The notes beneath the pieces were generated by a model. The model made no database searches, was not told where the DNA came from, and saw only the letters and a program-made list of their open reading frames with translations. The position numbers and the translations under genes were made by a program. 32,000 nt of DNA. Origin: Rhodospirillaceae bacterium (GTDB lineage: Bacteria > Pseudomonadota > Alphaproteobacteria > Rhodospirillales > Rhodospirillaceae). Positions within the stretch are counted from its first letter, which is position 1; the number at the start of each line of letters is the position of its first letter. Shown here one piece after another: positions 1 to 32,000 of this stretch. The stretch lies in the NCBI GenBank assembly GCA_041686745.1, contig JAWLDH010000010.1, positions 94,239-126,238 of the forward strand. Reading direction: 5' to 3'.

Positions 1-130
1 GCTTAAACGATTCGGGATCCGCGAGGGCCTCGGCGGCATCGTAAAACTTAGGGTCGTCGTGGGAAAATTCCTGCGTATCAATGATCGCGCGGGTGGGTTC
101 ATCTTCGGTTACATGCGTATCTTTAGTCAT
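1..130 (-). CDS. hypothetical protein, N-terminal fragment (gene runs off the left edge)
   Basis: ATG at 130-128 on the minus strand, with an AAGGTGA RBS-like motif (reverse complement of 135-141) 4 nt upstream. The frame MTKDTHVTEDEPTRAIIDTQEFSHDDPKFYDAAEALADPESFK stays open to position 1. It is absent from the ORF track because it is truncated. No family recognised. Confidence 0.3.
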   Translation of the reverse strand, partial: MTKDTHVTEDEPTRAIIDTQEFSHDDPKFYDAAEALADPESFK

Positions 131-329
131 TGTGTCACCTTGTCCGTATGATACTGCGCAATATTGCGACAGGTGCTATGTCGGGCAGGGGCGCAAGTAC
201 GTCAATGGCTTTGTGGAATATATTTTAAACATACCTGAGCGGTATGTTTTGGTTTACCGATTAATTTTGGTGACTGGATAAAACCGTTACTAAGTCCGTT
301 ATCGGAGATACTTTTTGAGCAAGTAACGG

Positions 330-356
330 GGGGAGGAGGTAAATTGCCTCCTCCCC
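330..356 (-). terminator. GC-rich hairpin just downstream of the AAA+ ATPase stop codon
   Basis: GGGGAGGAGG (330-339), loop taaattg, CCTCCTCCCC (347-356): a perfect 10-bp stem 14 nt after the stop at 371-373. No clear U-tract follows on either strand, so its terminator function is uncertain. Confidence 0.35.
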
Positions 357-370
357 GCCAATGGCGCCAT

Positions 371-1855
371 TCAGTGCAGAAGTCGCCTGAATCGGCCCGA
401 GGCGCCAAGGATGCGACGCAGAGCCAACTTGATCCGCCGCGGCGACACCCCCGCCGTGAAAGACTTGCGCAGAAGGGCGTGCGCCTCGGGATCGAGCGGC
501 GGCAAGTCCTGCGGCACGACCTCCAACTCCTCAGCCAGTTCCCGGATGAGACTGAGGAGAACCCGGCTGAAGTGTTCGGGACGCGGTCCCCCTACTGACA
601 CCACCGTCAGGCGGGACAGCAGGGGCGCCGGGATGCCAGCGGTGTGGTTCGCCGTCAGGACCCATGACACGTGGCTGAGGTCGGCGGGCACCATCAGGGC
701 CTCATCCGGCCATGCCCGCGCCGTCGCCGGCTCCAGCATGGACAGCAGGGTGTGGGCGACGACGCCGTTGCGGTCGCTGCCGCCGCTCTTGTCGATCTCG
801 TCCACCACGATCAGGGGATTGGCGCAGCCGCTGTGCGCCATGGCGATGAGCGGCAGGCAAGGCTGCGTGCTTGACCAGCCCCGCGCCGTGCCGGCGAGCA
901 GCCGGTTGTCCGTGGAACCGGCGGCGTTGATCTCGGCGTAGCCGACCCTGGCCAGGGTGACGAGACGCTTCGCGAACGTGGTCTTGCCGACACCGGGCGG
1001 GCCGACCAGCAGCAGCGGCGGCAGCTTGAACGCGGTGTGCCCGGCGCCGCCGTTGAGCCGCAACTCGGTCTCGATGATGTCGATGGCCTTGCCCATCCAC
1101 GGCGCCTCGTCGCGCAGGAACCACGCCAGCAGGTCCGGGCGCAGCGGGCACGGGACGAGGTCCAGCGGCTGGGTAAGCCGCTCGTACTGCCGCGCGAGGT
1201 CCCGCCCTTCCCGCGTGCCGCCGTCCCCGATCCCTTTGAGCACGGTGATCTGCCGGCGGCGCGGCAGGACTGCGGGGCGGGCAGGCTTCTCTGGCGGCTT
1301 GTCCAGGAGAAGGTCGTCGGCAGGCGTGTCGGGGTCGCTCCGAACGCCGTGGTGGCGGTCATCGAAGTCGATCTGCTCCATCAGGTACCGGCACAACCGC
1401 CTGCGTCCCGCCGTGTCGACCATGGACGGAAAGCGGAGGCCGCCGCCATTCCAGGCAAGGGCCAGGCGCAGGAGGGCAACCCTCTCCTTCTTGCTGTTCG
1501 TGTTGTCGCCCTTCTGCATGAGTTGCGCCATCCGCCCCAGCAGCATCTGGCACAGGGCGAACTTGGCGAAGGGGTAGCCCCGCGCGGCGGCGAGCGCCAT
1601 CCAACTGGCCAGCACATCCTTGGTTTCGGTGCCAAGGAGGGCGTCGGCAATGGTGACCGCGGCCATGTCGTCGCCGTGAAGTGCGGCGGCGAGGGTCGCG
1701 TCGTCCACCCGTCCGGCGGTCACCGCACTCAGATGGGCGGCGAGGTCGTCGACCCTCCGGGTGATCTCCTTGGGGGGCAGGGTCCGCCACCACGACAGCG
1801 GCGGCTTGACGGTGGAGGTGGGCGTCGCCACCGGGGGCGTGAACTTATTGGTCAT
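371..1855 (-). CDS. AAA+ ATPase with a Lon-type ATPase module and no protease domain
   Basis: Walker A LLLVGPPGVGKTT, Walker B LIVVDEIDKSG, and a SMLEP...WVLTANHTAGIPAPLLSRL segment colinear with the Lon ATPase module (LVGPPGVGKTS...LDEIDK...LEVLDP...ATSN...IPAPLLDRM). I prefer the start at ATG 1855 (MTNKF), which has a GAGGAG RBS, over the track start at 1927. The N-terminal ~300 aa are unrecognised. Confidence 0.8.
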   Translation of the reverse strand: MTNKFTPPVATPTSTVKPPLSWWRTLPPKEITRRVDDLAAHLSAVTAGRVDDATLAAALHGDDMAAVTIADALLGTETKDVLASWMALAAARGYPFAKFALCQMLLGRMAQLMQKGDNTNSKKERVALLRLALAWNGGGLRFPSMVDTAGRRRLCRYLMEQIDFDDRHHGVRSDPDTPADDLLLDKPPEKPARPAVLPRRRQITVLKGIGDGGTREGRDLARQYERLTQPLDLVPCPLRPDLLAWFLRDEAPWMGKAIDIIETELRLNGGAGHTAFKLPPLLLVGPPGVGKTTFAKRLVTLARVGYAEINAAGSTDNRLLAGTARGWSSTQPCLPLIAMAHSGCANPLIVVDEIDKSGGSDRNGVVAHTLLSMLEPATARAWPDEALMVPADLSHVSWVLTANHTAGIPAPLLSRLTVVSVGGPRPEHFSRVLLSLIRELAEELEVVPQDLPPLDPEAHALLRKSFTAGVSPRRIKLALRRILGASGRFRRLLH

Positions 1856-2023
1856 CGCTTCTGCTCCTCTATGACCGTATCCGGGGCGGTCGCCTGGGGA
1901 GGAGCAGGCGCCGCTCAGGCGGCGCATGTTTCTCCGTGCAGGTGACCGACAGCTTGGCGCGCAAGGCGCCCGGCTATGCGGTCGTGGGAGTGGGCGAGCA
2001 GGTGCTGAAACATCAGGGTCTCC

Positions 2024-2046
2024 AAAAACGAAATCGTTTCGTTTTT
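2024..2046. repeat. 23-bp palindrome, copy 1 (AAAAACGAAATCGTTTCGTTTTT)
   Basis: A5-CGAAA / TTTCG-T5 arms around a 3-nt centre. It lies 45 nt downstream of the stop of the minus-strand gene 2092-2775. Near-identical copies sit at 4098 and 4605. It could be a weak bidirectional terminator. Confidence 0.7.
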
Positions 2047-2091
2047 CCGCGCAGTAGCGGGGGGCTCAGGTTCGGCGCCCCGCGGTGTCCG

Positions 2092-2775
2092 TCAGTTGGG
2101 GGTGTCGGTCGGCAGGGCCAGAAGGTTGGGCAAATCCGCCCGGATGCGGCGGCTGTAGTAGTCGCTTGCGGCAACCACCGCGTCCCGGACCGGGGCGCCG
2201 AAGTAGTCGTCCAACTCCTCCCCGGTCAGGCTGACCACCGGCGGCAGGCTGACCCGGCCGTGGAAAGCGAGCACCCTGGCGCATCCGGTGTCGACTTTGA
2301 AACTACGCGAGGCGGCATACGCCCTCGACAGCATGGCTACGCACAGGATGTCACGCAGCGTCTGACGGCGTTTCCCGGCGTCCAGGCACGCATTGCCCCG
2401 TTTGGTTTCAAGGCAGGTGATCGTGGCGGTCCGGTGGTCGATGACGCAGGCATCCACCCGCACCGTCCTCACAATTGGCCCTGTGAGCGGCAGGCTGGTC
2501 TCAAGGCAGCTCTCCAGGCCGGCGGCGTCGGCAAGGCGGTCCGCCTGCGCCGTGACAGGGAAGCGCGCCTCCCGCCACACCGTCAGGTGATCAACATTAC
2601 CCAGGGCGTCCGCGATGGCCCGCTGGATGATGTGCCCGTCGCGTTTGATGACGGAGCCCAGCATGCTGTGGAGCCGGGACAGCCGGGGGCCGAGAACCGG
2701 GTCTTCGACGAAAGTCCGCAGGGTCACGGTCTCCACGACCGTATCAATGTAGTGCTGCATTGTCATCGTGAGCAT
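2092..2775 (-). CDS. hypothetical protein, possible PD-(D/E)XK nuclease fold
   Basis: 227-aa ORF with an AAGGAG RBS 9 nt before ATG 2775. The segment VRVDACVIDHRTATITCLETKRG has a D...ExK arrangement (VD ... L-E-T-K) compatible with a PD-(D/E)XK core. No other family was recognised by eye. Confidence 0.55.
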   Translation of the reverse strand: MLTMTMQHYIDTVVETVTLRTFVEDPVLGPRLSRLHSMLGSVIKRDGHIIQRAIADALGNVDHLTVWREARFPVTAQADRLADAAGLESCLETSLPLTGPIVRTVRVDACVIDHRTATITCLETKRGNACLDAGKRRQTLRDILCVAMLSRAYAASRSFKVDTGCARVLAFHGRVSLPPVVSLTGEELDDYFGAPVRDAVVAASDYYSRRIRADLPNLLALPTDTPN

Positions 2776-2829
2776 GAGGGGGGACTCCTTGTCTCAGTCG
2801 ATCTTGATGCGGGCAACGAATTCCTCTAT

Positions 2830-2881
2830 CCTCAGTCAATATACCTGAGGCGGTTCGTGGAGTCAACCAATATGACTGAGG
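2830..2881. promoter_or_regulatory. operator-like repeats in the divergent 2775/2872 intergenic region
   Basis: CCTCAGTC (2830-2837) and its reverse complement GACTGAGG (2874-2881, overlapping the HTH gene ATG at 2872), plus CCTGAGG at 2844-2850. That gives three CTGAGG/CCTCAG half-sites between divergent genes. Confidence 0.35.
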
Positions 2882-3120
2882 TCATGGAATATTTTTCCCC
2901 CGCCCTGTGCCGGGCCGCCCGCGGCATGCTCGGCTGGTCACAGGGGGATCTGTCGGAAAGGGCTCATGTCGCCCGCTCGACCGTGACCGACTTCGAGCGG
3001 GGGACGCGGCAGCCGATGCGGAACAACCTGGCGGCCATGATACGCACCCTGGAAGAGGCGGGAGTCGTCTTCCTCCCGCCTGATGGGTTGGGGGCCGGGG
3101 TCCGTCTTGCCGAGGAGTAG
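2872..3120 (+). CDS. XRE-family helix-turn-helix transcriptional regulator (82 aa)
   Basis: LCRAARGMLGWSQGDLSERAHVARSTVTDFERGTRQPMRNNLAAMIRTLEEAGVVF is a classic Cro/C1 HTH pattern (WSQ..LA....VS..TI...E.G). Only the last 82 codons of track ORF 1936-3120 look real. Confidence 0.8.
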   Translation: MTEVMEYFSPALCRAARGMLGWSQGDLSERAHVARSTVTDFERGTRQPMRNNLAAMIRTLEEAGVVFLPPDGLGAGVRLAEE

Positions 3121-3128
3121 GCCCGGGT

Positions 3129-3914
3129 TCAGCGCCAGTCGCCGCGACGAATCAACTCACGGGCAGCCAATTGCGGGCCGAGGACCATCTTGAGCTCGTG
3201 CCAGTCCAGGTCCGCGAGGTAGGGTAACAGCTCCGGATTGTCATGATTGAATACGATCAGCTCTTCGGTACCGTAGGCGTTGGCGCTCTCGACAATCACC
3301 TGGCCGGTTTTCGTCTTGAAGAAGTTGCCGCATGGACCCAGGAACAGGCGGTCCAGGTGCTTTACTCCGGTAAGGTCGCGGGTCGGCCCCTCCGGAAGCC
3401 AGATACCGAAAATCTCATCCATGGTCTCGCCTGCCCACGCTTCCAGCTTGGCGCCATCCAGAATTTCGCTGACCGTCCACCTGCATTCGTCGTATCGACC
3501 CACCACCACGGCCTCGTTGGGCTGCAGGGGCATCGTTCTCCTGATGAAGGAGATACGCGGCAGGCTGGATGCTGCGTTAAACAATTTTCCGTAGTGGCCG
3601 TGGTGCTTCTCCCGTTCGTGCAGACGGCCTTCATGGCGGCACAACCGGCCGTCCGGCATATCCTGTGCGACGATAGCGGCGCTAGGCCGGACGACTTCGT
3701 CGAGGTGGCTGCCGGGGACCGGCACCACGATGTCGTGAATGTGCCAGGGCGCGGTCATCTCTCCCGCCAGATCAAGAAGCGTCCGGAATTGGTCATAATG
3801 CAGGATGGACAGAATGCGTTCATTTCGTTCAAATAGGACTAGTGGGTCTGTTTTAAATCTTTCGAAGAGGATGTCGCCGTTTCTATAGTATGGGTCGATT
3901 TCGTCGTATCTCAT
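3129..3914 (-). CDS. hypothetical protein (261 aa)
   Basis: Natural amino-acid composition (F, Y, K, E, I rich) compared with its antisense partner ORFs. GGAGG RBS 6 nt before ATG 3914 (MRYDEIDPYY), with an AT-rich promoter region upstream. No family recognised. Confidence 0.6.
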   Translation of the reverse strand: MRYDEIDPYYRNGDILFERFKTDPLVLFERNERILSILHYDQFRTLLDLAGEMTAPWHIHDIVVPVPGSHLDEVVRPSAAIVAQDMPDGRLCRHEGRLHEREKHHGHYGKLFNAASSLPRISFIRRTMPLQPNEAVVVGRYDECRWTVSEILDGAKLEAWAGETMDEIFGIWLPEGPTRDLTGVKHLDRLFLGPCGNFFKTKTGQVIVESANAYGTEELIVFNHDNPELLPYLADLDWHELKMVLGPQLAARELIRRGDWR

Positions 3915-3940
3915 GTGTTTCCTCCGGAATCCAACTATAT

Positions 3941-4011
3941 AAATTATAAAATTACTTGTTTTTATAGATGTCAAGGAAAAATTACGCGTTTACACTGTGT
4001 CAACTTGTCAA
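3941..4011 (-). promoter_or_regulatory. sigma70-like promoter region for gene 3129-3914
   Basis: Three TGTCAA hexamers on the plus strand (3969-3974, 3998-4003, 4006-4011) read as consensus -35 TTGACA on the minus strand. TTGACA at 3974-3969 is followed after 17 nt by TTTTAT, with TATAAT 3 nt further on. The region is strongly AT-rich. Confidence 0.4.
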
Positions 4012-4097
4012 TTAATTTAGTTTTTTACTTTGTATGAACCTAAAGTAAGGTGCCAATTTGTGGAGCCGTAGGGGGAGGCTGCCGGGCGCCCAACGTG

Positions 4098-4120
4098 AAA
4101 AACGAAATGATTTCGTTTTT
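4098..4120. repeat. 23-bp palindrome, copy 2 (AAAAACGAAATGATTTCGTTTTT)
   Basis: Arms are identical to copies 1 and 3; only the central bases differ. A shared TTCGGCG motif lies 24-25 nt to the right, as in copy 1. Confidence 0.7.
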
Positions 4121-4255
4121 CCGGACGGTTTGGTCGCGGGCCGTTCGGCGTCGGGCGAAAGGATGGTTCCATATATCAGCCGCCGGCTTCCGCACACCGA
4201 AAGTCGGCGCTGGTAGCCCAAGAAGGAAAATGGCAAGGGTGGTGGCGCACCCTCA

Positions 4256-4513
4256 GTGGCCGAAACAGCTATTTGTGCAGAGATGGCTCGATACCTCGTC
4301 GATTGGCGTTCCGGGAACCACGCAATTTATTACGTGCTGTGGTTCGGCAAGCTGCCGACGAGAACCGGACGGAGATTGAAGGCGCCGCCCGGTGGACTCG
4401 GCGGCCCAACGGCAGCGGTCGAAATGAGAATGATGCTGGTTGAGCGTATCTCCGAGTCGCGGCGGAGGCTCATCGATGTGGTCGTTTTGGACATAGTCGC
4501 TGGTAAGCCATAA
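4256..4513 (+). pseudogene. possible C-terminal remnant of a larger protein
   Basis: The frame opens only at 4217, after a TAG. The peptide ...ARYLVDWRSGNHAIYYVLWFGKLP...RRRLIDVVVLDIVAGKP has protein-like composition, but there is no convincing start or RBS and no N-terminal domain. The antisense ORF 4253-4600 is equally unconvincing. Confidence 0.25.
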
Positions 4514-4604
4514 GCGTGTCGCATGCCCTCGGCGTCGATTAAGCCGTCCGGCCCGTGGGGCGCCGTGCCGCTGCTGGGCGACCAGGTGCGGGAACGTCAT
4601 GTCT

Positions 4605-4627
4605 AAAAACGAAGTCGTTTCGTTTTT
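4605..4627. repeat. 23-bp palindrome, copy 3 (AAAAACGAAGTCGTTTCGTTTTT)
   Basis: Same arms as copies 1 and 2. It lies 51 nt downstream (in minus-strand sense) of the remnant stop at 4679. Confidence 0.7.
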
Positions 4628-4678
4628 CGTCGCCAGAGCGCTGGGTGGCCTGGACTGGGCCCTCGACCGCGGCGTCTA

Positions 4679-4741
4679 TCAGTTGGGGGTGCTCGTCGCC
4701 CGTGTCAGGAGGTTCGACAGCCCCGACCGGATGCGGCGGCT
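4679..4741 (-). pseudogene. 3-prime remnant of a paralogue of gene 2092-2775
   Basis: By hand alignment, 49 of 63 nt are identical to 2092-2154 with identical spacing. It encodes SRRIRSGLSNLLTRATSTPN-stop, against SRRIRADLPNLLALPTDTPN-stop in the intact gene. The frame is cut off at 4745, immediately next to the vsr stop (4759). Confidence 0.55.
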
Positions 4742-4758
4742 ACGTTTTTAAGGGAAAC

Positions 4759-5217
4759 CTATGGGAAGGATTGCTTCAGCGCCTCCGCCACTTCAGCCAG
4801 CCTCCTTACATTGGCCACTTCGCATTCCCAGATCACCAGAACGCGCCATCCGGCGGCCTCCAGTTCGGCGCCGACCTGCGTGTCCCGGGCCTTGTTGCGT
4901 GCCAACTTGGCCGCCCACCAGTCGGTGCGGGTCTTGGGAAGGCGGAACTTCACGCAGCCTTCATGGCAATGCCAGAAGCACCCGTGGACAAAGAGGACGG
5001 TGCGCCGTCCGGCGAATACCAGATCGGGCCGCCCCGGCAGCCGCTTGTGGTGAAGGCGGTAGCGGAGTCCTGCCGCCCAAAGGGCGCGGCGGACGGCTAG
5101 CTCCGGCTTGGTGTCCTTGCCCCGGATGCGGGACATGACCTCGGAGCGGGTCAGCGGTGGAGCCTTGGCCTTCCGGCGCTTCCGCTTTGCGCCCAGATTC
5201 AGGGGTGCAGGGCACAT
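4759..5217 (-). CDS. vsr: very short patch repair endonuclease (T:G mismatch)
   Basis: TRSEVMSRIRGKDTKPE...LPGRPDLVF...VLFVHGCFWHCH...PKTRTDWWAAKLARNKARD...GWRVLVIWECE is colinear with E. coli Vsr (TRSKNMRAI...LPGRPDFVV...IFTHGCFWHHH...PATRTEFWLEKIGKNVERD...GWRVLIVWECA). It overlaps the upstream gene by 19 nt. Confidence 0.9.
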   Translation of the reverse strand: MCPAPLNLGAKRKRRKAKAPPLTRSEVMSRIRGKDTKPELAVRRALWAAGLRYRLHHKRLPGRPDLVFAGRRTVLFVHGCFWHCHEGCVKFRLPKTRTDWWAAKLARNKARDTQVGAELEAAGWRVLVIWECEVANVRRLAEVAEALKQSFP

Positions 5218-6200
5218 GGCAGAAGGTTGGCTTCCTTGATGATGGCGCTCGCCTCATCCATTCCCAGGGAAGGCAGGTTGGCGAGGTCCACCGTGTACTT
5301 CACCGACACAACGCCCGACGGGGCCTGAAAATCGTCGGGGAGCCGCGGGAAGTCGTCATCCACGGCGTAGACCTCGGCGCCCCGCACGAAGAAGCGCAGG
5401 AGTTCGCCCGAGTTCCGCATCTCCTCCGACCAGCCCATGCCCACCATTTTCGTCATGAACGCGTCCAGTGCGGCGGCGTCGCCGCGCAGCAGGTCGATCA
5501 CCGCGTCAACCTGTGTCGCCAGAGTCTCCGCGCCGCCGACGCTCTGCTCCAATTGGATGGAGGCGAGCAGCAGTTGGCGGCCGGCGGGGACCCTTAGCTG
5601 ATCGAGGCGGGAGATCTCGTGTTCCGGGCGGCTTTTGCGGGTGGTCTTCACCTCGATGTGGAGGCGGCCGCTGACAAAGTCGTGGCGTTCGGAGTCCGGC
5701 CCGCTCCACTGGTCGACGGCGGCCGGACCCAGGCACGGAATCATCAAGGAGCGGAGCACCAGAAGTTCGCCGAACAGCCCGACCTGGACCGTCTTGTCCA
5801 TCTCCTGGCGCACCGGCTTCCAGGCCGACTGCCATGCTCGGATGGTCGCGGCAACCGCCTTCCACGGCTCACGGCCCTGGATGACGACCGCATCCACGAT
5901 GTCCCTGCAGAAGGGGGTGAACACCTGCTCGTGCGACGGCGGTGCGGTGAGGTCGAGCACCTCCCCGGTTTCCAGGCTGCGATGCCGCACCTTGAGTCCA
6001 TTCAGGTCGGCTGGCGGCGCGGCCGATGGGCCGCCCTGGACCGGAATCAGCAGGTGCAAATGTCCGGCGTGGTCCATCGCCAGGGACAGCGGGGACTCGA
6101 TTCCGTCCGAGGTGATCGGCATTGTGGCCAGGGCGTCCTCGCCCTGCGGCCGCACGGCCCGCAGGGCGGCCCACTGCTGAGGGGTGGGTCCGTCAGCCAT
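5199..6200 (-). CDS. PD-(D/E)XK motif protein (DUF4420-like), putative nuclease subunit
   Basis: ERHDFVSGRLHIEVKTTRK supplies the D...E-x-K core. The size, the GLFGELLVL helix, and the position after a Z1 protein and before vsr match the DUF4420 family context as I remember it. The start ATG at 6200 overlaps the Z1 stop by 8 nt. Confidence 0.75.
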   Translation of the reverse strand: MADGPTPQQWAALRAVRPQGEDALATMPITSDGIESPLSLAMDHAGHLHLLIPVQGGPSAAPPADLNGLKVRHRSLETGEVLDLTAPPSHEQVFTPFCRDIVDAVVIQGREPWKAVAATIRAWQSAWKPVRQEMDKTVQVGLFGELLVLRSLMIPCLGPAAVDQWSGPDSERHDFVSGRLHIEVKTTRKSRPEHEISRLDQLRVPAGRQLLLASIQLEQSVGGAETLATQVDAVIDLLRGDAAALDAFMTKMVGMGWSEEMRNSGELLRFFVRGAEVYAVDDDFPRLPDDFQAPSGVVSVKYTVDLANLPSLGMDEASAIIKEANLLPCALHP

Positions 6201-8559
6201 CGGACACCATGCTGTTCACGATCCATGTCGATCCCGCGTCCGACGTCTGCGGCAGGCTCAGCGCCAGGGCGATGACCGGATCCGTCTGGGGAATGCCGAG
6301 ATGCTCCGGGTCCAGGGGGTAGATGATCAGCAGCCCCTGGGTGGCGGGCCGGGCCGCGCGCATGGCCTCGGCGTCATAGGCGCCGCTGTCCCGCTTGTAG
6401 GCGGTGGGGCCGTGGGGCAGGTCCACGCCCTCATGTGCCGGGTCGGTCAGGATGCCGATGCTCTCGCTGCTGATCCGCTTGCGGCGGACCAGCCCCACTT
6501 GCCGACCGCCGAGGGCAACCGGCCGTCCACTTTCGGGTGACGCCACGAAGATGGACCAGTCGGTGAGTTCGTCAACCGCGGCCCGCCCCATGATCCAGTC
6601 GGCAAGACGGTCACTGCGGAAGGCGACGATGTCATCGTGGATCCGGTAGGCGCGCAGGAAGGCCGCGACGGCCTCGGGGGCGACGTCACGGGCCAAAAGG
6701 CCGCCATGGCACCGGACCATTGGGGAAGCCTCCGCGATGAACCTGTCGGCCAACGTGACGTTGGCGCGGAGAGCCTCCCTGTCCGACAAAGGCAGCAGAA
6801 CCGTCTGGGGATGTTCGCCCGACCAGGAATCCTGCTGCGGCTCGGCCGTGCCGGACTTGTTGCGGGCCGTCAGCAGGAGATCGCCATGCGCGCGGATCCG
6901 AATGGCCATCTGATCCGGTCTTCGCCCAGCCCGCCCCAGGGCGACGATGGAGTCCCGCAACGACTGCTCCACGAGGGCCAGTTCGGAGAACCAGCGCGCG
7001 ATGCCGTCGGTGGTCCAGATGCGGATCAGGTCCTCGTAGCCATGGCGGAAGCCGTACCATCGGGCCATCTGCAACAGCGTGTCGCACATCGATGCCGTGC
7101 GCAGGAAATAGGAGACCGTCAGCCCCTCAAGGGTGAGGCCGCGCGACAACCGATTGCCTCCCACCGCCACGATATGCCGTCCGGGCTTCTCGTCGTACTC
7201 CAGGTTCTCGCCGGTGACGCTGTTGAGTTCCAGAACGACGATCTGACGAAGGACGGCGGTGGCCGCGGACAGGACGGCCTCATCGTCGGCGGGGGCGTCG
7301 ATGCCGGACTTCATGTTCTCCCAGACGGGGCCAAAAACCAGATCCAGGTCCTGCCCCTGCCGTTCGGCCTCGCGCCACAGGTCCAACTGGCTGCGGATGG
7401 TGCTGGCGATGCGGTCCTGGTCCGCTGTCCTCGGGCTGACGTGGACGAGCATGGTGTGGGCCTTGCCGGTGAAGCCGGGCCGGAGCGTCCGGATGCCGCC
7501 CGCAAGGCTGAATGAGATGAGCGCGTCGGCCAACGACCCCGGCAGGGCGTTGGTGTCGCGGCCAATGACGATCTCCGCCTTCTTGCGCCGCCTGGGCGCC
7601 CGCAGTGCCTTCACGTCATCGTCAGGCACCGTTTGCAGGACATCACGGCCCTGGGCGCTGACGCCGAACAGCTCCTCGGTTCCGGTGTAGCCCCTGGGGC
7701 GGGGCAACTGGATGACGAAGTCCTTGGGGAAGAGATCGACACCGACGCGGCGGTCAACGGCGTCCGGGTTTATCAGGATGTTGGCGAAAGGCGTCGCCGT
7801 GTAGGCGATGTAGGCGGCCTTCCTTGTCCGGTTCAGGATGGAGCGGATGAGGGCGTTGGTCTTGGAGGGCGCCAGGTTCTCGTCGTCGGCTTCATCGTCC
7901 CCAACCGCAGGATCCGGTGGCCTGTTGCCCTTTGTGTTGATGGACGCCTGGTCGGCCTCGTCGTCGATGACCAGAACCGGCATGTCCTCCAGATAGCGTT
8001 CAGCGGATTTCAGCCAGCGGTCCAGCTTCCGCAGGACGGGGACGTTCTTTTTCACCACCGCGAGAAAAGGCGCCGGCGATTGGAGGATGCGGACGTCCTG
8101 CTCCTTGAAATCGTCCGTCGGCGTCGTCAGCGAGACCCACTCCCGACCCCGTTCCGCCTGAGGCAGTCCTCCGTCCTGGTGGCCGGTCAGTTCCCGCTCC
8201 AGACGGTTCTGGGTTTGACTGCGCAGGGAATCGTGGATGCCCGACAACACGATGACGATACGGTAGCCCGCATCAACGGCACGCGCGGCCACGGCGGTGT
8301 AGTTGGCGGTCTTGCCGCTTTGCACGTAGCCGACAACAAGACCGCGGCCCTGGAAGTCGGTGTTCCGCAACGGGTCGTTCAAGTGGCGCAGGACACGGAG
8401 CGATTCCGCAGCCACCGAGTCCACCTGTTGCGGTTCCCACTTGGGGTCGGCGCGCAGCAAAGCCTCAAGGCGGCTCCAGTGGTACCAGGAGCCTGCCGAC
8501 AGAGTGTCGGTCCAACTCGGCCTCGGCGGCACCGCGCCGACGATGCGAACCGTCGGCAT
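6193..8559 (-). CDS. Z1 domain-containing ATPase (helicase-like P-loop protein)
   Basis: Walker A GLVVGYVQSGKTANYTAV and DEAD-like Walker B VLVIDDEADQASINT. The C-terminal ...GGNRLSRGLTLEGLTVSYFLR...DTLLQMARWYGFRHGY is typical of Z1 proteins. The ATG at 8559 shares an ATGA overlap with the upstream stop. Confidence 0.85.
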   Translation of the reverse strand: MPTVRIVGAVPPRPSWTDTLSAGSWYHWSRLEALLRADPKWEPQQVDSVAAESLRVLRHLNDPLRNTDFQGRGLVVGYVQSGKTANYTAVAARAVDAGYRIVIVLSGIHDSLRSQTQNRLERELTGHQDGGLPQAERGREWVSLTTPTDDFKEQDVRILQSPAPFLAVVKKNVPVLRKLDRWLKSAERYLEDMPVLVIDDEADQASINTKGNRPPDPAVGDDEADDENLAPSKTNALIRSILNRTRKAAYIAYTATPFANILINPDAVDRRVGVDLFPKDFVIQLPRPRGYTGTEELFGVSAQGRDVLQTVPDDDVKALRAPRRRKKAEIVIGRDTNALPGSLADALISFSLAGGIRTLRPGFTGKAHTMLVHVSPRTADQDRIASTIRSQLDLWREAERQGQDLDLVFGPVWENMKSGIDAPADDEAVLSAATAVLRQIVVLELNSVTGENLEYDEKPGRHIVAVGGNRLSRGLTLEGLTVSYFLRTASMCDTLLQMARWYGFRHGYEDLIRIWTTDGIARWFSELALVEQSLRDSIVALGRAGRRPDQMAIRIRAHGDLLLTARNKSGTAEPQQDSWSGEHPQTVLLPLSDREALRANVTLADRFIAEASPMVRCHGGLLARDVAPEAVAAFLRAYRIHDDIVAFRSDRLADWIMGRAAVDELTDWSIFVASPESGRPVALGGRQVGLVRRKRISSESIGILTDPAHEGVDLPHGPTAYKRDSGAYDAEAMRAARPATQGLLIIYPLDPEHLGIPQTDPVIALALSLPQTSDAGSTWIVNSMVSDG

Positions 8560-10559
8560 CAGGCGCCCTTCTTGGCCATGAGGTGTTTCTGAACACCCGC
8601 TTCATCCAGGCCGCCGAGGAAAGCCGCCAGATGTGCGATGGCGTGGGGGTCGGCGCGGAGATGGTTCACCAGCGCGGACAGGCTCGGGTTCACGTCGCTG
8701 ACCTGGACACCGAGCGCCCCGGTCATCCCGGTTGTGACCTTCCACACGAACTTGTCGGTCTTGACGTCCTTGACGGTGACGTTGGGTGCTGGACCGGACG
8801 GCGCAGGCGGTGTTGGAATGGGTGCGGAGCCATTGCCGCCCCCTCCTGCGGGCGGACCGCCCGTCGTAACACCGCCGCCAAAAGGCGCGGGCGCGGTTGG
8901 CGGGGCCTGCTGCGCCTCCTTCCGATACTTCTTCTGGCTGTCCTTGCGGGCGACGTCGGCGATCTTCTTGATTTCGGCCTGGAGCTGCTGGGGGAGCTGG
9001 ACGAGTTGCTTGCTGACGTTGAGCTTGAGCACATCGTCCAGAACGCTGTCGAAGTCGACGATCACCCTGGCGAGCTTGGTCTTTTCGTCGTTCGTATCCC
9101 ACATCTGGTGCCAGCCGCCCCACGTGATGAGGCGGTCATGGCGGTAGATGAAAAGCCCCTGGGTCTCGTTCCGCTTGCCGTGCAGGCCGATCAGGTCGAG
9201 TGCCCGGCGGATCGCCTCAGGCCCCTCGGCCTTATGATGGGCGTTGATCTCATCCTCGGTCGGAAGCAGGTACGCCTGCACCAGAACCTTGCCGTCCTCG
9301 GTTTCGGTCGGAATGCGGATGGTCTTCGCGTCGTAGGCGGCGGCCAGCGGGTGGCCGAACGGGTTGTTGGGCTGGATGGGATTGCCGTTGATGGAGATGG
9401 TGACGGGCTTGCGGCCCTGGGCCTTACCCTCAAGGAAACGGTGGAACACCAGCGCGAGGTGGCGCTCCAGCACCATGATTTCCGAAGAGTGCGGGTCCAG
9501 CCCGCGCGATGTCGGCATCGTCTGCGGCGGGCGCATGTTCTTCCACAGCACGACTGTGCCGTGGCGGTCCAGGGCCGTCGCCTCCTGCTCCCATGGCTCC
9601 AGGGGATCGCCCTTTGCAATCCACCCGTCCATGTCATCGACATCCCAGGAAAGGTGGTGCGCGGGAGCCCCGTCACGCTTGGTCACAACCGTGAAGACCT
9701 TGGCCTGGGACCACGAGGCGCCCTTGAGTCCGTAGCCGTATTTCCCGAGGCTGTTCCCGGCGTAGTCGGACTCGCTGCCAATCCGCATGGCCTCGGCCAG
9801 CTTGGCTTGGTCCATACCGGTTCCATTGTCGGCAATGCTCATCCACCGGCCGTGGCCGCCATCGGGCCGCCCGAAGGTGATCGCGATATGGGTGGCATCC
9901 ACGCTGATGGCGTTGTCCACCAGATCGGCGACGGCCGAAGGAAGCGAGTGTCCAACCGAGGAAAGGATCTTTACCAGACGCGAGGGGTGGGGCGCGAGTT
10001 CAACGCCGCTGGATCCCGCCGGGGCAACGGCCGGGGCGGTCGTGCTGCCGGCCGGAGGTGCCTTGAAAAGGTCAGGTCGCGCCTCGTTCAAAGTCTGCCT
10101 ACTCCGCCTGCCTTCGTTATCATAGAGCGCGATCATGGCCGACTTCGCCAGCTTGCTGCTTTCGCCGTCGGTCAGGATTGCGGTGGTAACCGGGTGGTCC
10201 GCAGGGAAAACCGCCCAGGCACCGGAGGCCGGGCTTGTTCCGGCATCGATCTCCATGGCGAAGAGGCAGCCGGGATCAACGAAATTGTAGTATTTGTCCT
10301 TTGGGCAGTTGCCCTCCAGGCGCCAGTTCTTCTCCTGGCGTTTCAGCCACTGGTGCGCCGTGCTCACACCGCTGTCGGTGTCATACGTCAGCTCCATCTC
10401 GACCAGATCTGAATCCTTGGCCGCAGGGAAAACACGGTCGACCACGTCCCAGTCGAAATTCAGCGCCCGTTGCTTGGAGCCTTCCTTGCCCTGGCGGCGG
10501 TACTCGTGGAACATCCCGAGCTCGCTGTGGGTAAGGATGCGCAGGATCAGGAAACGCAT
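8559..10559 (-). CDS. GHKL-type (HATPase_c_3-like) ATP-binding protein with extra N- and C-terminal domains
   Basis: Bergerat-fold motifs AVADLVDNAISVDA (N box) and SIADNGTGMD (G1 box). I prefer the start at ATG 10559 (MRFLILRIL), which has a GGGGGAGTGG RBS, over 10643. That start overlaps the dcm 3-prime end by 13 nt. A Pro/Gly-rich linker lies near the C-terminus. Confidence 0.85.
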   Translation of the reverse strand: MRFLILRILTHSELGMFHEYRRQGKEGSKQRALNFDWDVVDRVFPAAKDSDLVEMELTYDTDSGVSTAHQWLKRQEKNWRLEGNCPKDKYYNFVDPGCLFAMEIDAGTSPASGAWAVFPADHPVTTAILTDGESSKLAKSAMIALYDNEGRRSRQTLNEARPDLFKAPPAGSTTAPAVAPAGSSGVELAPHPSRLVKILSSVGHSLPSAVADLVDNAISVDATHIAITFGRPDGGHGRWMSIADNGTGMDQAKLAEAMRIGSESDYAGNSLGKYGYGLKGASWSQAKVFTVVTKRDGAPAHHLSWDVDDMDGWIAKGDPLEPWEQEATALDRHGTVVLWKNMRPPQTMPTSRGLDPHSSEIMVLERHLALVFHRFLEGKAQGRKPVTISINGNPIQPNNPFGHPLAAAYDAKTIRIPTETEDGKVLVQAYLLPTEDEINAHHKAEGPEAIRRALDLIGLHGKRNETQGLFIYRHDRLITWGGWHQMWDTNDEKTKLARVIVDFDSVLDDVLKLNVSKQLVQLPQQLQAEIKKIADVARKDSQKKYRKEAQQAPPTAPAPFGGGVTTGGPPAGGGGNGSAPIPTPPAPSGPAPNVTVKDVKTDKFVWKVTTGMTGALGVQVSDVNPSLSALVNHLRADPHAIAHLAAFLGGLDEAGVQKHLMAKKGA

Positions 10560-12142
10560 ATTTTTCCACTCCCCCCCGTGGTCGTCGTCAACTGTTTGTC
10601 GAGGCCCAGCAGGTCGCTGCGCATGTCCGGTATCGACCGGCAACCGATCATCGACCGCATTGCCATGGCGATGGCGTAAGCGACAAGCGGCGGCACGGCG
10701 TTGCCGATTTGCTTGAACGCGGGATTCATGCTCCCGCGCAGCACAAAGCCATCGGGAAACGATTGCAACCGCGCGGCCTCGCGCACCGAGATAGTTCGCG
10801 CCTGTTCACTATCATAGTGGATGTGGCTGTACGAATCTTTCCCGAGATGCGCCATCAGCGTCCGCACCGGCTTGTCCCGGTGGAGCTTCCACCACTTGTT
10901 CGGAAATTTCTCCGGGTCGTAGGGCAGCGTCCATTCCTTGATGAACGCCAGCGTCTCGGCGCTGTCGGCGGCCTTGTCCTCCCCCGACTGCCATCGCTTG
11001 TTCATCATCTGCTGGCGCTTCGCCTCGATGAAGTGCCAGACCGCCGGGTACTGCCAGCCTTCTTCCATCAGGCGGAAAATCTTGTAGTCGCGGGGAAGGT
11101 AGCGGATGACGTGGCCGGTGCTGTGGTCGGTGGTGCCGAACTGTGGCCACTGCCGCATCAGCCTGGACCAGGCGGTTGTCGGAATGGGGGAGGTGTAGCC
11201 CACCGGTTCGGCCGGGTCCTTGCGGCCACGGCGGATTTGCCCTTGCTTCAGCAGGTCCAGGGCGAAGATCGGGGGCAGGTCGGCGAGCGCTTCGCCGGCC
11301 GTGGTGGTTGGCGGCAGGGCGTCATCCTCGGAGGGGTCGCTCATCCAGAAGTGGCCGTGCTCGACCTCCCGGCCGTGCTTGCCGGCTTGCGGAACCAGCT
11401 TTCTGGCTGTTGCCCGGGTTCCCGTGTACCCGGCGGGAAGCCGCGAGAAGTGGGTCGGGGACGGGAAGATCACGTCCTCGTCCAGATCCTCGTGGACCCC
11501 GATCAGGAACATGCGCTCCCGCGTCTGGGGAACGCCGAACCACGAGGCGTTCAGCAGGGTGTAGCGGACCCTGTAGCCCTCCTCCCGGAGATGCTCGGAC
11601 ACGGTTTCGGCGACATTCTTGCCGCCGTGATTCAGGATGTCGGGGACGTTCTCCATCAGAAGCGCGAGGGGCTTGGTCTCGCGCACATAATGCAGATAGC
11701 GCTGCCAGAGGTTCACACGGCCGTCCACCAGGAACGCGATGTCGGCGTCGTCCTCGTCGCGGCGGTGGGCCTCGTGGCGCAGCTTCGCGCGGCCGACACG
11801 GGCAAACGCCTGGCACGGCGGGCCGCCCACCAGGACATCCACCTGTTCGTCCACAGGCCCCGTGAGACCCAGGTCGCGGAAAATGGAGGCGGGGTCCTCG
11901 GCGGTAATGTCACGGGCCTTGTAATGAGCCTGCCGGTTCTTTCCGTGGCTGATCGTCGCGAAGTTCGCGCCATGGGAGTCCGCCGCCCACGGGTCGAGTT
12001 CAACCGAGGCGACAAGTTCAAACCCGGCCGTGGCAAACCCAAGGGAAATGCCGCCGCACCCGGCGAACACGTCCATGAACCTCGGAGGATGATTGTCTTT
12101 CAGCCGGGCCATTTTCCGGCGGAGCGCTACTGACGCGGCCAT
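10547..12142 (-). CDS. dcm: DNA (cytosine-5)-methyltransferase
   Basis: Motif I FMDVFAGCGGISLGF, motif IV LVGGPPCQAFA, motif VI LLMENVPDIL, and motifs IX/X RLQSFPDGF...FKQIGNAVPPLVA. Confidence 0.95.
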   Translation of the reverse strand: MAASVALRRKMARLKDNHPPRFMDVFAGCGGISLGFATAGFELVASVELDPWAADSHGANFATISHGKNRQAHYKARDITAEDPASIFRDLGLTGPVDEQVDVLVGGPPCQAFARVGRAKLRHEAHRRDEDDADIAFLVDGRVNLWQRYLHYVRETKPLALLMENVPDILNHGGKNVAETVSEHLREEGYRVRYTLLNASWFGVPQTRERMFLIGVHEDLDEDVIFPSPTHFSRLPAGYTGTRATARKLVPQAGKHGREVEHGHFWMSDPSEDDALPPTTTAGEALADLPPIFALDLLKQGQIRRGRKDPAEPVGYTSPIPTTAWSRLMRQWPQFGTTDHSTGHVIRYLPRDYKIFRLMEEGWQYPAVWHFIEAKRQQMMNKRWQSGEDKAADSAETLAFIKEWTLPYDPEKFPNKWWKLHRDKPVRTLMAHLGKDSYSHIHYDSEQARTISVREAARLQSFPDGFVLRGSMNPAFKQIGNAVPPLVAYAIAMAMRSMIGCRSIPDMRSDLLGLDKQLTTTTGGSGKICVS

Positions 12143-12287
12143 TCACACATTATCTTGTCATCCAGGGACATCGCGTGGCGCCAATGGGCCCCCGCCTTAC
12201 GGTCCGTAAGGGTAATGCGCCGATCCAATGGACGCAAGCGGAGGGCTTCGCCTCTTCAGCTTGCGATGAAGTGCATCAATGCGGCCT

Positions 12288-12947
12288 TCATCGAAACAGC
12301 GTCACCCCTCGGCTGTCCCTCATGCGGAACACGATGTCGTGGAAGGCCTTGTTGATTTCCTGGTTCCATAAGCGGCGCAGGAAGTCGGCTGCGCCGGGCG
12401 GGGCGGTGGGTTCGTTCCCGAATTCCCCGCGTGGCAGCAGCACCTCCTTGCCAAGCGGGTCGAAGTAGGACCACACCCGGCGCCACTCGACGTTGCCCTC
12501 CTGGCGTTCCATGACGTAGGCGGCCGGAACCACTTCCTTGGACGTCACCTTACCGTGGCGGGTGGCGGCGCGGATGGTTTCGCCGATGATGACCCGGTAG
12601 GTGCGGTCGGCGAAGGGAACCTCCTTTGCCGCACCGAAGACCTCGAAGAAGCCTTGCTCGGAGGCGTCGCGGTGGTAGTACATGCGGAAATCGGTATCCA
12701 TCAGCCGGCGGCGGTCCAAGCCGGCGCCGCAGGCTGCGCGGAACACCCACGGGTCGCTGAGCGGTCCAATGACGACCAGGGTGTGCAGGAAGCGGCCGGG
12801 GTCCTTGCGGCACTCCTCCAGCGCCATGCCGACCACACGGTGAGCGTCCTCGCGCACCCAGTCCCCCTGGGCCGCAAGGGCCGCCGTTGCCGGGGCGGTC
12901 AGCGTGACCGCCGCCAGCGCGATCACCAGCGCAAGTCCCTTCAGCAT
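12288..12947 (-). CDS. secreted hypothetical protein (219 aa)
   Basis: The real gene is the C-terminal part of track ORF 12288-13535. ATG 12947 has a GGGGGAA RBS, followed by the signal peptide MLKGLALVIALAAVTLTAPATAALAAQG. No family recognised. Confidence 0.6.
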   Translation of the reverse strand: MLKGLALVIALAAVTLTAPATAALAAQGDWVREDAHRVVGMALEECRKDPGRFLHTLVVIGPLSDPWVFRAACGAGLDRRRLMDTDFRMYYHRDASEQGFFEVFGAAKEVPFADRTYRVIIGETIRAATRHGKVTSKEVVPAAYVMERQEGNVEWRRVWSYFDPLGKEVLLPRGEFGNEPTAPPGAADFLRRLWNQEINKAFHDIVFRMRDSRGVTLFR

Positions 12948-13471
12948 TGTTTCCCCCTGTGTTGGTCCCGCCGCCGCATCCAAGCATCCTTCAGCGCCAG
13001 CCGGTGGGCAAGGGCGGGATGCTCCAGCACTGTTTGCATCAGGTCTCCATTCCGGCCCAACAGCATGTCCCCCTGCTCGACAATCAGCCGGTTCGGGGCG
13101 GCCTTGGGGCACAACTCGTGCAGACGCGCCACCGCTTCGCCTTCGGCGCCCATGCCGTACCAGTCGGCCAGGATCACCAGGGCCAATGCCGGGGAGCGCG
13201 AAACTCCTTTGGCGCAGTGGATAAGCAGGTCGCCGGCGATCCAGGCGCGGGCAAAGTCGATGGCCCGCCGGATGTCGCCGGGCTGGGGCGGGACGAACCC
13301 CTCCATCGGGACCTCGATATCGTCGAACACAAGGACCAGACGCCCCTGGCCGGGCGGCCCCGGCGGCAGCGGAGGGTTGGCATCGCCACTGCCGATGACG
13401 CTGATGACGGCGTCGAAATGGGAGGCGATTTCCCGCGCCGTCGGGGCCGATACGACAATCGGGCCTTTCAT
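12941..13471 (-). CDS. protein tyrosine / dual-specificity phosphatase-like protein (CX5R)
   Basis: LLIHCAKGVSRSPALALV contains the HCX5R(S) P-loop signature. I prefer the start at ATG 13471 (MKGPIVV), which has a GGAGGG RBS. It overlaps the downstream gene by 7 nt. Confidence 0.7.
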   Translation of the reverse strand: MKGPIVVSAPTAREIASHFDAVISVIGSGDANPPLPPGPPGQGRLVLVFDDIEVPMEGFVPPQPGDIRRAIDFARAWIAGDLLIHCAKGVSRSPALALVILADWYGMGAEGEAVARLHELCPKAAPNRLIVEQGDMLLGRNGDLMQTVLEHPALAHRLALKDAWMRRRDQHRGKQC

Positions 13472-13624
13472 GGCGCCCTCCGTCCGCTGAACACCTTGGG
13501 TCATTCTCTCCAGTGGCCCGCGGCAGCGCCATCAAATCAACGGCTACGCTTTAATGCGTTTGACGGTAGTGCTCCGGGTTGTGCTGCGTATACTGATAAT
13601 CGGGTAATCTTAGGGGGGCCGGGC

Positions 13625-14104
13625 ATGGTCGCGCGCAGGGGCGCTGAATTCGCCGCTTTGATTCATCAACTGCTGGTCCTGGACAAGGTGCGGAGCGTCG
13701 AGGACGTCGCCCGCGACATGGGCATGGAGTACCACACGCTCTACGCCCGCGTCGGGCGGGACACGCCATTCTCCGCCGAAGAGATCAAGGCGCTGATCCG
13801 CGTCGTGGGTGATATTCGGATCTTGAAGTATTTCACCGACGACAGCCCCTATGTCGTCGTCGAACGCTCCAGCCCCTGCGATGTCGCCGCGCACGACGAA
13901 CTGCACAAGGGACTGGTGGCCGAAGCCCACAACACGGTTTTTGAAGCCGCCGACCTTCTGGAAGCCATCGCCACCGCCCTGGCCGACAGGAAGATCGACC
14001 ACCGGGATGCGCTGCTCATCCGCCAGGAGGTGGACCACTGTGAGCGTGCCCTGGCGGCCATTCGCCGTCTGCTCGACCTCAAGGAAGGAAAGGTGCCGGC
14101 ATGA
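13625..14104 (+). CDS. HTH-containing regulator, phage CII (CP76)-like (159 aa)
   Basis: Only the last 159 codons of track ORF 12947-14104 look real. The HTH-like segment is VEDVARDMGMEYHTLYARVGRDTPFSAEEIKALI, followed by a helical C-terminus. The layout resembles P2/186-type CII proteins from memory. ATGA overlap with the next gene. Confidence 0.45.
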   Translation: MVARRGAEFAALIHQLLVLDKVRSVEDVARDMGMEYHTLYARVGRDTPFSAEEIKALIRVVGDIRILKYFTDDSPYVVVERSSPCDVAAHDELHKGLVAEAHNTVFEAADLLEAIATALADRKIDHRDALLIRQEVDHCERALAAIRRLLDLKEGKVPA

Positions 14105-15546
14105 TGAAGGGGCATCGCTCTCCCACGCCGATGCAGCCGCGCACGCCCTCCCTGCCGGTCGATCCCGACCTGCCGGAGGACGGCCTGCTGGTCGGCTGGT
14201 CGCTGGAAGCCGAACACCAACGGGTGCCGGTCGGCTTCCGCTTCGCAGGCGCATCCACGGAACACCGGCGGGCCGGGGAGCATCTCGACCCCATCCTGTT
14301 CACCGCCGAGGGGCACCTCATCACCATCGCCCCGACCGGCGCCGGCAAGGGCATCGGGGCGCTGATCCCGACCCTGCTGCGCCATCCCGGACAGGTCATC
14401 GTCATCGACCCCAAGGGCGAGAACTACCGCGTCACGGCGGCGCGGCGGCGGGCCATGGGGCAGCGCGTGGTGCTGTTCGATCCCTTCGGTATCACTGGCG
14501 AGGAGGCTTGCAACAAGGACGGATTCAATCCTCTTGACCTGTTGAAGCTGGACAGCCCGGTGGTGGAGGAGGACGCCTTCACCCTGGCGGCCATGCTGGT
14601 GGCTGAGAAATCCATGCGCGATCCGTTTTGGGACAACATGGCGCGCCACGTCGTGACGGCCCTGATGCTGCATATCGTGCAGTCCTTGCCTGGTCCGCTG
14701 CGCAACCTGGGCGAACTGCACTATCTGCTCAATCAGGCCCGCGATGGCTGGGCCGTCACCCTGCTGGAGATGGAGCGGTCCAAGCTGGCACCGATACGCC
14801 TCGGCGGGGCCGCAATATCGGGCTGGGAGCCCAAGGTGCGGGCCAGCATTATGGCCACCGCCCAGTCCCATGTCGGCTTCCTGCGCGGTTCCGGGGTGCA
14901 GGGGCACCTGACGCGGACCACCTTCGAGGTGCAGGACTTCGTCGATGGCGCGCCGATGTCCATTTACCTGGTCCTGCCGCCGGAGCGTCTGGACAGCCAC
15001 GCCGCCCTGCTGCGGTTGTGGGTTGGCTCTCTGGTGTCGCTGGTGCTGCGCCGTCGCCACCCGCCGCAGCGCAAGACCCTGTTCCTGCTGGACGAGGCGG
15101 CGCAACTCGGGCCGTTGGACCAGTTCCGTCAGGCCGTCACCCTGCTGCGCGGGTATGGTCTTCAGACGTGGTCGTTCTGGCAGGACTTCAGCCAGTTGCA
15201 GAGGCTCTATCCCGAGGATTGGGAGACAATCTTTAACAACTGCAAGGTCTTTCAGGCTTTTGGCTTCAACACCTTCAACGCCGCCCGCGCGGCGGCCCAG
15301 GCGGCGGGGCATCCAGATCCACAGGCGTTGTTCGAGATGGACGCCGACGAGATGATGCTGATGATCGCTGGCGACGAGCCGGTCATTGCCCAGCGCCCCA
15401 ACTACCTGATCGACGCGCCGTTTGAGGGGCTGTTCGAGCCCAACCCCTACCACACGCCCGACGACCTTGACGCCGTGACACCGCGTTTGCCGCAGCGTGA
15501 GTACCGCCGGCCCGGTGCGGTTGCGGAAGAGGAGCCGGTGACTTGA
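14101..15546 (+). CDS. VirD4/TraG-type type IV coupling protein-like ATPase lacking the N-terminal TM region
   Basis: HLITIAPTGAGKGIGALIPTLLRHPGQVIVIDPKGENYRVTAARRR..GQRVVLFDPFG gives Walker A plus the conserved DPKGE block. LFLLDEAAQLG is Walker B, and LRGYGLQTWSFWQDFSQLQRLY is also conserved. No hydrophobic helices occur in the first 100 aa, and at 481 aa it is short for a T4CP. Confidence 0.85.
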   Translation: MMKGHRSPTPMQPRTPSLPVDPDLPEDGLLVGWSLEAEHQRVPVGFRFAGASTEHRRAGEHLDPILFTAEGHLITIAPTGAGKGIGALIPTLLRHPGQVIVIDPKGENYRVTAARRRAMGQRVVLFDPFGITGEEACNKDGFNPLDLLKLDSPVVEEDAFTLAAMLVAEKSMRDPFWDNMARHVVTALMLHIVQSLPGPLRNLGELHYLLNQARDGWAVTLLEMERSKLAPIRLGGAAISGWEPKVRASIMATAQSHVGFLRGSGVQGHLTRTTFEVQDFVDGAPMSIYLVLPPERLDSHAALLRLWVGSLVSLVLRRRHPPQRKTLFLLDEAAQLGPLDQFRQAVTLLRGYGLQTWSFWQDFSQLQRLYPEDWETIFNNCKVFQAFGFNTFNAARAAAQAAGHPDPQALFEMDADEMMLMIAGDEPVIAQRPNYLIDAPFEGLFEPNPYHTPDDLDAVTPRLPQREYRRPGAVAEEEPVT

Positions 15547-16820
15547 TCGTCGCCGCGCGCCTGATGGGTGCCTGGGCGGCGTGGAGCATCGGCGACTTTC
15601 GGGCCGCAGCGGCGGAATTCGCCTGGGTGGAACTCTCGGCCCTGTCGGCGCCCGAGCAGGTCAGGGAGGCCATCACTGGGCGGAACCTCTGCTGGATCGC
15701 CCTGGGTTATCCGGCGAGGGACACAGCCGTGCCCCCGGAGGAGCGCGAGGGGGTGGACCTGGTGGTGGACGGCCTGACCTCGCTGGCAGCCGGCAATACG
15801 GCGGGCGCCCAGAGCGCGCTGGGGCTGGTGTACACGCCCCACGGGGTGACGCCGGTTCCGCAAGGACTGCGACCGCCGTTGCTGAAGGCCTTTGTGGATC
15901 TCTGCCGCGCCATCACGGCAGAACGCGAAGGCCTGCCGGAAACCGTTACCGAACATGCCACCCGTGGCCTCGAAGACCTTCTGGCAACCGGAGGCGACGG
16001 TGTGGCTGAGGCGGCCCTGGCCCGTCGATTGCGCGCCCGGACCGGCGAGGTCGTGCCGCCCCCGGAGGACAAGCCGCGCTGCTTTACCGAGGTCCTAGCG
16101 GTGGTCGAGGAGGCCCTGTCCGCCTACCGCGCCGCACCCGGCCCGGAGGGGGCGGAGTTCAAGGCGGCGGGAGAGCGCCTGTTCAAGGCGCTGCGTCCGG
16201 CGGTGGTGCCGGGCCAGCCGTGGTCGCCCGACCTTCTGCACACCGCAGTCGAGGCCGCTTGGCTGGCGGTGCAGTGGGAGGAGGACACCGGGGTTTATCA
16301 GCCCCTGGCGTCGTCGTTCCTGGCCATGGCCCGTCGCGCCGCCGGGCTGTTCCCGCCCGACCTATTGACCCAGACCAAGCCGTTGAACCATCCGCTTCAG
16401 GCCGACATGGGCCGCCTGACCCTGGCCGAGGCCCTCCGCTTTCGCCGTCAGCGCGATGCCCGCACCACCTTGCGCACGGCCCTGACCGCGCGTGGTCTGC
16501 TGGCCCCGCTGGTCCAGGCGCGGTCGGTTGAACTCGCCACGCCGGAGGCGGCGGATTACGTCGAGGTCTGCCTTCTGGCCGACGCGCTGGAGGTGGAACT
16601 TGGCGGCGGCCCGGCCCAGGCCGACCCGACCGATGGCGTCCTGACCTCGGCCGTGCTGATCGCCGGACCGGGGCAGCGGGTCTATCTGGCCGCCGCCGCC
16701 CGGCCCGAGGCGACGGAGCAAGTCCGCAAGGAGGCCGACGGCATGGCCGAACACTGGACCCCGGCGCCGTGGGAGGTGCAGCGGCACGGGCGGGCGGTGG
16801 AGGTGGCTCAAAAACCCTAG
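15543..16820 (+). CDS. hypothetical Ala/Leu-rich helical protein (425 aa)
   Basis: TTG start at 15543 in a TTGA overlap with the T4CP stop (alternative ATG at 15564). The frame is long and open, and the composition suggests helical repeats. No family recognised. Confidence 0.5.
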   Translation: MIVAARLMGAWAAWSIGDFRAAAAEFAWVELSALSAPEQVREAITGRNLCWIALGYPARDTAVPPEEREGVDLVVDGLTSLAAGNTAGAQSALGLVYTPHGVTPVPQGLRPPLLKAFVDLCRAITAEREGLPETVTEHATRGLEDLLATGGDGVAEAALARRLRARTGEVVPPPEDKPRCFTEVLAVVEEALSAYRAAPGPEGAEFKAAGERLFKALRPAVVPGQPWSPDLLHTAVEAAWLAVQWEEDTGVYQPLASSFLAMARRAAGLFPPDLLTQTKPLNHPLQADMGRLTLAEALRFRRQRDARTTLRTALTARGLLAPLVQARSVELATPEAADYVEVCLLADALEVELGGGPAQADPTDGVLTSAVLIAGPGQRVYLAAAARPEATEQVRKEADGMAEHWTPAPWEVQRHGRAVEVAQKP

Positions 16821-16904
16821 TTCCCGTTTGACGGTGCTCGAACCGTCTTCGCGCTACCTTGACGATCCGGGCGATGGCCCAAGGTCGTTCAAAAGGAGGG
16901 TGGC

Positions 16905-17786
16905 ATGATCGGGTTCGTCAAGACATGGTGGAGCGGCGTGGAGGCCAAGCGCCATCAACACGATGCCGAAAAGCGTGAAGCAATTCTGGAGGTCCAGGTG
17001 GCAGAGGCCCGCCGGGATCTCGGGTTTTTCCAGATTGACGCCGACGTTCCCCCGGAAATCAAGGACAGGGTGGCCGACCTCTTCCCGGTGACGGCGGACA
17101 CCCTGCCGCGGGTCCGGGCCTTCCTGAACGATCCCGCGATGCGCGCCCTGCGCGGTGGCATCGAGGAGCTGCGCGATATAGAAGTTTTCGTGCGCTCCCT
17201 CGGCGGCGACGGGCAGGTGTCGTTCACCCTGCGGGATTTCGCCGCCCATTTCGGGTTCGGCCCGCAGCGCGAGGCGAGCAAGCTCCTGCACTCGCCCGAC
17301 CTTCTGGGACAGGTTGGCTACGGCACTCTGGTCAAGGGAGCAACCGGCGCGATGATCGTCGGCGCGGCGATGGTGGGCACCGTCAAGCAGTCCATGCACA
17401 ACGGCTACATCACCGCCAGCGTCGGCGGCATGGGCTTCAGCCGCCATTCCTCGGCAATGAGCGTGCCGGAGCGTCAGGCGATGGCGCTCCTGTATGTCTT
17501 GCACAAGCGGGGAAAGGTTCCCGAACGCGACTACAAGGGGCTTTTCTTTGCCATGGTCTTCGCCAATGGCCACTGCGACGACAGCATCGTCGGCGACGGC
17601 CTGGGCGGCCGCAGCATCGGCGACAAGGACCTGATTGCCCAGCGCATCGGCCGCCACTTGGTGGGCAGCCGCATCGCCCCCCTGGAAAAGGCGCTGGACG
17701 TCATCATGGCCCGGCGGACTCTGCTGGCGCCGTGTGACCTGGAGACCGTTGACCGCCAACTGGCGCCGCTCAGTCGCGTGGGGTGA
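16905..17786 (+). CDS. hypothetical protein with a Gly-rich hydrophobic segment (293 aa)
   Basis: Strong RBS AAAAGGAGGG 4 nt before ATG 16905. Its composition is natural compared with the antisense ORF 16854-17759. The segment TLVKGATGAMIVGAAMVGTV resembles a glycine zipper or TM helix. Confidence 0.6.
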   Translation: MIGFVKTWWSGVEAKRHQHDAEKREAILEVQVAEARRDLGFFQIDADVPPEIKDRVADLFPVTADTLPRVRAFLNDPAMRALRGGIEELRDIEVFVRSLGGDGQVSFTLRDFAAHFGFGPQREASKLLHSPDLLGQVGYGTLVKGATGAMIVGAAMVGTVKQSMHNGYITASVGGMGFSRHSSAMSVPERQAMALLYVLHKRGKVPERDYKGLFFAMVFANGHCDDSIVGDGLGGRSIGDKDLIAQRIGRHLVGSRIAPLEKALDVIMARRTLLAPCDLETVDRQLAPLSRVG

Positions 17787-17814
17787 TCTCTCCGGCGGCG
17801 GCTAACCCGCATGG

Positions 17815-18099
17815 TTACAGAATATAGGTGCCACTCAGCTCGGGGAATGGCGCGCCGCCAATGGCCAGGCAGTGCATACGGCCGCGGGCGCCAACGGCAT
17901 AGACCCGCAGCATGTCTTCCGGGTCCAGTTCTCCTTGGATGCGCGCGGCCAGGGTGCGGGCGGCATGCGGGGTCATGAATACCTCGAACACGCTTTTCTG
18001 CACCCGTACGGCCTCGTCTTCCAGTAGGGCGGCGACCCGCGCCCGCACGCGGGGGCGGGCGATGTCGTAGCAGAAAACCATCAAGTATTCGGTGGCCAT
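17815..18099 (-). CDS. cas2: CRISPR-associated endoribonuclease Cas2
   Basis: 94 aa. The pattern YLMVFCYDI...RVRARVAALLEDEAVRVQKSVFEV...LRVY is the Cas2 ferredoxin-fold pattern. The GAGGGA RBS overlaps the RT-cas1 stop. Confidence 0.9.
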   Translation of the reverse strand: MATEYLMVFCYDIARPRVRARVAALLEDEAVRVQKSVFEVFMTPHAARTLAARIQGELDPEDMLRVYAVGARGRMHCLAIGGAPFPELSGTYIL

Positions 18100-18105
18100 G
18101 ATCCC

Positions 18106-20076
18106 TCAGTAGTCCATGTGATAGGGAACATAGGGCGCGTCGCCCAGGACGGCCTCGGCATAGAGGGCCACCTGGTCGGCGACCAGGTTGCGCCAGGTGC
18201 CCTTGGCGCCGGTCGCCGGGCTGACCACCGGCCGCTCCAGCCAGCCCTCATAGCCGGAAATGATCCGCTTCCGGGCCTCCGGGTCGAACTGGACCGCGCC
18301 GTCGCGATCGCGGGCGGCGAACATCTCCATCGACAGGCGGCGGCCGTTGAACAGGGTCACGGTCAGGGCCTCGGCAATGGGGGTGCGGAACTCTTCCATC
18401 AGGTCATTGACGCAGGCCGGTGCGCCGTCGCGTGGGGTGTGCAGGGCGCCGAAGCCCGGATGCAGCCCCTCGCGGTCGACGGCGGCGGACAGGTCGCGCT
18501 CCAGCAGCGTGGCCACGAACGACAGCACGGCGTTGACCGGATCCGTCGGAGGGCGCCGTTGCCTACCCGGCAAGGACGCGCCATGGCGCAGCAGGCGCGA
18601 CAGGGCCGGCCAGTACAGGGCGGCGGCCTCGCCTTCCACTCCCATCACGCGCGGCACCGAGTCCATGAGGGGCAGCTTGCGGCGCAGGCGGCCGATGCGC
18701 CGCGCCACATCGGCCACCGTGTCGTCGTCGGCGGTCCGGTTGAGGCGGCGCAGCAGGGAACGCTGGTTGTGTATGCGGGCCTCCACGATGGTGGCGGCCA
18801 GGGCGGTGCGCCGCGCGTCATCGAGGCAGATGCGCGCCTGCGCCAGATGCAATCCGACCCTCTCCGCCGACGGGCGGGCGAGGCTGGCCAGGGTGGCGCC
18901 GTGGCCGGTGACGATATCGACGCGAATGCCTTCGGCCGCCAAGTGGGCCAGGGCGTCCTCGTCGATGGCGCAGCCGGGACCCAGTTCCACCCGGTCGAGG
19001 CGGCCCGGCGCGATGGCCAGCAGTTCACGGTCGCCATCCCGCACCGTCAGCGCCATGTTGCGCACCGCTAGGCGCCGGCCCGGTTGGACTAGGTAGAGAG
19101 AGCGTAGTACCGGCCGGCGGGGGCTGTCGCGCTCGGCCAGGGGGGTGATGATTTCGGCCTCCTCCAGTGTTTCCGGCTGGCGGGGTGGTGGCACCGGCAC
19201 CGGCGCCGGGCCTTGGGCCGGGGCTGGATCTTCGTCCCCCGTCGAATCCACCACCAGCGAGCGCACGAACAGCCGTCCCAGGAAGCGGAACCCCTCGTCG
19301 AAGGACACCAGCCGTGTCTTGTTCGGGTTCAGGCGCAACCCCAGCCGTTCCAACTGCCCGGCCAGGCGCGCCAGGGCACCGGCTGCGCGGGCCTCGGACC
19401 GGCACAGGACAATGAAGTCGTCGGCAAAGCGCACCAAGTGGGCTCCGGTGCCCTCCATCGCCTCGTCGACCTCATCGAGGAACAGGTTGGCGAGCAGCGG
19501 CGACAGCGGGGACCCTTGCGGAAACCCCCGGCCTTCGGGCGCGGCACCGGAAAGCCACTGATTGACCAGGGCGATGAGGGGCGCCTCGCCAACACTGCGC
19601 CCCAGGCGTGCCAACAGCTTGTCATGCGGCACCGAATCGAAGAACCGTTCAATGTCGCCATCGACCACCCAGGTATAGCCCTGGCGGCGCAGGTGGCTGA
19701 TGCGTTCCACCGCCTGCCCGACGGACCGGCCGGGCCGGTAGGCATAGCTCGCCGGTTCCATCTCCGCATCCAGCAGGGGACCCAATACCGCCACGGCGGC
19801 GGCCTGCGTGATGCGGTCGGCGATACAGGGGATCAGCAGGGTCCGCGTGCCGCCCGACCGCTTGGGAATGTCCACCCGGCGCAGCGGGCCAGGATGGTAG
19901 CGGCGCGCCCGCAGCGCCTGACCCAGGCGGGCCAGCCGTTCGGGAAGGTGGGCGGAGAACTGCCCGATGGTCACGCCATCCCCTCCTGGCCCCCCTTGAT
20001 TGCGGGCCACCCGCAGCCATCCGGCATGTAGCCCGTCCCAGGATGTAATGGCATCAAACAGTGGTGTATCGCTCAC
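18106..20076 (-). CDS. cas1: reverse transcriptase-Cas1 fusion protein
   Basis: The N-terminal half is a group II intron-like RT: NQGGPGGDGVTIGQF, RRVDIPKRSGGTRTLLIPCIADRITQAA, and the active-site block VRFADDFIVLC (YxDD-type). The C-terminal half is Cas1-like: LYWPAL...NAVLSFVATLLERDL...GLHPGFGALHTPRDGAPACVNDLMEEFR. GTG start at 20076. No Cas6 domain is fused. Confidence 0.95.
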   Translation of the reverse strand: MSDTPLFDAITSWDGLHAGWLRVARNQGGPGGDGVTIGQFSAHLPERLARLGQALRARRYHPGPLRRVDIPKRSGGTRTLLIPCIADRITQAAAVAVLGPLLDAEMEPASYAYRPGRSVGQAVERISHLRRQGYTWVVDGDIERFFDSVPHDKLLARLGRSVGEAPLIALVNQWLSGAAPEGRGFPQGSPLSPLLANLFLDEVDEAMEGTGAHLVRFADDFIVLCRSEARAAGALARLAGQLERLGLRLNPNKTRLVSFDEGFRFLGRLFVRSLVVDSTGDEDPAPAQGPAPVPVPPPRQPETLEEAEIITPLAERDSPRRPVLRSLYLVQPGRRLAVRNMALTVRDGDRELLAIAPGRLDRVELGPGCAIDEDALAHLAAEGIRVDIVTGHGATLASLARPSAERVGLHLAQARICLDDARRTALAATIVEARIHNQRSLLRRLNRTADDDTVADVARRIGRLRRKLPLMDSVPRVMGVEGEAAALYWPALSRLLRHGASLPGRQRRPPTDPVNAVLSFVATLLERDLSAAVDREGLHPGFGALHTPRDGAPACVNDLMEEFRTPIAEALTVTLFNGRRLSMEMFAARDRDGAVQFDPEARKRIISGYEGWLERPVVSPATGAKGTWRNLVADQVALYAEAVLGDAPYVPYHMDY

Positions 20077-20240
20077 GCAGTGCCCCGTGGAAAAATGGTT
20101 AAAGGGTTATAATAAATATGATATTCTTCGTTATGAGGGCGCCATTAGCCTGGAAATGGAGCGGATGACGTGACTTTCAAAGACCTCAGTGGATTTATGA
20201 CCGAAAGAATGATCTTGCGCAACTCCTGCCAAACCCCTAA
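20077..20240 (+). promoter_or_regulatory. leader of CRISPR array 1, shared with the divergent RT-cas1 promoter region
   Basis: AT-rich relative to its surroundings, with TATAAT at 20108-20113. The degenerate repeat lies at the far (right) end of the array, which places the leader here. Confidence 0.45.
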
Positions 20241-20690
20241 GTTTGAGCAGCATCCGCTTCGGCGGGTGCATCAAAACACGCAGTCCCCACGGTTGAACCC
20301 TTTGCTGGGTTTGAGCAGCATCCGCTTCGGCGGGTGCATCAAAACGGTGATGGCCAGATAGATGAGAATCGGCATCAGTTTGAGCAGCATCCGCTTCGGC
20401 GGGTGCATCAAAACAACGGGTGCCCGCTGTTCACTTCCGGGTTGTGTTTGAGCAGCATCCGCTTCGGCGGGTGCATCAAAACGGTTGTGGTCGAACAGGT
20501 GGCCCGAGCTCTCGTGTTTGAGCAGCATCCGCTTCGGCGGGTGCATCAAAACACAATCGCCACCTCAATGAGGTGCGCCCCCCGGGTTTGAGCAGCATCC
20601 GCTTCGGCGGGTGCATCAAAACATTCCATGGTAGTTCAGGGCGTCCTTGAACAGTTTGAGCAGCATCCGCTTCGGCGGGTGCTGCTCTGT
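20241..20690 (+). CRISPR. CRISPR array 1: 7 repeats of 37 nt, 6 spacers of 31-33 nt
   Basis: Repeat GTTTGAGCAGCATCCGCTTCGGCGGGTGCATCAAAAC starts at 20241, 20309, 20378, 20446, 20516, 20586 and 20654. The last copy matches only the first 29 nt and is the degenerate trailer repeat. Spacer lengths are 31, 32, 31, 33, 33 and 31 nt. An internal 8-bp stem (GCAUCCGC/GCGGGUGC) is closed by a UUCG loop. The 3-prime 8 nt AUCAAAAC would form the crRNA tag. Confidence 0.95.
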
Positions 20691-20727
20691 TATGGGGTTG
20701 CGATAGGATTGGGGCGTGCCTCAGTAT

Positions 20728-20766
20728 GAAGATGCCGGGGCGGTTGCTCCGGCATCTTCATTTTTT
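20728..20766 (+). terminator. Rho-independent terminator after array 1
   Basis: GAAGATGCCGG (20728-20738), a 10-nt loop, CCGGCATCTTC (20749-20759), then ATTTTTT (20760-20766). It sits between the array trailer and the convergent stop at 20784, so it may serve both transcripts. Confidence 0.65.
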
Positions 20767-20783
20767 GTGGGCGGTGAAAGAGG

Positions 20784-22367
20784 TTACGTGTCCGACAGAA
20801 TTGCGATGCGGCAGTCGTATGCCTTTAGTTTTCCGTCGTTATTGATGTAAGTGATGGCGTAGGCGTGTTGCAAAGCATGGATTGCAGCAGCCACGCTAAA
20901 GGATTTTTGACCCGCCGTGATGTCCACGGCAATCTGAGTGTCCTTGACCTTCGCCGCGCGGAGCGCAGACAGCGCGGTGCGCATTTTTGTTTCTACCGCT
21001 TTTACATTCTCATAGTCCACGGCATCGACATCAATGATCGAGGCATCATCTTTAGGTGGGCCGACGGGTGGAACGGTAGCGATATCGACAATGCAGTTCT
21101 TGATGAGTCCTTGAACCTGGATCGTTCGCTCGCCGTCACCTATTAAAGGTCGTGTCAGGTGGAGGAGTTCAACGAATTTATCCATTTGCTTTGATGACTT
21201 GGTCGATGGAATCAGTATTATATTTTTTGTGGGTAAAATACGTATTGCGCGGAGTGTTTGGAACCAGTTCATTGATCTCAGGGCGACGGCACCAAGAAAT
21301 GACCTTGCTGATTTGCTTTTTTCAATAATTTTCAAGAAAATTATTTCATTTTTGTCGGTGGTATGGGATTTATCCGTAACCTTACCTTCCGTATATTTTT
21401 TAGCGAAGCTGTAAAATTTAAATTCTGTGTCGTTATCAAATAATTCTCTTACTAGGTCAAGTTCGTCTGTGTGCGCCATTTTTGGCTTATCAGTTTCAAA
21501 AAATATATCATTCAATTGTATGTATTCTTTTGTAATATTAAGTATATTATTCTTATTTGTTGAATCGACGTACTCTTTTATGAATGTCATAATCTTATTC
21601 CAATGTTCATCCTGCGTATTATTGTTGCGCAGGGAGATCTCAGGGTCCGCCGGTAGAATGTTGACCCGCGATAGCCCGCTGATGAGGTGGGTTCGCTCTG
21701 TCTTATCGGCCTCATCCACCTCATCCACTCGGACGTTGAAGAGCCCGCTCTTGAGTTTGTCCAGCAAGACCATACAGGCGAGAAGGCACACGCTGAGAAG
21801 GCCCGCCCAGACCCAGGATGGCCACGGCGGGTTTGCGAACTGCCACGCAATCGGGCTCCCCGGTTTCGTCGGTGCGGCTGAATTTTCTGATGCCGTCGTG
21901 GTGCCGCCTTTTGTGGGAGTGACGTCTTGCTCAGTCTCCGCCACCAAGCCTTCAGCCTTCCCATCGGTCACGGCGGCGTGAGCAGCAGCCTCGGTACCTA
22001 CAGCGACTGTTTTGGCATCGGGTTGCGTGGCAGGTGGTGACGCGGGAGGGGGCGATGCAGGAACCTCCTTCCGGATCAGGTCAACGGCGTCGGAGAAGTC
22101 ATCTGCAATGGTTTTGAAGGTCTCCGGCACCAGTCCAACGACTGCTGCGGCTATAAAGACGAAAAGCGGAAGTTTCATCTGTCGCCAAGACAAGGCGATA
22201 ATGACGGCGCTGGACGTTAGAGCCAGGGTGGCGAGAGCGTAGTGCCACGATGGCGAGAAAAAATGGGCAATCAGTGTAGCGGAAGCTACGAAGACGGCCC
22301 ATGGTCGCCAGTCTATAATCCACTTTTTTAATGCATATTTCTGCTTTTTCTGAGTTTTATTGCTCAT
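20784..22367 (-). CDS. four-TM membrane protein with C-terminal CARF-like domain (putative cyclic-oligoadenylate-responsive effector)
   Basis: I prefer the start at ATG 22367 (MSNKTQKKQK), which has a GGGGGAA RBS 1 nt after the csx16 stop. Hydrophobic helices are RPWAVFVASATLIAHFF, WHYALATLALTSSAVIIALSW, LPLFVFIAAAVVGLV and, after a ~100-aa Pro/Ala/Thr-rich stretch, WPSWVWAGLLSVCLLACMVLL. The C-terminal ~300 aa start with THLISGLS and contain IAVDITAGQKSFSVAAAIHA, which matches the CARF D-x-T-x-G-x-K hallmark. Confidence 0.65.
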   Translation of the reverse strand: MSNKTQKKQKYALKKWIIDWRPWAVFVASATLIAHFFSPSWHYALATLALTSSAVIIALSWRQMKLPLFVFIAAAVVGLVPETFKTIADDFSDAVDLIRKEVPASPPPASPPATQPDAKTVAVGTEAAAHAAVTDGKAEGLVAETEQDVTPTKGGTTTASENSAAPTKPGSPIAWQFANPPWPSWVWAGLLSVCLLACMVLLDKLKSGLFNVRVDEVDEADKTERTHLISGLSRVNILPADPEISLRNNNTQDEHWNKIMTFIKEYVDSTNKNNILNITKEYIQLNDIFFETDKPKMAHTDELDLVRELFDNDTEFKFYSFAKKYTEGKVTDKSHTTDKNEIIFLKIIEKSKSARSFLGAVALRSMNWFQTLRAIRILPTKNIILIPSTKSSKQMDKFVELLHLTRPLIGDGERTIQVQGLIKNCIVDIATVPPVGPPKDDASIIDVDAVDYENVKAVETKMRTALSALRAAKVKDTQIAVDITAGQKSFSVAAAIHALQHAYAITYINNDGKLKAYDCRIAILSDT

Positions 22368-22368
22368 G

Positions 22369-22692
22369 TTATTCCCCCAGTGTGTGACTGTCAGTGCCTG
22401 ATGCGGTCCAGGTGCGGACTTCGAATCGCTCAAGATGCGCCCCAAGTTGCACCAAGTCCGCTTCTGAAAGCGTCGTTCCACGCAGGTTCGGCGGGGTTTC
22501 AATCCTCAGATGCCAGTATTCGGCGCCCCGAGAACAGACCTCCGCCGCCAGGTGAACCGGCAGGGTCCCGATGACTTGGTCTCCTGGCCTCACCATGTTC
22601 ACATCAAGGTGTTCAACTATTTGATCTGGCTTGAGTTTCTTTATCATCCAGCTGATGGCGGCATCGTGGCGCGACACGAGAATGCAAGCCAT
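22369..22692 (-). CDS. csx16: CRISPR-associated protein Csx16 (VVA1548 family)
   Basis: ILVSRHDAAISWM...EHLDV..VRPGDQVIGTLPVHLAAEVCSRGAEYWHL....P..LRGTTLSEADL...GAHLERFEV follows the Csx16 pattern as I recall it (FVSRHPGAIEW...GD.V.GTLP..LAA.V...GA.Y..L...P...RG.ELT). An alternative upstream ATG lies at 22716. Confidence 0.7.
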   Translation of the reverse strand: MACILVSRHDAAISWMIKKLKPDQIVEHLDVNMVRPGDQVIGTLPVHLAAEVCSRGAEYWHLRIETPPNLRGTTLSEADLVQLGAHLERFEVRTWTASGTDSHTLGE

Positions 22693-22847
22693 GGTGTCAT
22701 TTCCGCTCACTGGCATCCAATTTTTAGCTGATAATTGAGCCGTCGGGTGGGCAAAAAATCAAGACAAAATAGAAGCGAATTTTTGATTGCTCTTCTGGAG
22801 GTTGAATCGCCATAATTTTCGCGGAGGCGGCAGGCGGGGGAAGTCGG
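22693..22847. promoter_or_regulatory. divergent control region between csx16/membrane-CARF and the cmr operon
   Basis: A 155-bp AT-richer intergenic region. On the plus strand, a possible TTGCTC (22787-22792), 18 nt, CATAAT (22811-16). I have not verified a minus-strand promoter. Confidence 0.3.
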
Positions 22848-24251
22848 TTGCGTAAAATCGAGGCGACGTTTGAGGTGCTTACGCCCCTCTTTACCGGGCG
22901 GGATCCGCATGCGGACAGCGGTGAGTTGAGGCCAGCCGCGGTGAAGGGGGTGCTCCGCTTCTGGTGGCGTGCTCTGGCATGGGGGATCTACGAGCCGTTG
23001 GCGCGCCGACGAGGCAATACTCCTCTTGCGCTCCTTCATGAGGCCGAAGCATGGCTTTTCGGGTCCGCCTCAAACGGCGTGTCACGAGTCCGCATCCGGG
23101 TGAACCTCGATGACCATGATCCAAGCGATCCACCGTTTCCGGATGGGGCGAAGCCCTATCCTTACCTCGGCTATGGACTCAACGCGGACAAGGGCACCAC
23201 GACGGACGTGCCCAAGCCGGCACGGGTCGCTTGTGCCGTAAGGGTTTTCGCAGTTCACTTGTTTTATGATGATCGGTTGCCACCGGAAAATCACCTATTT
23301 CGCGAGATAGCATTGGAAGCCCTGGAGTTGCTGCCGCAGGCCGTGAGGGCTCTGGGTCTTCTCGGTGGCGTGGGGGCGAGAACCCGACGGGGCTTCGGAA
23401 GTCTCTGCCTGACGTCGATGCGGATCAGTGAAGGGCGTCGCCAAAGCGGGAGCGATACTCCGGACGTCGAGGTCCAGACCCTGGATGAGTACGAGGCATC
23501 GTTGAAGGAGTTGCTGCGGCGTGCCTTCAAAGGCGAGGTGCCTGCGCCGCCGTATTCGGCGTTCTCGCCATCAGCCAGCGTGACCATTTGCATCGCCCAC
23601 GAAAGCGCTTCCATGGTGCTTCATGAGGCTGGCTTCGTGATGCAGCACTATCGGAGTTATGGCGGGCGTGGGCCGGGAAGTACCCCCCCGCATCGTTTGA
23701 TGATTCCCGAAGCGTTGCAGCACGAAAAAACCCGCCTGATCCCCGTTGGCGAAGGTGCAGGCGATGAAACCTGGGAAAGAAGTTTCGTCGATGACCATGA
23801 TGATTTCTACTTGGGAAAAAACACAAAGGTTCCTCGTCGTACCGCGTTCGGTTTGCCGCATAATTACGGAGCAAAGAAGTATGTGGCGGCTCGGATAGGT
23901 GGGGAATTGAAAGCCCGACGGGCCTCTCCTCTTCATTTTCATGTCCACAAACTGAAAACAAAGACAGATAAGCCGTACTACGTATTGGTGCTTACCGTGC
24001 TCATGCCGGCAGAAGACAGTTATCTGCCTCCTGGGGCAGAGTTGGTCTGGAGAAGCACTACCGCGAAAGCGCCCAATGGATGGGAAAAACTCCCTGGAGC
24101 TGTTGATCTTGGGGTCATTGAGCAGTTCGTCGCCCGCTTCAACCATGTCACTGAGGACGGATATTCCATCGCACGACTGGACGCAGGGATACCCATGCCG
24201 CAGGTCGAACGTCAGCTCGAACAGAGCCTCCCGCGCAAGGTGAACCCATGA
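22848..24251 (+). CDS. cmr1: type III-B RAMP protein Cmr1
   Basis: TTG start with a GGGGGAAG RBS. The N-terminus IEATFEVLTPLFTGRDPHADSGELRPAAVKGVLRFWWRAL is the canonical Cmr1 signature (LTPLF.GG...AELRP.SIKG.LRFWWRA). Confidence 0.85.
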   Translation: MRKIEATFEVLTPLFTGRDPHADSGELRPAAVKGVLRFWWRALAWGIYEPLARRRGNTPLALLHEAEAWLFGSASNGVSRVRIRVNLDDHDPSDPPFPDGAKPYPYLGYGLNADKGTTTDVPKPARVACAVRVFAVHLFYDDRLPPENHLFREIALEALELLPQAVRALGLLGGVGARTRRGFGSLCLTSMRISEGRRQSGSDTPDVEVQTLDEYEASLKELLRRAFKGEVPAPPYSAFSPSASVTICIAHESASMVLHEAGFVMQHYRSYGGRGPGSTPPHRLMIPEALQHEKTRLIPVGEGAGDETWERSFVDDHDDFYLGKNTKVPRRTAFGLPHNYGAKKYVAARIGGELKARRASPLHFHVHKLKTKTDKPYYVLVLTVLMPAEDSYLPPGAELVWRSTTAKAPNGWEKLPGAVDLGVIEQFVARFNHVTEDGYSIARLDAGIPMPQVERQLEQSLPRKVNP

Positions 24252-26533
24252 TGCGTCGCCTGCTCTTGAGTCTTAAGGCGTTCTTCCAAAGGTTCCGCCG
24301 GACGCAGAAGGTGCTTGCGCATGCTGTGTCAGCGCCGCATCAGGCGGCCGCGCCCATCGGGGTTTCCGAGAAATGGCAGCGATTTGAAATGTCGATTGGC
24401 CCCGTGCAAGCGTGGGTCGGGCAGGCTCGTCGCACGAGAGATCTTTGGGCAGGGTCCTATGTTCTGGCGTGGCTTAGTGCTCGGGCGGCAGCCGCGGCAC
24501 TGGTCCAAGATCGGGAGAGAAGCGAAAGCCTTTTGGAATGTAGTCCGCCCGGTGTGTCATTGAAGAGCATTGAGCAGAAGTCTACGGATGCCATTCTTTG
24601 GGGTGAAATTCAGCATCAACTTGGGAAAGAAAGGGGGCCGCTGCCCCTGGTGGCATCAATGCCAAATCATTTCCGGGTGTTGGTTCCGCCGGGAAGCAGC
24701 CTGGATGTGGAAAAGTGCGTCCAGGCAGCGTACAGCGGATGGTGGTCACTCTGTGATGCGGTCTATTTGTGTTTCGTGAAGCCTGTTGCGCAAACGCCGG
24801 AAGAACGTGCTCACTTGGACGCGCTATGGTATCGGCAGACGGGCAGTCTCCCAAACCTCAAGGCCAAGGACCGACGCCCGGTGTTTTGGGAAGTTCTTTG
24901 GACGGTTGATGAAGCGTCACGCCCTGGGGCGCTCTCTGATTCGGCCATGGATCGGCGCAAGATCTGGCGCGACCATGTGAATCCTGTGATGGCCGATGGA
25001 GAGGCGTCCTGTTCGCTGATGCCAAACTGGGCTGCGTTGTACCTTCCAAATCATAATCGCAATTCCAAGGATTTTTGGGAACGTTTGCAGGAAATGCTCT
25101 CGCTGGCTGTCTACGATAAACTGTCCAAGCCTACGCTTGATCTTCGACCCGGTGAGCGATTGTGTGCCATAGCTTTGGTGAAGCGCCTGTTTCCTGTCCT
25201 TCCGGCCATTGACCTTCAAAAGGTCTTTGGCTGTTTGCCCGAAGGGGTGAAGGTAAGCGGTAGTGCGGACGCGGACCGGCAATGTCGTGCCATTCTGGCG
25301 AATTGGCCCTCTACAGCCTACTTGGCTGCGGCACCCTGGATTAAATATGCCTGGGAGTTGGATAAAGGCGCGTGTATCACATTCCAAGAGGCACATTCTC
25401 CTAGTAAAAATATTAGCAAGCTAAAGTCAGAAGTCCCTTCGTTGCAGAAGGTCTTCGCGAGCGCGGAGATCAAAGGCAAGGGTTGGTCCAGCTTTGCGGG
25501 GCTGGACGGCGGTCTTTTTCAGCCCAGAAGTCTGGAGCGTGCATCCGCGGAAGAGGGCGCCAAGGAGGCGTTTCGCGTCCTTAGTGGCGCTATTGAGGGC
25601 AAGGGCGGCGTGAAGCGTCCAAGTACCTACTATGCCCTTCTGAAGATGGATGTAGACCAGGCTGGCAAAGCTCTCGGTACAGAAGGGCTGCGGGAATTTC
25701 TTCCGACCGTCTTGACGGAATTTTCCCGTGCGGCACCGGCCATTGTCGCACGTAACATGGGCGTGACGATTTATGCCGGCGGTGATGATCTACTGGCAAT
25801 AATGCCTGTTGACACCTCAATCACGGCGGCCGTTGAGCTTGAAGCGGTTTGGCGCACATTGTTCCATAGGTGCAGGGAGGAAAAAAAGCAGCTAGGACCA
25901 CAGAATCTTTGCACTGTTTCCGCAGGGTTGGTGTTTGCCGACTATCAAGTTCCCCTGTCGCGGGTCAGGGCTGAAGCTGACCGGGTGCTTGACGAGTTGG
26001 CAAAAGAATCCAACAACCGCAACAGCATCGCGATCAGCCTGCTGCGACGCGGGGGGCAAGGGGGGCAATGGGTGTCCGCTTGGCGCTCTGTTCCAGCGCG
26101 GTTGCCGGGTGTGCCGCATGTTCAGGAACCTCTCCTCCCAGTCATGACGTTGCTCGACCTCGCTCGATTATTTCAAAGCGATCCCGCGGCGACCAAACGC
26201 TTCTTTTACAAAGTGCGGGAGCGCCTTGGAATGTTGCTTCATGGCGAGCGGTGCTTGGTTGATCAAAAAACGCTGCATGCGCTTTTTGTGGCGGAGTTTA
26301 TTGAAGATAACCTTGATGGGGATCGAATTCAGGAAGTCGCCCGTCAAATGGCGGGCCTACTTTTTATTGCTCAACCGAACGCCCAGCCCCTGGCCGAAAG
26401 AAATTTTATTCCCGGCGATGCGCAGCAAGGGTCTGACAGGGTCAATATTGAAGTTTTTTGGATCGTTCGTTTTCTTGCAATGAACTTACTTCCTGTTTCC
26501 GGCGCTGTGAAAGCCGAAATGGAGAACGTATAA
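24248..26533 (+). CDS. cas10: Cas10/Cmr2, GGDD cyclase motif intact, no HD domain
   Basis: SIGPVQAWVGQARRTRDLWAGSYVLAWL (conserved Cmr2 block) begins at about residue 49, so there is no room for an N-terminal HD domain. The palm-domain motif is VTIYAGGDDLLAIMP. ATGA overlap with the cmr1 stop. 761 aa. Confidence 0.9.
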   Translation: MMRRLLLSLKAFFQRFRRTQKVLAHAVSAPHQAAAPIGVSEKWQRFEMSIGPVQAWVGQARRTRDLWAGSYVLAWLSARAAAAALVQDRERSESLLECSPPGVSLKSIEQKSTDAILWGEIQHQLGKERGPLPLVASMPNHFRVLVPPGSSLDVEKCVQAAYSGWWSLCDAVYLCFVKPVAQTPEERAHLDALWYRQTGSLPNLKAKDRRPVFWEVLWTVDEASRPGALSDSAMDRRKIWRDHVNPVMADGEASCSLMPNWAALYLPNHNRNSKDFWERLQEMLSLAVYDKLSKPTLDLRPGERLCAIALVKRLFPVLPAIDLQKVFGCLPEGVKVSGSADADRQCRAILANWPSTAYLAAAPWIKYAWELDKGACITFQEAHSPSKNISKLKSEVPSLQKVFASAEIKGKGWSSFAGLDGGLFQPRSLERASAEEGAKEAFRVLSGAIEGKGGVKRPSTYYALLKMDVDQAGKALGTEGLREFLPTVLTEFSRAAPAIVARNMGVTIYAGGDDLLAIMPVDTSITAAVELEAVWRTLFHRCREEKKQLGPQNLCTVSAGLVFADYQVPLSRVRAEADRVLDELAKESNNRNSIAISLLRRGGQGGQWVSAWRSVPARLPGVPHVQEPLLPVMTLLDLARLFQSDPAATKRFFYKVRERLGMLLHGERCLVDQKTLHALFVAEFIEDNLDGDRIQEVARQMAGLLFIAQPNAQPLAERNFIPGDAQQGSDRVNIEVFWIVRFLAMNLLPVSGAVKAEMENV

Positions 26534-26534
26534 C

Positions 26535-27833
26535 GTGCGACATCAGACTTTTCTTATTTTGCCTTGGGATACTGGGTCTTTCCGGGACGCCCGTCCGTTC
26601 TATCAGGATGACCAAGGAATGGCTGAAGCCTTCAGTCAGTTTCCTCCTTCACAGCGGACGGCTGTCGGTTCAATCCGAGCCGCGCTGGCCCGCGCGGCTG
26701 GATGGTCCGGGCGCGGCGGGTGGGGGGATTCCGTTAAGGCGCTTTTAGGTGATGGTGAAAATTTGGCCCCATTGAGCTTCTCAGCTCTCACCCTCGTCAG
26801 GAAGTCAGTATCGGAGGATGCGGGTGGCCGATGGGAGGCAATGGTGCCCATGCCTTTCAGCCTCGGCTATTCCGGTCACTCCTTGTCAGTTTTCGATAGG
26901 GCGATCTCCCAGCGGAGGTGTAGCGAAACGAAGCCCCAGTTTATTGAATGGCGCCCGATGGACCAAAGCGTCTCATGCGACAACCGAAATCCGATGGCCC
27001 CGTGGTCGCCACACAGTAAAAAGGATCTCGGGGAGCGGGTAAGCGCGTTGGAGGGGTATGTTGTTAGTGCCCACGCGTTGCGAGCGCGTTTTGCACCGAA
27101 CGGAGGAGAGCTCAATAAGGCGCTGGACTACAGCGATGTCGAACGGCTGGAAGCATCAGCCGCGCAGTTGGATGAAGGCAGGCCAGTGGAGTTCTCAGAG
27201 GAACAGGGATTTGACCAAGAGGTTTGGGGTGGCAGCACGCGCTTGCAAATCCTTAAGGGAATGGGAGCCTGTGCCGTTCGGGAAACTTCCATAGGCATAG
27301 GGAGGGATTCTTTGACGCGCAGGGTTGTGGATAAGCGGCTATACCAAAACTCGATGATTCGCCTTTTGCCAGATCATGGCTATGTCATTTCCGTAAGTAG
27401 CTCCAAGGACGATATGCCCGCGCTACAGGGGCCAGTGACGGTGCCTTTTGGCGGGGAAGGAAGGGCGGCGACCCTTGTCCGTCTGGAGGACGATGTTACG
27501 GATTTGAGGTGGAGCTTTAGGTGGCGGGAACGTGAAGGCAAGATCGCCTTATGTTTGATGAGCCCGGCGGCCTTTGATGAGGCTCCCCGCATCGGGGCCC
27601 CCTTATGGGAGAAGGGGCCGGCGGTGATCGGCGTGGCTGGGGGCCGCACTGCTCCGGTCGGGGGGTGGTCGGGGGAATCAGGAAAGGCCGGCTCTGTGGG
27701 TGGGGCCGCCTACTATCCTGCGGGCACGGTATGGTTTGTTGAGGGGCCTGTGGACGATGTACCTGGATCATTGGGGCGGAAAAAGGATTGGCCCTGGGGT
27801 TTTGGAAAATTCGTCGCCTGGCCTCTCGCCTGA
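26535..27833 (+). CDS. cmr3: type III-B RAMP protein Cmr3
   Basis: GTG start 1 nt after the cas10 stop. The N-terminus FLILPWDTGSFRDARPF....AEAFSQFPPSQRTAVGSIRAAL matches the Cmr3 pattern (P.D.L.FRDGRPF......FPP.P.T..GA.R). Confidence 0.85.
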   Translation: MRHQTFLILPWDTGSFRDARPFYQDDQGMAEAFSQFPPSQRTAVGSIRAALARAAGWSGRGGWGDSVKALLGDGENLAPLSFSALTLVRKSVSEDAGGRWEAMVPMPFSLGYSGHSLSVFDRAISQRRCSETKPQFIEWRPMDQSVSCDNRNPMAPWSPHSKKDLGERVSALEGYVVSAHALRARFAPNGGELNKALDYSDVERLEASAAQLDEGRPVEFSEEQGFDQEVWGGSTRLQILKGMGACAVRETSIGIGRDSLTRRVVDKRLYQNSMIRLLPDHGYVISVSSSKDDMPALQGPVTVPFGGEGRAATLVRLEDDVTDLRWSFRWREREGKIALCLMSPAAFDEAPRIGAPLWEKGPAVIGVAGGRTAPVGGWSGESGKAGSVGGAAYYPAGTVWFVEGPVDDVPGSLGRKKDWPWGFGKFVAWPLA

Positions 27834-27869
27834 AGCATGGCCGAGGGCGGGCACGGGGGGAGAGAAGAA

Positions 27870-28871
27870 ATGTTTATCGTGGGCATGATTGCAGAGACGT
27901 TTATTCATCCGGGAAGCGGCCAATCCCTTGGTGCCATTGATCTGCCAGTGGCAAGGGAACGGGCCAGCGGCCTGCCATACATCGCAGGGTCTTCGATGAA
28001 GGGGGCTTTTCGCCAAGTGCACGACGACAGGGCACAGAAGGAGACGGATAAAGAAAAGCGTGAGGGCCTTAAAAATAAAATCTATAAATACTTCGGCAAG
28101 GAACTGGGGAGTGAAGGGGCAGGCGCAGTCCTTTTTTCAGACGCCCGACTTTTGATTCTTCCGGTGCGGTCCTTGACCACACGGTTTGTTCTGTTGACCT
28201 GTCCAATGCTGTTGCGCCGCCTTGATCGTGACTTGGAGAGAATAGGCGACGCCGGCCTGGGGCCTGCGACTCTGTCAGTGGACGCTGAGGTCATGCTTGT
28301 TCACCCGGAAAGTCCACTGATTGAAACAGAGCACTACCTTGAAGACCGATCCTTCAAAGCCAAGCGGCTCAATGCTGAGACGATACAGGGCGTTGATTAC
28401 CTGCTTGGCAAGGTTGTCGGTGATGCGGCCAAGGAGATGCGGAAATTTGTCGGGATCGTATCGGATGACGATTTTCTCTGGTTCTGTTCGTTCGGGCTTC
28501 ATGTCCAGGCCAGAAATAATCTCGATAAGAGAAAGGTCAGTAAAAACCTGTGGTACGAAGAACTTCTGTCTCCGGATACCGTATTCTATACAATGCTCGG
28601 TGATCGCTTGGCTGATGGGGACTCATGTGCTGAGGACGTGTTAGCGGAATTGAAGTATCTTCAGGTTGGCGGCAACGAAACATTGGGCCAGGGGTGGTTC
28701 AGGTTATGTAAATCGTCTTCGGTGTCCAAGAAAACGCAGGTAGTCTCCACTGCTCGTGCGGTCACGGAACAGCAGCCCAATAAAGGAGGCGTTCCGGAGA
28801 GCGCCAGCCCAACGGTGGCGGCGAAGCCGAAAGTGGGCAGCGGTAAGAAGGGAGGGCGCCGTGGCCGTTGA
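27870..28871 (+). CDS. cmr4: type III-B backbone RAMP Cmr4 (target-RNA cleaving subunit)
   Basis: I prefer ATG 27870, which has a GGGGGAGAGAAG RBS, over 27837. TFIHPGSGQSLGAIDLPVARERASGLPYIAGSSMKGAFR includes the catalytic-loop Asp (IDLPV). The G-rich C-terminal motif is VGGNETLGQGWF. A basic low-complexity tail follows. Confidence 0.9.
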   Translation: MFIVGMIAETFIHPGSGQSLGAIDLPVARERASGLPYIAGSSMKGAFRQVHDDRAQKETDKEKREGLKNKIYKYFGKELGSEGAGAVLFSDARLLILPVRSLTTRFVLLTCPMLLRRLDRDLERIGDAGLGPATLSVDAEVMLVHPESPLIETEHYLEDRSFKAKRLNAETIQGVDYLLGKVVGDAAKEMRKFVGIVSDDDFLWFCSFGLHVQARNNLDKRKVSKNLWYEELLSPDTVFYTMLGDRLADGDSCAEDVLAELKYLQVGGNETLGQGWFRLCKSSSVSKKTQVVSTARAVTEQQPNKGGVPESASPTVAAKPKVGSGKKGGRRGR

Positions 28872-29319
28872 TAAACGCGTAGCACATGCCTTGAAATCGG
28901 TTGAGGCGTTTCTGGCCGGACTGGAGCCAAATCCGGAACGCATTGGGGATGCGGGAGAAACATCTGGAAGGCGAATCGCGGCCGCCCGAAAGTTCGATGC
29001 GTATGTAAAGGCTCTTCCAGCTATGATTGTCTGCAATGGCTTGGGGCAGGTCAGCGCGGTGCTTGCCAAGGATGCCGCTGCGTCAGACGAAGTCAAGGTG
29101 CTCCATGACTGTCTGAGGGATTGGCTGGATGGTATCTTCGGCGTGCAGGATAACTGCCTTGTTAGATGCGTTCAGGCGGTCAATCAGAAGGATTATGCCA
29201 TTGCGACCCACGAGGCTTTGCAGTGGGCTGGGTGGGTCAAGAAGTTCTCGGGCGCATTGGTTGCTCCCTTGATTCCGAAAGAGGAAGGAGGGCGTGGTGA
29301 CGCGGCCGATTTGGGATGA
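28861..29319 (+). CDS. cmr5: type III-B small subunit Cmr5
   Basis: GTG 28861 has an AAGGGAGGG RBS and overlaps the cmr4 end by 11 nt. YVKALPAMIVCNGLGQVSAVL matches the Cmr5 pattern (LP.LI..NGLGQ.LAFL). The protein is all-helical and 152 aa. Confidence 0.8.
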   Translation: MAVDKRVAHALKSVEAFLAGLEPNPERIGDAGETSGRRIAAARKFDAYVKALPAMIVCNGLGQVSAVLAKDAAASDEVKVLHDCLRDWLDGIFGVQDNCLVRCVQAVNQKDYAIATHEALQWAGWVKKFSGALVAPLIPKEEGGRGDAADLG

Positions 29320-30091
29320 GGCGCCGGGGCTTCCGAAGCAGGGAGGAGGCAACATTGGCCTGAGGTTCACCAAGCACTTTGACTTCTGGGAGGGCCGGGA
29401 GTGGAGGGCCCAAAAAGGGGCGGTGGCGGCGTGGGTCGAAAGTCTGCCGAATGATGGCGGCAGAGAAGCCCCGCTTTTGGGGCGCCGCAGGGATTTGATC
29501 GCCGCGCTGGAGGGGCTGACCTGGGCCATGCGGACGGTCAGCCGCCTCATCATCGGCGTTGGAAACCCCCATCCTGTGGAAAATGGGCTGACGTGGCATC
29601 CGACTTTGGGAGTCCCCTTTCTTCCCGCGAGCGGTCTTAAGGGGTTGGCGAAGGCCTACGCTGCGGAGGACGTCATTCCCGGCACGGAAGACGAGGTGAT
29701 CTTCAAAAGAATCTTTGGCGGTGACGATGACCAGTCAGGCGGGACAGGCGGGCACGGCAGCGTTCTGTTTTTCGACGCGCTTCCCCGCCTGACCGGCAAG
29801 GGAATGTTGGATTGGGACATCATGACGCCGCATTACAATCCCTGGTACATGGCGTCTGCCCCTTCCGAAACGCCTCCGGGTGACTGGTACGACCCGATCC
29901 CGATTCAGTTCCTGACGGTCGCCCAGGAATGCACATTTGACTTCGCAATAGCTCCGGACCCGTCGGCGGTTGATGCGGACCAGGCAAGAAAAGATATGGG
30001 CCTCGCAAAGGCGTGGCTTGAAAACGCAGCGTCCGATCTTGGTGTCGGGGCCAAGACCGCCGTTGGATATGGTCAAATGGACAGGGTCTAA
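29294..30091 (+). CDS. cmr6: type III-B RAMP protein Cmr6
   Basis: GTG start with a GAGGAAGGAGG RBS. NIGLRFTKHF, SRLIIGVGNPHPVENGLTWHPTLGVPFLPASGLKGLAKA and the C-terminal GVGAKTAVGYGQM are typical Cmr6 blocks. Confidence 0.85.
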   Translation: MVTRPIWDEAPGLPKQGGGNIGLRFTKHFDFWEGREWRAQKGAVAAWVESLPNDGGREAPLLGRRRDLIAALEGLTWAMRTVSRLIIGVGNPHPVENGLTWHPTLGVPFLPASGLKGLAKAYAAEDVIPGTEDEVIFKRIFGGDDDQSGGTGGHGSVLFFDALPRLTGKGMLDWDIMTPHYNPWYMASAPSETPPGDWYDPIPIQFLTVAQECTFDFAIAPDPSAVDADQARKDMGLAKAWLENAASDLGVGAKTAVGYGQMDRV

Positions 30092-30098
30092 GTCGTTG

Positions 30099-30120
30099 GA
30101 AAATGCCCCTTCCGTGGGGC
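30099..30120 (-). terminator. small hairpin plus T-tract (on the minus strand) between cmr6 and the array 2 trailer
   Basis: GCCCC (30105-30109), loop ttccgt, GGGGC (30116-30120). On the minus strand the hairpin is followed by ATTTTCC. The 5-bp stem is weak. Confidence 0.3.
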
Positions 30121-30172
30121 TCTTGAGGCCCGATCAAGGGCCGTGCTGGCCGCTCCGCTGGGCCGCTGGCAT

Positions 30173-31127
30173 GGTGCTATGCACCGGCCGAAGCCGGTGC
30201 TGGTTAAACGTTCTCGTCAGCAGAGACGTTGCCCTCAAGCAGGGATAGTTTTGATGCACCGGCCAAAGCCGATGCTGATTAAACGCCGCGGCCTTTGGCT
30301 GCGGTGCGATTGCCGCTTTGTTGTTTTGATGCACCGGCCGAAGCCGATGCTGATTAAACCACCTGAACAACTTCGACATCGACAACAGCAACGTTTTGAT
30401 GCACCGGCCGAAGCCGATGCTGATTAAACTGGCCGACGAACTCCAAGCCAGCGAGGCCATCCGTTTTGATGCACCGGCCGAAGCCGATGCTGATTAAACA
30501 TTTCCGAAGTCACCCCGACTCCGGCGCCGGTGGTAAGTTTTGATGCACCGGCCGAAGCCGATGCTGATTAAACAGAAGTTCGCCCAAATGAAGGCGATCG
30601 GCTAAGTTTTGATGCACCGGCCGAAGCCGATGCTGATTAAACACAGCGAGTCGATCTGCCGCGCAATCGGCGACAAGGCGTTTTGATGCACCGGCCGAAG
30701 CCGATGCTGATTAAACCCACCACCGGTACGACGGTGCGGCGGATTATGTTTTGATGCACCGGCCGAAGCCGATGCTGATTAAACCAAAATGCCGATGGAC
30801 CATCCGGTGGAGAGGGTTTTGATGCACCGGCCGAAGCCGATGCTGATTAAACGAAGGGCATCTCGAGCCGGATCTCGTTCGTGGGTTTTGATGCACCGGC
30901 CGAAGCCGATGCTGATTAAACGCTCTGCAGGACATCAAAAGCGAAGGAGGGAAGTTTTGATGCACCGGCCGAAGCCGATGCTGATTAAACATAACTTCTG
31001 GATCAAACCAGATTATCGTTGGTTTTGATGCACCGGCCGAAGCCGATGCTGATTAAACCGACAAGTACAAGGCCTAAACTAAACACCCCCGTTTTGATGC
31101 ACCGGCCGAAGCCGATGCTGATTAAAC
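30173..31127 (-). CRISPR. CRISPR array 2: 14 repeats of 37 nt, 13 spacers of 31-38 nt, transcribed from the minus strand
   Basis: The plus-strand repeat GTTTTGATGCACCGGCCGAAGCCGATGCTGATTAAAC starts at 30248 (1 mismatch), 30323, 30393, 30463, 30537, 30606, 30680, 30748, 30816, 30885, 30954, 31022 and 31091. A degenerate copy GGTGCTATGCACCGGCCGAAGCCGGTGCTGGTTAAAC lies at 30173-30209. Spacer lengths from left to right are 38, 38, 33, 33, 37, 32, 37, 31, 31, 32, 32, 31 and 32 nt. The reverse complement GTTTAATCAGCATCGGCTTCGGCCGGTGCATCAAAAC is 33/37 identical to the array 1 repeat. The degenerate repeat at the left end indicates a leader on the right. Confidence 0.95.
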
Positions 31128-31267
31128 CTACCTCTCTGGCACGTCCTGATCAAGGCGTAAAATGTCAGCATAATTCCACGAAGATGGCGGTGAATCTACA
31201 AACGTGTTTGAAATCCAGGTCATAGAGGGCATTGTTGTCATGAAAACTTCAATCAGGACAGGGTGTT
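31128..31267 (-). promoter_or_regulatory. leader of CRISPR array 2
   Basis: A relatively AT-rich 140 bp between the newest-end repeat (31091-31127) and the Cas6-like ORF. The leader assignment follows from the repeat orientation and the position of the degenerate repeat. Confidence 0.4.
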
Positions 31268-32000
31268 GTGAATAATCCACTGGGTCTGTGGGAAGGTTTT
31301 CTGGGAGGGGAGAAGGTCTGTGTCCCTCTGGAGGCGATATCCCACTTGTGGCAGGCGGGATGCATCGATGTTGTTTGCCATCGGCCTGGGGTTTTCGAGG
31401 AAACTCCGGGTTTGTCGGACCGTGTGCGCGGGGCTTTCGGGCGCCAGCTCCATCCTGGGGGCGCCGGGCCGCGGCGGCACGACACGGATATCTTATGGAC
31501 TTTGCTTTTCGAGTCCATGCCGCTGCTGGATGGCGGCCGCGCACCCCATCGGCCTGCGGTCCTGTCAGCGGTTTATGATGGTGCCAACATCCGGGTCCGG
31601 CTGATGCTGTTGGGAGATGTGCGGCGGTATCTGAACGCGGCAGCCCATGCCTTGCGGGCGGGATTGGAACACGGCATCGCAGTGCGGCCGAATGGCATCG
31701 GTCGGCAGCCGCTTCCGGTGGTGGCGATGACAACCCGATGGATCGAGGGACTGGTCTTGCCGCCCGGGCCCGACGCAGAGGTCCATCTGCACTTCCTGAC
31801 GCCCTTGTCCATTCGGGCCAGGGGCCGGTCGCGGCGCTCCGCGTCGGGCCTGTTGCCTGGATTGGTCCAGAAAGTGGCCGAGATACTTCCGATGATGGGG
31901 CTGACGCTGGACGAGGACAGCCGGCGAGCCGTGCTGCGCGCTGTTGAGCATGTGACGGTCGAAGATGGTGCCATGATCTTGACGCGGTGGAAGCGCCACT
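31268..32000 (+). CDS. cas6: putative Cas6-family (DUF2276-type) pre-crRNA endoribonuclease, truncated by the window end
   Basis: My own translation of the frame that opens at 31244 finds GTG 31268 and no stop through 32000: MNNPLGLWEGFLGGEKVCVPLEAISHLWQAGCIDVVCHRPGVFEETPGLSDRVRGAFGRQLH...LLFES...PAVLSAVYDGANIRVRLMLLGD...HLHFLTPLSIRARG. The ...LRGAFG..L, ...LFE and P.vl...g..l.f.L.LlG blocks resemble the DUF2276-type Cas6 as I recall it. It is not in the ORF track because it has no stop codon. It sits next to an array in a locus that otherwise lacks cas6. Confidence 0.45.
   Translation, partial: MNNPLGLWEGFLGGEKVCVPLEAISHLWQAGCIDVVCHRPGVFEETPGLSDRVRGAFGRQLHPGGAGPRRHDTDILWTLLFESMPLLDGGRAPHRPAVLSAVYDGANIRVRLMLLGDVRRYLNAAAHALRAGLEHGIAVRPNGIGRQPLPVVAMTTRWIEGLVLPPGPDAEVHLHFLTPLSIRARGRSRRSASGLLPGLVQKVAEILPMMGLTLDEDSRRAVLRAVEHVTVEDGAMILTRWKRH

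Follow-up and report, generated by a model that had tools for sequence, protein, structure and literature searches.

Canonical type IV coupling proteins (T4CPs), among them VirD4, TrwB of R388, TraG, Cag-beta and DotL, combine an NBD that carries Walker A, Walker B and a DPKGE-type motif with an all-alpha insertion and an N-terminal membrane domain. T4CP mutants without the TMD are dead in conjugation (PMC7431656). The same FtsK/HerA/VirB4/T4CP superfamily contains the HerA systems (SIR2-HerA, DUF4297-HerA and HerA-NurA), which pair a ring ATPase with an effector, and HerA/NurA have been catalogued as type III accessories (PMC6546367). For variants of NsnA in the Menshen system, an N-terminal T4SS-DNA_transf domain has been proposed as an anti-phage sensor domain (PMC12065111), and VirD4/TraG-type ATPases are not mentioned in the account of STAND systems such as nSTAND1 by Kaur et al. 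2021 (PMC8195603). Here we analyse a 32,000-nt stretch of DNA from a Rhodospirillaceae bacterium (GCA_041686745.1 JAWLDH010000010.1:94239-126238; hereafter, the window), in which a T4CP-fold ATPase is encoded in a small gene cassette next to a type III-B CRISPR-Cas system. The features of the window are as follows.

5199..12142, minus strand: Mza-like methylation-linked system (DUF4420/MzaD-like, Z1/MzaC-like, HATPase/MzaB-like, C5 DNA methylase)
12254..17810, no strand assigned: whole cassette (blastn against locus L013)
12288..12947, minus strand: p219 (ORF; start taken from the gene called in L013)
12941..13504, minus strand: p187, Cys-based phosphatase-like (sub-cut-off PF00782, HCX5RS motif)
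13625..14104, plus strand: CII/CP76 HTH regulator, 159 aa (PF06892, phrog_101)
14101..15546, plus strand: T4CP-fold ATPase without TM, 481 aa (PF02534, PF12696, PF10412)
15543..16820, plus strand: p425, Ala/Leu-rich, 425 aa (ORF; start overlaps the ATPase stop)
16905..17786, plus strand: p293, 293 aa (ORF; 28%-identical homologue in L008)
17815..20076, minus strand: Cas2 and RT-Cas1 fusion (adaptation), abutting the cassette (PF09827; PF01867 and PF00078)
20784-22502, minus strand: TM-CARF ancillary, 572 aa (PADLOC CARF8--CARF_TM, 1.7e-11)
22369-22716, minus strand: csx16 (PADLOC Csx16, 1.8e-30)
22848..30091, plus strand: type III-B effectors (Pfam and NCBIfam matches)

A preliminary description of the window had recognised four translationally coupled plus-strand genes lying between an R-M-like system and CRISPR-Cas, and we confirmed this arrangement throughout. 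The ATPase ATG overlaps the HTH TGA in an ATGA (14099-14106, GCATGATG), a TTG start overlaps the ATPase TGA stop in a TTGA (15541-15548, ACTTGATC), and an 84-nt gap precedes the gene for p293. The R-M-like flank is the Mza-like system, detected both by PADLOC (MzaB 4e-38, MzaC 2e-95, MzaD 9e-13, MTase_II 4e-71) and by Pfam (DUF4420, Z1, HATPase_c_3, DNA_methylase). The other flank holds RT-Cas1/Cas2 and the type III-B genes, namely those for a Cmr1-like RAMP, Cas10/Cmr2, Cmr3, Cmr4, a Cmr5-sized ORF and Cmr6, which are bracketed by CRISPR arrays starting at 20241 and 30248 (7 and 13 repeats) with repeats that are identical at 33/37 positions as reverse complements. No conjugation gene (relaxase, oriT or mating-pair formation) was found within the window, again as described, and neither the cassette nor the window contains a phage gene besides that for the HTH protein.

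The four genes, described as an operon, do not by themselves constitute the evolutionary unit. Comparison of the window by blastn with L013, a copy in another assembly, gave alignments at 94-95% identity over 12254-14441 and 15220-17810 and none beyond, the flanks being unrelated, so that the shared unit is a six-gene cassette of 5.56 kb (12254-17810) that also includes the p219 and p187 genes and ends just past the outermost stop codons. The occurrence of a 94%-identical copy in unrelated flanks indicates that the cassette is mobile and horizontally shuffled; neither terminal repeats nor an integrase could be detected at the cassette, and its GC content is 67%, within a mosaic island. Measured against this copy, dN/dS ranged from 0.04 to 0.24 across all six genes (ATPase 0.04-0.05, strong purifying selection; HTH 0.05; p293 0.11; p425 0.20; p187 0.22; p219 0.24), indicating that they are real genes under purifying selection. 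Because the ATPase core is missing from L013, the remaining cassette genes may function without the ATPase.

The ATPase matched PF02534 (3e-53), PF12696 and PF10412 (3e-13) and, in line with the preliminary description, retains Walker A (GAGKG at residue 80), DPKGE (at 103) and Walker B (LLDE at 329), both Walker motifs being invariant in 30 relatives. In its AF2 model (pLDDT 89.7), a helical block at residues ~144-281 forms an all-alpha domain inserted in the NBD, and the top Foldseek matches were Cag-beta (8dol, 2e-19), TrwB-deltaN70 (1e9s, 2e-14) and DotL (6sz9, 3e-9), with alignments to Cag-beta and TrwB extending over 400-470 columns. Beyond T4CPs, the nearest structures were those of the defence ATPases TdpAB, DndH, SIR2-HerA and DUF4297-HerA (8sub and 8zir for the last two). 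The reported lack of TM helices was borne out: maximal hydropathy in a 19-residue window is 1.27 (Kyte-Doolittle), no TM segment was found, and a stop codon lies in frame 19 codons 5′ of the start, so that no N-terminal extension is possible. We conclude that the ATPase truly has the T4CP fold but no membrane anchor. Pfam and genome annotators label it as a conjugative DNA transfer protein. All nine TraG/VirD4 models of NCBIfam scored below their cut-offs (best 126 versus 674 bits), no PHROG matched the ATPase, and the sole match of the cassette in PADLOC-DB v2 was a weak one (30 bits) of the ATPase to mad8. CARF or SAVED domains were not found by Pfam or PADLOC in the HTH protein, the ATPase, p425, p293 or p187.

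The first gene indeed encodes a CII-like HTH protein, matching PF06892 (Phage_CP76/CII, 39.3 bits versus a cut-off of 26, residues 22-148) and phrog_101 ('CII-like transcriptional activator', 3e-11); among the homologous loci read, it is present solely in L013. p425 is Ala/Leu-rich, as reported (18% Ala, 12% Leu), had no match in Pfam, NCBIfam, PADLOC, PHROG or the PDB, and has no homologue but itself among 5.8 billion clusters. At the corresponding position of L008, likewise with a 4-nt overlap, lies a gene for a 388-aa protein that has a weak N-terminal motif alone in common with p425 (E 0.064). A full-length homologue of p293 (28% identical, E 5e-33) adjoins the sister ATPase in L008, and the p293 family amounts to six clusters among 1.84 billion representatives; there was no PHROG match, and the AF2 single-sequence model of p293 was unusable (pLDDT 39). 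The glycine-zipper-like stretch previously noted in p293 is present, at a hydropathy of 1.33; too weakly hydrophobic for a membrane helix and not conserved in the one clear homologue, it is improbable as a membrane segment. Neither p425 nor p293 has a recognisable effector domain; both are near-orphans, p293 being a candidate second lineage-specific partner of the ATPase. As to the neighbourhood conservation that the preliminary description proposed to check, the HTH protein and p425 occur in one near-identical copy only and p293 in the six clusters.

The two minus-strand genes also have relatives beside T4CP-fold ATPases. p187, whose gene is divergent from the HTH gene, gave a DSPc match under the cut-off (PF00782, 5.8e-4) and weak PDB matches to DUSP13/26/18, has an intact HCAKGVSRS (HCX5RS) motif at residue 96, and has a homologue that directly adjoins the T4CP in L110. 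p219 (219 aa) begins with a signal-peptide-like N-terminus (MLKGLALVIALAAVTLTAPATAALAAQ) and matched no family in PHROG or PADLOC; a 31%-identical homologue in L009 adjoins a Card1-like nuclease, upstream of the sister T4CP. PADLOC returned nothing for p425, p293, p187 or p219.

Homologues of the ATPase form a clade of >1300 proteins from at least 541 genomic loci in many phyla. Within the clade, identity to the window ATPase is 40-86%, whereas canonical plasmid T4CPs, exemplified by the 841-aa T4CP of pNOR-2000 that is encoded beside the TraA relaxase, reach at most ~35%. In 120/120 top homologues the membrane anchor is absent, with no N-terminal hydrophobic segment, and Walker A lies at about residues 40-120; a conserved N-terminal beta-hairpin region (residues ~28-48) and a conserved C-terminal motif, PNYLxDxxF...NP, are the clade's own. 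The preliminary description had called the ATPase an orphan with respect to conjugation and named embedding of homologous loci in complete conjugative or T4SS elements as an observation that would overturn its defence hypothesis; in ~170 homologous loci, compared by means of home-made and imperfect gene calls, we found no T4SS or conjugative embedding. T4SS and relaxase families were absent from 11 fully Pfam-annotated homologous contexts, and no conjugation gene was recurrent among 111 operon partners (91 + 20). A set of 2.9 million viral contigs yielded a single, distant relative, and phage records held nothing >33% identical. These comparisons suggest that the clade is a distinct, large and ancient branch that no longer works in conjugation.

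About 60% of clade members are paired with or fused to a new ~240-aa domain, which we termed C0; it lies upstream of 86 members, is fused to 13, and also occurs at the C-terminus of giant nSTAND1-ankyrin NTPases. In a search with a C0 profile (hmmsearch), the window gave no match at E <= 1, and all members of the window ATPase cluster (cluster 17) are without C0. The majority of the family thus has C0 as its partner, a domain that the window does not encode. Other operon partners comprise NYN domains and STAND/TPR/WD40 giants, and a CARF-less Card1-type PD-(D/E)xK nuclease overlaps the sister ATPase stop in L010; such nucleases were also encountered in L009 and L013, the Card1-like proteins of all three loci matching the nuclease half only (profile positions ~157-360 of 364). 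HigBA, integrase and SoFic genes are found near clade members, an integrase being near L009, and many C0-type loci lie among housekeeping genes, not in defence islands. The hypervariable partners (STAND, NYN, Card1-like and CARF proteins), together with the defence-type neighbours, favour a role of the clade in immunity or conflict. To this extent the earlier suggestion of a defence function is partly supported; PADLOC recognised no catalogued system in the cassette.

Genes of type III CRISPR-Cas/CARF systems enclose or adjoin the ATPase in 6/62 C0-less loci versus 0/101 C0 loci (Fisher p = 0.003). The six linked loci represent three T4CP clusters and distant hosts with GC contents from 43% to 67%. 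In several of them the ATPase gene lies in one strand run with genes for CARF-HEPN, CARF-PD-DExK, TM-CARF and Csx16 proteins, and in L028, L047 and L123 the run comprises CARF effectors and cas10. RT-Cas1/Cas2 adjoins the T4CP in the window, L096 and L047; a Csx16-then-TM-CARF pair is found by the soluble T4CP in L047 and L123, as in the window; and in L028, L047, L096, L123 and L008 the soluble ATPase is bordered by type III ancillary genes. The position of the window genes between R-M and CRISPR systems, as first described, is thus real, but island clustering alone may not account for it: the type III/CARF link, which the preliminary description had not foreseen, appears to be specific and recurrent. 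The sub-clade appears to be repeatedly linked to type III CRISPR/CARF systems, in six loci that could partly reflect defence-island clustering.

On balance, we lean towards the view that the cassette is a non-conjugative immune or conflict module in which the T4CP-fold ATPase serves as sensor and motor. Weighing against it are the housekeeping surroundings of many C0-type loci, the want of a PADLOC match to a catalogued system, the absence of a recognisable effector domain from p425 and p293, the small number of CRISPR-linked loci (six) and the loss of the ATPase core in L013. For this module we infer ring formation, DNA engagement, partner binding, an immune role and CRISPR cooperation, as follows. 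The ATPase, like TrwB-deltaN70, would oligomerise into a ring, either on nucleic acid or on a protein-DNA complex of an invader, and hydrolyse ATP, and its all-alpha domain and conserved tail would recruit lineage-specific partners or effectors. In most of the family the recruited partner would be C0, which would also tether giant STAND NTPases; the C0-less sub-clade would swap partners, using p425 and p293 (window and L008; p293 alone of the two having a clear homologue there), a CARF-less Card1-type nuclease, NYN proteins or STAND giants. The CII-like HTH protein would control the divergent promoter region. Because the module is found repeatedly in or next to type III cyclic-oligoadenylate (cOA) loci, the window module probably acts alongside the adjacent III-B system. 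A bolder generalization, which we offer tentatively, is that TM-less T4CP-fold ATPases are unrecognised, phylum-spanning immune motors, in which the C0 branch couples the ring to STAND giants and the window branch is a new type III ancillary ATPase that operates with CARF nucleases, or with Card1-type nucleases devoid of CARF, p425 and p293, and that might connect the handling of invader DNA with cOA signalling or RT-Cas1 adaptation.

The type III context could be taken more strictly to mean that the ATPase module is a true type III CRISPR-Cas ancillary, acting downstream of or parallel to cOA signalling as a nuclease-delivering or -activating motor, or feeding RT-Cas1/Cas2. The strand runs with CARF effectors and cas10, the adjacency of RT-Cas1/Cas2, the shared Csx16 and TM-CARF pair, the spread of the association over three T4CP clusters and distant hosts, and the coupling of the CARF-less Card1-type nuclease to sister ATPases all point this way, and HerA-NurA is an earlier example of a ring ATPase with a type III link (PMC6546367). 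We nevertheless consider such dedication possible but doubtful, given that the 94%-identical cassette of L013 has no cas genes within 6-10 kb, that 56/62 C0-less loci are without CRISPR nearby, that the ATPase, p425 and p293 carry no CARF/SAVED domain, and that the ATPase is not among the type III accessory families in PMC6546367. The retained all-alpha domain and TraG-D_C region, which bind substrate in real T4CPs, would also fit a cytoplasmic decoy or sensor of conjugative transfer that recognises relaxase-DNA or T4SS substrates and poisons transfer or triggers partners. A chimera of the heterologous TraJ TMD and the TrwB cytosolic domain is negatively dominant over native coupling proteins (PMC7431656), and STAND partners would suit sensing. 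This is unlikely in our judgement: none of the loci links the ATPase to a relaxase gene, an oriT or an entry-exclusion gene, and the type III CRISPR/CARF linkage is explained no better than by a general anti-invader role. Exclusion of conjugative elements by the cassette, as raised in the preliminary description, is pure conjecture.

That the ATPase might be a leftover or hitch-hiking conjugation gene, either the T4CP of an integrative mobilisable element borrowing a T4SS or a decaying fragment, is suggested by the name it receives from Pfam and annotators, by the mobility of the cassette and the integrase near L009, and by the fact that mobilisable plasmids may carry a T4CP of their own (PMC7431656). 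We hold this to be very improbable, as 0/120 relatives are anchored and T4CPs without the TMD do not support transfer (PMC7431656), no relaxase appeared across ~170 loci, the clade has a conserved partner domain of its own in C0, and a dN/dS of 0.04-0.05 with conservation in many phyla is incompatible with decay. Least credible of all is derivation of the cassette from a prophage or satellite as a regulatory module: the CII-type first gene, with its PF06892 and phrog_101 matches, is the trait that evokes it, but no further phage gene is present in the cassette or window, PHROG gave no match for the ATPase, p425 or p293, and phage records and 2.9 million viral contigs yielded identities of <=33% and one distant relative, respectively.

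The immune or conflict module that we favour can be set against the systems introduced above. With canonical T4CPs the window ATPase has in common the NBD with its all-alpha insertion, Walker A/B and the DPKGE-type motif; unlike them, the ATPase and the relatives checked are without the N-terminal membrane domain, and the clade lacks relaxase/T4SS neighbours in the loci compared and has its own hairpin, C-terminal motif and partner domain. As annotation pipelines name these proteins after conjugation, hundreds of chromosomal loci have probably been mis-scored as conjugation remnants in mobilome surveys. HerA systems belong to the same superfamily and follow the same plan of ring ATPase plus effector but differ in family (TMq 0.42-0.43 versus 0.64 for Cag-beta); the window ATPase has an all-alpha insertion specific to T4CPs, and its partners and those of its relatives (p425, p293, C0 and the Card1-type nuclease) show no relationship to SIR2, DUF4297 or NurA. 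If our proposal is true, the conjugative coupling-protein fold would, as HerA, have been recruited for immunity in a new ATPase-plus-effector architecture. The Menshen variants are three fusion proteins within NsnABC, whereas the window ATPase is encoded by a stand-alone gene and belongs to a far larger family; PADLOC detected no Menshen components in the window. Type III ancillary effectors (Card1/Can2, Csm6 CARF-HEPN, TM-CARF and Csx16) flank clade ATPases, and the Card1 nuclease domain recurs by sister ATPases; unlike these effectors, the ATPase, p425 and p293 are devoid of a CARF/SAVED sensor domain. If our proposal is right, type III CRISPR-Cas signalling modules would gain a companion not listed before, and it would become directly testable how a DNA motor might work together with nucleases activated by cOA or with the acquisition of spacers from RNA. 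In contrast to STAND conflict systems (nSTAND1; Kaur et al. 2021, PMC8195603), the window cassette encodes no STAND protein, and C0 is missing from it as well; in many other clade members nSTAND1-ankyrin/WD40/TPR giants lie beside the ATPase gene, and C0, common to the STAND giants and to the small partner of the ATPase, suggests an adaptor-like logic, in which case C0 would be a new adaptor domain linking a ring ATPase to STAND NTPases.

A six-frame ORF list returned the four plus-strand genes that the preliminary description had proposed as an orphan operon, with exactly the boundaries listed below, translationally coupled by 4-nt ATGA and TTGA overlaps (junction sequences GCATGATG and ACTTGATC) and with an 84-nt gap separating the third from the fourth. 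As a unit, however, the four-gene operon gave way to a six-gene cassette, as seen in L013, a Logan assembly to which window positions 12254-14441 and 15220-17810 align at 94-95% nucleotide identity; besides the four plus-strand genes, the shared block contains two on the minus strand.

Features of the window in and around the cassette (coordinates, strand, description)
371-3120: 518-aa AAA-family ATPase and, divergently encoded, a 394-aa protein ending in an HTH_3 domain
4759-5217 and upstream: small ORFs by the Mza-like set
5199-12142, minus: C5 DNA methylase with HATPase, Z1 and DUF4420 proteins; MzaB, MzaC and MzaD in PADLOC
12254-17810: six-gene cassette, comprising the next six entries
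minus: p219, 219 aa, signal-peptide-like start
minus: p187, 187 aa, HCX5R(S) cysteine-phosphatase motif intact
13625-14104, plus: CII-like HTH protein
14101-15546, plus: VirD4/TraG-type ATPase, 481 aa
15543-16820, plus: p425
16905-17786, plus: p293
20241-20690: CRISPR array, 7 repeats
20784-22716, minus: csx16 (115 aa), overlapping the start of the gene for a 572-aa protein
30248-31127: CRISPR array, 13 repeats

The remainder of the window gave no alignment to L013, whose flanks contain no cas genes and are completely different from those of the window, indicating that the block travels as a cassette; its ends showed no convincing terminal repeats and no recombinase or mobility gene. Comparison with the L013 copy gave dN/dS values of 0.04-0.24 for all six genes; given this purifying selection, the two orphan genes are real. 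The L013 ATPase carries an in-frame 777-bp deletion of the core including Walker B (L013 8314-8316, window 14442-15219), its remaining codons being under strong purifying selection (dN/dS 0.04-0.05); the deletion represents a (very) recent loss, if it is not an artefact of assembly. That the cassette moves and is under selection is established by these data. A promoter and terminator scan of this high-GC DNA revealed nothing beyond chance.

The assignments of the first two products were borne out by profile searches: the HTH protein matched PF06892 (phage CII/CP76) above the gathering score and PHROG 101 ('CII-like transcriptional activator'), and the ATPase, in which GAGKG, DPKGE and LLDE are present, matched PF02534, PF12696 and PF10412. 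The ATPase also lacks an N-terminal transmembrane segment, as previously described: its top 19-residue hydropathy window reaches 1.27, and an in-frame stop 19 codons 5' of the ATG makes a missed N-terminal membrane domain impossible. A word-indexed search gave 1361 relatives; the best 120 have identities of 46-86% and lengths of 444-793 aa, with an N-terminal hydrophobic segment in none of these 120 and Walker A at about residues 40-120. Scanning one genome per species yielded at least 541 loci, and the hosts of the clade include Alpha-, Beta- and Gammaproteobacteria, Planctomycetota, Spirochaetota, Verrucomicrobiota, Gemmatimonadota and Bacteroidia; a metagenome scan for closer relatives found none above 54% identity. 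Identity of the window ATPase to canonical plasmid T4CPs, such as the 841-aa protein of pNOR-2000, whose gene accompanies that of a TraA relaxase, does not exceed about 35%, and its scores are far under the cut-offs of all NCBIfam TraG/VirD4 models. Sinorhizobium megaplasmid matches (~47%) sit away from transfer genes and have a 254-aa hypothetical protein, a patatin and a giant ankyrin protein as neighbours. A confident AF2 model of the ATPase computed from 30 relatives (pLDDT 89.7) best matched Cag-beta, TrwB-deltaN70 and DotL among PDB structures, followed by the defence ATPases TdpAB, DndH, SIR2-HerA and DUF4297-HerA. It is established that the ATPase has the T4CP fold but cannot be a conventional coupling protein.

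Word-indexed searches with p425 and p293, the products of the two downstream genes, returned near-identical copies only. The protein p425, Ala/Leu-rich as described (18% Ala, 12% Leu), is an orphan, with zero matches in Pfam, NCBIfam, PADLOC, PHROGs and the PDB. For p293, Pfam, PADLOC and PDB sequence searches gave no significant match, and a full HMMER search of 1.84 billion representatives delimited a family of six clusters. Its sole clear homologue, full-length (28% identity, E 5e-33), lies in L008, a divergent CRISPR-adjacent locus, two genes from a 61%-identical ATPase; the L008 gene in the overlapping position of p425 has only a weak N-terminal motif in common with it. Conservation of the trio of ATPase, helical protein and p293 is therefore limited to two divergent CRISPR-adjacent loci and L013. 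The Gly/Ala-rich hydrophobic stretch noted earlier in p293 is present; because it is weak and not kept in the homologue, we do not take it for a membrane segment. A single-sequence AF2 model of p293 was unusable (pLDDT 39).

Flanking the cassette on the left is the Mza-like set, and on the right follow, in order, Cas2 with an RT-Cas1 fusion, an array, csx16 with TM-CARF, Cmr1-6 and a second, inverted array. The 572-aa protein, blank in Pfam, matched CARF8--CARF_TM in PADLOC (2e-11), and, within the type III-B locus, the csx16/TM-CARF pair forms the cOA-signalling arm. The two arrays enclose the cas genes and are oppositely oriented, the 37-nt repeat of one matching the reverse complement of the other at 33/37 positions. 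GC content forms a strong mosaic in the cassette and across 17815-30091 (cassette 67%, cas1-cas2 70%, TM-CARF/csx16 50%, cmr genes 57%), and the cmr and methylase genes are without the GC3 bias of the host; the island is probably a composite whose parts differ in origin. At its left edge, the divergent 518-aa/394-aa pair may be a further defence-type pair.

We then considered the neighbours of ATPase relatives at about 170 loci, which were clustered after calling with a home-made amino-acid log-odds caller; this was adopted when GC3-based calling failed on horizontally acquired genes, and it has known errors of its own, such as an over-extended HTH ORF. The most frequent arrangement involved C0, a domain of ~240 aa with no Pfam or PDB match, encoded as a separate same-strand gene directly upstream of the ATPase in 86 cases. 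In 13 others it forms the C-terminal part of the ATPase itself, as in T4CPs of ~700 aa and, in two copies, in a 968-aa protein of L021; it also occurs at the C-terminus of giant nSTAND1-ankyrin proteins (1700-1800 aa). Examples of these three forms include L022-L068 and others, such as L025 9225-9968, L033 9038-9886 and 11432-16825, and L024 9986-12238. The fusions argue for physical interaction with the ATPase, and C0 looks like an adaptor domain; PDB searches with the C0 profile, as with p425 and p293, gave nothing meaningful. Average-linkage clustering of the 170 ATPases placed 93 in a group nearly always accompanied by C0 and the window ATPase in a group of 19 (cluster 17), none of which has it. 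Other operon partners varied widely, including NYN domains, STAND/TPR/WD40/ankyrin giants and numerous family-less proteins, with no recurrent conjugation family among them. We regard as established that the ATPase belongs to a large non-conjugative clade owning its partner domain. A cytochrome-c-like 148-aa gene (cluster C1) 5' of Planctomycete members was rejected as a functional partner, since it probably reflects local synteny among related Gemmata. In two genera, members of a short T4CP sub-clade (415-422 aa) precede a receiver-like protein, cREC_REC (PF20274; L007 266-2136, L046 8317-11628), and L007, from Wenzhouxiangella, has two soluble T4CP paralogues 8 kb apart. On a short contig, a SoFic defence protein (L098 1945-3111; PADLOC 4e-123) adjoins a cluster-17 soluble T4CP.

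Six C0-less loci lay in or beside type III CRISPR-Cas, against 0/101 C0-type loci (Fisher p = 0.003).

C0-less loci in or beside type III CRISPR-Cas (ATPase cluster; genes in order)
L028 (cluster 17): ATPase, CARF-HEPN, Cas10, Cas5, Cas7 (III-D)
L047 (cluster 13): ATPase, 184 aa, Csx16, TM-CARF, RT-Cas1, Cas10
L123 (cluster 8): CARF5 (opposite strand), ATPase, CARF-PD-DExK, Csx16, TM-CARF, Cas10
L096 (cluster 17): Cas2 + RT-Cas1 (opposite strand), CARF-PD-DExK, 205 aa, ATPase
L008 (cluster 17): CARF-GGDEF, ..., ATPase, 388 aa, p293 homologue, ..., Csx19, RAMPs, Cas10
Window (cluster 17): ATPase, p425, p293, Cas2 + RT-Cas1 (opposite strand), array, TM-CARF + Csx16 (opposite strand), Cmr1-6, array

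Since host GC content spans 43% to 67% and the type III systems are of differing subtypes, these loci are not one inherited island; the Csx16-then-TM-CARF pair adjoins the soluble ATPase in L047 and L123 as well. Three further sister loci (L009, L010 and L013) encode a 255-267-aa protein matching only the nuclease half of Card1/CARF-PD-DExK profiles, whose start overlaps the ATPase stop in L010. A p219 homologue adjoins this Card1-like nuclease in L009, and a p187 homologue adjoins an ATPase in another locus, L110. Linkage of this ATPase sub-clade to type III CRISPR ancillary genes and to a Card1-type nuclease is recurrent.

By analogy with TrwB-deltaN70, the ATPase would form a ring on nucleic acid, and its all-alpha domain or tail may recruit partners, as suggested by the way genuine T4CPs bind substrates and CagZ. 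The resulting module might be immune and might cooperate with the type III-B system of the window. We lean towards a general immune or conflict module as the explanation and consider true functional integration with type III CRISPR rather doubtful. Descent from a conjugation system is poorly supported: as the preliminary description held, the window has no detectable conjugation gene (relaxase, VirB4 or pilin-type), 11 distinct homologous contexts, for which all genes within 10 kb had precomputed Pfam annotation, showed no T4SS or relaxase family, and mutants of genuine T4CPs lacking the TMD are non-functional in transfer (PMC7431656). A role as a relaxase decoy, or otherwise against conjugation, is conceivable but speculative. 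The prophage reading is also poorly supported; essentially no clade member occurs in phage records and 2.9 million viral contigs, and we rejected a phage origin of the cassette on these and PHROG searches. Membership in a known defence system was rejected on PADLOC comparison.

In the open-access literature we found neither the clade nor C0 described, no account placing a VirD4-type ATPase at type III loci, and no link of VirD4/TraG-type ATPases to CARF, Cas10 or STAND systems; the family is mis-annotated and of real interest. We classify the finding, which favours a general immune or conflict module, among ring-ATPase-centred immune modules. The nearest known ideas are HerA-based defence systems, HerA-NurA, which is found at type III loci (PMC6546367), and Menshen, three NsnA proteins of which bear a T4SS-DNA_transf domain as putative sensor (PMC12065111).

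Follow-up and report, generated by a model that had tools for sequence, protein, structure and literature searches.

Probably convergent CRISPR arrays with a putatively compensatory repeat-stem exchange at a type III-B reverse transcriptase-Cas1 locus of a Rhodospirillaceae bacterium

The two CRISPR arrays present in a 32,000-nt stretch of the genome of a Rhodospirillaceae bacterium (hereafter, the window) appear to be read toward each other from either side of a set of effector genes, and their repeats differ by the exchange of a base pair within a common hairpin. We assign a probability of roughly 85% to the overall reading that both arrays belong to one horizontally acquired type III-B (Cmr) system, in which a single Cas6 and a single Cmr complex would serve the two of them and in which the exchange represents a compensatory substitution in the repeat stem.

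Judging from its sequence, the locus is a CRISPR-Cas immune system of the ordinary type III-B kind, with a reverse-transcriptase-Cas1 module for which spacer capture is predicted (Table 1). Cas10/Cmr2 is accompanied by Cmr1, Cmr3, Cmr4, Cmr5 and Cmr6, encoded in order on the plus strand, with Cmr1, Cmr2, Cmr4 and Cmr6 exceeding NCBIfam cut-offs and Cmr3 and Cmr5 exceeding those of Pfam; the true start of cmr5 probably lies later than position 28756. Family matches to RVT_1 (residues 70-267, E 1.2e-36) and Cas_Cas1 (residues 327-610, E 6.2e-69) fall within one 656-aa open reading frame, consistent with a group-II-intron-like RT domain fused to Cas1, with Cas2 encoded downstream. The region between the inward-facing arrays holds csx16, a CARF-like gene, the product of which is a candidate cyclic-oligoadenylate sensor, and cmr1-6. 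The RT-cas1/cas2 genes lie outside array 1, sharing their intergenic region with its leader, and cas6 lies outside array 2, sharing its own with leader 2. In searches of the host genome, these two arrays were the only ones found, together with one Cas1 and one Cas6.

Table 1. Features of the CRISPR-Cas locus (positions in the window).
Feature	Coordinates	Strand	Remarks
cas2	17815..18099	-	TIGR01573 41.5 bits (cut-off 24.5); PF09827 53.9 bits
RT-cas1 fusion, without Cas6 domain	18106..20076	-	PF00078 RVT_1 + PF01867 Cas1; divergent from array 1
Leader of array 1	20077..20240	+	G+C 44% vs 62% in the window; motifs common with leader 2
CRISPR array 1	20241..20690	+	6 perfect 37-nt repeats + degenerate terminal repeat 20654-20690; 6 spacers, 31-33 nt
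Intrinsic terminator after array 1	20726..20771	+	16-bp stem, then U-run; terminator scan
CARF-like accessory gene	20784..22367 (start provisional)	-	TIGR02710 (CARF) matched weakly, under its cut-off (E 6.6e-4)
csx16	22369..22716	-	TIGR02620 87.4 bits (cut-off 46.35); PF09652 E 4.4e-26
cmr1	22848..24251	+	TIGR01894 42.7 bits (cut-off 28.65); RAMP match PF03787
cas10/cmr2	24248..26533	+	TIGR02577 105.4 bits (cut-off 79.4); PF22335, PF12469 matches
cmr3	26535..27833	+	PF09700 118.9 bits
cmr4	27837..28871	+	TIGR02580 161.4 bits (cut-off 87)
cmr5	28756..29319	+	PF09701 62.5 bits, match from residue 76
cmr6	29294..30091	+	TIGR01898 147.5 bits (cut-off 51.1)
Array 2 trailer	30098..30164	-	region up to cmr6 has GC-rich hairpins, the last followed by AUUUUCC
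CRISPR array 2	30173..31127	-	12 perfect repeats + 1 loop variant + 1 degenerate; 13 spacers, 31-38 nt
Leader of array 2	31128..31267	-	G+C 45%; in-register motifs common with leader 1
cas6, stand-alone, 319 aa	31268..32000, beyond window to about 32227	+	PF10040; divergent from array 2

We take a CRISPR array to be a run of direct repeats, several in number, 23-47 nt long and nearly identical, with unique spacers of similar length. A 37-nt repeat occurs 7 times in array 1 and 14 times in array 2, every spacer is unique, and for either array 0 of 100 dinucleotide-preserving shuffles gave a repeat match. Exact repeats start on the plus strand at 20241, 20309, 20378, 20446, 20516 and 20586 in array 1, and the 12 exact repeats of array 2 lie on the minus strand between 30323 and 31127, which bears out the opposite orientation of two arrays flanking the effector genes described in a previous, sequence-only reading of this DNA. 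The array 2 copy at 30248-30284 presents a single mismatch, located in the loop (C20 to T, C-to-U in RNA). The degenerate repeats announced by that reading at 20654 and 30173 were both located (the latter spanning 30173-30209), with decayed 3' ends. The former, copy 7 of array 1, follows the consensus through position 29 and diverges thereafter; in both arrays, the terminal repeat has kept the entire hairpin and lost only the 3' tag. The spacers of array 2 go from 37-38 nt in the old ones to 31-33 nt in the new ones. No match was found for the spacers in phage collections, plasmid collections or the host genome, for related repeats in other genomes and metagenomes, or for the repeat among the Rfam CRISPR-DR families.

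Read in the same sense, the two consensus repeats are identical at 33 of 37 positions, with differences at positions 5, 7, 15 and 24, and share their final 8 nt (AUCAAAAC), in agreement with the earlier comparison. In both of them, RNAfold pairs positions 10-17 with 22-29 to form an 8-bp stem closed by a UUCG loop. The folds (-17.4 and -15.3 kcal/mol, z about -4.9 each) were equalled in stability by 0 of 200 shuffles, as befits structured repeats of the Kunin type. At pair 15:24 of this stem, array 1 has C:G where array 2 has G:C, as had been claimed. All 40 of the 40 stem cells are paired, one pair having changed on both sides and one having gone from U·G to C-G, and none of the 21 repeat copies carries a stem-breaking change. 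The single-mutant intermediates would fold at -11.2 and -13.1 kcal/mol, as against -17.4 and -15.3 kcal/mol, a loss of 4-6 kcal/mol. On the proposed strand, positions 13 and 26 form a U·G wobble, which makes the hairpin strand-specific, since the opposite strand has an A·C mismatch there. The change at position 5 makes an outer helix over the tag possible in array 1 only.

The earlier reading took this covariation as an argument that the hairpin is the selected feature. A neutral simulation with four random substitutions yielded a both-sided change that still pairs with P = 0.031, or P = 0.014 if the stem must also remain fully intact, and the observed covariation score was reached in 47 of 500 column shuffles. 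As a single event between two repeats, the covariation carries little statistical weight (p about 0.01-0.09); the hairpin reading is strengthened by the stability of the folds and by the same-register hairpins in the repeats of distant Cas6 relatives detailed below. That the stems of CRISPR repeats contain G:U pairs and undergo compensatory change has been established since 2007 (Kunin et al. 2007, PMC1896005), and the stable stem-loop, the G:U pair, the apparently compensatory substitutions and the relaxed conservation of the loop seen here are all features of the repeat clusters in that work, which compared repeats across genomes and not, as here, between two arrays of one locus.

A different possibility, which we regard as unlikely, is that the swap is a neutral coincidence or that one array alone is in use; the weakness of the support from a single pair speaks for it. 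On this view, the two arrays may have been acquired independently or be relics, with Cas6 processing no variant but that of the adjoining array 2, or with RT-Cas1 feeding nothing but the adjoining array 1. The arrays of Vibrio vulnificus YJ016 do differ strongly in promoter activity and acquisition efficiency (PMC6821258). Moreover, each terminal repeat in the Rhodospirillaceae locus already bears its own array's version of pair 15:24, so that the arrays form separate lineages as far back as their content records. Against coincidence or disuse, the repeats are homogeneous, the tags are intact and identical and the leader motifs are conserved in both arrays; leader-end spacers of 31-33 nt, recent-looking, occur in both, and the stem is unbroken in every copy.

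The product of cas6 (full open reading frame L001:982-1941) matches PF10040 with 29.2-31.4 bits (cut-off 25) and displays the glycine-rich C-terminal motif G..G.G..GLGRY that is conserved among its homologues. Its AF2 model (pLDDT 89.3, pTM 0.88) retrieved Cas6 proteins as all of its top 14 Foldseek matches in the PDB (E 1.7e-11 to 3.5e-7), confirming the Cas6 fold at the level of the model, with two RRM/ferredoxin-like domains as suggested by those matches. The best of them were the Streptococcus thermophilus and Thermus thermophilus Cas6 proteins (E 1.7e-11 to 1e-8). Thermus Cas6 enzymes bind the repeat hairpin, cut at its 3' base and leave an 8-nt tag. These structural neighbors (T. thermophilus Cas6A/Cas6B and S. 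thermophilus Cas6; 4c8y, 4c9d, 6fjw) share 16-20% identity with the protein, and the 8-bp stem reported here is longer than theirs. The sole sequence match in the PDB was the Cas6 domain of the Cas6-RT-Cas1 fusion from Marinomonas, and a weak one (E 0.035); among 1.84 billion representative proteins a single cluster exceeded 50% identity. Distant homologues (about 30% identity) provided 12 adjoining arrays with repeats of 35-37 nt, mostly 37 nt, in which the hairpin likewise ends 8 nt before the repeat 3' end and a tag fitting AU..A.AC comes next; the stems of these arrays covary (CCCC/GGGG, CCCU/AGGG, CCGC/GCGG). These results agree with the prediction that the hairpin is the Cas6 substrate.

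CRISPR integrases also read repeat features, and a palindrome might be kept not for Cas6 but for the RT-Cas1-Cas2 integrase, through DNA-level recognition of the repeat and measuring at spacer insertion. Taken alone, the compensatory swap fits a DNA inverted repeat as well as an RNA stem, and both arrays present leader motifs suited to integration. Nonetheless, the T/G combination at 13:26 pairs only as RNA, and on one strand, so it is not part of a DNA palindrome; both the tetraloop (UUCG) and the spacing of exactly 8 nt to the repeat end fit Cas6 substrates, and the distant Cas6 relatives hold the same register in spite of unrelated stem sequences. We consider it rather improbable that the integrase accounts for the palindrome in place of Cas6. 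The integrase and Cas6 roles of the repeat palindrome are not mutually exclusive.

The assignment of array 1 to the plus strand and array 2 to the minus strand, both toward the effector genes, is well supported, since the wobble, the AT-rich leaders with their shared motifs, the tag-less terminal repeats and the terminator after array 1 all agree with the direction originally put forward. Each array is polar, running from an AT-rich leader to decayed repeats at its far end, and the low G+C regions earlier designated as leaders share the gapless motifs GTGGAWTTATG, CTTG, TGCCA and TA at equal distances from the first repeat. In register, 29 of their 60 terminal nt match, against a background of 14.8 +/- 3.3, a similarity reached by 3 of 63,880 windows; the trailers of the arrays have 22 of 100 nt in common. 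The array 1 terminator folds at -40.6 kcal/mol (z -4.6; 0 of 200 shuffles as stable), and the fold of the array 2 trailer, with z -1.2, is weak as terminator evidence. Transcription from the opposite strands, outward from the cas genes and with crRNA tags derived from the other repeat end, could draw on the partly palindromic repeat ends (GTTT...AAAC) and on the fact that a consensus sigma-70 promoter was not found on the proposed strand of either leader, but it is highly improbable, as it would place an A·C mismatch in stems folding 4-5 kcal/mol worse (-12.3 and -10.9 kcal/mol), a flank of 9 instead of 8 nt after the stem, two differences between the last 8 nt of the arrays, degenerate repeats at the promoter end with a strong terminator upstream, and conserved AT-rich flanks in the position of trailers.

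According to the convergent reading, two pre-crRNAs would be transcribed toward each other from the leaders at the outer edges of the locus, and each of their repeats would fold into the 8-bp, UUCG-closed hairpin. Once bound to this hairpin, the single genomic Cas6 would make its cut at the 3' base and leave AUCAAAAC as an 8-nt 5' tag on the crRNAs of both arrays, the ends of which we infer in this manner. Given that the tag is identical in the two arrays, both crRNA sets would load onto the same Cmr complex. The exchange from C:G to G:C at pair 15:24 would then be a compensatory double substitution that maintains the shape of the hairpin and not the identity of the pair, and each version would have become fixed throughout its array because the leader-proximal repeat is the template for each new copy.

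Processing 8 nt from the repeat 3' end has been established by small-RNA sequencing in the III-B RT-Cas1 system of Marinomonas mediterranea MMB-1 (PMC5576922), which, like the locus analyzed here, combines a six-gene cmr cassette, RT-Cas1 with Cas2 and two arrays in one horizontally mobile locus. In MMB-1, however, Cas6 is fused to RT-Cas1, whereas the Cas6 described here has a gene of its own, across the locus from RT-cas1, and shows marginal sequence similarity to its MMB-1 counterpart (E 0.035). As further differences from MMB-1, the two arrays lie on either side of the effector and accessory genes, probably converge and differ at 4 of 37 repeat positions. The III-D system of V. vulnificus YJ016 (PMC6821258) is similar in its RT-Cas1 without a Cas6 domain, separate cas6 and csx16 accessory genes, and both loci have two arrays with similar leaders, those of YJ016 being unequally used. 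In YJ016, in contrast, the adaptation module sits between the two arrays, their repeats are identical and there are two Cas2 proteins, while the Rhodospirillaceae locus has a Cmr (III-B) effector, one Cas2 and diverged repeats with a stem swap.

Type III RT-Cas1 loci with two arrays have been described already (PMC5576922, PMC6821258), as has compensatory change within repeat stems (PMC1896005), and no new question is opened here, since RNA-level selection on repeat hairpins and loci of this architecture are established. It is conceivable, although we doubt it, that the arrays are specialised and not redundant, with the stem swap, the position 5 change and their differing neighbours tuning Cas6 processing or RT-Cas1 integration separately in each of them. 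In such a case, crRNA output or spacer sources might differ between the arrays, and the shortening of array 2 spacers would mark the point at which the adaptation module was replaced, array 1 having been founded afterward. With respect to annotation, the analysis contributes strands, leaders, a tag and the Cas6 partner for a rare lineage of Cas6 and repeat at an RT-Cas1 III-B locus. In addition, the natural C:G/G:C pair makes the two repeats a ready pair of substrates, which could show that this Cas6 recognizes the upper stem by its shape rather than by its sequence.

The sequence-only reading had described two CRISPR arrays in opposite orientation, and its account of both proved exact: array 1 carries six mismatch-free copies of a 37-nt repeat on the plus strand, from 20241 to 20622, and array 2 carries twelve mismatch-free copies on the minus strand, from 30323 to 31127, with zero matches to the repeat of either array in shuffled sequence. 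Array 1 ends in a seventh copy (20654-20690) that is the same through position 29 and divergent after it, and array 2 includes a copy with a single C-to-T change, located in the loop (30248-30284), and a degenerate copy at 30173-30209. Aligned in one sense, the consensus repeats show four differences, at positions 5, 7, 15 and 24; where positions 15 and 24 pair, array 1 has C:G and array 2 has G:C, as had been reported. RNAfold likewise reproduces the proposed hairpin in both repeats, with positions 10-17 and 22-29 as its two arms and UUCG as its loop.

This hairpin has fold energies of -17.4 (array 1) and -15.3 (array 2) kcal/mol (z about -4.9), a stability reached by 0/200 shuffles, and a change at position 15 or 24 alone loses 4-6 kcal/mol. 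Under a neutral model with four random substitutions, a double-sided change that keeps pairing has P = 0.031, falling to P = 0.014 when the entire stem must also be paired, and a column-shuffle control reached the observed covariation in 47 of 500 shuffles. The direct covariation statistics are modest because they concern a single event; hence, the claim that the swap marks the hairpin as the selected feature is thin on this point, but it is supported overall, the broader evidence being better than that from the single event. Across the 21 repeat copies, pairing is kept by every change within the stem, namely the swap and, in the terminal repeat of array 2, the replacement of U·G by C-G; the loop, 5' flank and decayed tags hold the remaining changes. 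Compensatory changes and G:U pairs have been known in CRISPR repeat stems since 2007 and were read as evidence for an RNA intermediate (PMC1896005). The U·G wobble pair in the present stem argues for selection at the RNA level rather than on a DNA palindrome. An outer helix, joining positions 2-6 with 31-35, is possible in the array 1 repeat only (20241-20277 versus 31091-31127), since the A at position 5 of the array 2 repeat abolishes it with no compensating change, and the constraint looks limited to the inner stem. If formed in array 1, the outer helix would mask the cleavage site and the tag, that is, the last 8 nt of the repeat and predicted crRNA 5' end.

The repeats found beside distant Cas6 homologues (about 30% identity; 20 loci sampled in the same phylum) present a similar organization. 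Twelve arrays were identified in these loci (L165-L183), with repeats of 35-37 nt, mostly 37, and all twelve contain a short 4-bp hairpin that ends 8 nt before the repeat 3' end (position 29 of 37-nt repeats). Their 8-nt tags are of the form AU..A.AC, of the AUUGAGAC or AUUGAAAC type, and their stems covary (CCCC/GGGG, CCCU/AGGG and CCGC/GCGG). The repeat of arrays 1 and 2 has the same register and a longer stem.

Five independent features agree with the proposed reading strands, by which array 1 would be read on the plus strand and array 2 on the minus strand, both towards the effector genes. Positions 13 and 26 form a U·G wobble if the proposed strand is read and an A·C mismatch on the opposite one, and the antisense repeats fold 4-5 kcal/mol less stably. 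The tag AUCAAAAC is, as claimed, identical between arrays, and the proposed strand places the end of the stem exactly 8 nt ahead of the repeat end; the opposite strand gives a 3' flank of 9 nt, of which the last 8 differ between arrays at two positions. In the III-B system of Marinomonas MMB-1, crRNAs are processed at a distance of 8 nt from the end of the repeat (PMC5576922). The leader assignment also held, the proposed leaders having 44-45% G+C versus 62% for the window and sharing, without gaps and at the same distances from the first repeat, the elements GTGGAWTTATG, CTTG, TGCCA and TA. Their last 60 nt match at 29 positions, versus 14.8 +/- 3.3 over all windows, and the trailers have only 22 of 100 nt in common. 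These conserved motifs may serve to anchor integration or to bind a host factor, or may belong to a promoter; a scan of the proposed array strand found no consensus sigma-70 promoter in either leader. In both terminal repeats the hairpin is intact and the tag alone is lost, a pattern of decay that is expected if the last crRNA needs the last repeat for release of its 3' end and no spacer follows that repeat's own tag. The sole further variant repeat, with the loop mutation, adjoins the trailer end of array 2. Array 1 is followed on the plus strand by a 16-bp hairpin and a U-run, constituting a strong terminator; downstream of array 2 lie weaker hairpins (z -1.2).

The spacers of array 1 measure 31-33 nt only. 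Those of array 2 are, from leader to trailer, 32, 31, 32, 32, 31, 31, 37, 32, 37, 33, 33, 38 and 38 nt, an increase (Spearman rho 0.77, p 0.002) that may record a changed integrase length ruler or a replaced adaptation module. Searched by blastn against collections of phages and plasmids, neither array had a match, and blastn-short of the spacers against the host genome gave none of more than 23 of the 31-38 nt outside the arrays, so that target strandedness is of no help as a test of orientation.

[quoted passage not shown]
Feature	Position	Strand	Relation to repeats
cas2	17815-18099	-	
RT-cas1 fusion	18106-20076	-	
Leader 1 and array 1	after RT-cas1	+	
Leader motif GTGGAWTTATG	20190-20200 and 31168-31178		about -51 to -41 from first repeats
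CARF-like gene and csx16	after array 1 and its terminator	-	
cmr1, cas10/cmr2, cmr3, cmr4, cmr5, cmr6	22848-30091	+	
Array 2 and leader 2	after cmr6	-	
cas6 ORF	from 31268, past window end	+	

Family searches identify a complete type III-B system at this locus, which lies in a defence/mobile island with a cytosine methylase cluster and a coupling-protein cassette as neighbours. Upstream, between 5199 and 12142, minus-strand genes encode DUF4420 (PD-(D/E)XK-like), Z1-domain, HATPase_c_3 and C-5 cytosine methylase products, and this cluster resembles a module for restriction or defence. A 110-aa ORF without family match (22707-23039, minus strand) runs across the TTG annotated as the start of cmr1 (22848-24251, plus strand); either this ORF is spurious or cmr1 starts further downstream, and the overlap leaves the csx16-cmr1 intergenic promoter region poorly defined.

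The match of a whole-genome Cas6-family search was exactly the ORF beginning at 31268 (PF10040, above cut-off), which in full length (L001:982-1941) encodes 319 aa and keeps the glycine-rich Cas6 loop. Its predicted fold (pLDDT 89) has as best PDB structural matches only Cas6 enzymes, from S. thermophilus (6fjw, E 1.7e-11) and T. thermophilus (4c9d and 4c8y); by sequence, the only PDB match was the Cas6 domain of the Marinomonas Cas6-RT-Cas1 fusion (E 0.035). A 301-aa ORF located 3' of cas2 (16854-17759, minus strand) was rejected as a Cas6 candidate, having no family match and a translation resembling an antisense shadow. The Cas6 lineage is rare. A word-based search returned one protein at 74% identity (P0003, encoded on a 5.9-kb Logan contig) and one at 27%, and among the 836 homologues recovered by exhaustive HMMER only P0003 exceeds 36%; in 1.84 billion representative proteins, P0003 is the one cluster above 50% identity, the next being at 36%. 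With the two-sequence Cas6 alignment as query, no related loci were found in metagenomes.

No further members of the repeat family were found. A pattern that fixes the 5' GTTT, CAGC and the last 10 nt and leaves stem and loop free yielded no array among GTDB species genomes (42 matches, all singletons) or JGI metagenomes (79 loci, 78 of them single and one with two copies 1.7 kb apart), and three singletons in IMG/VR. Allowing up to three mismatches, the repeat was matched in the host alone in a search of 41 host relatives, and a search of Rfam returned no CRISPR-DR family, only two chance matches below threshold.

Several traits of the locus have precedents. The III-B operon of Marinomonas MMB-1 comprises RT-Cas1, Cas2, six cmr genes and two arrays (PMC5576922), and Vibrio vulnificus YJ016 has an RT-Cas1 without Cas6 domain, a separate cas6 and csx16 genes, together with two arrays of identical repeats and unequal promoter and acquisition activity (PMC6821258). 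Fusions without a Cas6 domain make up 76 of the 110 RT-Cas1 fusions catalogued (PMC5541045). Three traits are particular to the present locus: its arrays converge around the effector genes, each leader is paired divergently with a gene for processing or adaptation, and the repeats have diverged between the two arrays. Given that no second Cas6 was found in the genome, that a single Cas1 was identified and that no other CRISPR arrays were found besides arrays 1 and 2, both repeat variants, if both are in use, must depend on one Cas6 and one Cmr complex.

Follow-up and report, generated by a model that had tools for sequence, protein, structure and literature searches.

The gene studied here encodes a 527-residue protein with hydrophobic helices and a CARF domain (the TM-CARF protein, P0001) and lies between a CRISPR array and a divergently oriented cmr operon (Table 1). 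The window, meaning the whole 32-kb stretch of DNA that was analysed, is part of a record of about 160 kb. A second array, related to the first, runs in the opposite orientation. The sequence-only reading had described the operon's Cas10 as lacking the HD domain while retaining GGDD, and the Cas10 sequence confirmed both points. In the adaptation module, a 94-aa ORF is a candidate cas2, so called from its size and its position by the RT-cas1 fusion, in agreement with the confirmed Cas2 of a related locus (L003). That locus also has a cas6; here, neither ORF at 16854-17786 resembles the L003 Cas6, and a cas6 beside cas2 was rejected. The flank resembles Azospirillum and Rhodovastum plasmids (75-77%). 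A tblastn search against plasmids gave no match to the TM-CARF protein.

Table 1. Positions of genes, protein segments and repeats in the 32-kb window.
Feature	Position	Strand	Residues	Basis or remark
Adaptation module	17815..20076	-		cas2 and RT-cas1
cas2 (candidate)	17815-18099	-		size and position
RT-cas1 fusion	18106-20076	-		Pfam RVT_1 and Cas_Cas1
CRISPR array 1	20238..20691			7 repeats of about 37 nt; repeat search
TM-CARF gene	20784..22367	-	527 aa + stop	ORF and translation
CARF core, α1-β2-α2-β3-α3-β4-α4-β5-β6	20787..21305	-	355-527	AlphaFold2 (pLDDT 82-94), Foldseek
Motif II, D482-I-T-A-G-Q-K488	20904-20924	-	482-488	within CARF core
AT-rich all-helical insertion, β1-α1	21306..21662	-	236-354 (~120 aa)	GC, AlphaFold
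Juxtamembrane linker and strand β1, motif I G-L-S233	21663..21749	-	207-235	AlphaFold strand
TM4, second core helix	21750..21818	-	184-206	hydropathy, AlphaFold
Pro/Ala/Thr-rich low-complexity loop, predicted periplasmic	21822..22076	-	98-182 (85 aa)	composition, AlphaFold2
TM3, first helix of family core hairpin	22128..22178	-	64-80	Kyte-Doolittle 2.34
Extra N-terminal helical hairpin, TM1 and TM2	22185..22304	-	22-40, 43-61	hydropathy, AlphaFold
Lys-rich N-terminus, predicted cytoplasmic	22305..22367	-	1-21	7 K/R vs 1 D/E in residues 1-22
csx16	22369..22716	-		directly upstream of TM-CARF gene; Pfam, NCBIfam, PADLOC
cmr operon, cmr1, cas10/cmr2, cmr3, cmr4, cmr5, cmr6	22848..30091	+		divergent; Pfam and NCBIfam
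cas10/cmr2	24248-26533	+		GGDD intact (IYAGGDDLL); no N-terminal HD motif
CRISPR array 2	30173..31127			14 repeats of about 37 nt; repeat search

The gene directly upstream, overlooked in the sequence-only reading, is csx16, which gives the locus a second cOA-binding protein. It was recognised by Pfam (Cas_VVA1548, 4.4e-26; 91.3 bits against a cut-off of 25), by NCBIfam (Csx16, TIGR02620, 5.7e-25; 87.4 bits against 46.35) and by PADLOC (Csx16, 1.8e-30). Those ORFs of the window that were scanned with one or more of these three collections yielded no Csm6, Csx1, Can, NucC, SAVED or second CARF protein. Within this scope, the claim that Csm6/Csx1/Can/NucC-type genes are absent was upheld, and the TM-CARF protein is the sole CARF/SAVED receiver found in these 32 kb; another effector elsewhere in the genome is possible. 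The TM-CARF gene itself is real, backed by a homologue (P0002; BLASTP E = 7e-38) whose gene, in locus L001, is likewise adjoined by csx16.

The membrane region and the start codon

Translation, hydropathy and AlphaFold2 together recovered the whole layout that had been proposed for the protein, namely a Lys-rich N-terminus, hydrophobic helices, a Pro/Ala/Thr-rich stretch and CARF motifs. The distribution of charges around the four hydrophobic helices follows the positive-inside rule and supports a multi-pass, membrane-embedded protein. In the topology predicted from hydropathy and charge counts only, the low-complexity loop would face the periplasm and the CARF domain the cytoplasm.

The hairpin of relatives with only two transmembrane helices (2-TM relatives) has its homologue in TM3 and TM4. 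In P0001 as in these proteins, the first helix is followed by a conserved acidic residue and the second is preceded by a conserved Trp. TM3 is followed by the motif LPETFK and then by D88/D89; P0001 and P0002 share GL(V/L)PETFK throughout, and an acidic residue after the TM3-type helix is conserved across the family (alignment column 243). The Trp is W175, found in 96% of the occupied alignment rows and part of a Trp/Pro-rich motif (W175...PPWPSW) that closes the loop. The loop itself (A 20%, P 15%, T 13%) is disordered in the AlphaFold2 model, with a pLDDT of about 42 and no secondary structure, and is missing from P0002. TM4 (Kyte-Doolittle 2.22, Hessa sum -1.35), modelled as a helix at residues 184-208 with a pLDDT of 82-89, leads directly into the CARF domain.

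The first two helices are less clear-cut. TM1 is weak (Kyte-Doolittle 1.15, Hessa sum +7.6); AlphaFold places helices at residues 21-36 and 41-63 with a pLDDT of about 48-62, residues 1-100 of the model being of low confidence throughout (46-63). P0002 lacks this hairpin, its first residue aligning exactly with M64 (MKLKTAIF versus MKLPLFVF). The alignment, the weak hydrophobicity of TM1 and the low confidence of residues 1-63 would all fit a start at Met64, which would yield a 2-TM protein like P0002 and leave the first 63 codons untranslated or as a separate upstream region. However, a Shine-Dalgarno-like GGGGGA precedes the ATG of M1 by 5 nt, and none precedes M64. The ATG also follows the TAA stop codon of csx16 after a single nucleotide (in L001 the corresponding genes overlap by 4 nt), 189 nt of open sequence coding for hydrophobic helices would go unused, and two helices after a Lys-rich N-terminus are typical of membrane proteins. 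We therefore consider initiation at Met64 unlikely.

The CARF domain and its insertion

The C-terminal domain had been proposed to be CARF-like, and by its motifs and predicted structure it is a true CARF domain. In the AlphaFold2 model the core (pLDDT 80-94) adopts a Rossmann-like fold in β-α-β order with a six-stranded sheet, and the model of P0002 agrees. The segment THLISGLS corresponds to strand β1 (residues 227-232, pLDDT 88-93) and motif I, NIILIPSTKS to β2 (382-388), and IAVDITAGQK to β4 (479-482) and motif II. The Ser loop of motif I thus comes after β1 and D-x-T-x-G-x-K after β4, as in the CARF superfamily. Among 40 aligned relatives, S233 is conserved in 97%, as is K488, and D482, T484 and G486 do not vary at all. 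The top match in a Foldseek search of the PDB was Cam1 (8t66_A; E = 6.4e-4, probability 1.00, target-normalised TM-score 0.59-0.66), and nearly all the other entries in the top 50 were CARF proteins as well; with the P0002 model, Cam1 was again the best structural match.

The view that the protein carries no recognisable enzymatic effector domain was upheld with Pfam, NCBIfam and PADLOC. Identity with the CARF-HEPN proteins Csx1/Csm6 was rejected, as their profiles align to the CARF part only and Pfam gave no HEPN match. A HEPN domain hidden in the insertion described below was discarded too: no profile matched, and the sole conserved R...H pair (R247/H255) has a spacing of 7 in P0001 and 9 in P0002, out of range for HEPN R-x(4-6)-H and not conserved.

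Searched by sequence against the PDB, the family profile found Crn1 (Sso2081; 9e-5) ahead of Cam1 (4.8e-4). The motif II segment of Crn1, DITGGRKSMSVAAA, is nearly identical to DITAGQKSFSVAAA, and the Ser after β1 is conserved as in Crn1-type enzymes. These resemblances would suit a membrane-tethered ring nuclease or cOA sink, whose CARF domain binds the signal and degrades or sequesters it, making the protein a regulator rather than an executor. Such an activity would, however, be redundant with that of the dedicated cA4 ring nuclease Csx16 encoded next door and often fused to the relatives; the system, whose Cas10 lacks HD and which has no further effector in the window, would be left without an output, and the conserved TM hairpin without an obvious purpose. 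The closest structural match, moreover, is Cam1. A role as ring nuclease or sink is thus rather improbable.

The presence of a large AT-rich insertion between β1 and the NIILIPSTKS strand, noticed in the first reading, was borne out by GC content and by AlphaFold. The GC content of this patch is 32% (27-33%), compared with about 55-64% in the gene segments next to it, about 47-64% over all remaining segments and about 70% in flanking DNA beyond the CRISPR locus. AlphaFold predicts six to seven helices (pLDDT 40-84). They emerge beside the ligand-binding loop and may form a lid or a regulatory module; they could also alter or block the ligand site. P0002 has a longer insertion of normal GC content (~190 aa) at the same site. 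The two insertions are partly alignable (HW, LN, T..KF and SH columns), the S-H residues aligning also in P0017 and P0026 and T-x-x-K-F in all but P0026; overall, neither the insertion nor the loop shows much conservation, even from P0001 to P0002.

The break in composition, the lack of an AT-rich patch in the orthologue P0002 and the extreme rarity of the family might be taken to mean that foreign DNA broke the CARF domain and turned the gene into a decaying or chimeric relic. Yet the reading frame of the patch contains no stop codon, an outcome that mononucleotide shuffling reproduced once in 20,000 trials, so the frame has been kept open by selection; the other five frames contain 1-20 stops. 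The patch is also predicted to be helical, P0002 carries a partly alignable insertion at the same point, and the CARF motifs are intact on both sides, making a relic highly improbable.

Relatives and family placement

The suggestion that the protein might represent an undescribed family of membrane effectors did not survive comparison with existing profiles. In PADLOC-DB (2023), P0001 matched PDLC01947 (CARF8--CARF_TM, 1.4e-11), PDLC01053 ('TM+CARF', 4.1e-11), PDLC01168 ('CARF, 2 TMs', 6.5e-10) and PDLC01940 (CARF8--CARF_CSX16_TM, 1.5e-9), the match covering the C-terminal half of the profiles only. All 40 aligned relatives matched the same models, with values down to 7.5e-55. Cam1 is placed in this CARF8 clade too, though by another sub-profile: its CARF fragment (122 aa, rebuilt from a HMMER alignment) matched PDLC01946 at 1.4e-54, as compared with 8.8e-3 for P0001. 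The CARF_TM clade is characterised by transmembrane helices ahead of the CARF domain and by a setting among type III CRISPR genes; both are found here, and by these profile matches the protein is a member of the clade. The CARF8 label is that of the PADLOC model names and presumably goes back to the CARF census of Makarova et al. 2020.

Close relatives are rare. Among about 15 billion proteins, P0002 was the only close homologue found, and just two of 249 matches, P0001 itself and P0002, had E < 1e-30. A word-indexed search, in which scoring was limited to the 8000 candidates with the most words in common, returned these two proteins alone with either the full protein or the 40-sequence alignment as query; the ranking of candidates was probably dominated by the low-complexity loop. 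A search with an alignment of the CARF core added one further relative (P0003), and a genome scan with the pattern DITAGQKxxS gave two confirmed loci only.

More distant relatives are the 2-TM CARF proteins and their fusions to Csx16, which have a homologous TM hairpin and CARF domain and only 20-26% identity to P0001. They share with it the consensus LIxGLS ... WQQxLRAI ... VIPS ... VDYED ... DxTxGQKxxSxAAA ... YV, the linkage to Csx16 and type III-B or RT-Cas1 neighbourhoods. Most measure about 280 aa and consist of two TM helices and a CARF domain only, so that the basic function must reside in the TM and CARF parts; a Csx16 domain is fused N-terminally in 26 of 151, and proteins with such a fusion measure about 400-450 aa. 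Compared with these typical relatives, P0001 has two additional helices, the 85-aa loop, and 162 residues between the last TM helix and α1 (family median 77). In each of the four related loci examined, CRISPR-associated genes lie next to the homologue: csx16 in L001; cmr1-6, RT-Cas1 and a DUF1874 ring-nuclease-like gene in L002; Cas6, Cas2 and RT-Cas1 in L003; and RAMP genes in L004. What is new here is a rare sub-lineage that has added helices, a loop and a large helical insertion to a known scaffold.

There is a small probability that P0001 and P0002 form a distinct sub-family of TM-CARF effectors in which the inserted helical module is functional, acting in P0001 together with a four-helix membrane domain and a periplasmic loop, and in which gating differs from that of Cam1, Cap1 and Chp1. 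The module could then serve as an autoinhibitory lid, provide a second site for a ligand or partner, or transmit the effect of cA4 binding to the membrane domain. The insertion and the periplasmic loop, which have no assigned role, would likewise find a use in a sensor that is anchored in the membrane without permeabilising it and that passes the cOA signal on to a partner recruited by one of these segments; the few insertion residues that align across four proteins, and a view limited to 32 kb of the record, also speak for such a relay. Its probability is nevertheless small, considering that neither the window nor the related loci contain a candidate partner, that most relatives consist of little besides the hairpin and the CARF domain, and that insertion and loop are so poorly conserved.

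Proposed function and comparison with known effectors

Our preferred reading, to which we assign a probability of roughly 0.65, is that the TM-CARF protein serves the adjacent type III-B (Cmr) system as an accessory effector in the inner membrane, gated by cA4, perturbing the membrane and reset by Csx16. An effector role is favoured because Cas10 is HD-less and no other effector domain was found in the protein or among the scanned ORFs of the window. The csx16 neighbour is the strongest clue to the ligand: cA4 is proposed because csx16 adjoins the gene both here and in L001, is fused to it in relatives, and encodes a cA4-specific ring nuclease (PMC12409355). Upon binding of a target transcript by the Cmr complex, the HD-less, GGDD-intact Cas10 would make cyclic oligoadenylate, most probably cA4, which would bind the cytoplasmic CARF domains of a pre-assembled oligomer, in a pocket lined by Ser233 of motif I and by D-x-T-x-G-Q-K488 of motif II. 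The resulting movement would be passed through the short linker between TM4 and β1 to the TM3/TM4 hairpin, leaving the membrane leaky or depolarised and stopping growth of the infected cell, until cleavage of cA4 by Csx16 turned the effector off. The TM1/TM2 hairpin, the disordered loop and the ~120-aa insertion (possibly a lid or regulator) would be lineage-specific additions to this mechanism.

Research on membrane-bound CARF effectors is recent and lively; those studied so far are Cam1, Cap1, Csx23 and Chp1 only (bioRxiv preprint, August 2026). The branch to which P0001 belongs, 2-TM CARF proteins often fused or adjacent to Csx16, includes none of the four. Since the locus combines a Cas10 that lacks HD with a single membrane CARF protein and a single ring nuclease, immunity should depend entirely on the TM-CARF effector, and the locus offers a clean test system for an effector of this type. 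With its additional helices, its loop and its CARF insertion, the protein is a natural experiment on how much decoration a TM-CARF scaffold tolerates. No new category of defence mechanism comes with it. It is a very rare and unusually decorated relative of the Cam1-type membrane effectors, not a new family.

Cam1 (NhCam1; PDB 8T64/8T65/8T66) is the nearest of the known systems. Like P0001, it is the product of a type III accessory gene in the CARF8 'CARF_TM' clade of PADLOC, with an N-terminal membrane anchor, a C-terminal cytoplasmic CARF domain and no enzymatic domain (PMC10808066), and it is the best structural match of both the P0001 and the P0002 models. Cam1 loci usually contain a ring nuclease (81% of them; PMC12409355), and csx16 adjoins the gene here. 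Cam1 binds cA4, assembles into a tetramer and depolarises the membrane (PMC10808066). The first reading was right that Cam1 is far smaller and has a single helix: it has 206 aa and one transmembrane helix (PMC10808066), as opposed to 527 aa and four hydrophobic helices, the first of them weak, in P0001. Its motif II (DLTGGK) is one residue shorter than DITAGQK, it has neither the β1-α1 insertion nor a long periplasmic loop, its best sub-profile is PDLC01946 and not PDLC01947, and a pairwise comparison with P0001 was not significant (phmmer E = 1.5). P0001 was consequently rejected as a Cam1 in the strict sense, which would be a protein of about 200 aa whose single helix carries a conserved pore-lining Asp, in place of three to four hydrophobic helices with a two-helix hairpin at the core. 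Crn1 (PDB 7YGH and others), to which the family profile matches best among PDB sequences, is a CARF enzyme that is small and soluble and, unlike P0001, has no membrane part.

Cap1 consists of a TM hairpin followed by a cytoplasmic cA4 sensor, the second helix forming the inner ring of a tetramer (bioRxiv 10.1101/2025.11.13.688252), and in this arrangement it is a plausible template for gating of a pore by the hairpin and sensor of P0001. The sensor of Cap1, however, is described as a streamlined 'CARF-like' domain with two helices only, which binds one cA4 per tetramer and carries a C-terminal DUF4579 (same preprint), whereas that of P0001 is a canonical Rossmann CARF domain with a full complement of helices and D-x-T-x-G-x-K. 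A relationship to Cap1, hinted at by the R-x3-Q-Q resemblance of the family's α1 motif, was judged improbable, given that the Cap1 fold differs as described in the preprint, that Pfam found no DUF4579 and that P0001 ends at β6. Cam1, Cap1 and Chp1 are all cA4-activated membrane depolarisers (PMC10808066; bioRxiv 10.1101/2025.11.13.688252; 10.64898/2026.08.05.743128), and the TM-CARF protein would probably act in a similar way.

CARF domain and clade of P0001

The features that a sequence-only reading had listed for P0001, the 527-aa product of the TM-CARF gene, are all present (ORF, charge, hydropathy and composition). The C-terminal domain, described there as CARF-like, is a CARF domain by PADLOC profiles, motifs in a 40-sequence alignment, AlphaFold2 and Foldseek. 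PADLOC matched P0001 to CARF8--CARF_TM (1.4e-11), 'TM+CARF' (4.1e-11), 'CARF, 2 TMs' (6.5e-10) and CARF8--CARF_CSX16_TM (1.5e-9); a Pfam scan gave nothing significant, and the sole NCBIfam match, also CARF, fell below threshold. HMMER, run exhaustively over 1.84 billion cluster representatives, returned 249 proteins with E ≤ 1e-3; of these, just P0001 itself and its only close homologue, P0002, had E < 1e-30. Alignment of 40 sequences taken from these relatives gave the consensus LIxGLS ... WQQxLRAI ... VIPS ... VDYED ... DxTxGQKxxSxAAA ... YV, with D482, T484, G486 and Y507 invariant and S233, W368, S388 and K488 at least 90% conserved. Among PDB sequences, the resulting profile matched the ring nuclease Crn1 (9e-5) and Cam1 (4.8e-4). 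The AlphaFold2 model built from this alignment (mean pLDDT 64.9; CARF core 80-94) has the strand and helix order of a Rossmann-like CARF domain. Foldseek ranked Cam1 first in the PDB (8t66_A; E = 6.4e-4, probability 1.00; target-normalised TM-score 0.59-0.66, rmsd about 3 Å), followed by Csm6, Can2, VC1899, Crn1, Csa3, Cad1 and Cami1. The P0002 model gave the same result.

Most of 151 representatives are about 280 aa long, with two N-terminal hydrophobic helices and the same CARF domain; in 26, a Csx16 domain precedes the helices. As PADLOC query, a 122-aa stretch of the Cam1 CARF domain, rebuilt from the HMMER alignment, matched PDLC01946, another 'CARF8--CARF_TM' profile, at 1.4e-54. P0001 reaches only 8.8e-3 on that profile, its best being PDLC01947. 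By these profile matches, therefore, P0001 and Cam1 belong to different branches of one catalogued CARF clade. The suggestion of an undescribed family has to be abandoned, since existing CARF8 profiles match the protein and the clade is shared with Cam1.

The type III-B locus and its relatives

The cmr1-cas10-cmr3-cmr4-cmr5-cmr6 operon is divergent from csx16. The cmr module has a CRISPR array on either side, the two oppositely oriented. Their related 37-nt repeats differ in the central stem (CCCGCCGAAGCGG vs CCGGCCGAAGCCG), and the array 1 copy nearest the TM-CARF gene is degenerate. As previously read, Cas10 retains GGDD (IYAGGDDLL), and inspection of its sequence found no HD motif. RT-cas1 and cas2 lie on the far side of array 1. 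No cas6 was recognised in the window: the ORFs of ~300 aa beside cas2, in the place that cas6 takes in the Rhabdaerophilum locus, belong to no Pfam or PADLOC family and show no resemblance to the Cas6 of that locus. No further CARF, SAVED or effector-type gene was found among the window's ORFs scanned with Pfam, NCBIfam or PADLOC, in keeping with the proposal that P0001 is the sole signal receiver; a sensor passing its signal to an unseen partner is less likely. A gene for a TraG/VirD4-type coupling protein of type IV secretion is situated between a restriction-like cluster and the CRISPR locus. This gene and the contrast in GC content (about 55-60% in the CRISPR locus, about 70% in the flanks) suggest that the region is on a conjugative or integrative element.

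Coordinates of features in the window, in P0001 and in the related locus L002
Feature	Position	Strand	Remark
TraG/VirD4-type gene	14101-15546	+	
ORFs beside cas2	16854-17786		
CRISPR array 1	20238-20691		7 repeats
Hairpin	20726-20761		T-run on + strand
TM-CARF ORF	20784-22367	-	intact, 527 codons
CARF insertion	21306-21662	-	
Open frame 5' of TM-CARF	22368-22502	-	TTG at 22502
csx16	22369-22716	-	directly upstream of TM-CARF gene
CRISPR array 2	30173-31127		14 repeats
TM1-TM4	P0001 aa 22-40, 43-61, 64-80, 184-206		hydropathy
Family α1 motif	P0001 aa 364-375		RHNWQQSLR in P0003
DUF1874-type gene	L002 7808-8125		

The upstream neighbour, csx16 (Pfam 4.4e-26, NCBIfam 5.7e-25, PADLOC 1.8e-30), had gone unmentioned. 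It is directly upstream of the P0002 gene too, with a 4-nt overlap, on a 1,963-bp Logan contig. Csx16 is a cA4-specific ring nuclease, and ring nucleases occur in 81% of Cam1 loci (PMC12409355). That P0001 is itself a ring nuclease tethered to the membrane, or a sink for cOA, is less likely. Three further related loci have CRISPR genes beside the homologue. In L002, the gene for P0003, a 285-aa 2-TM CARF protein, follows cmr1-6 and precedes a DUF1874/STIV_B116-like (Crn2/AcrIII-1-type) gene and RT-cas1. The DUF1874 gene stands where the window has csx16, and different ring-nuclease families therefore fill one slot beside the TM-CARF family. In Rhabdaerophilum sp. SD176 the homologue is fused to Csx16 (Csx16-TM-CARF) and encoded beside cas6, cas2 and RT-cas1; the homologue in a Thalassospira MAG adjoins RAMP genes. 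These loci tell the same story as the window.

Reading frame, membrane part and CARF insertion

The TM-CARF ATG comes 1 base after the csx16 stop codon, TAA, and 5 nt after a Shine-Dalgarno-like GGGGGA; inspection of the DNA ahead of Met64 found no such sequence. The first residue of P0002 aligns with Met64, so that TM3 and TM4 are the counterparts of its two helices, and P0001 appears to have two additional N-terminal helices. A 2-TM product starting at Met64 is the less likely reading. Upstream, the frame runs on without a stop for another 135 nt, reaching into csx16 at its 3' end, with an alternative TTG. As many relatives are Csx16-TM-CARF fusions, this stretch resembles the junction left by a gene fission or fusion, and there is no sign of frameshifting. 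A 16-bp perfect hairpin between array 1 and the TM-CARF 3' end is possibly a terminator or boundary element.

TM1 is weak (Kyte-Doolittle 1.15, Hessa sum +7.6) and TM4 strong (2.22 and -1.35). The positive segments are the N-terminus (7 Lys/Arg vs 1 Asp/Glu in residues 1-22), a short RQMK loop and DKLKSGLFNVR after TM4; the TM3-TM4 loop has 7 positive and 14 negative charges. This distribution fits an N-in/C-in topology. Residues 98-182 (Ala 20%, Pro 15%, Thr 13%) are unstructured in the model (pLDDT about 42). The 85-aa Pro/Ala/Thr loop, predicted to be periplasmic, is missing in P0002 and typical relatives; its flanks (LPETFK, D88/D89 and a Trp-rich segment before TM4) are shared.

The AT-rich insertion noted after the first CARF strand is real: 162 aa separate the last membrane helix from α1, where the median of the family is 77 (quartiles 70-87), and the DNA of the insertion is 32% GC. 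The roughly 85-120 extra residues are predicted to be all-helical (pLDDT 40-84). At the same site P0002 has a longer helical insertion (about 190 aa), only patchily alignable, in a gene evenly about 60% GC. The insertion matched no profile in a Pfam scan and no known fold in the Foldseek searches with the two models. In-frame stops are absent, as in only 1/20,000 shuffles, and the other five frames contain 1-20. By its openness relative to shuffles, the segment is therefore translated and under selection; that the gene is a decaying chimera is less likely. Probably a low-GC source supplied a replacement for this DNA, or its composition drifted in that direction. Following motif I directly, the insertion would, from general CARF architecture, lie near the ligand-binding face. 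Inside this β1-α1 insertion, which is divergent elsewhere, MAFFT aligned T-x-x-K-F in P0001, P0002 and P0017, and S-H in these and P0026 (P0017 and P0026 being further relatives with a long insert); these columns may mark a functional motif or have aligned by chance.

Proposed mechanism and known TM-CARF effectors

Of the earlier interpretation, architecture and probable role stand, while the undescribed family does not and Csx16 was overlooked. By analogy with Cam1, Cap1 and Chp1 (PMC10808066; bioRxiv 10.1101/2025.11.13.688252; 10.64898/2026.08.05.743128), the best-supported reading of ligand, oligomeric state and pore activity is as follows. When Cmr bound target RNA, Cas10 would be switched on and produce cA4. 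A pre-assembled oligomer would bind this cA4 through its cytoplasmic CARF domains; its TM3/TM4 hairpin would then rearrange, depolarising the membrane and arresting growth, until Csx16 degraded cA4 and reset the system.

The studied TM-CARF effectors listed in August 2026 are only Cam1, Cap1, Csx23 and Chp1 (bioRxiv 10.64898/2026.08.05.743128), none of which belongs to the branch of P0001. Under a bioinformatic typing scheme in which having a transmembrane domain is what distinguishes Cam1 from Csx1 (PMC11229360), P0001 would probably be labelled 'Cam1'. The family α1 motif, R-x-x-W-Q-Q-x-L-R, superficially resembles, going by the published motif description, the cA4-binding R(X3)QQ reported on helix αH1 of Cap1; in P0001 and P0002 the family motif has Phe or Gly in place of its first Gln. 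P0001 offers a clean representative, with decorations, of a Csx16-linked branch of putative TM-CARF effectors. Its catalogued clade is that of Cam1, and its extra helices, predicted periplasmic loop and CARF insertion are unusual.
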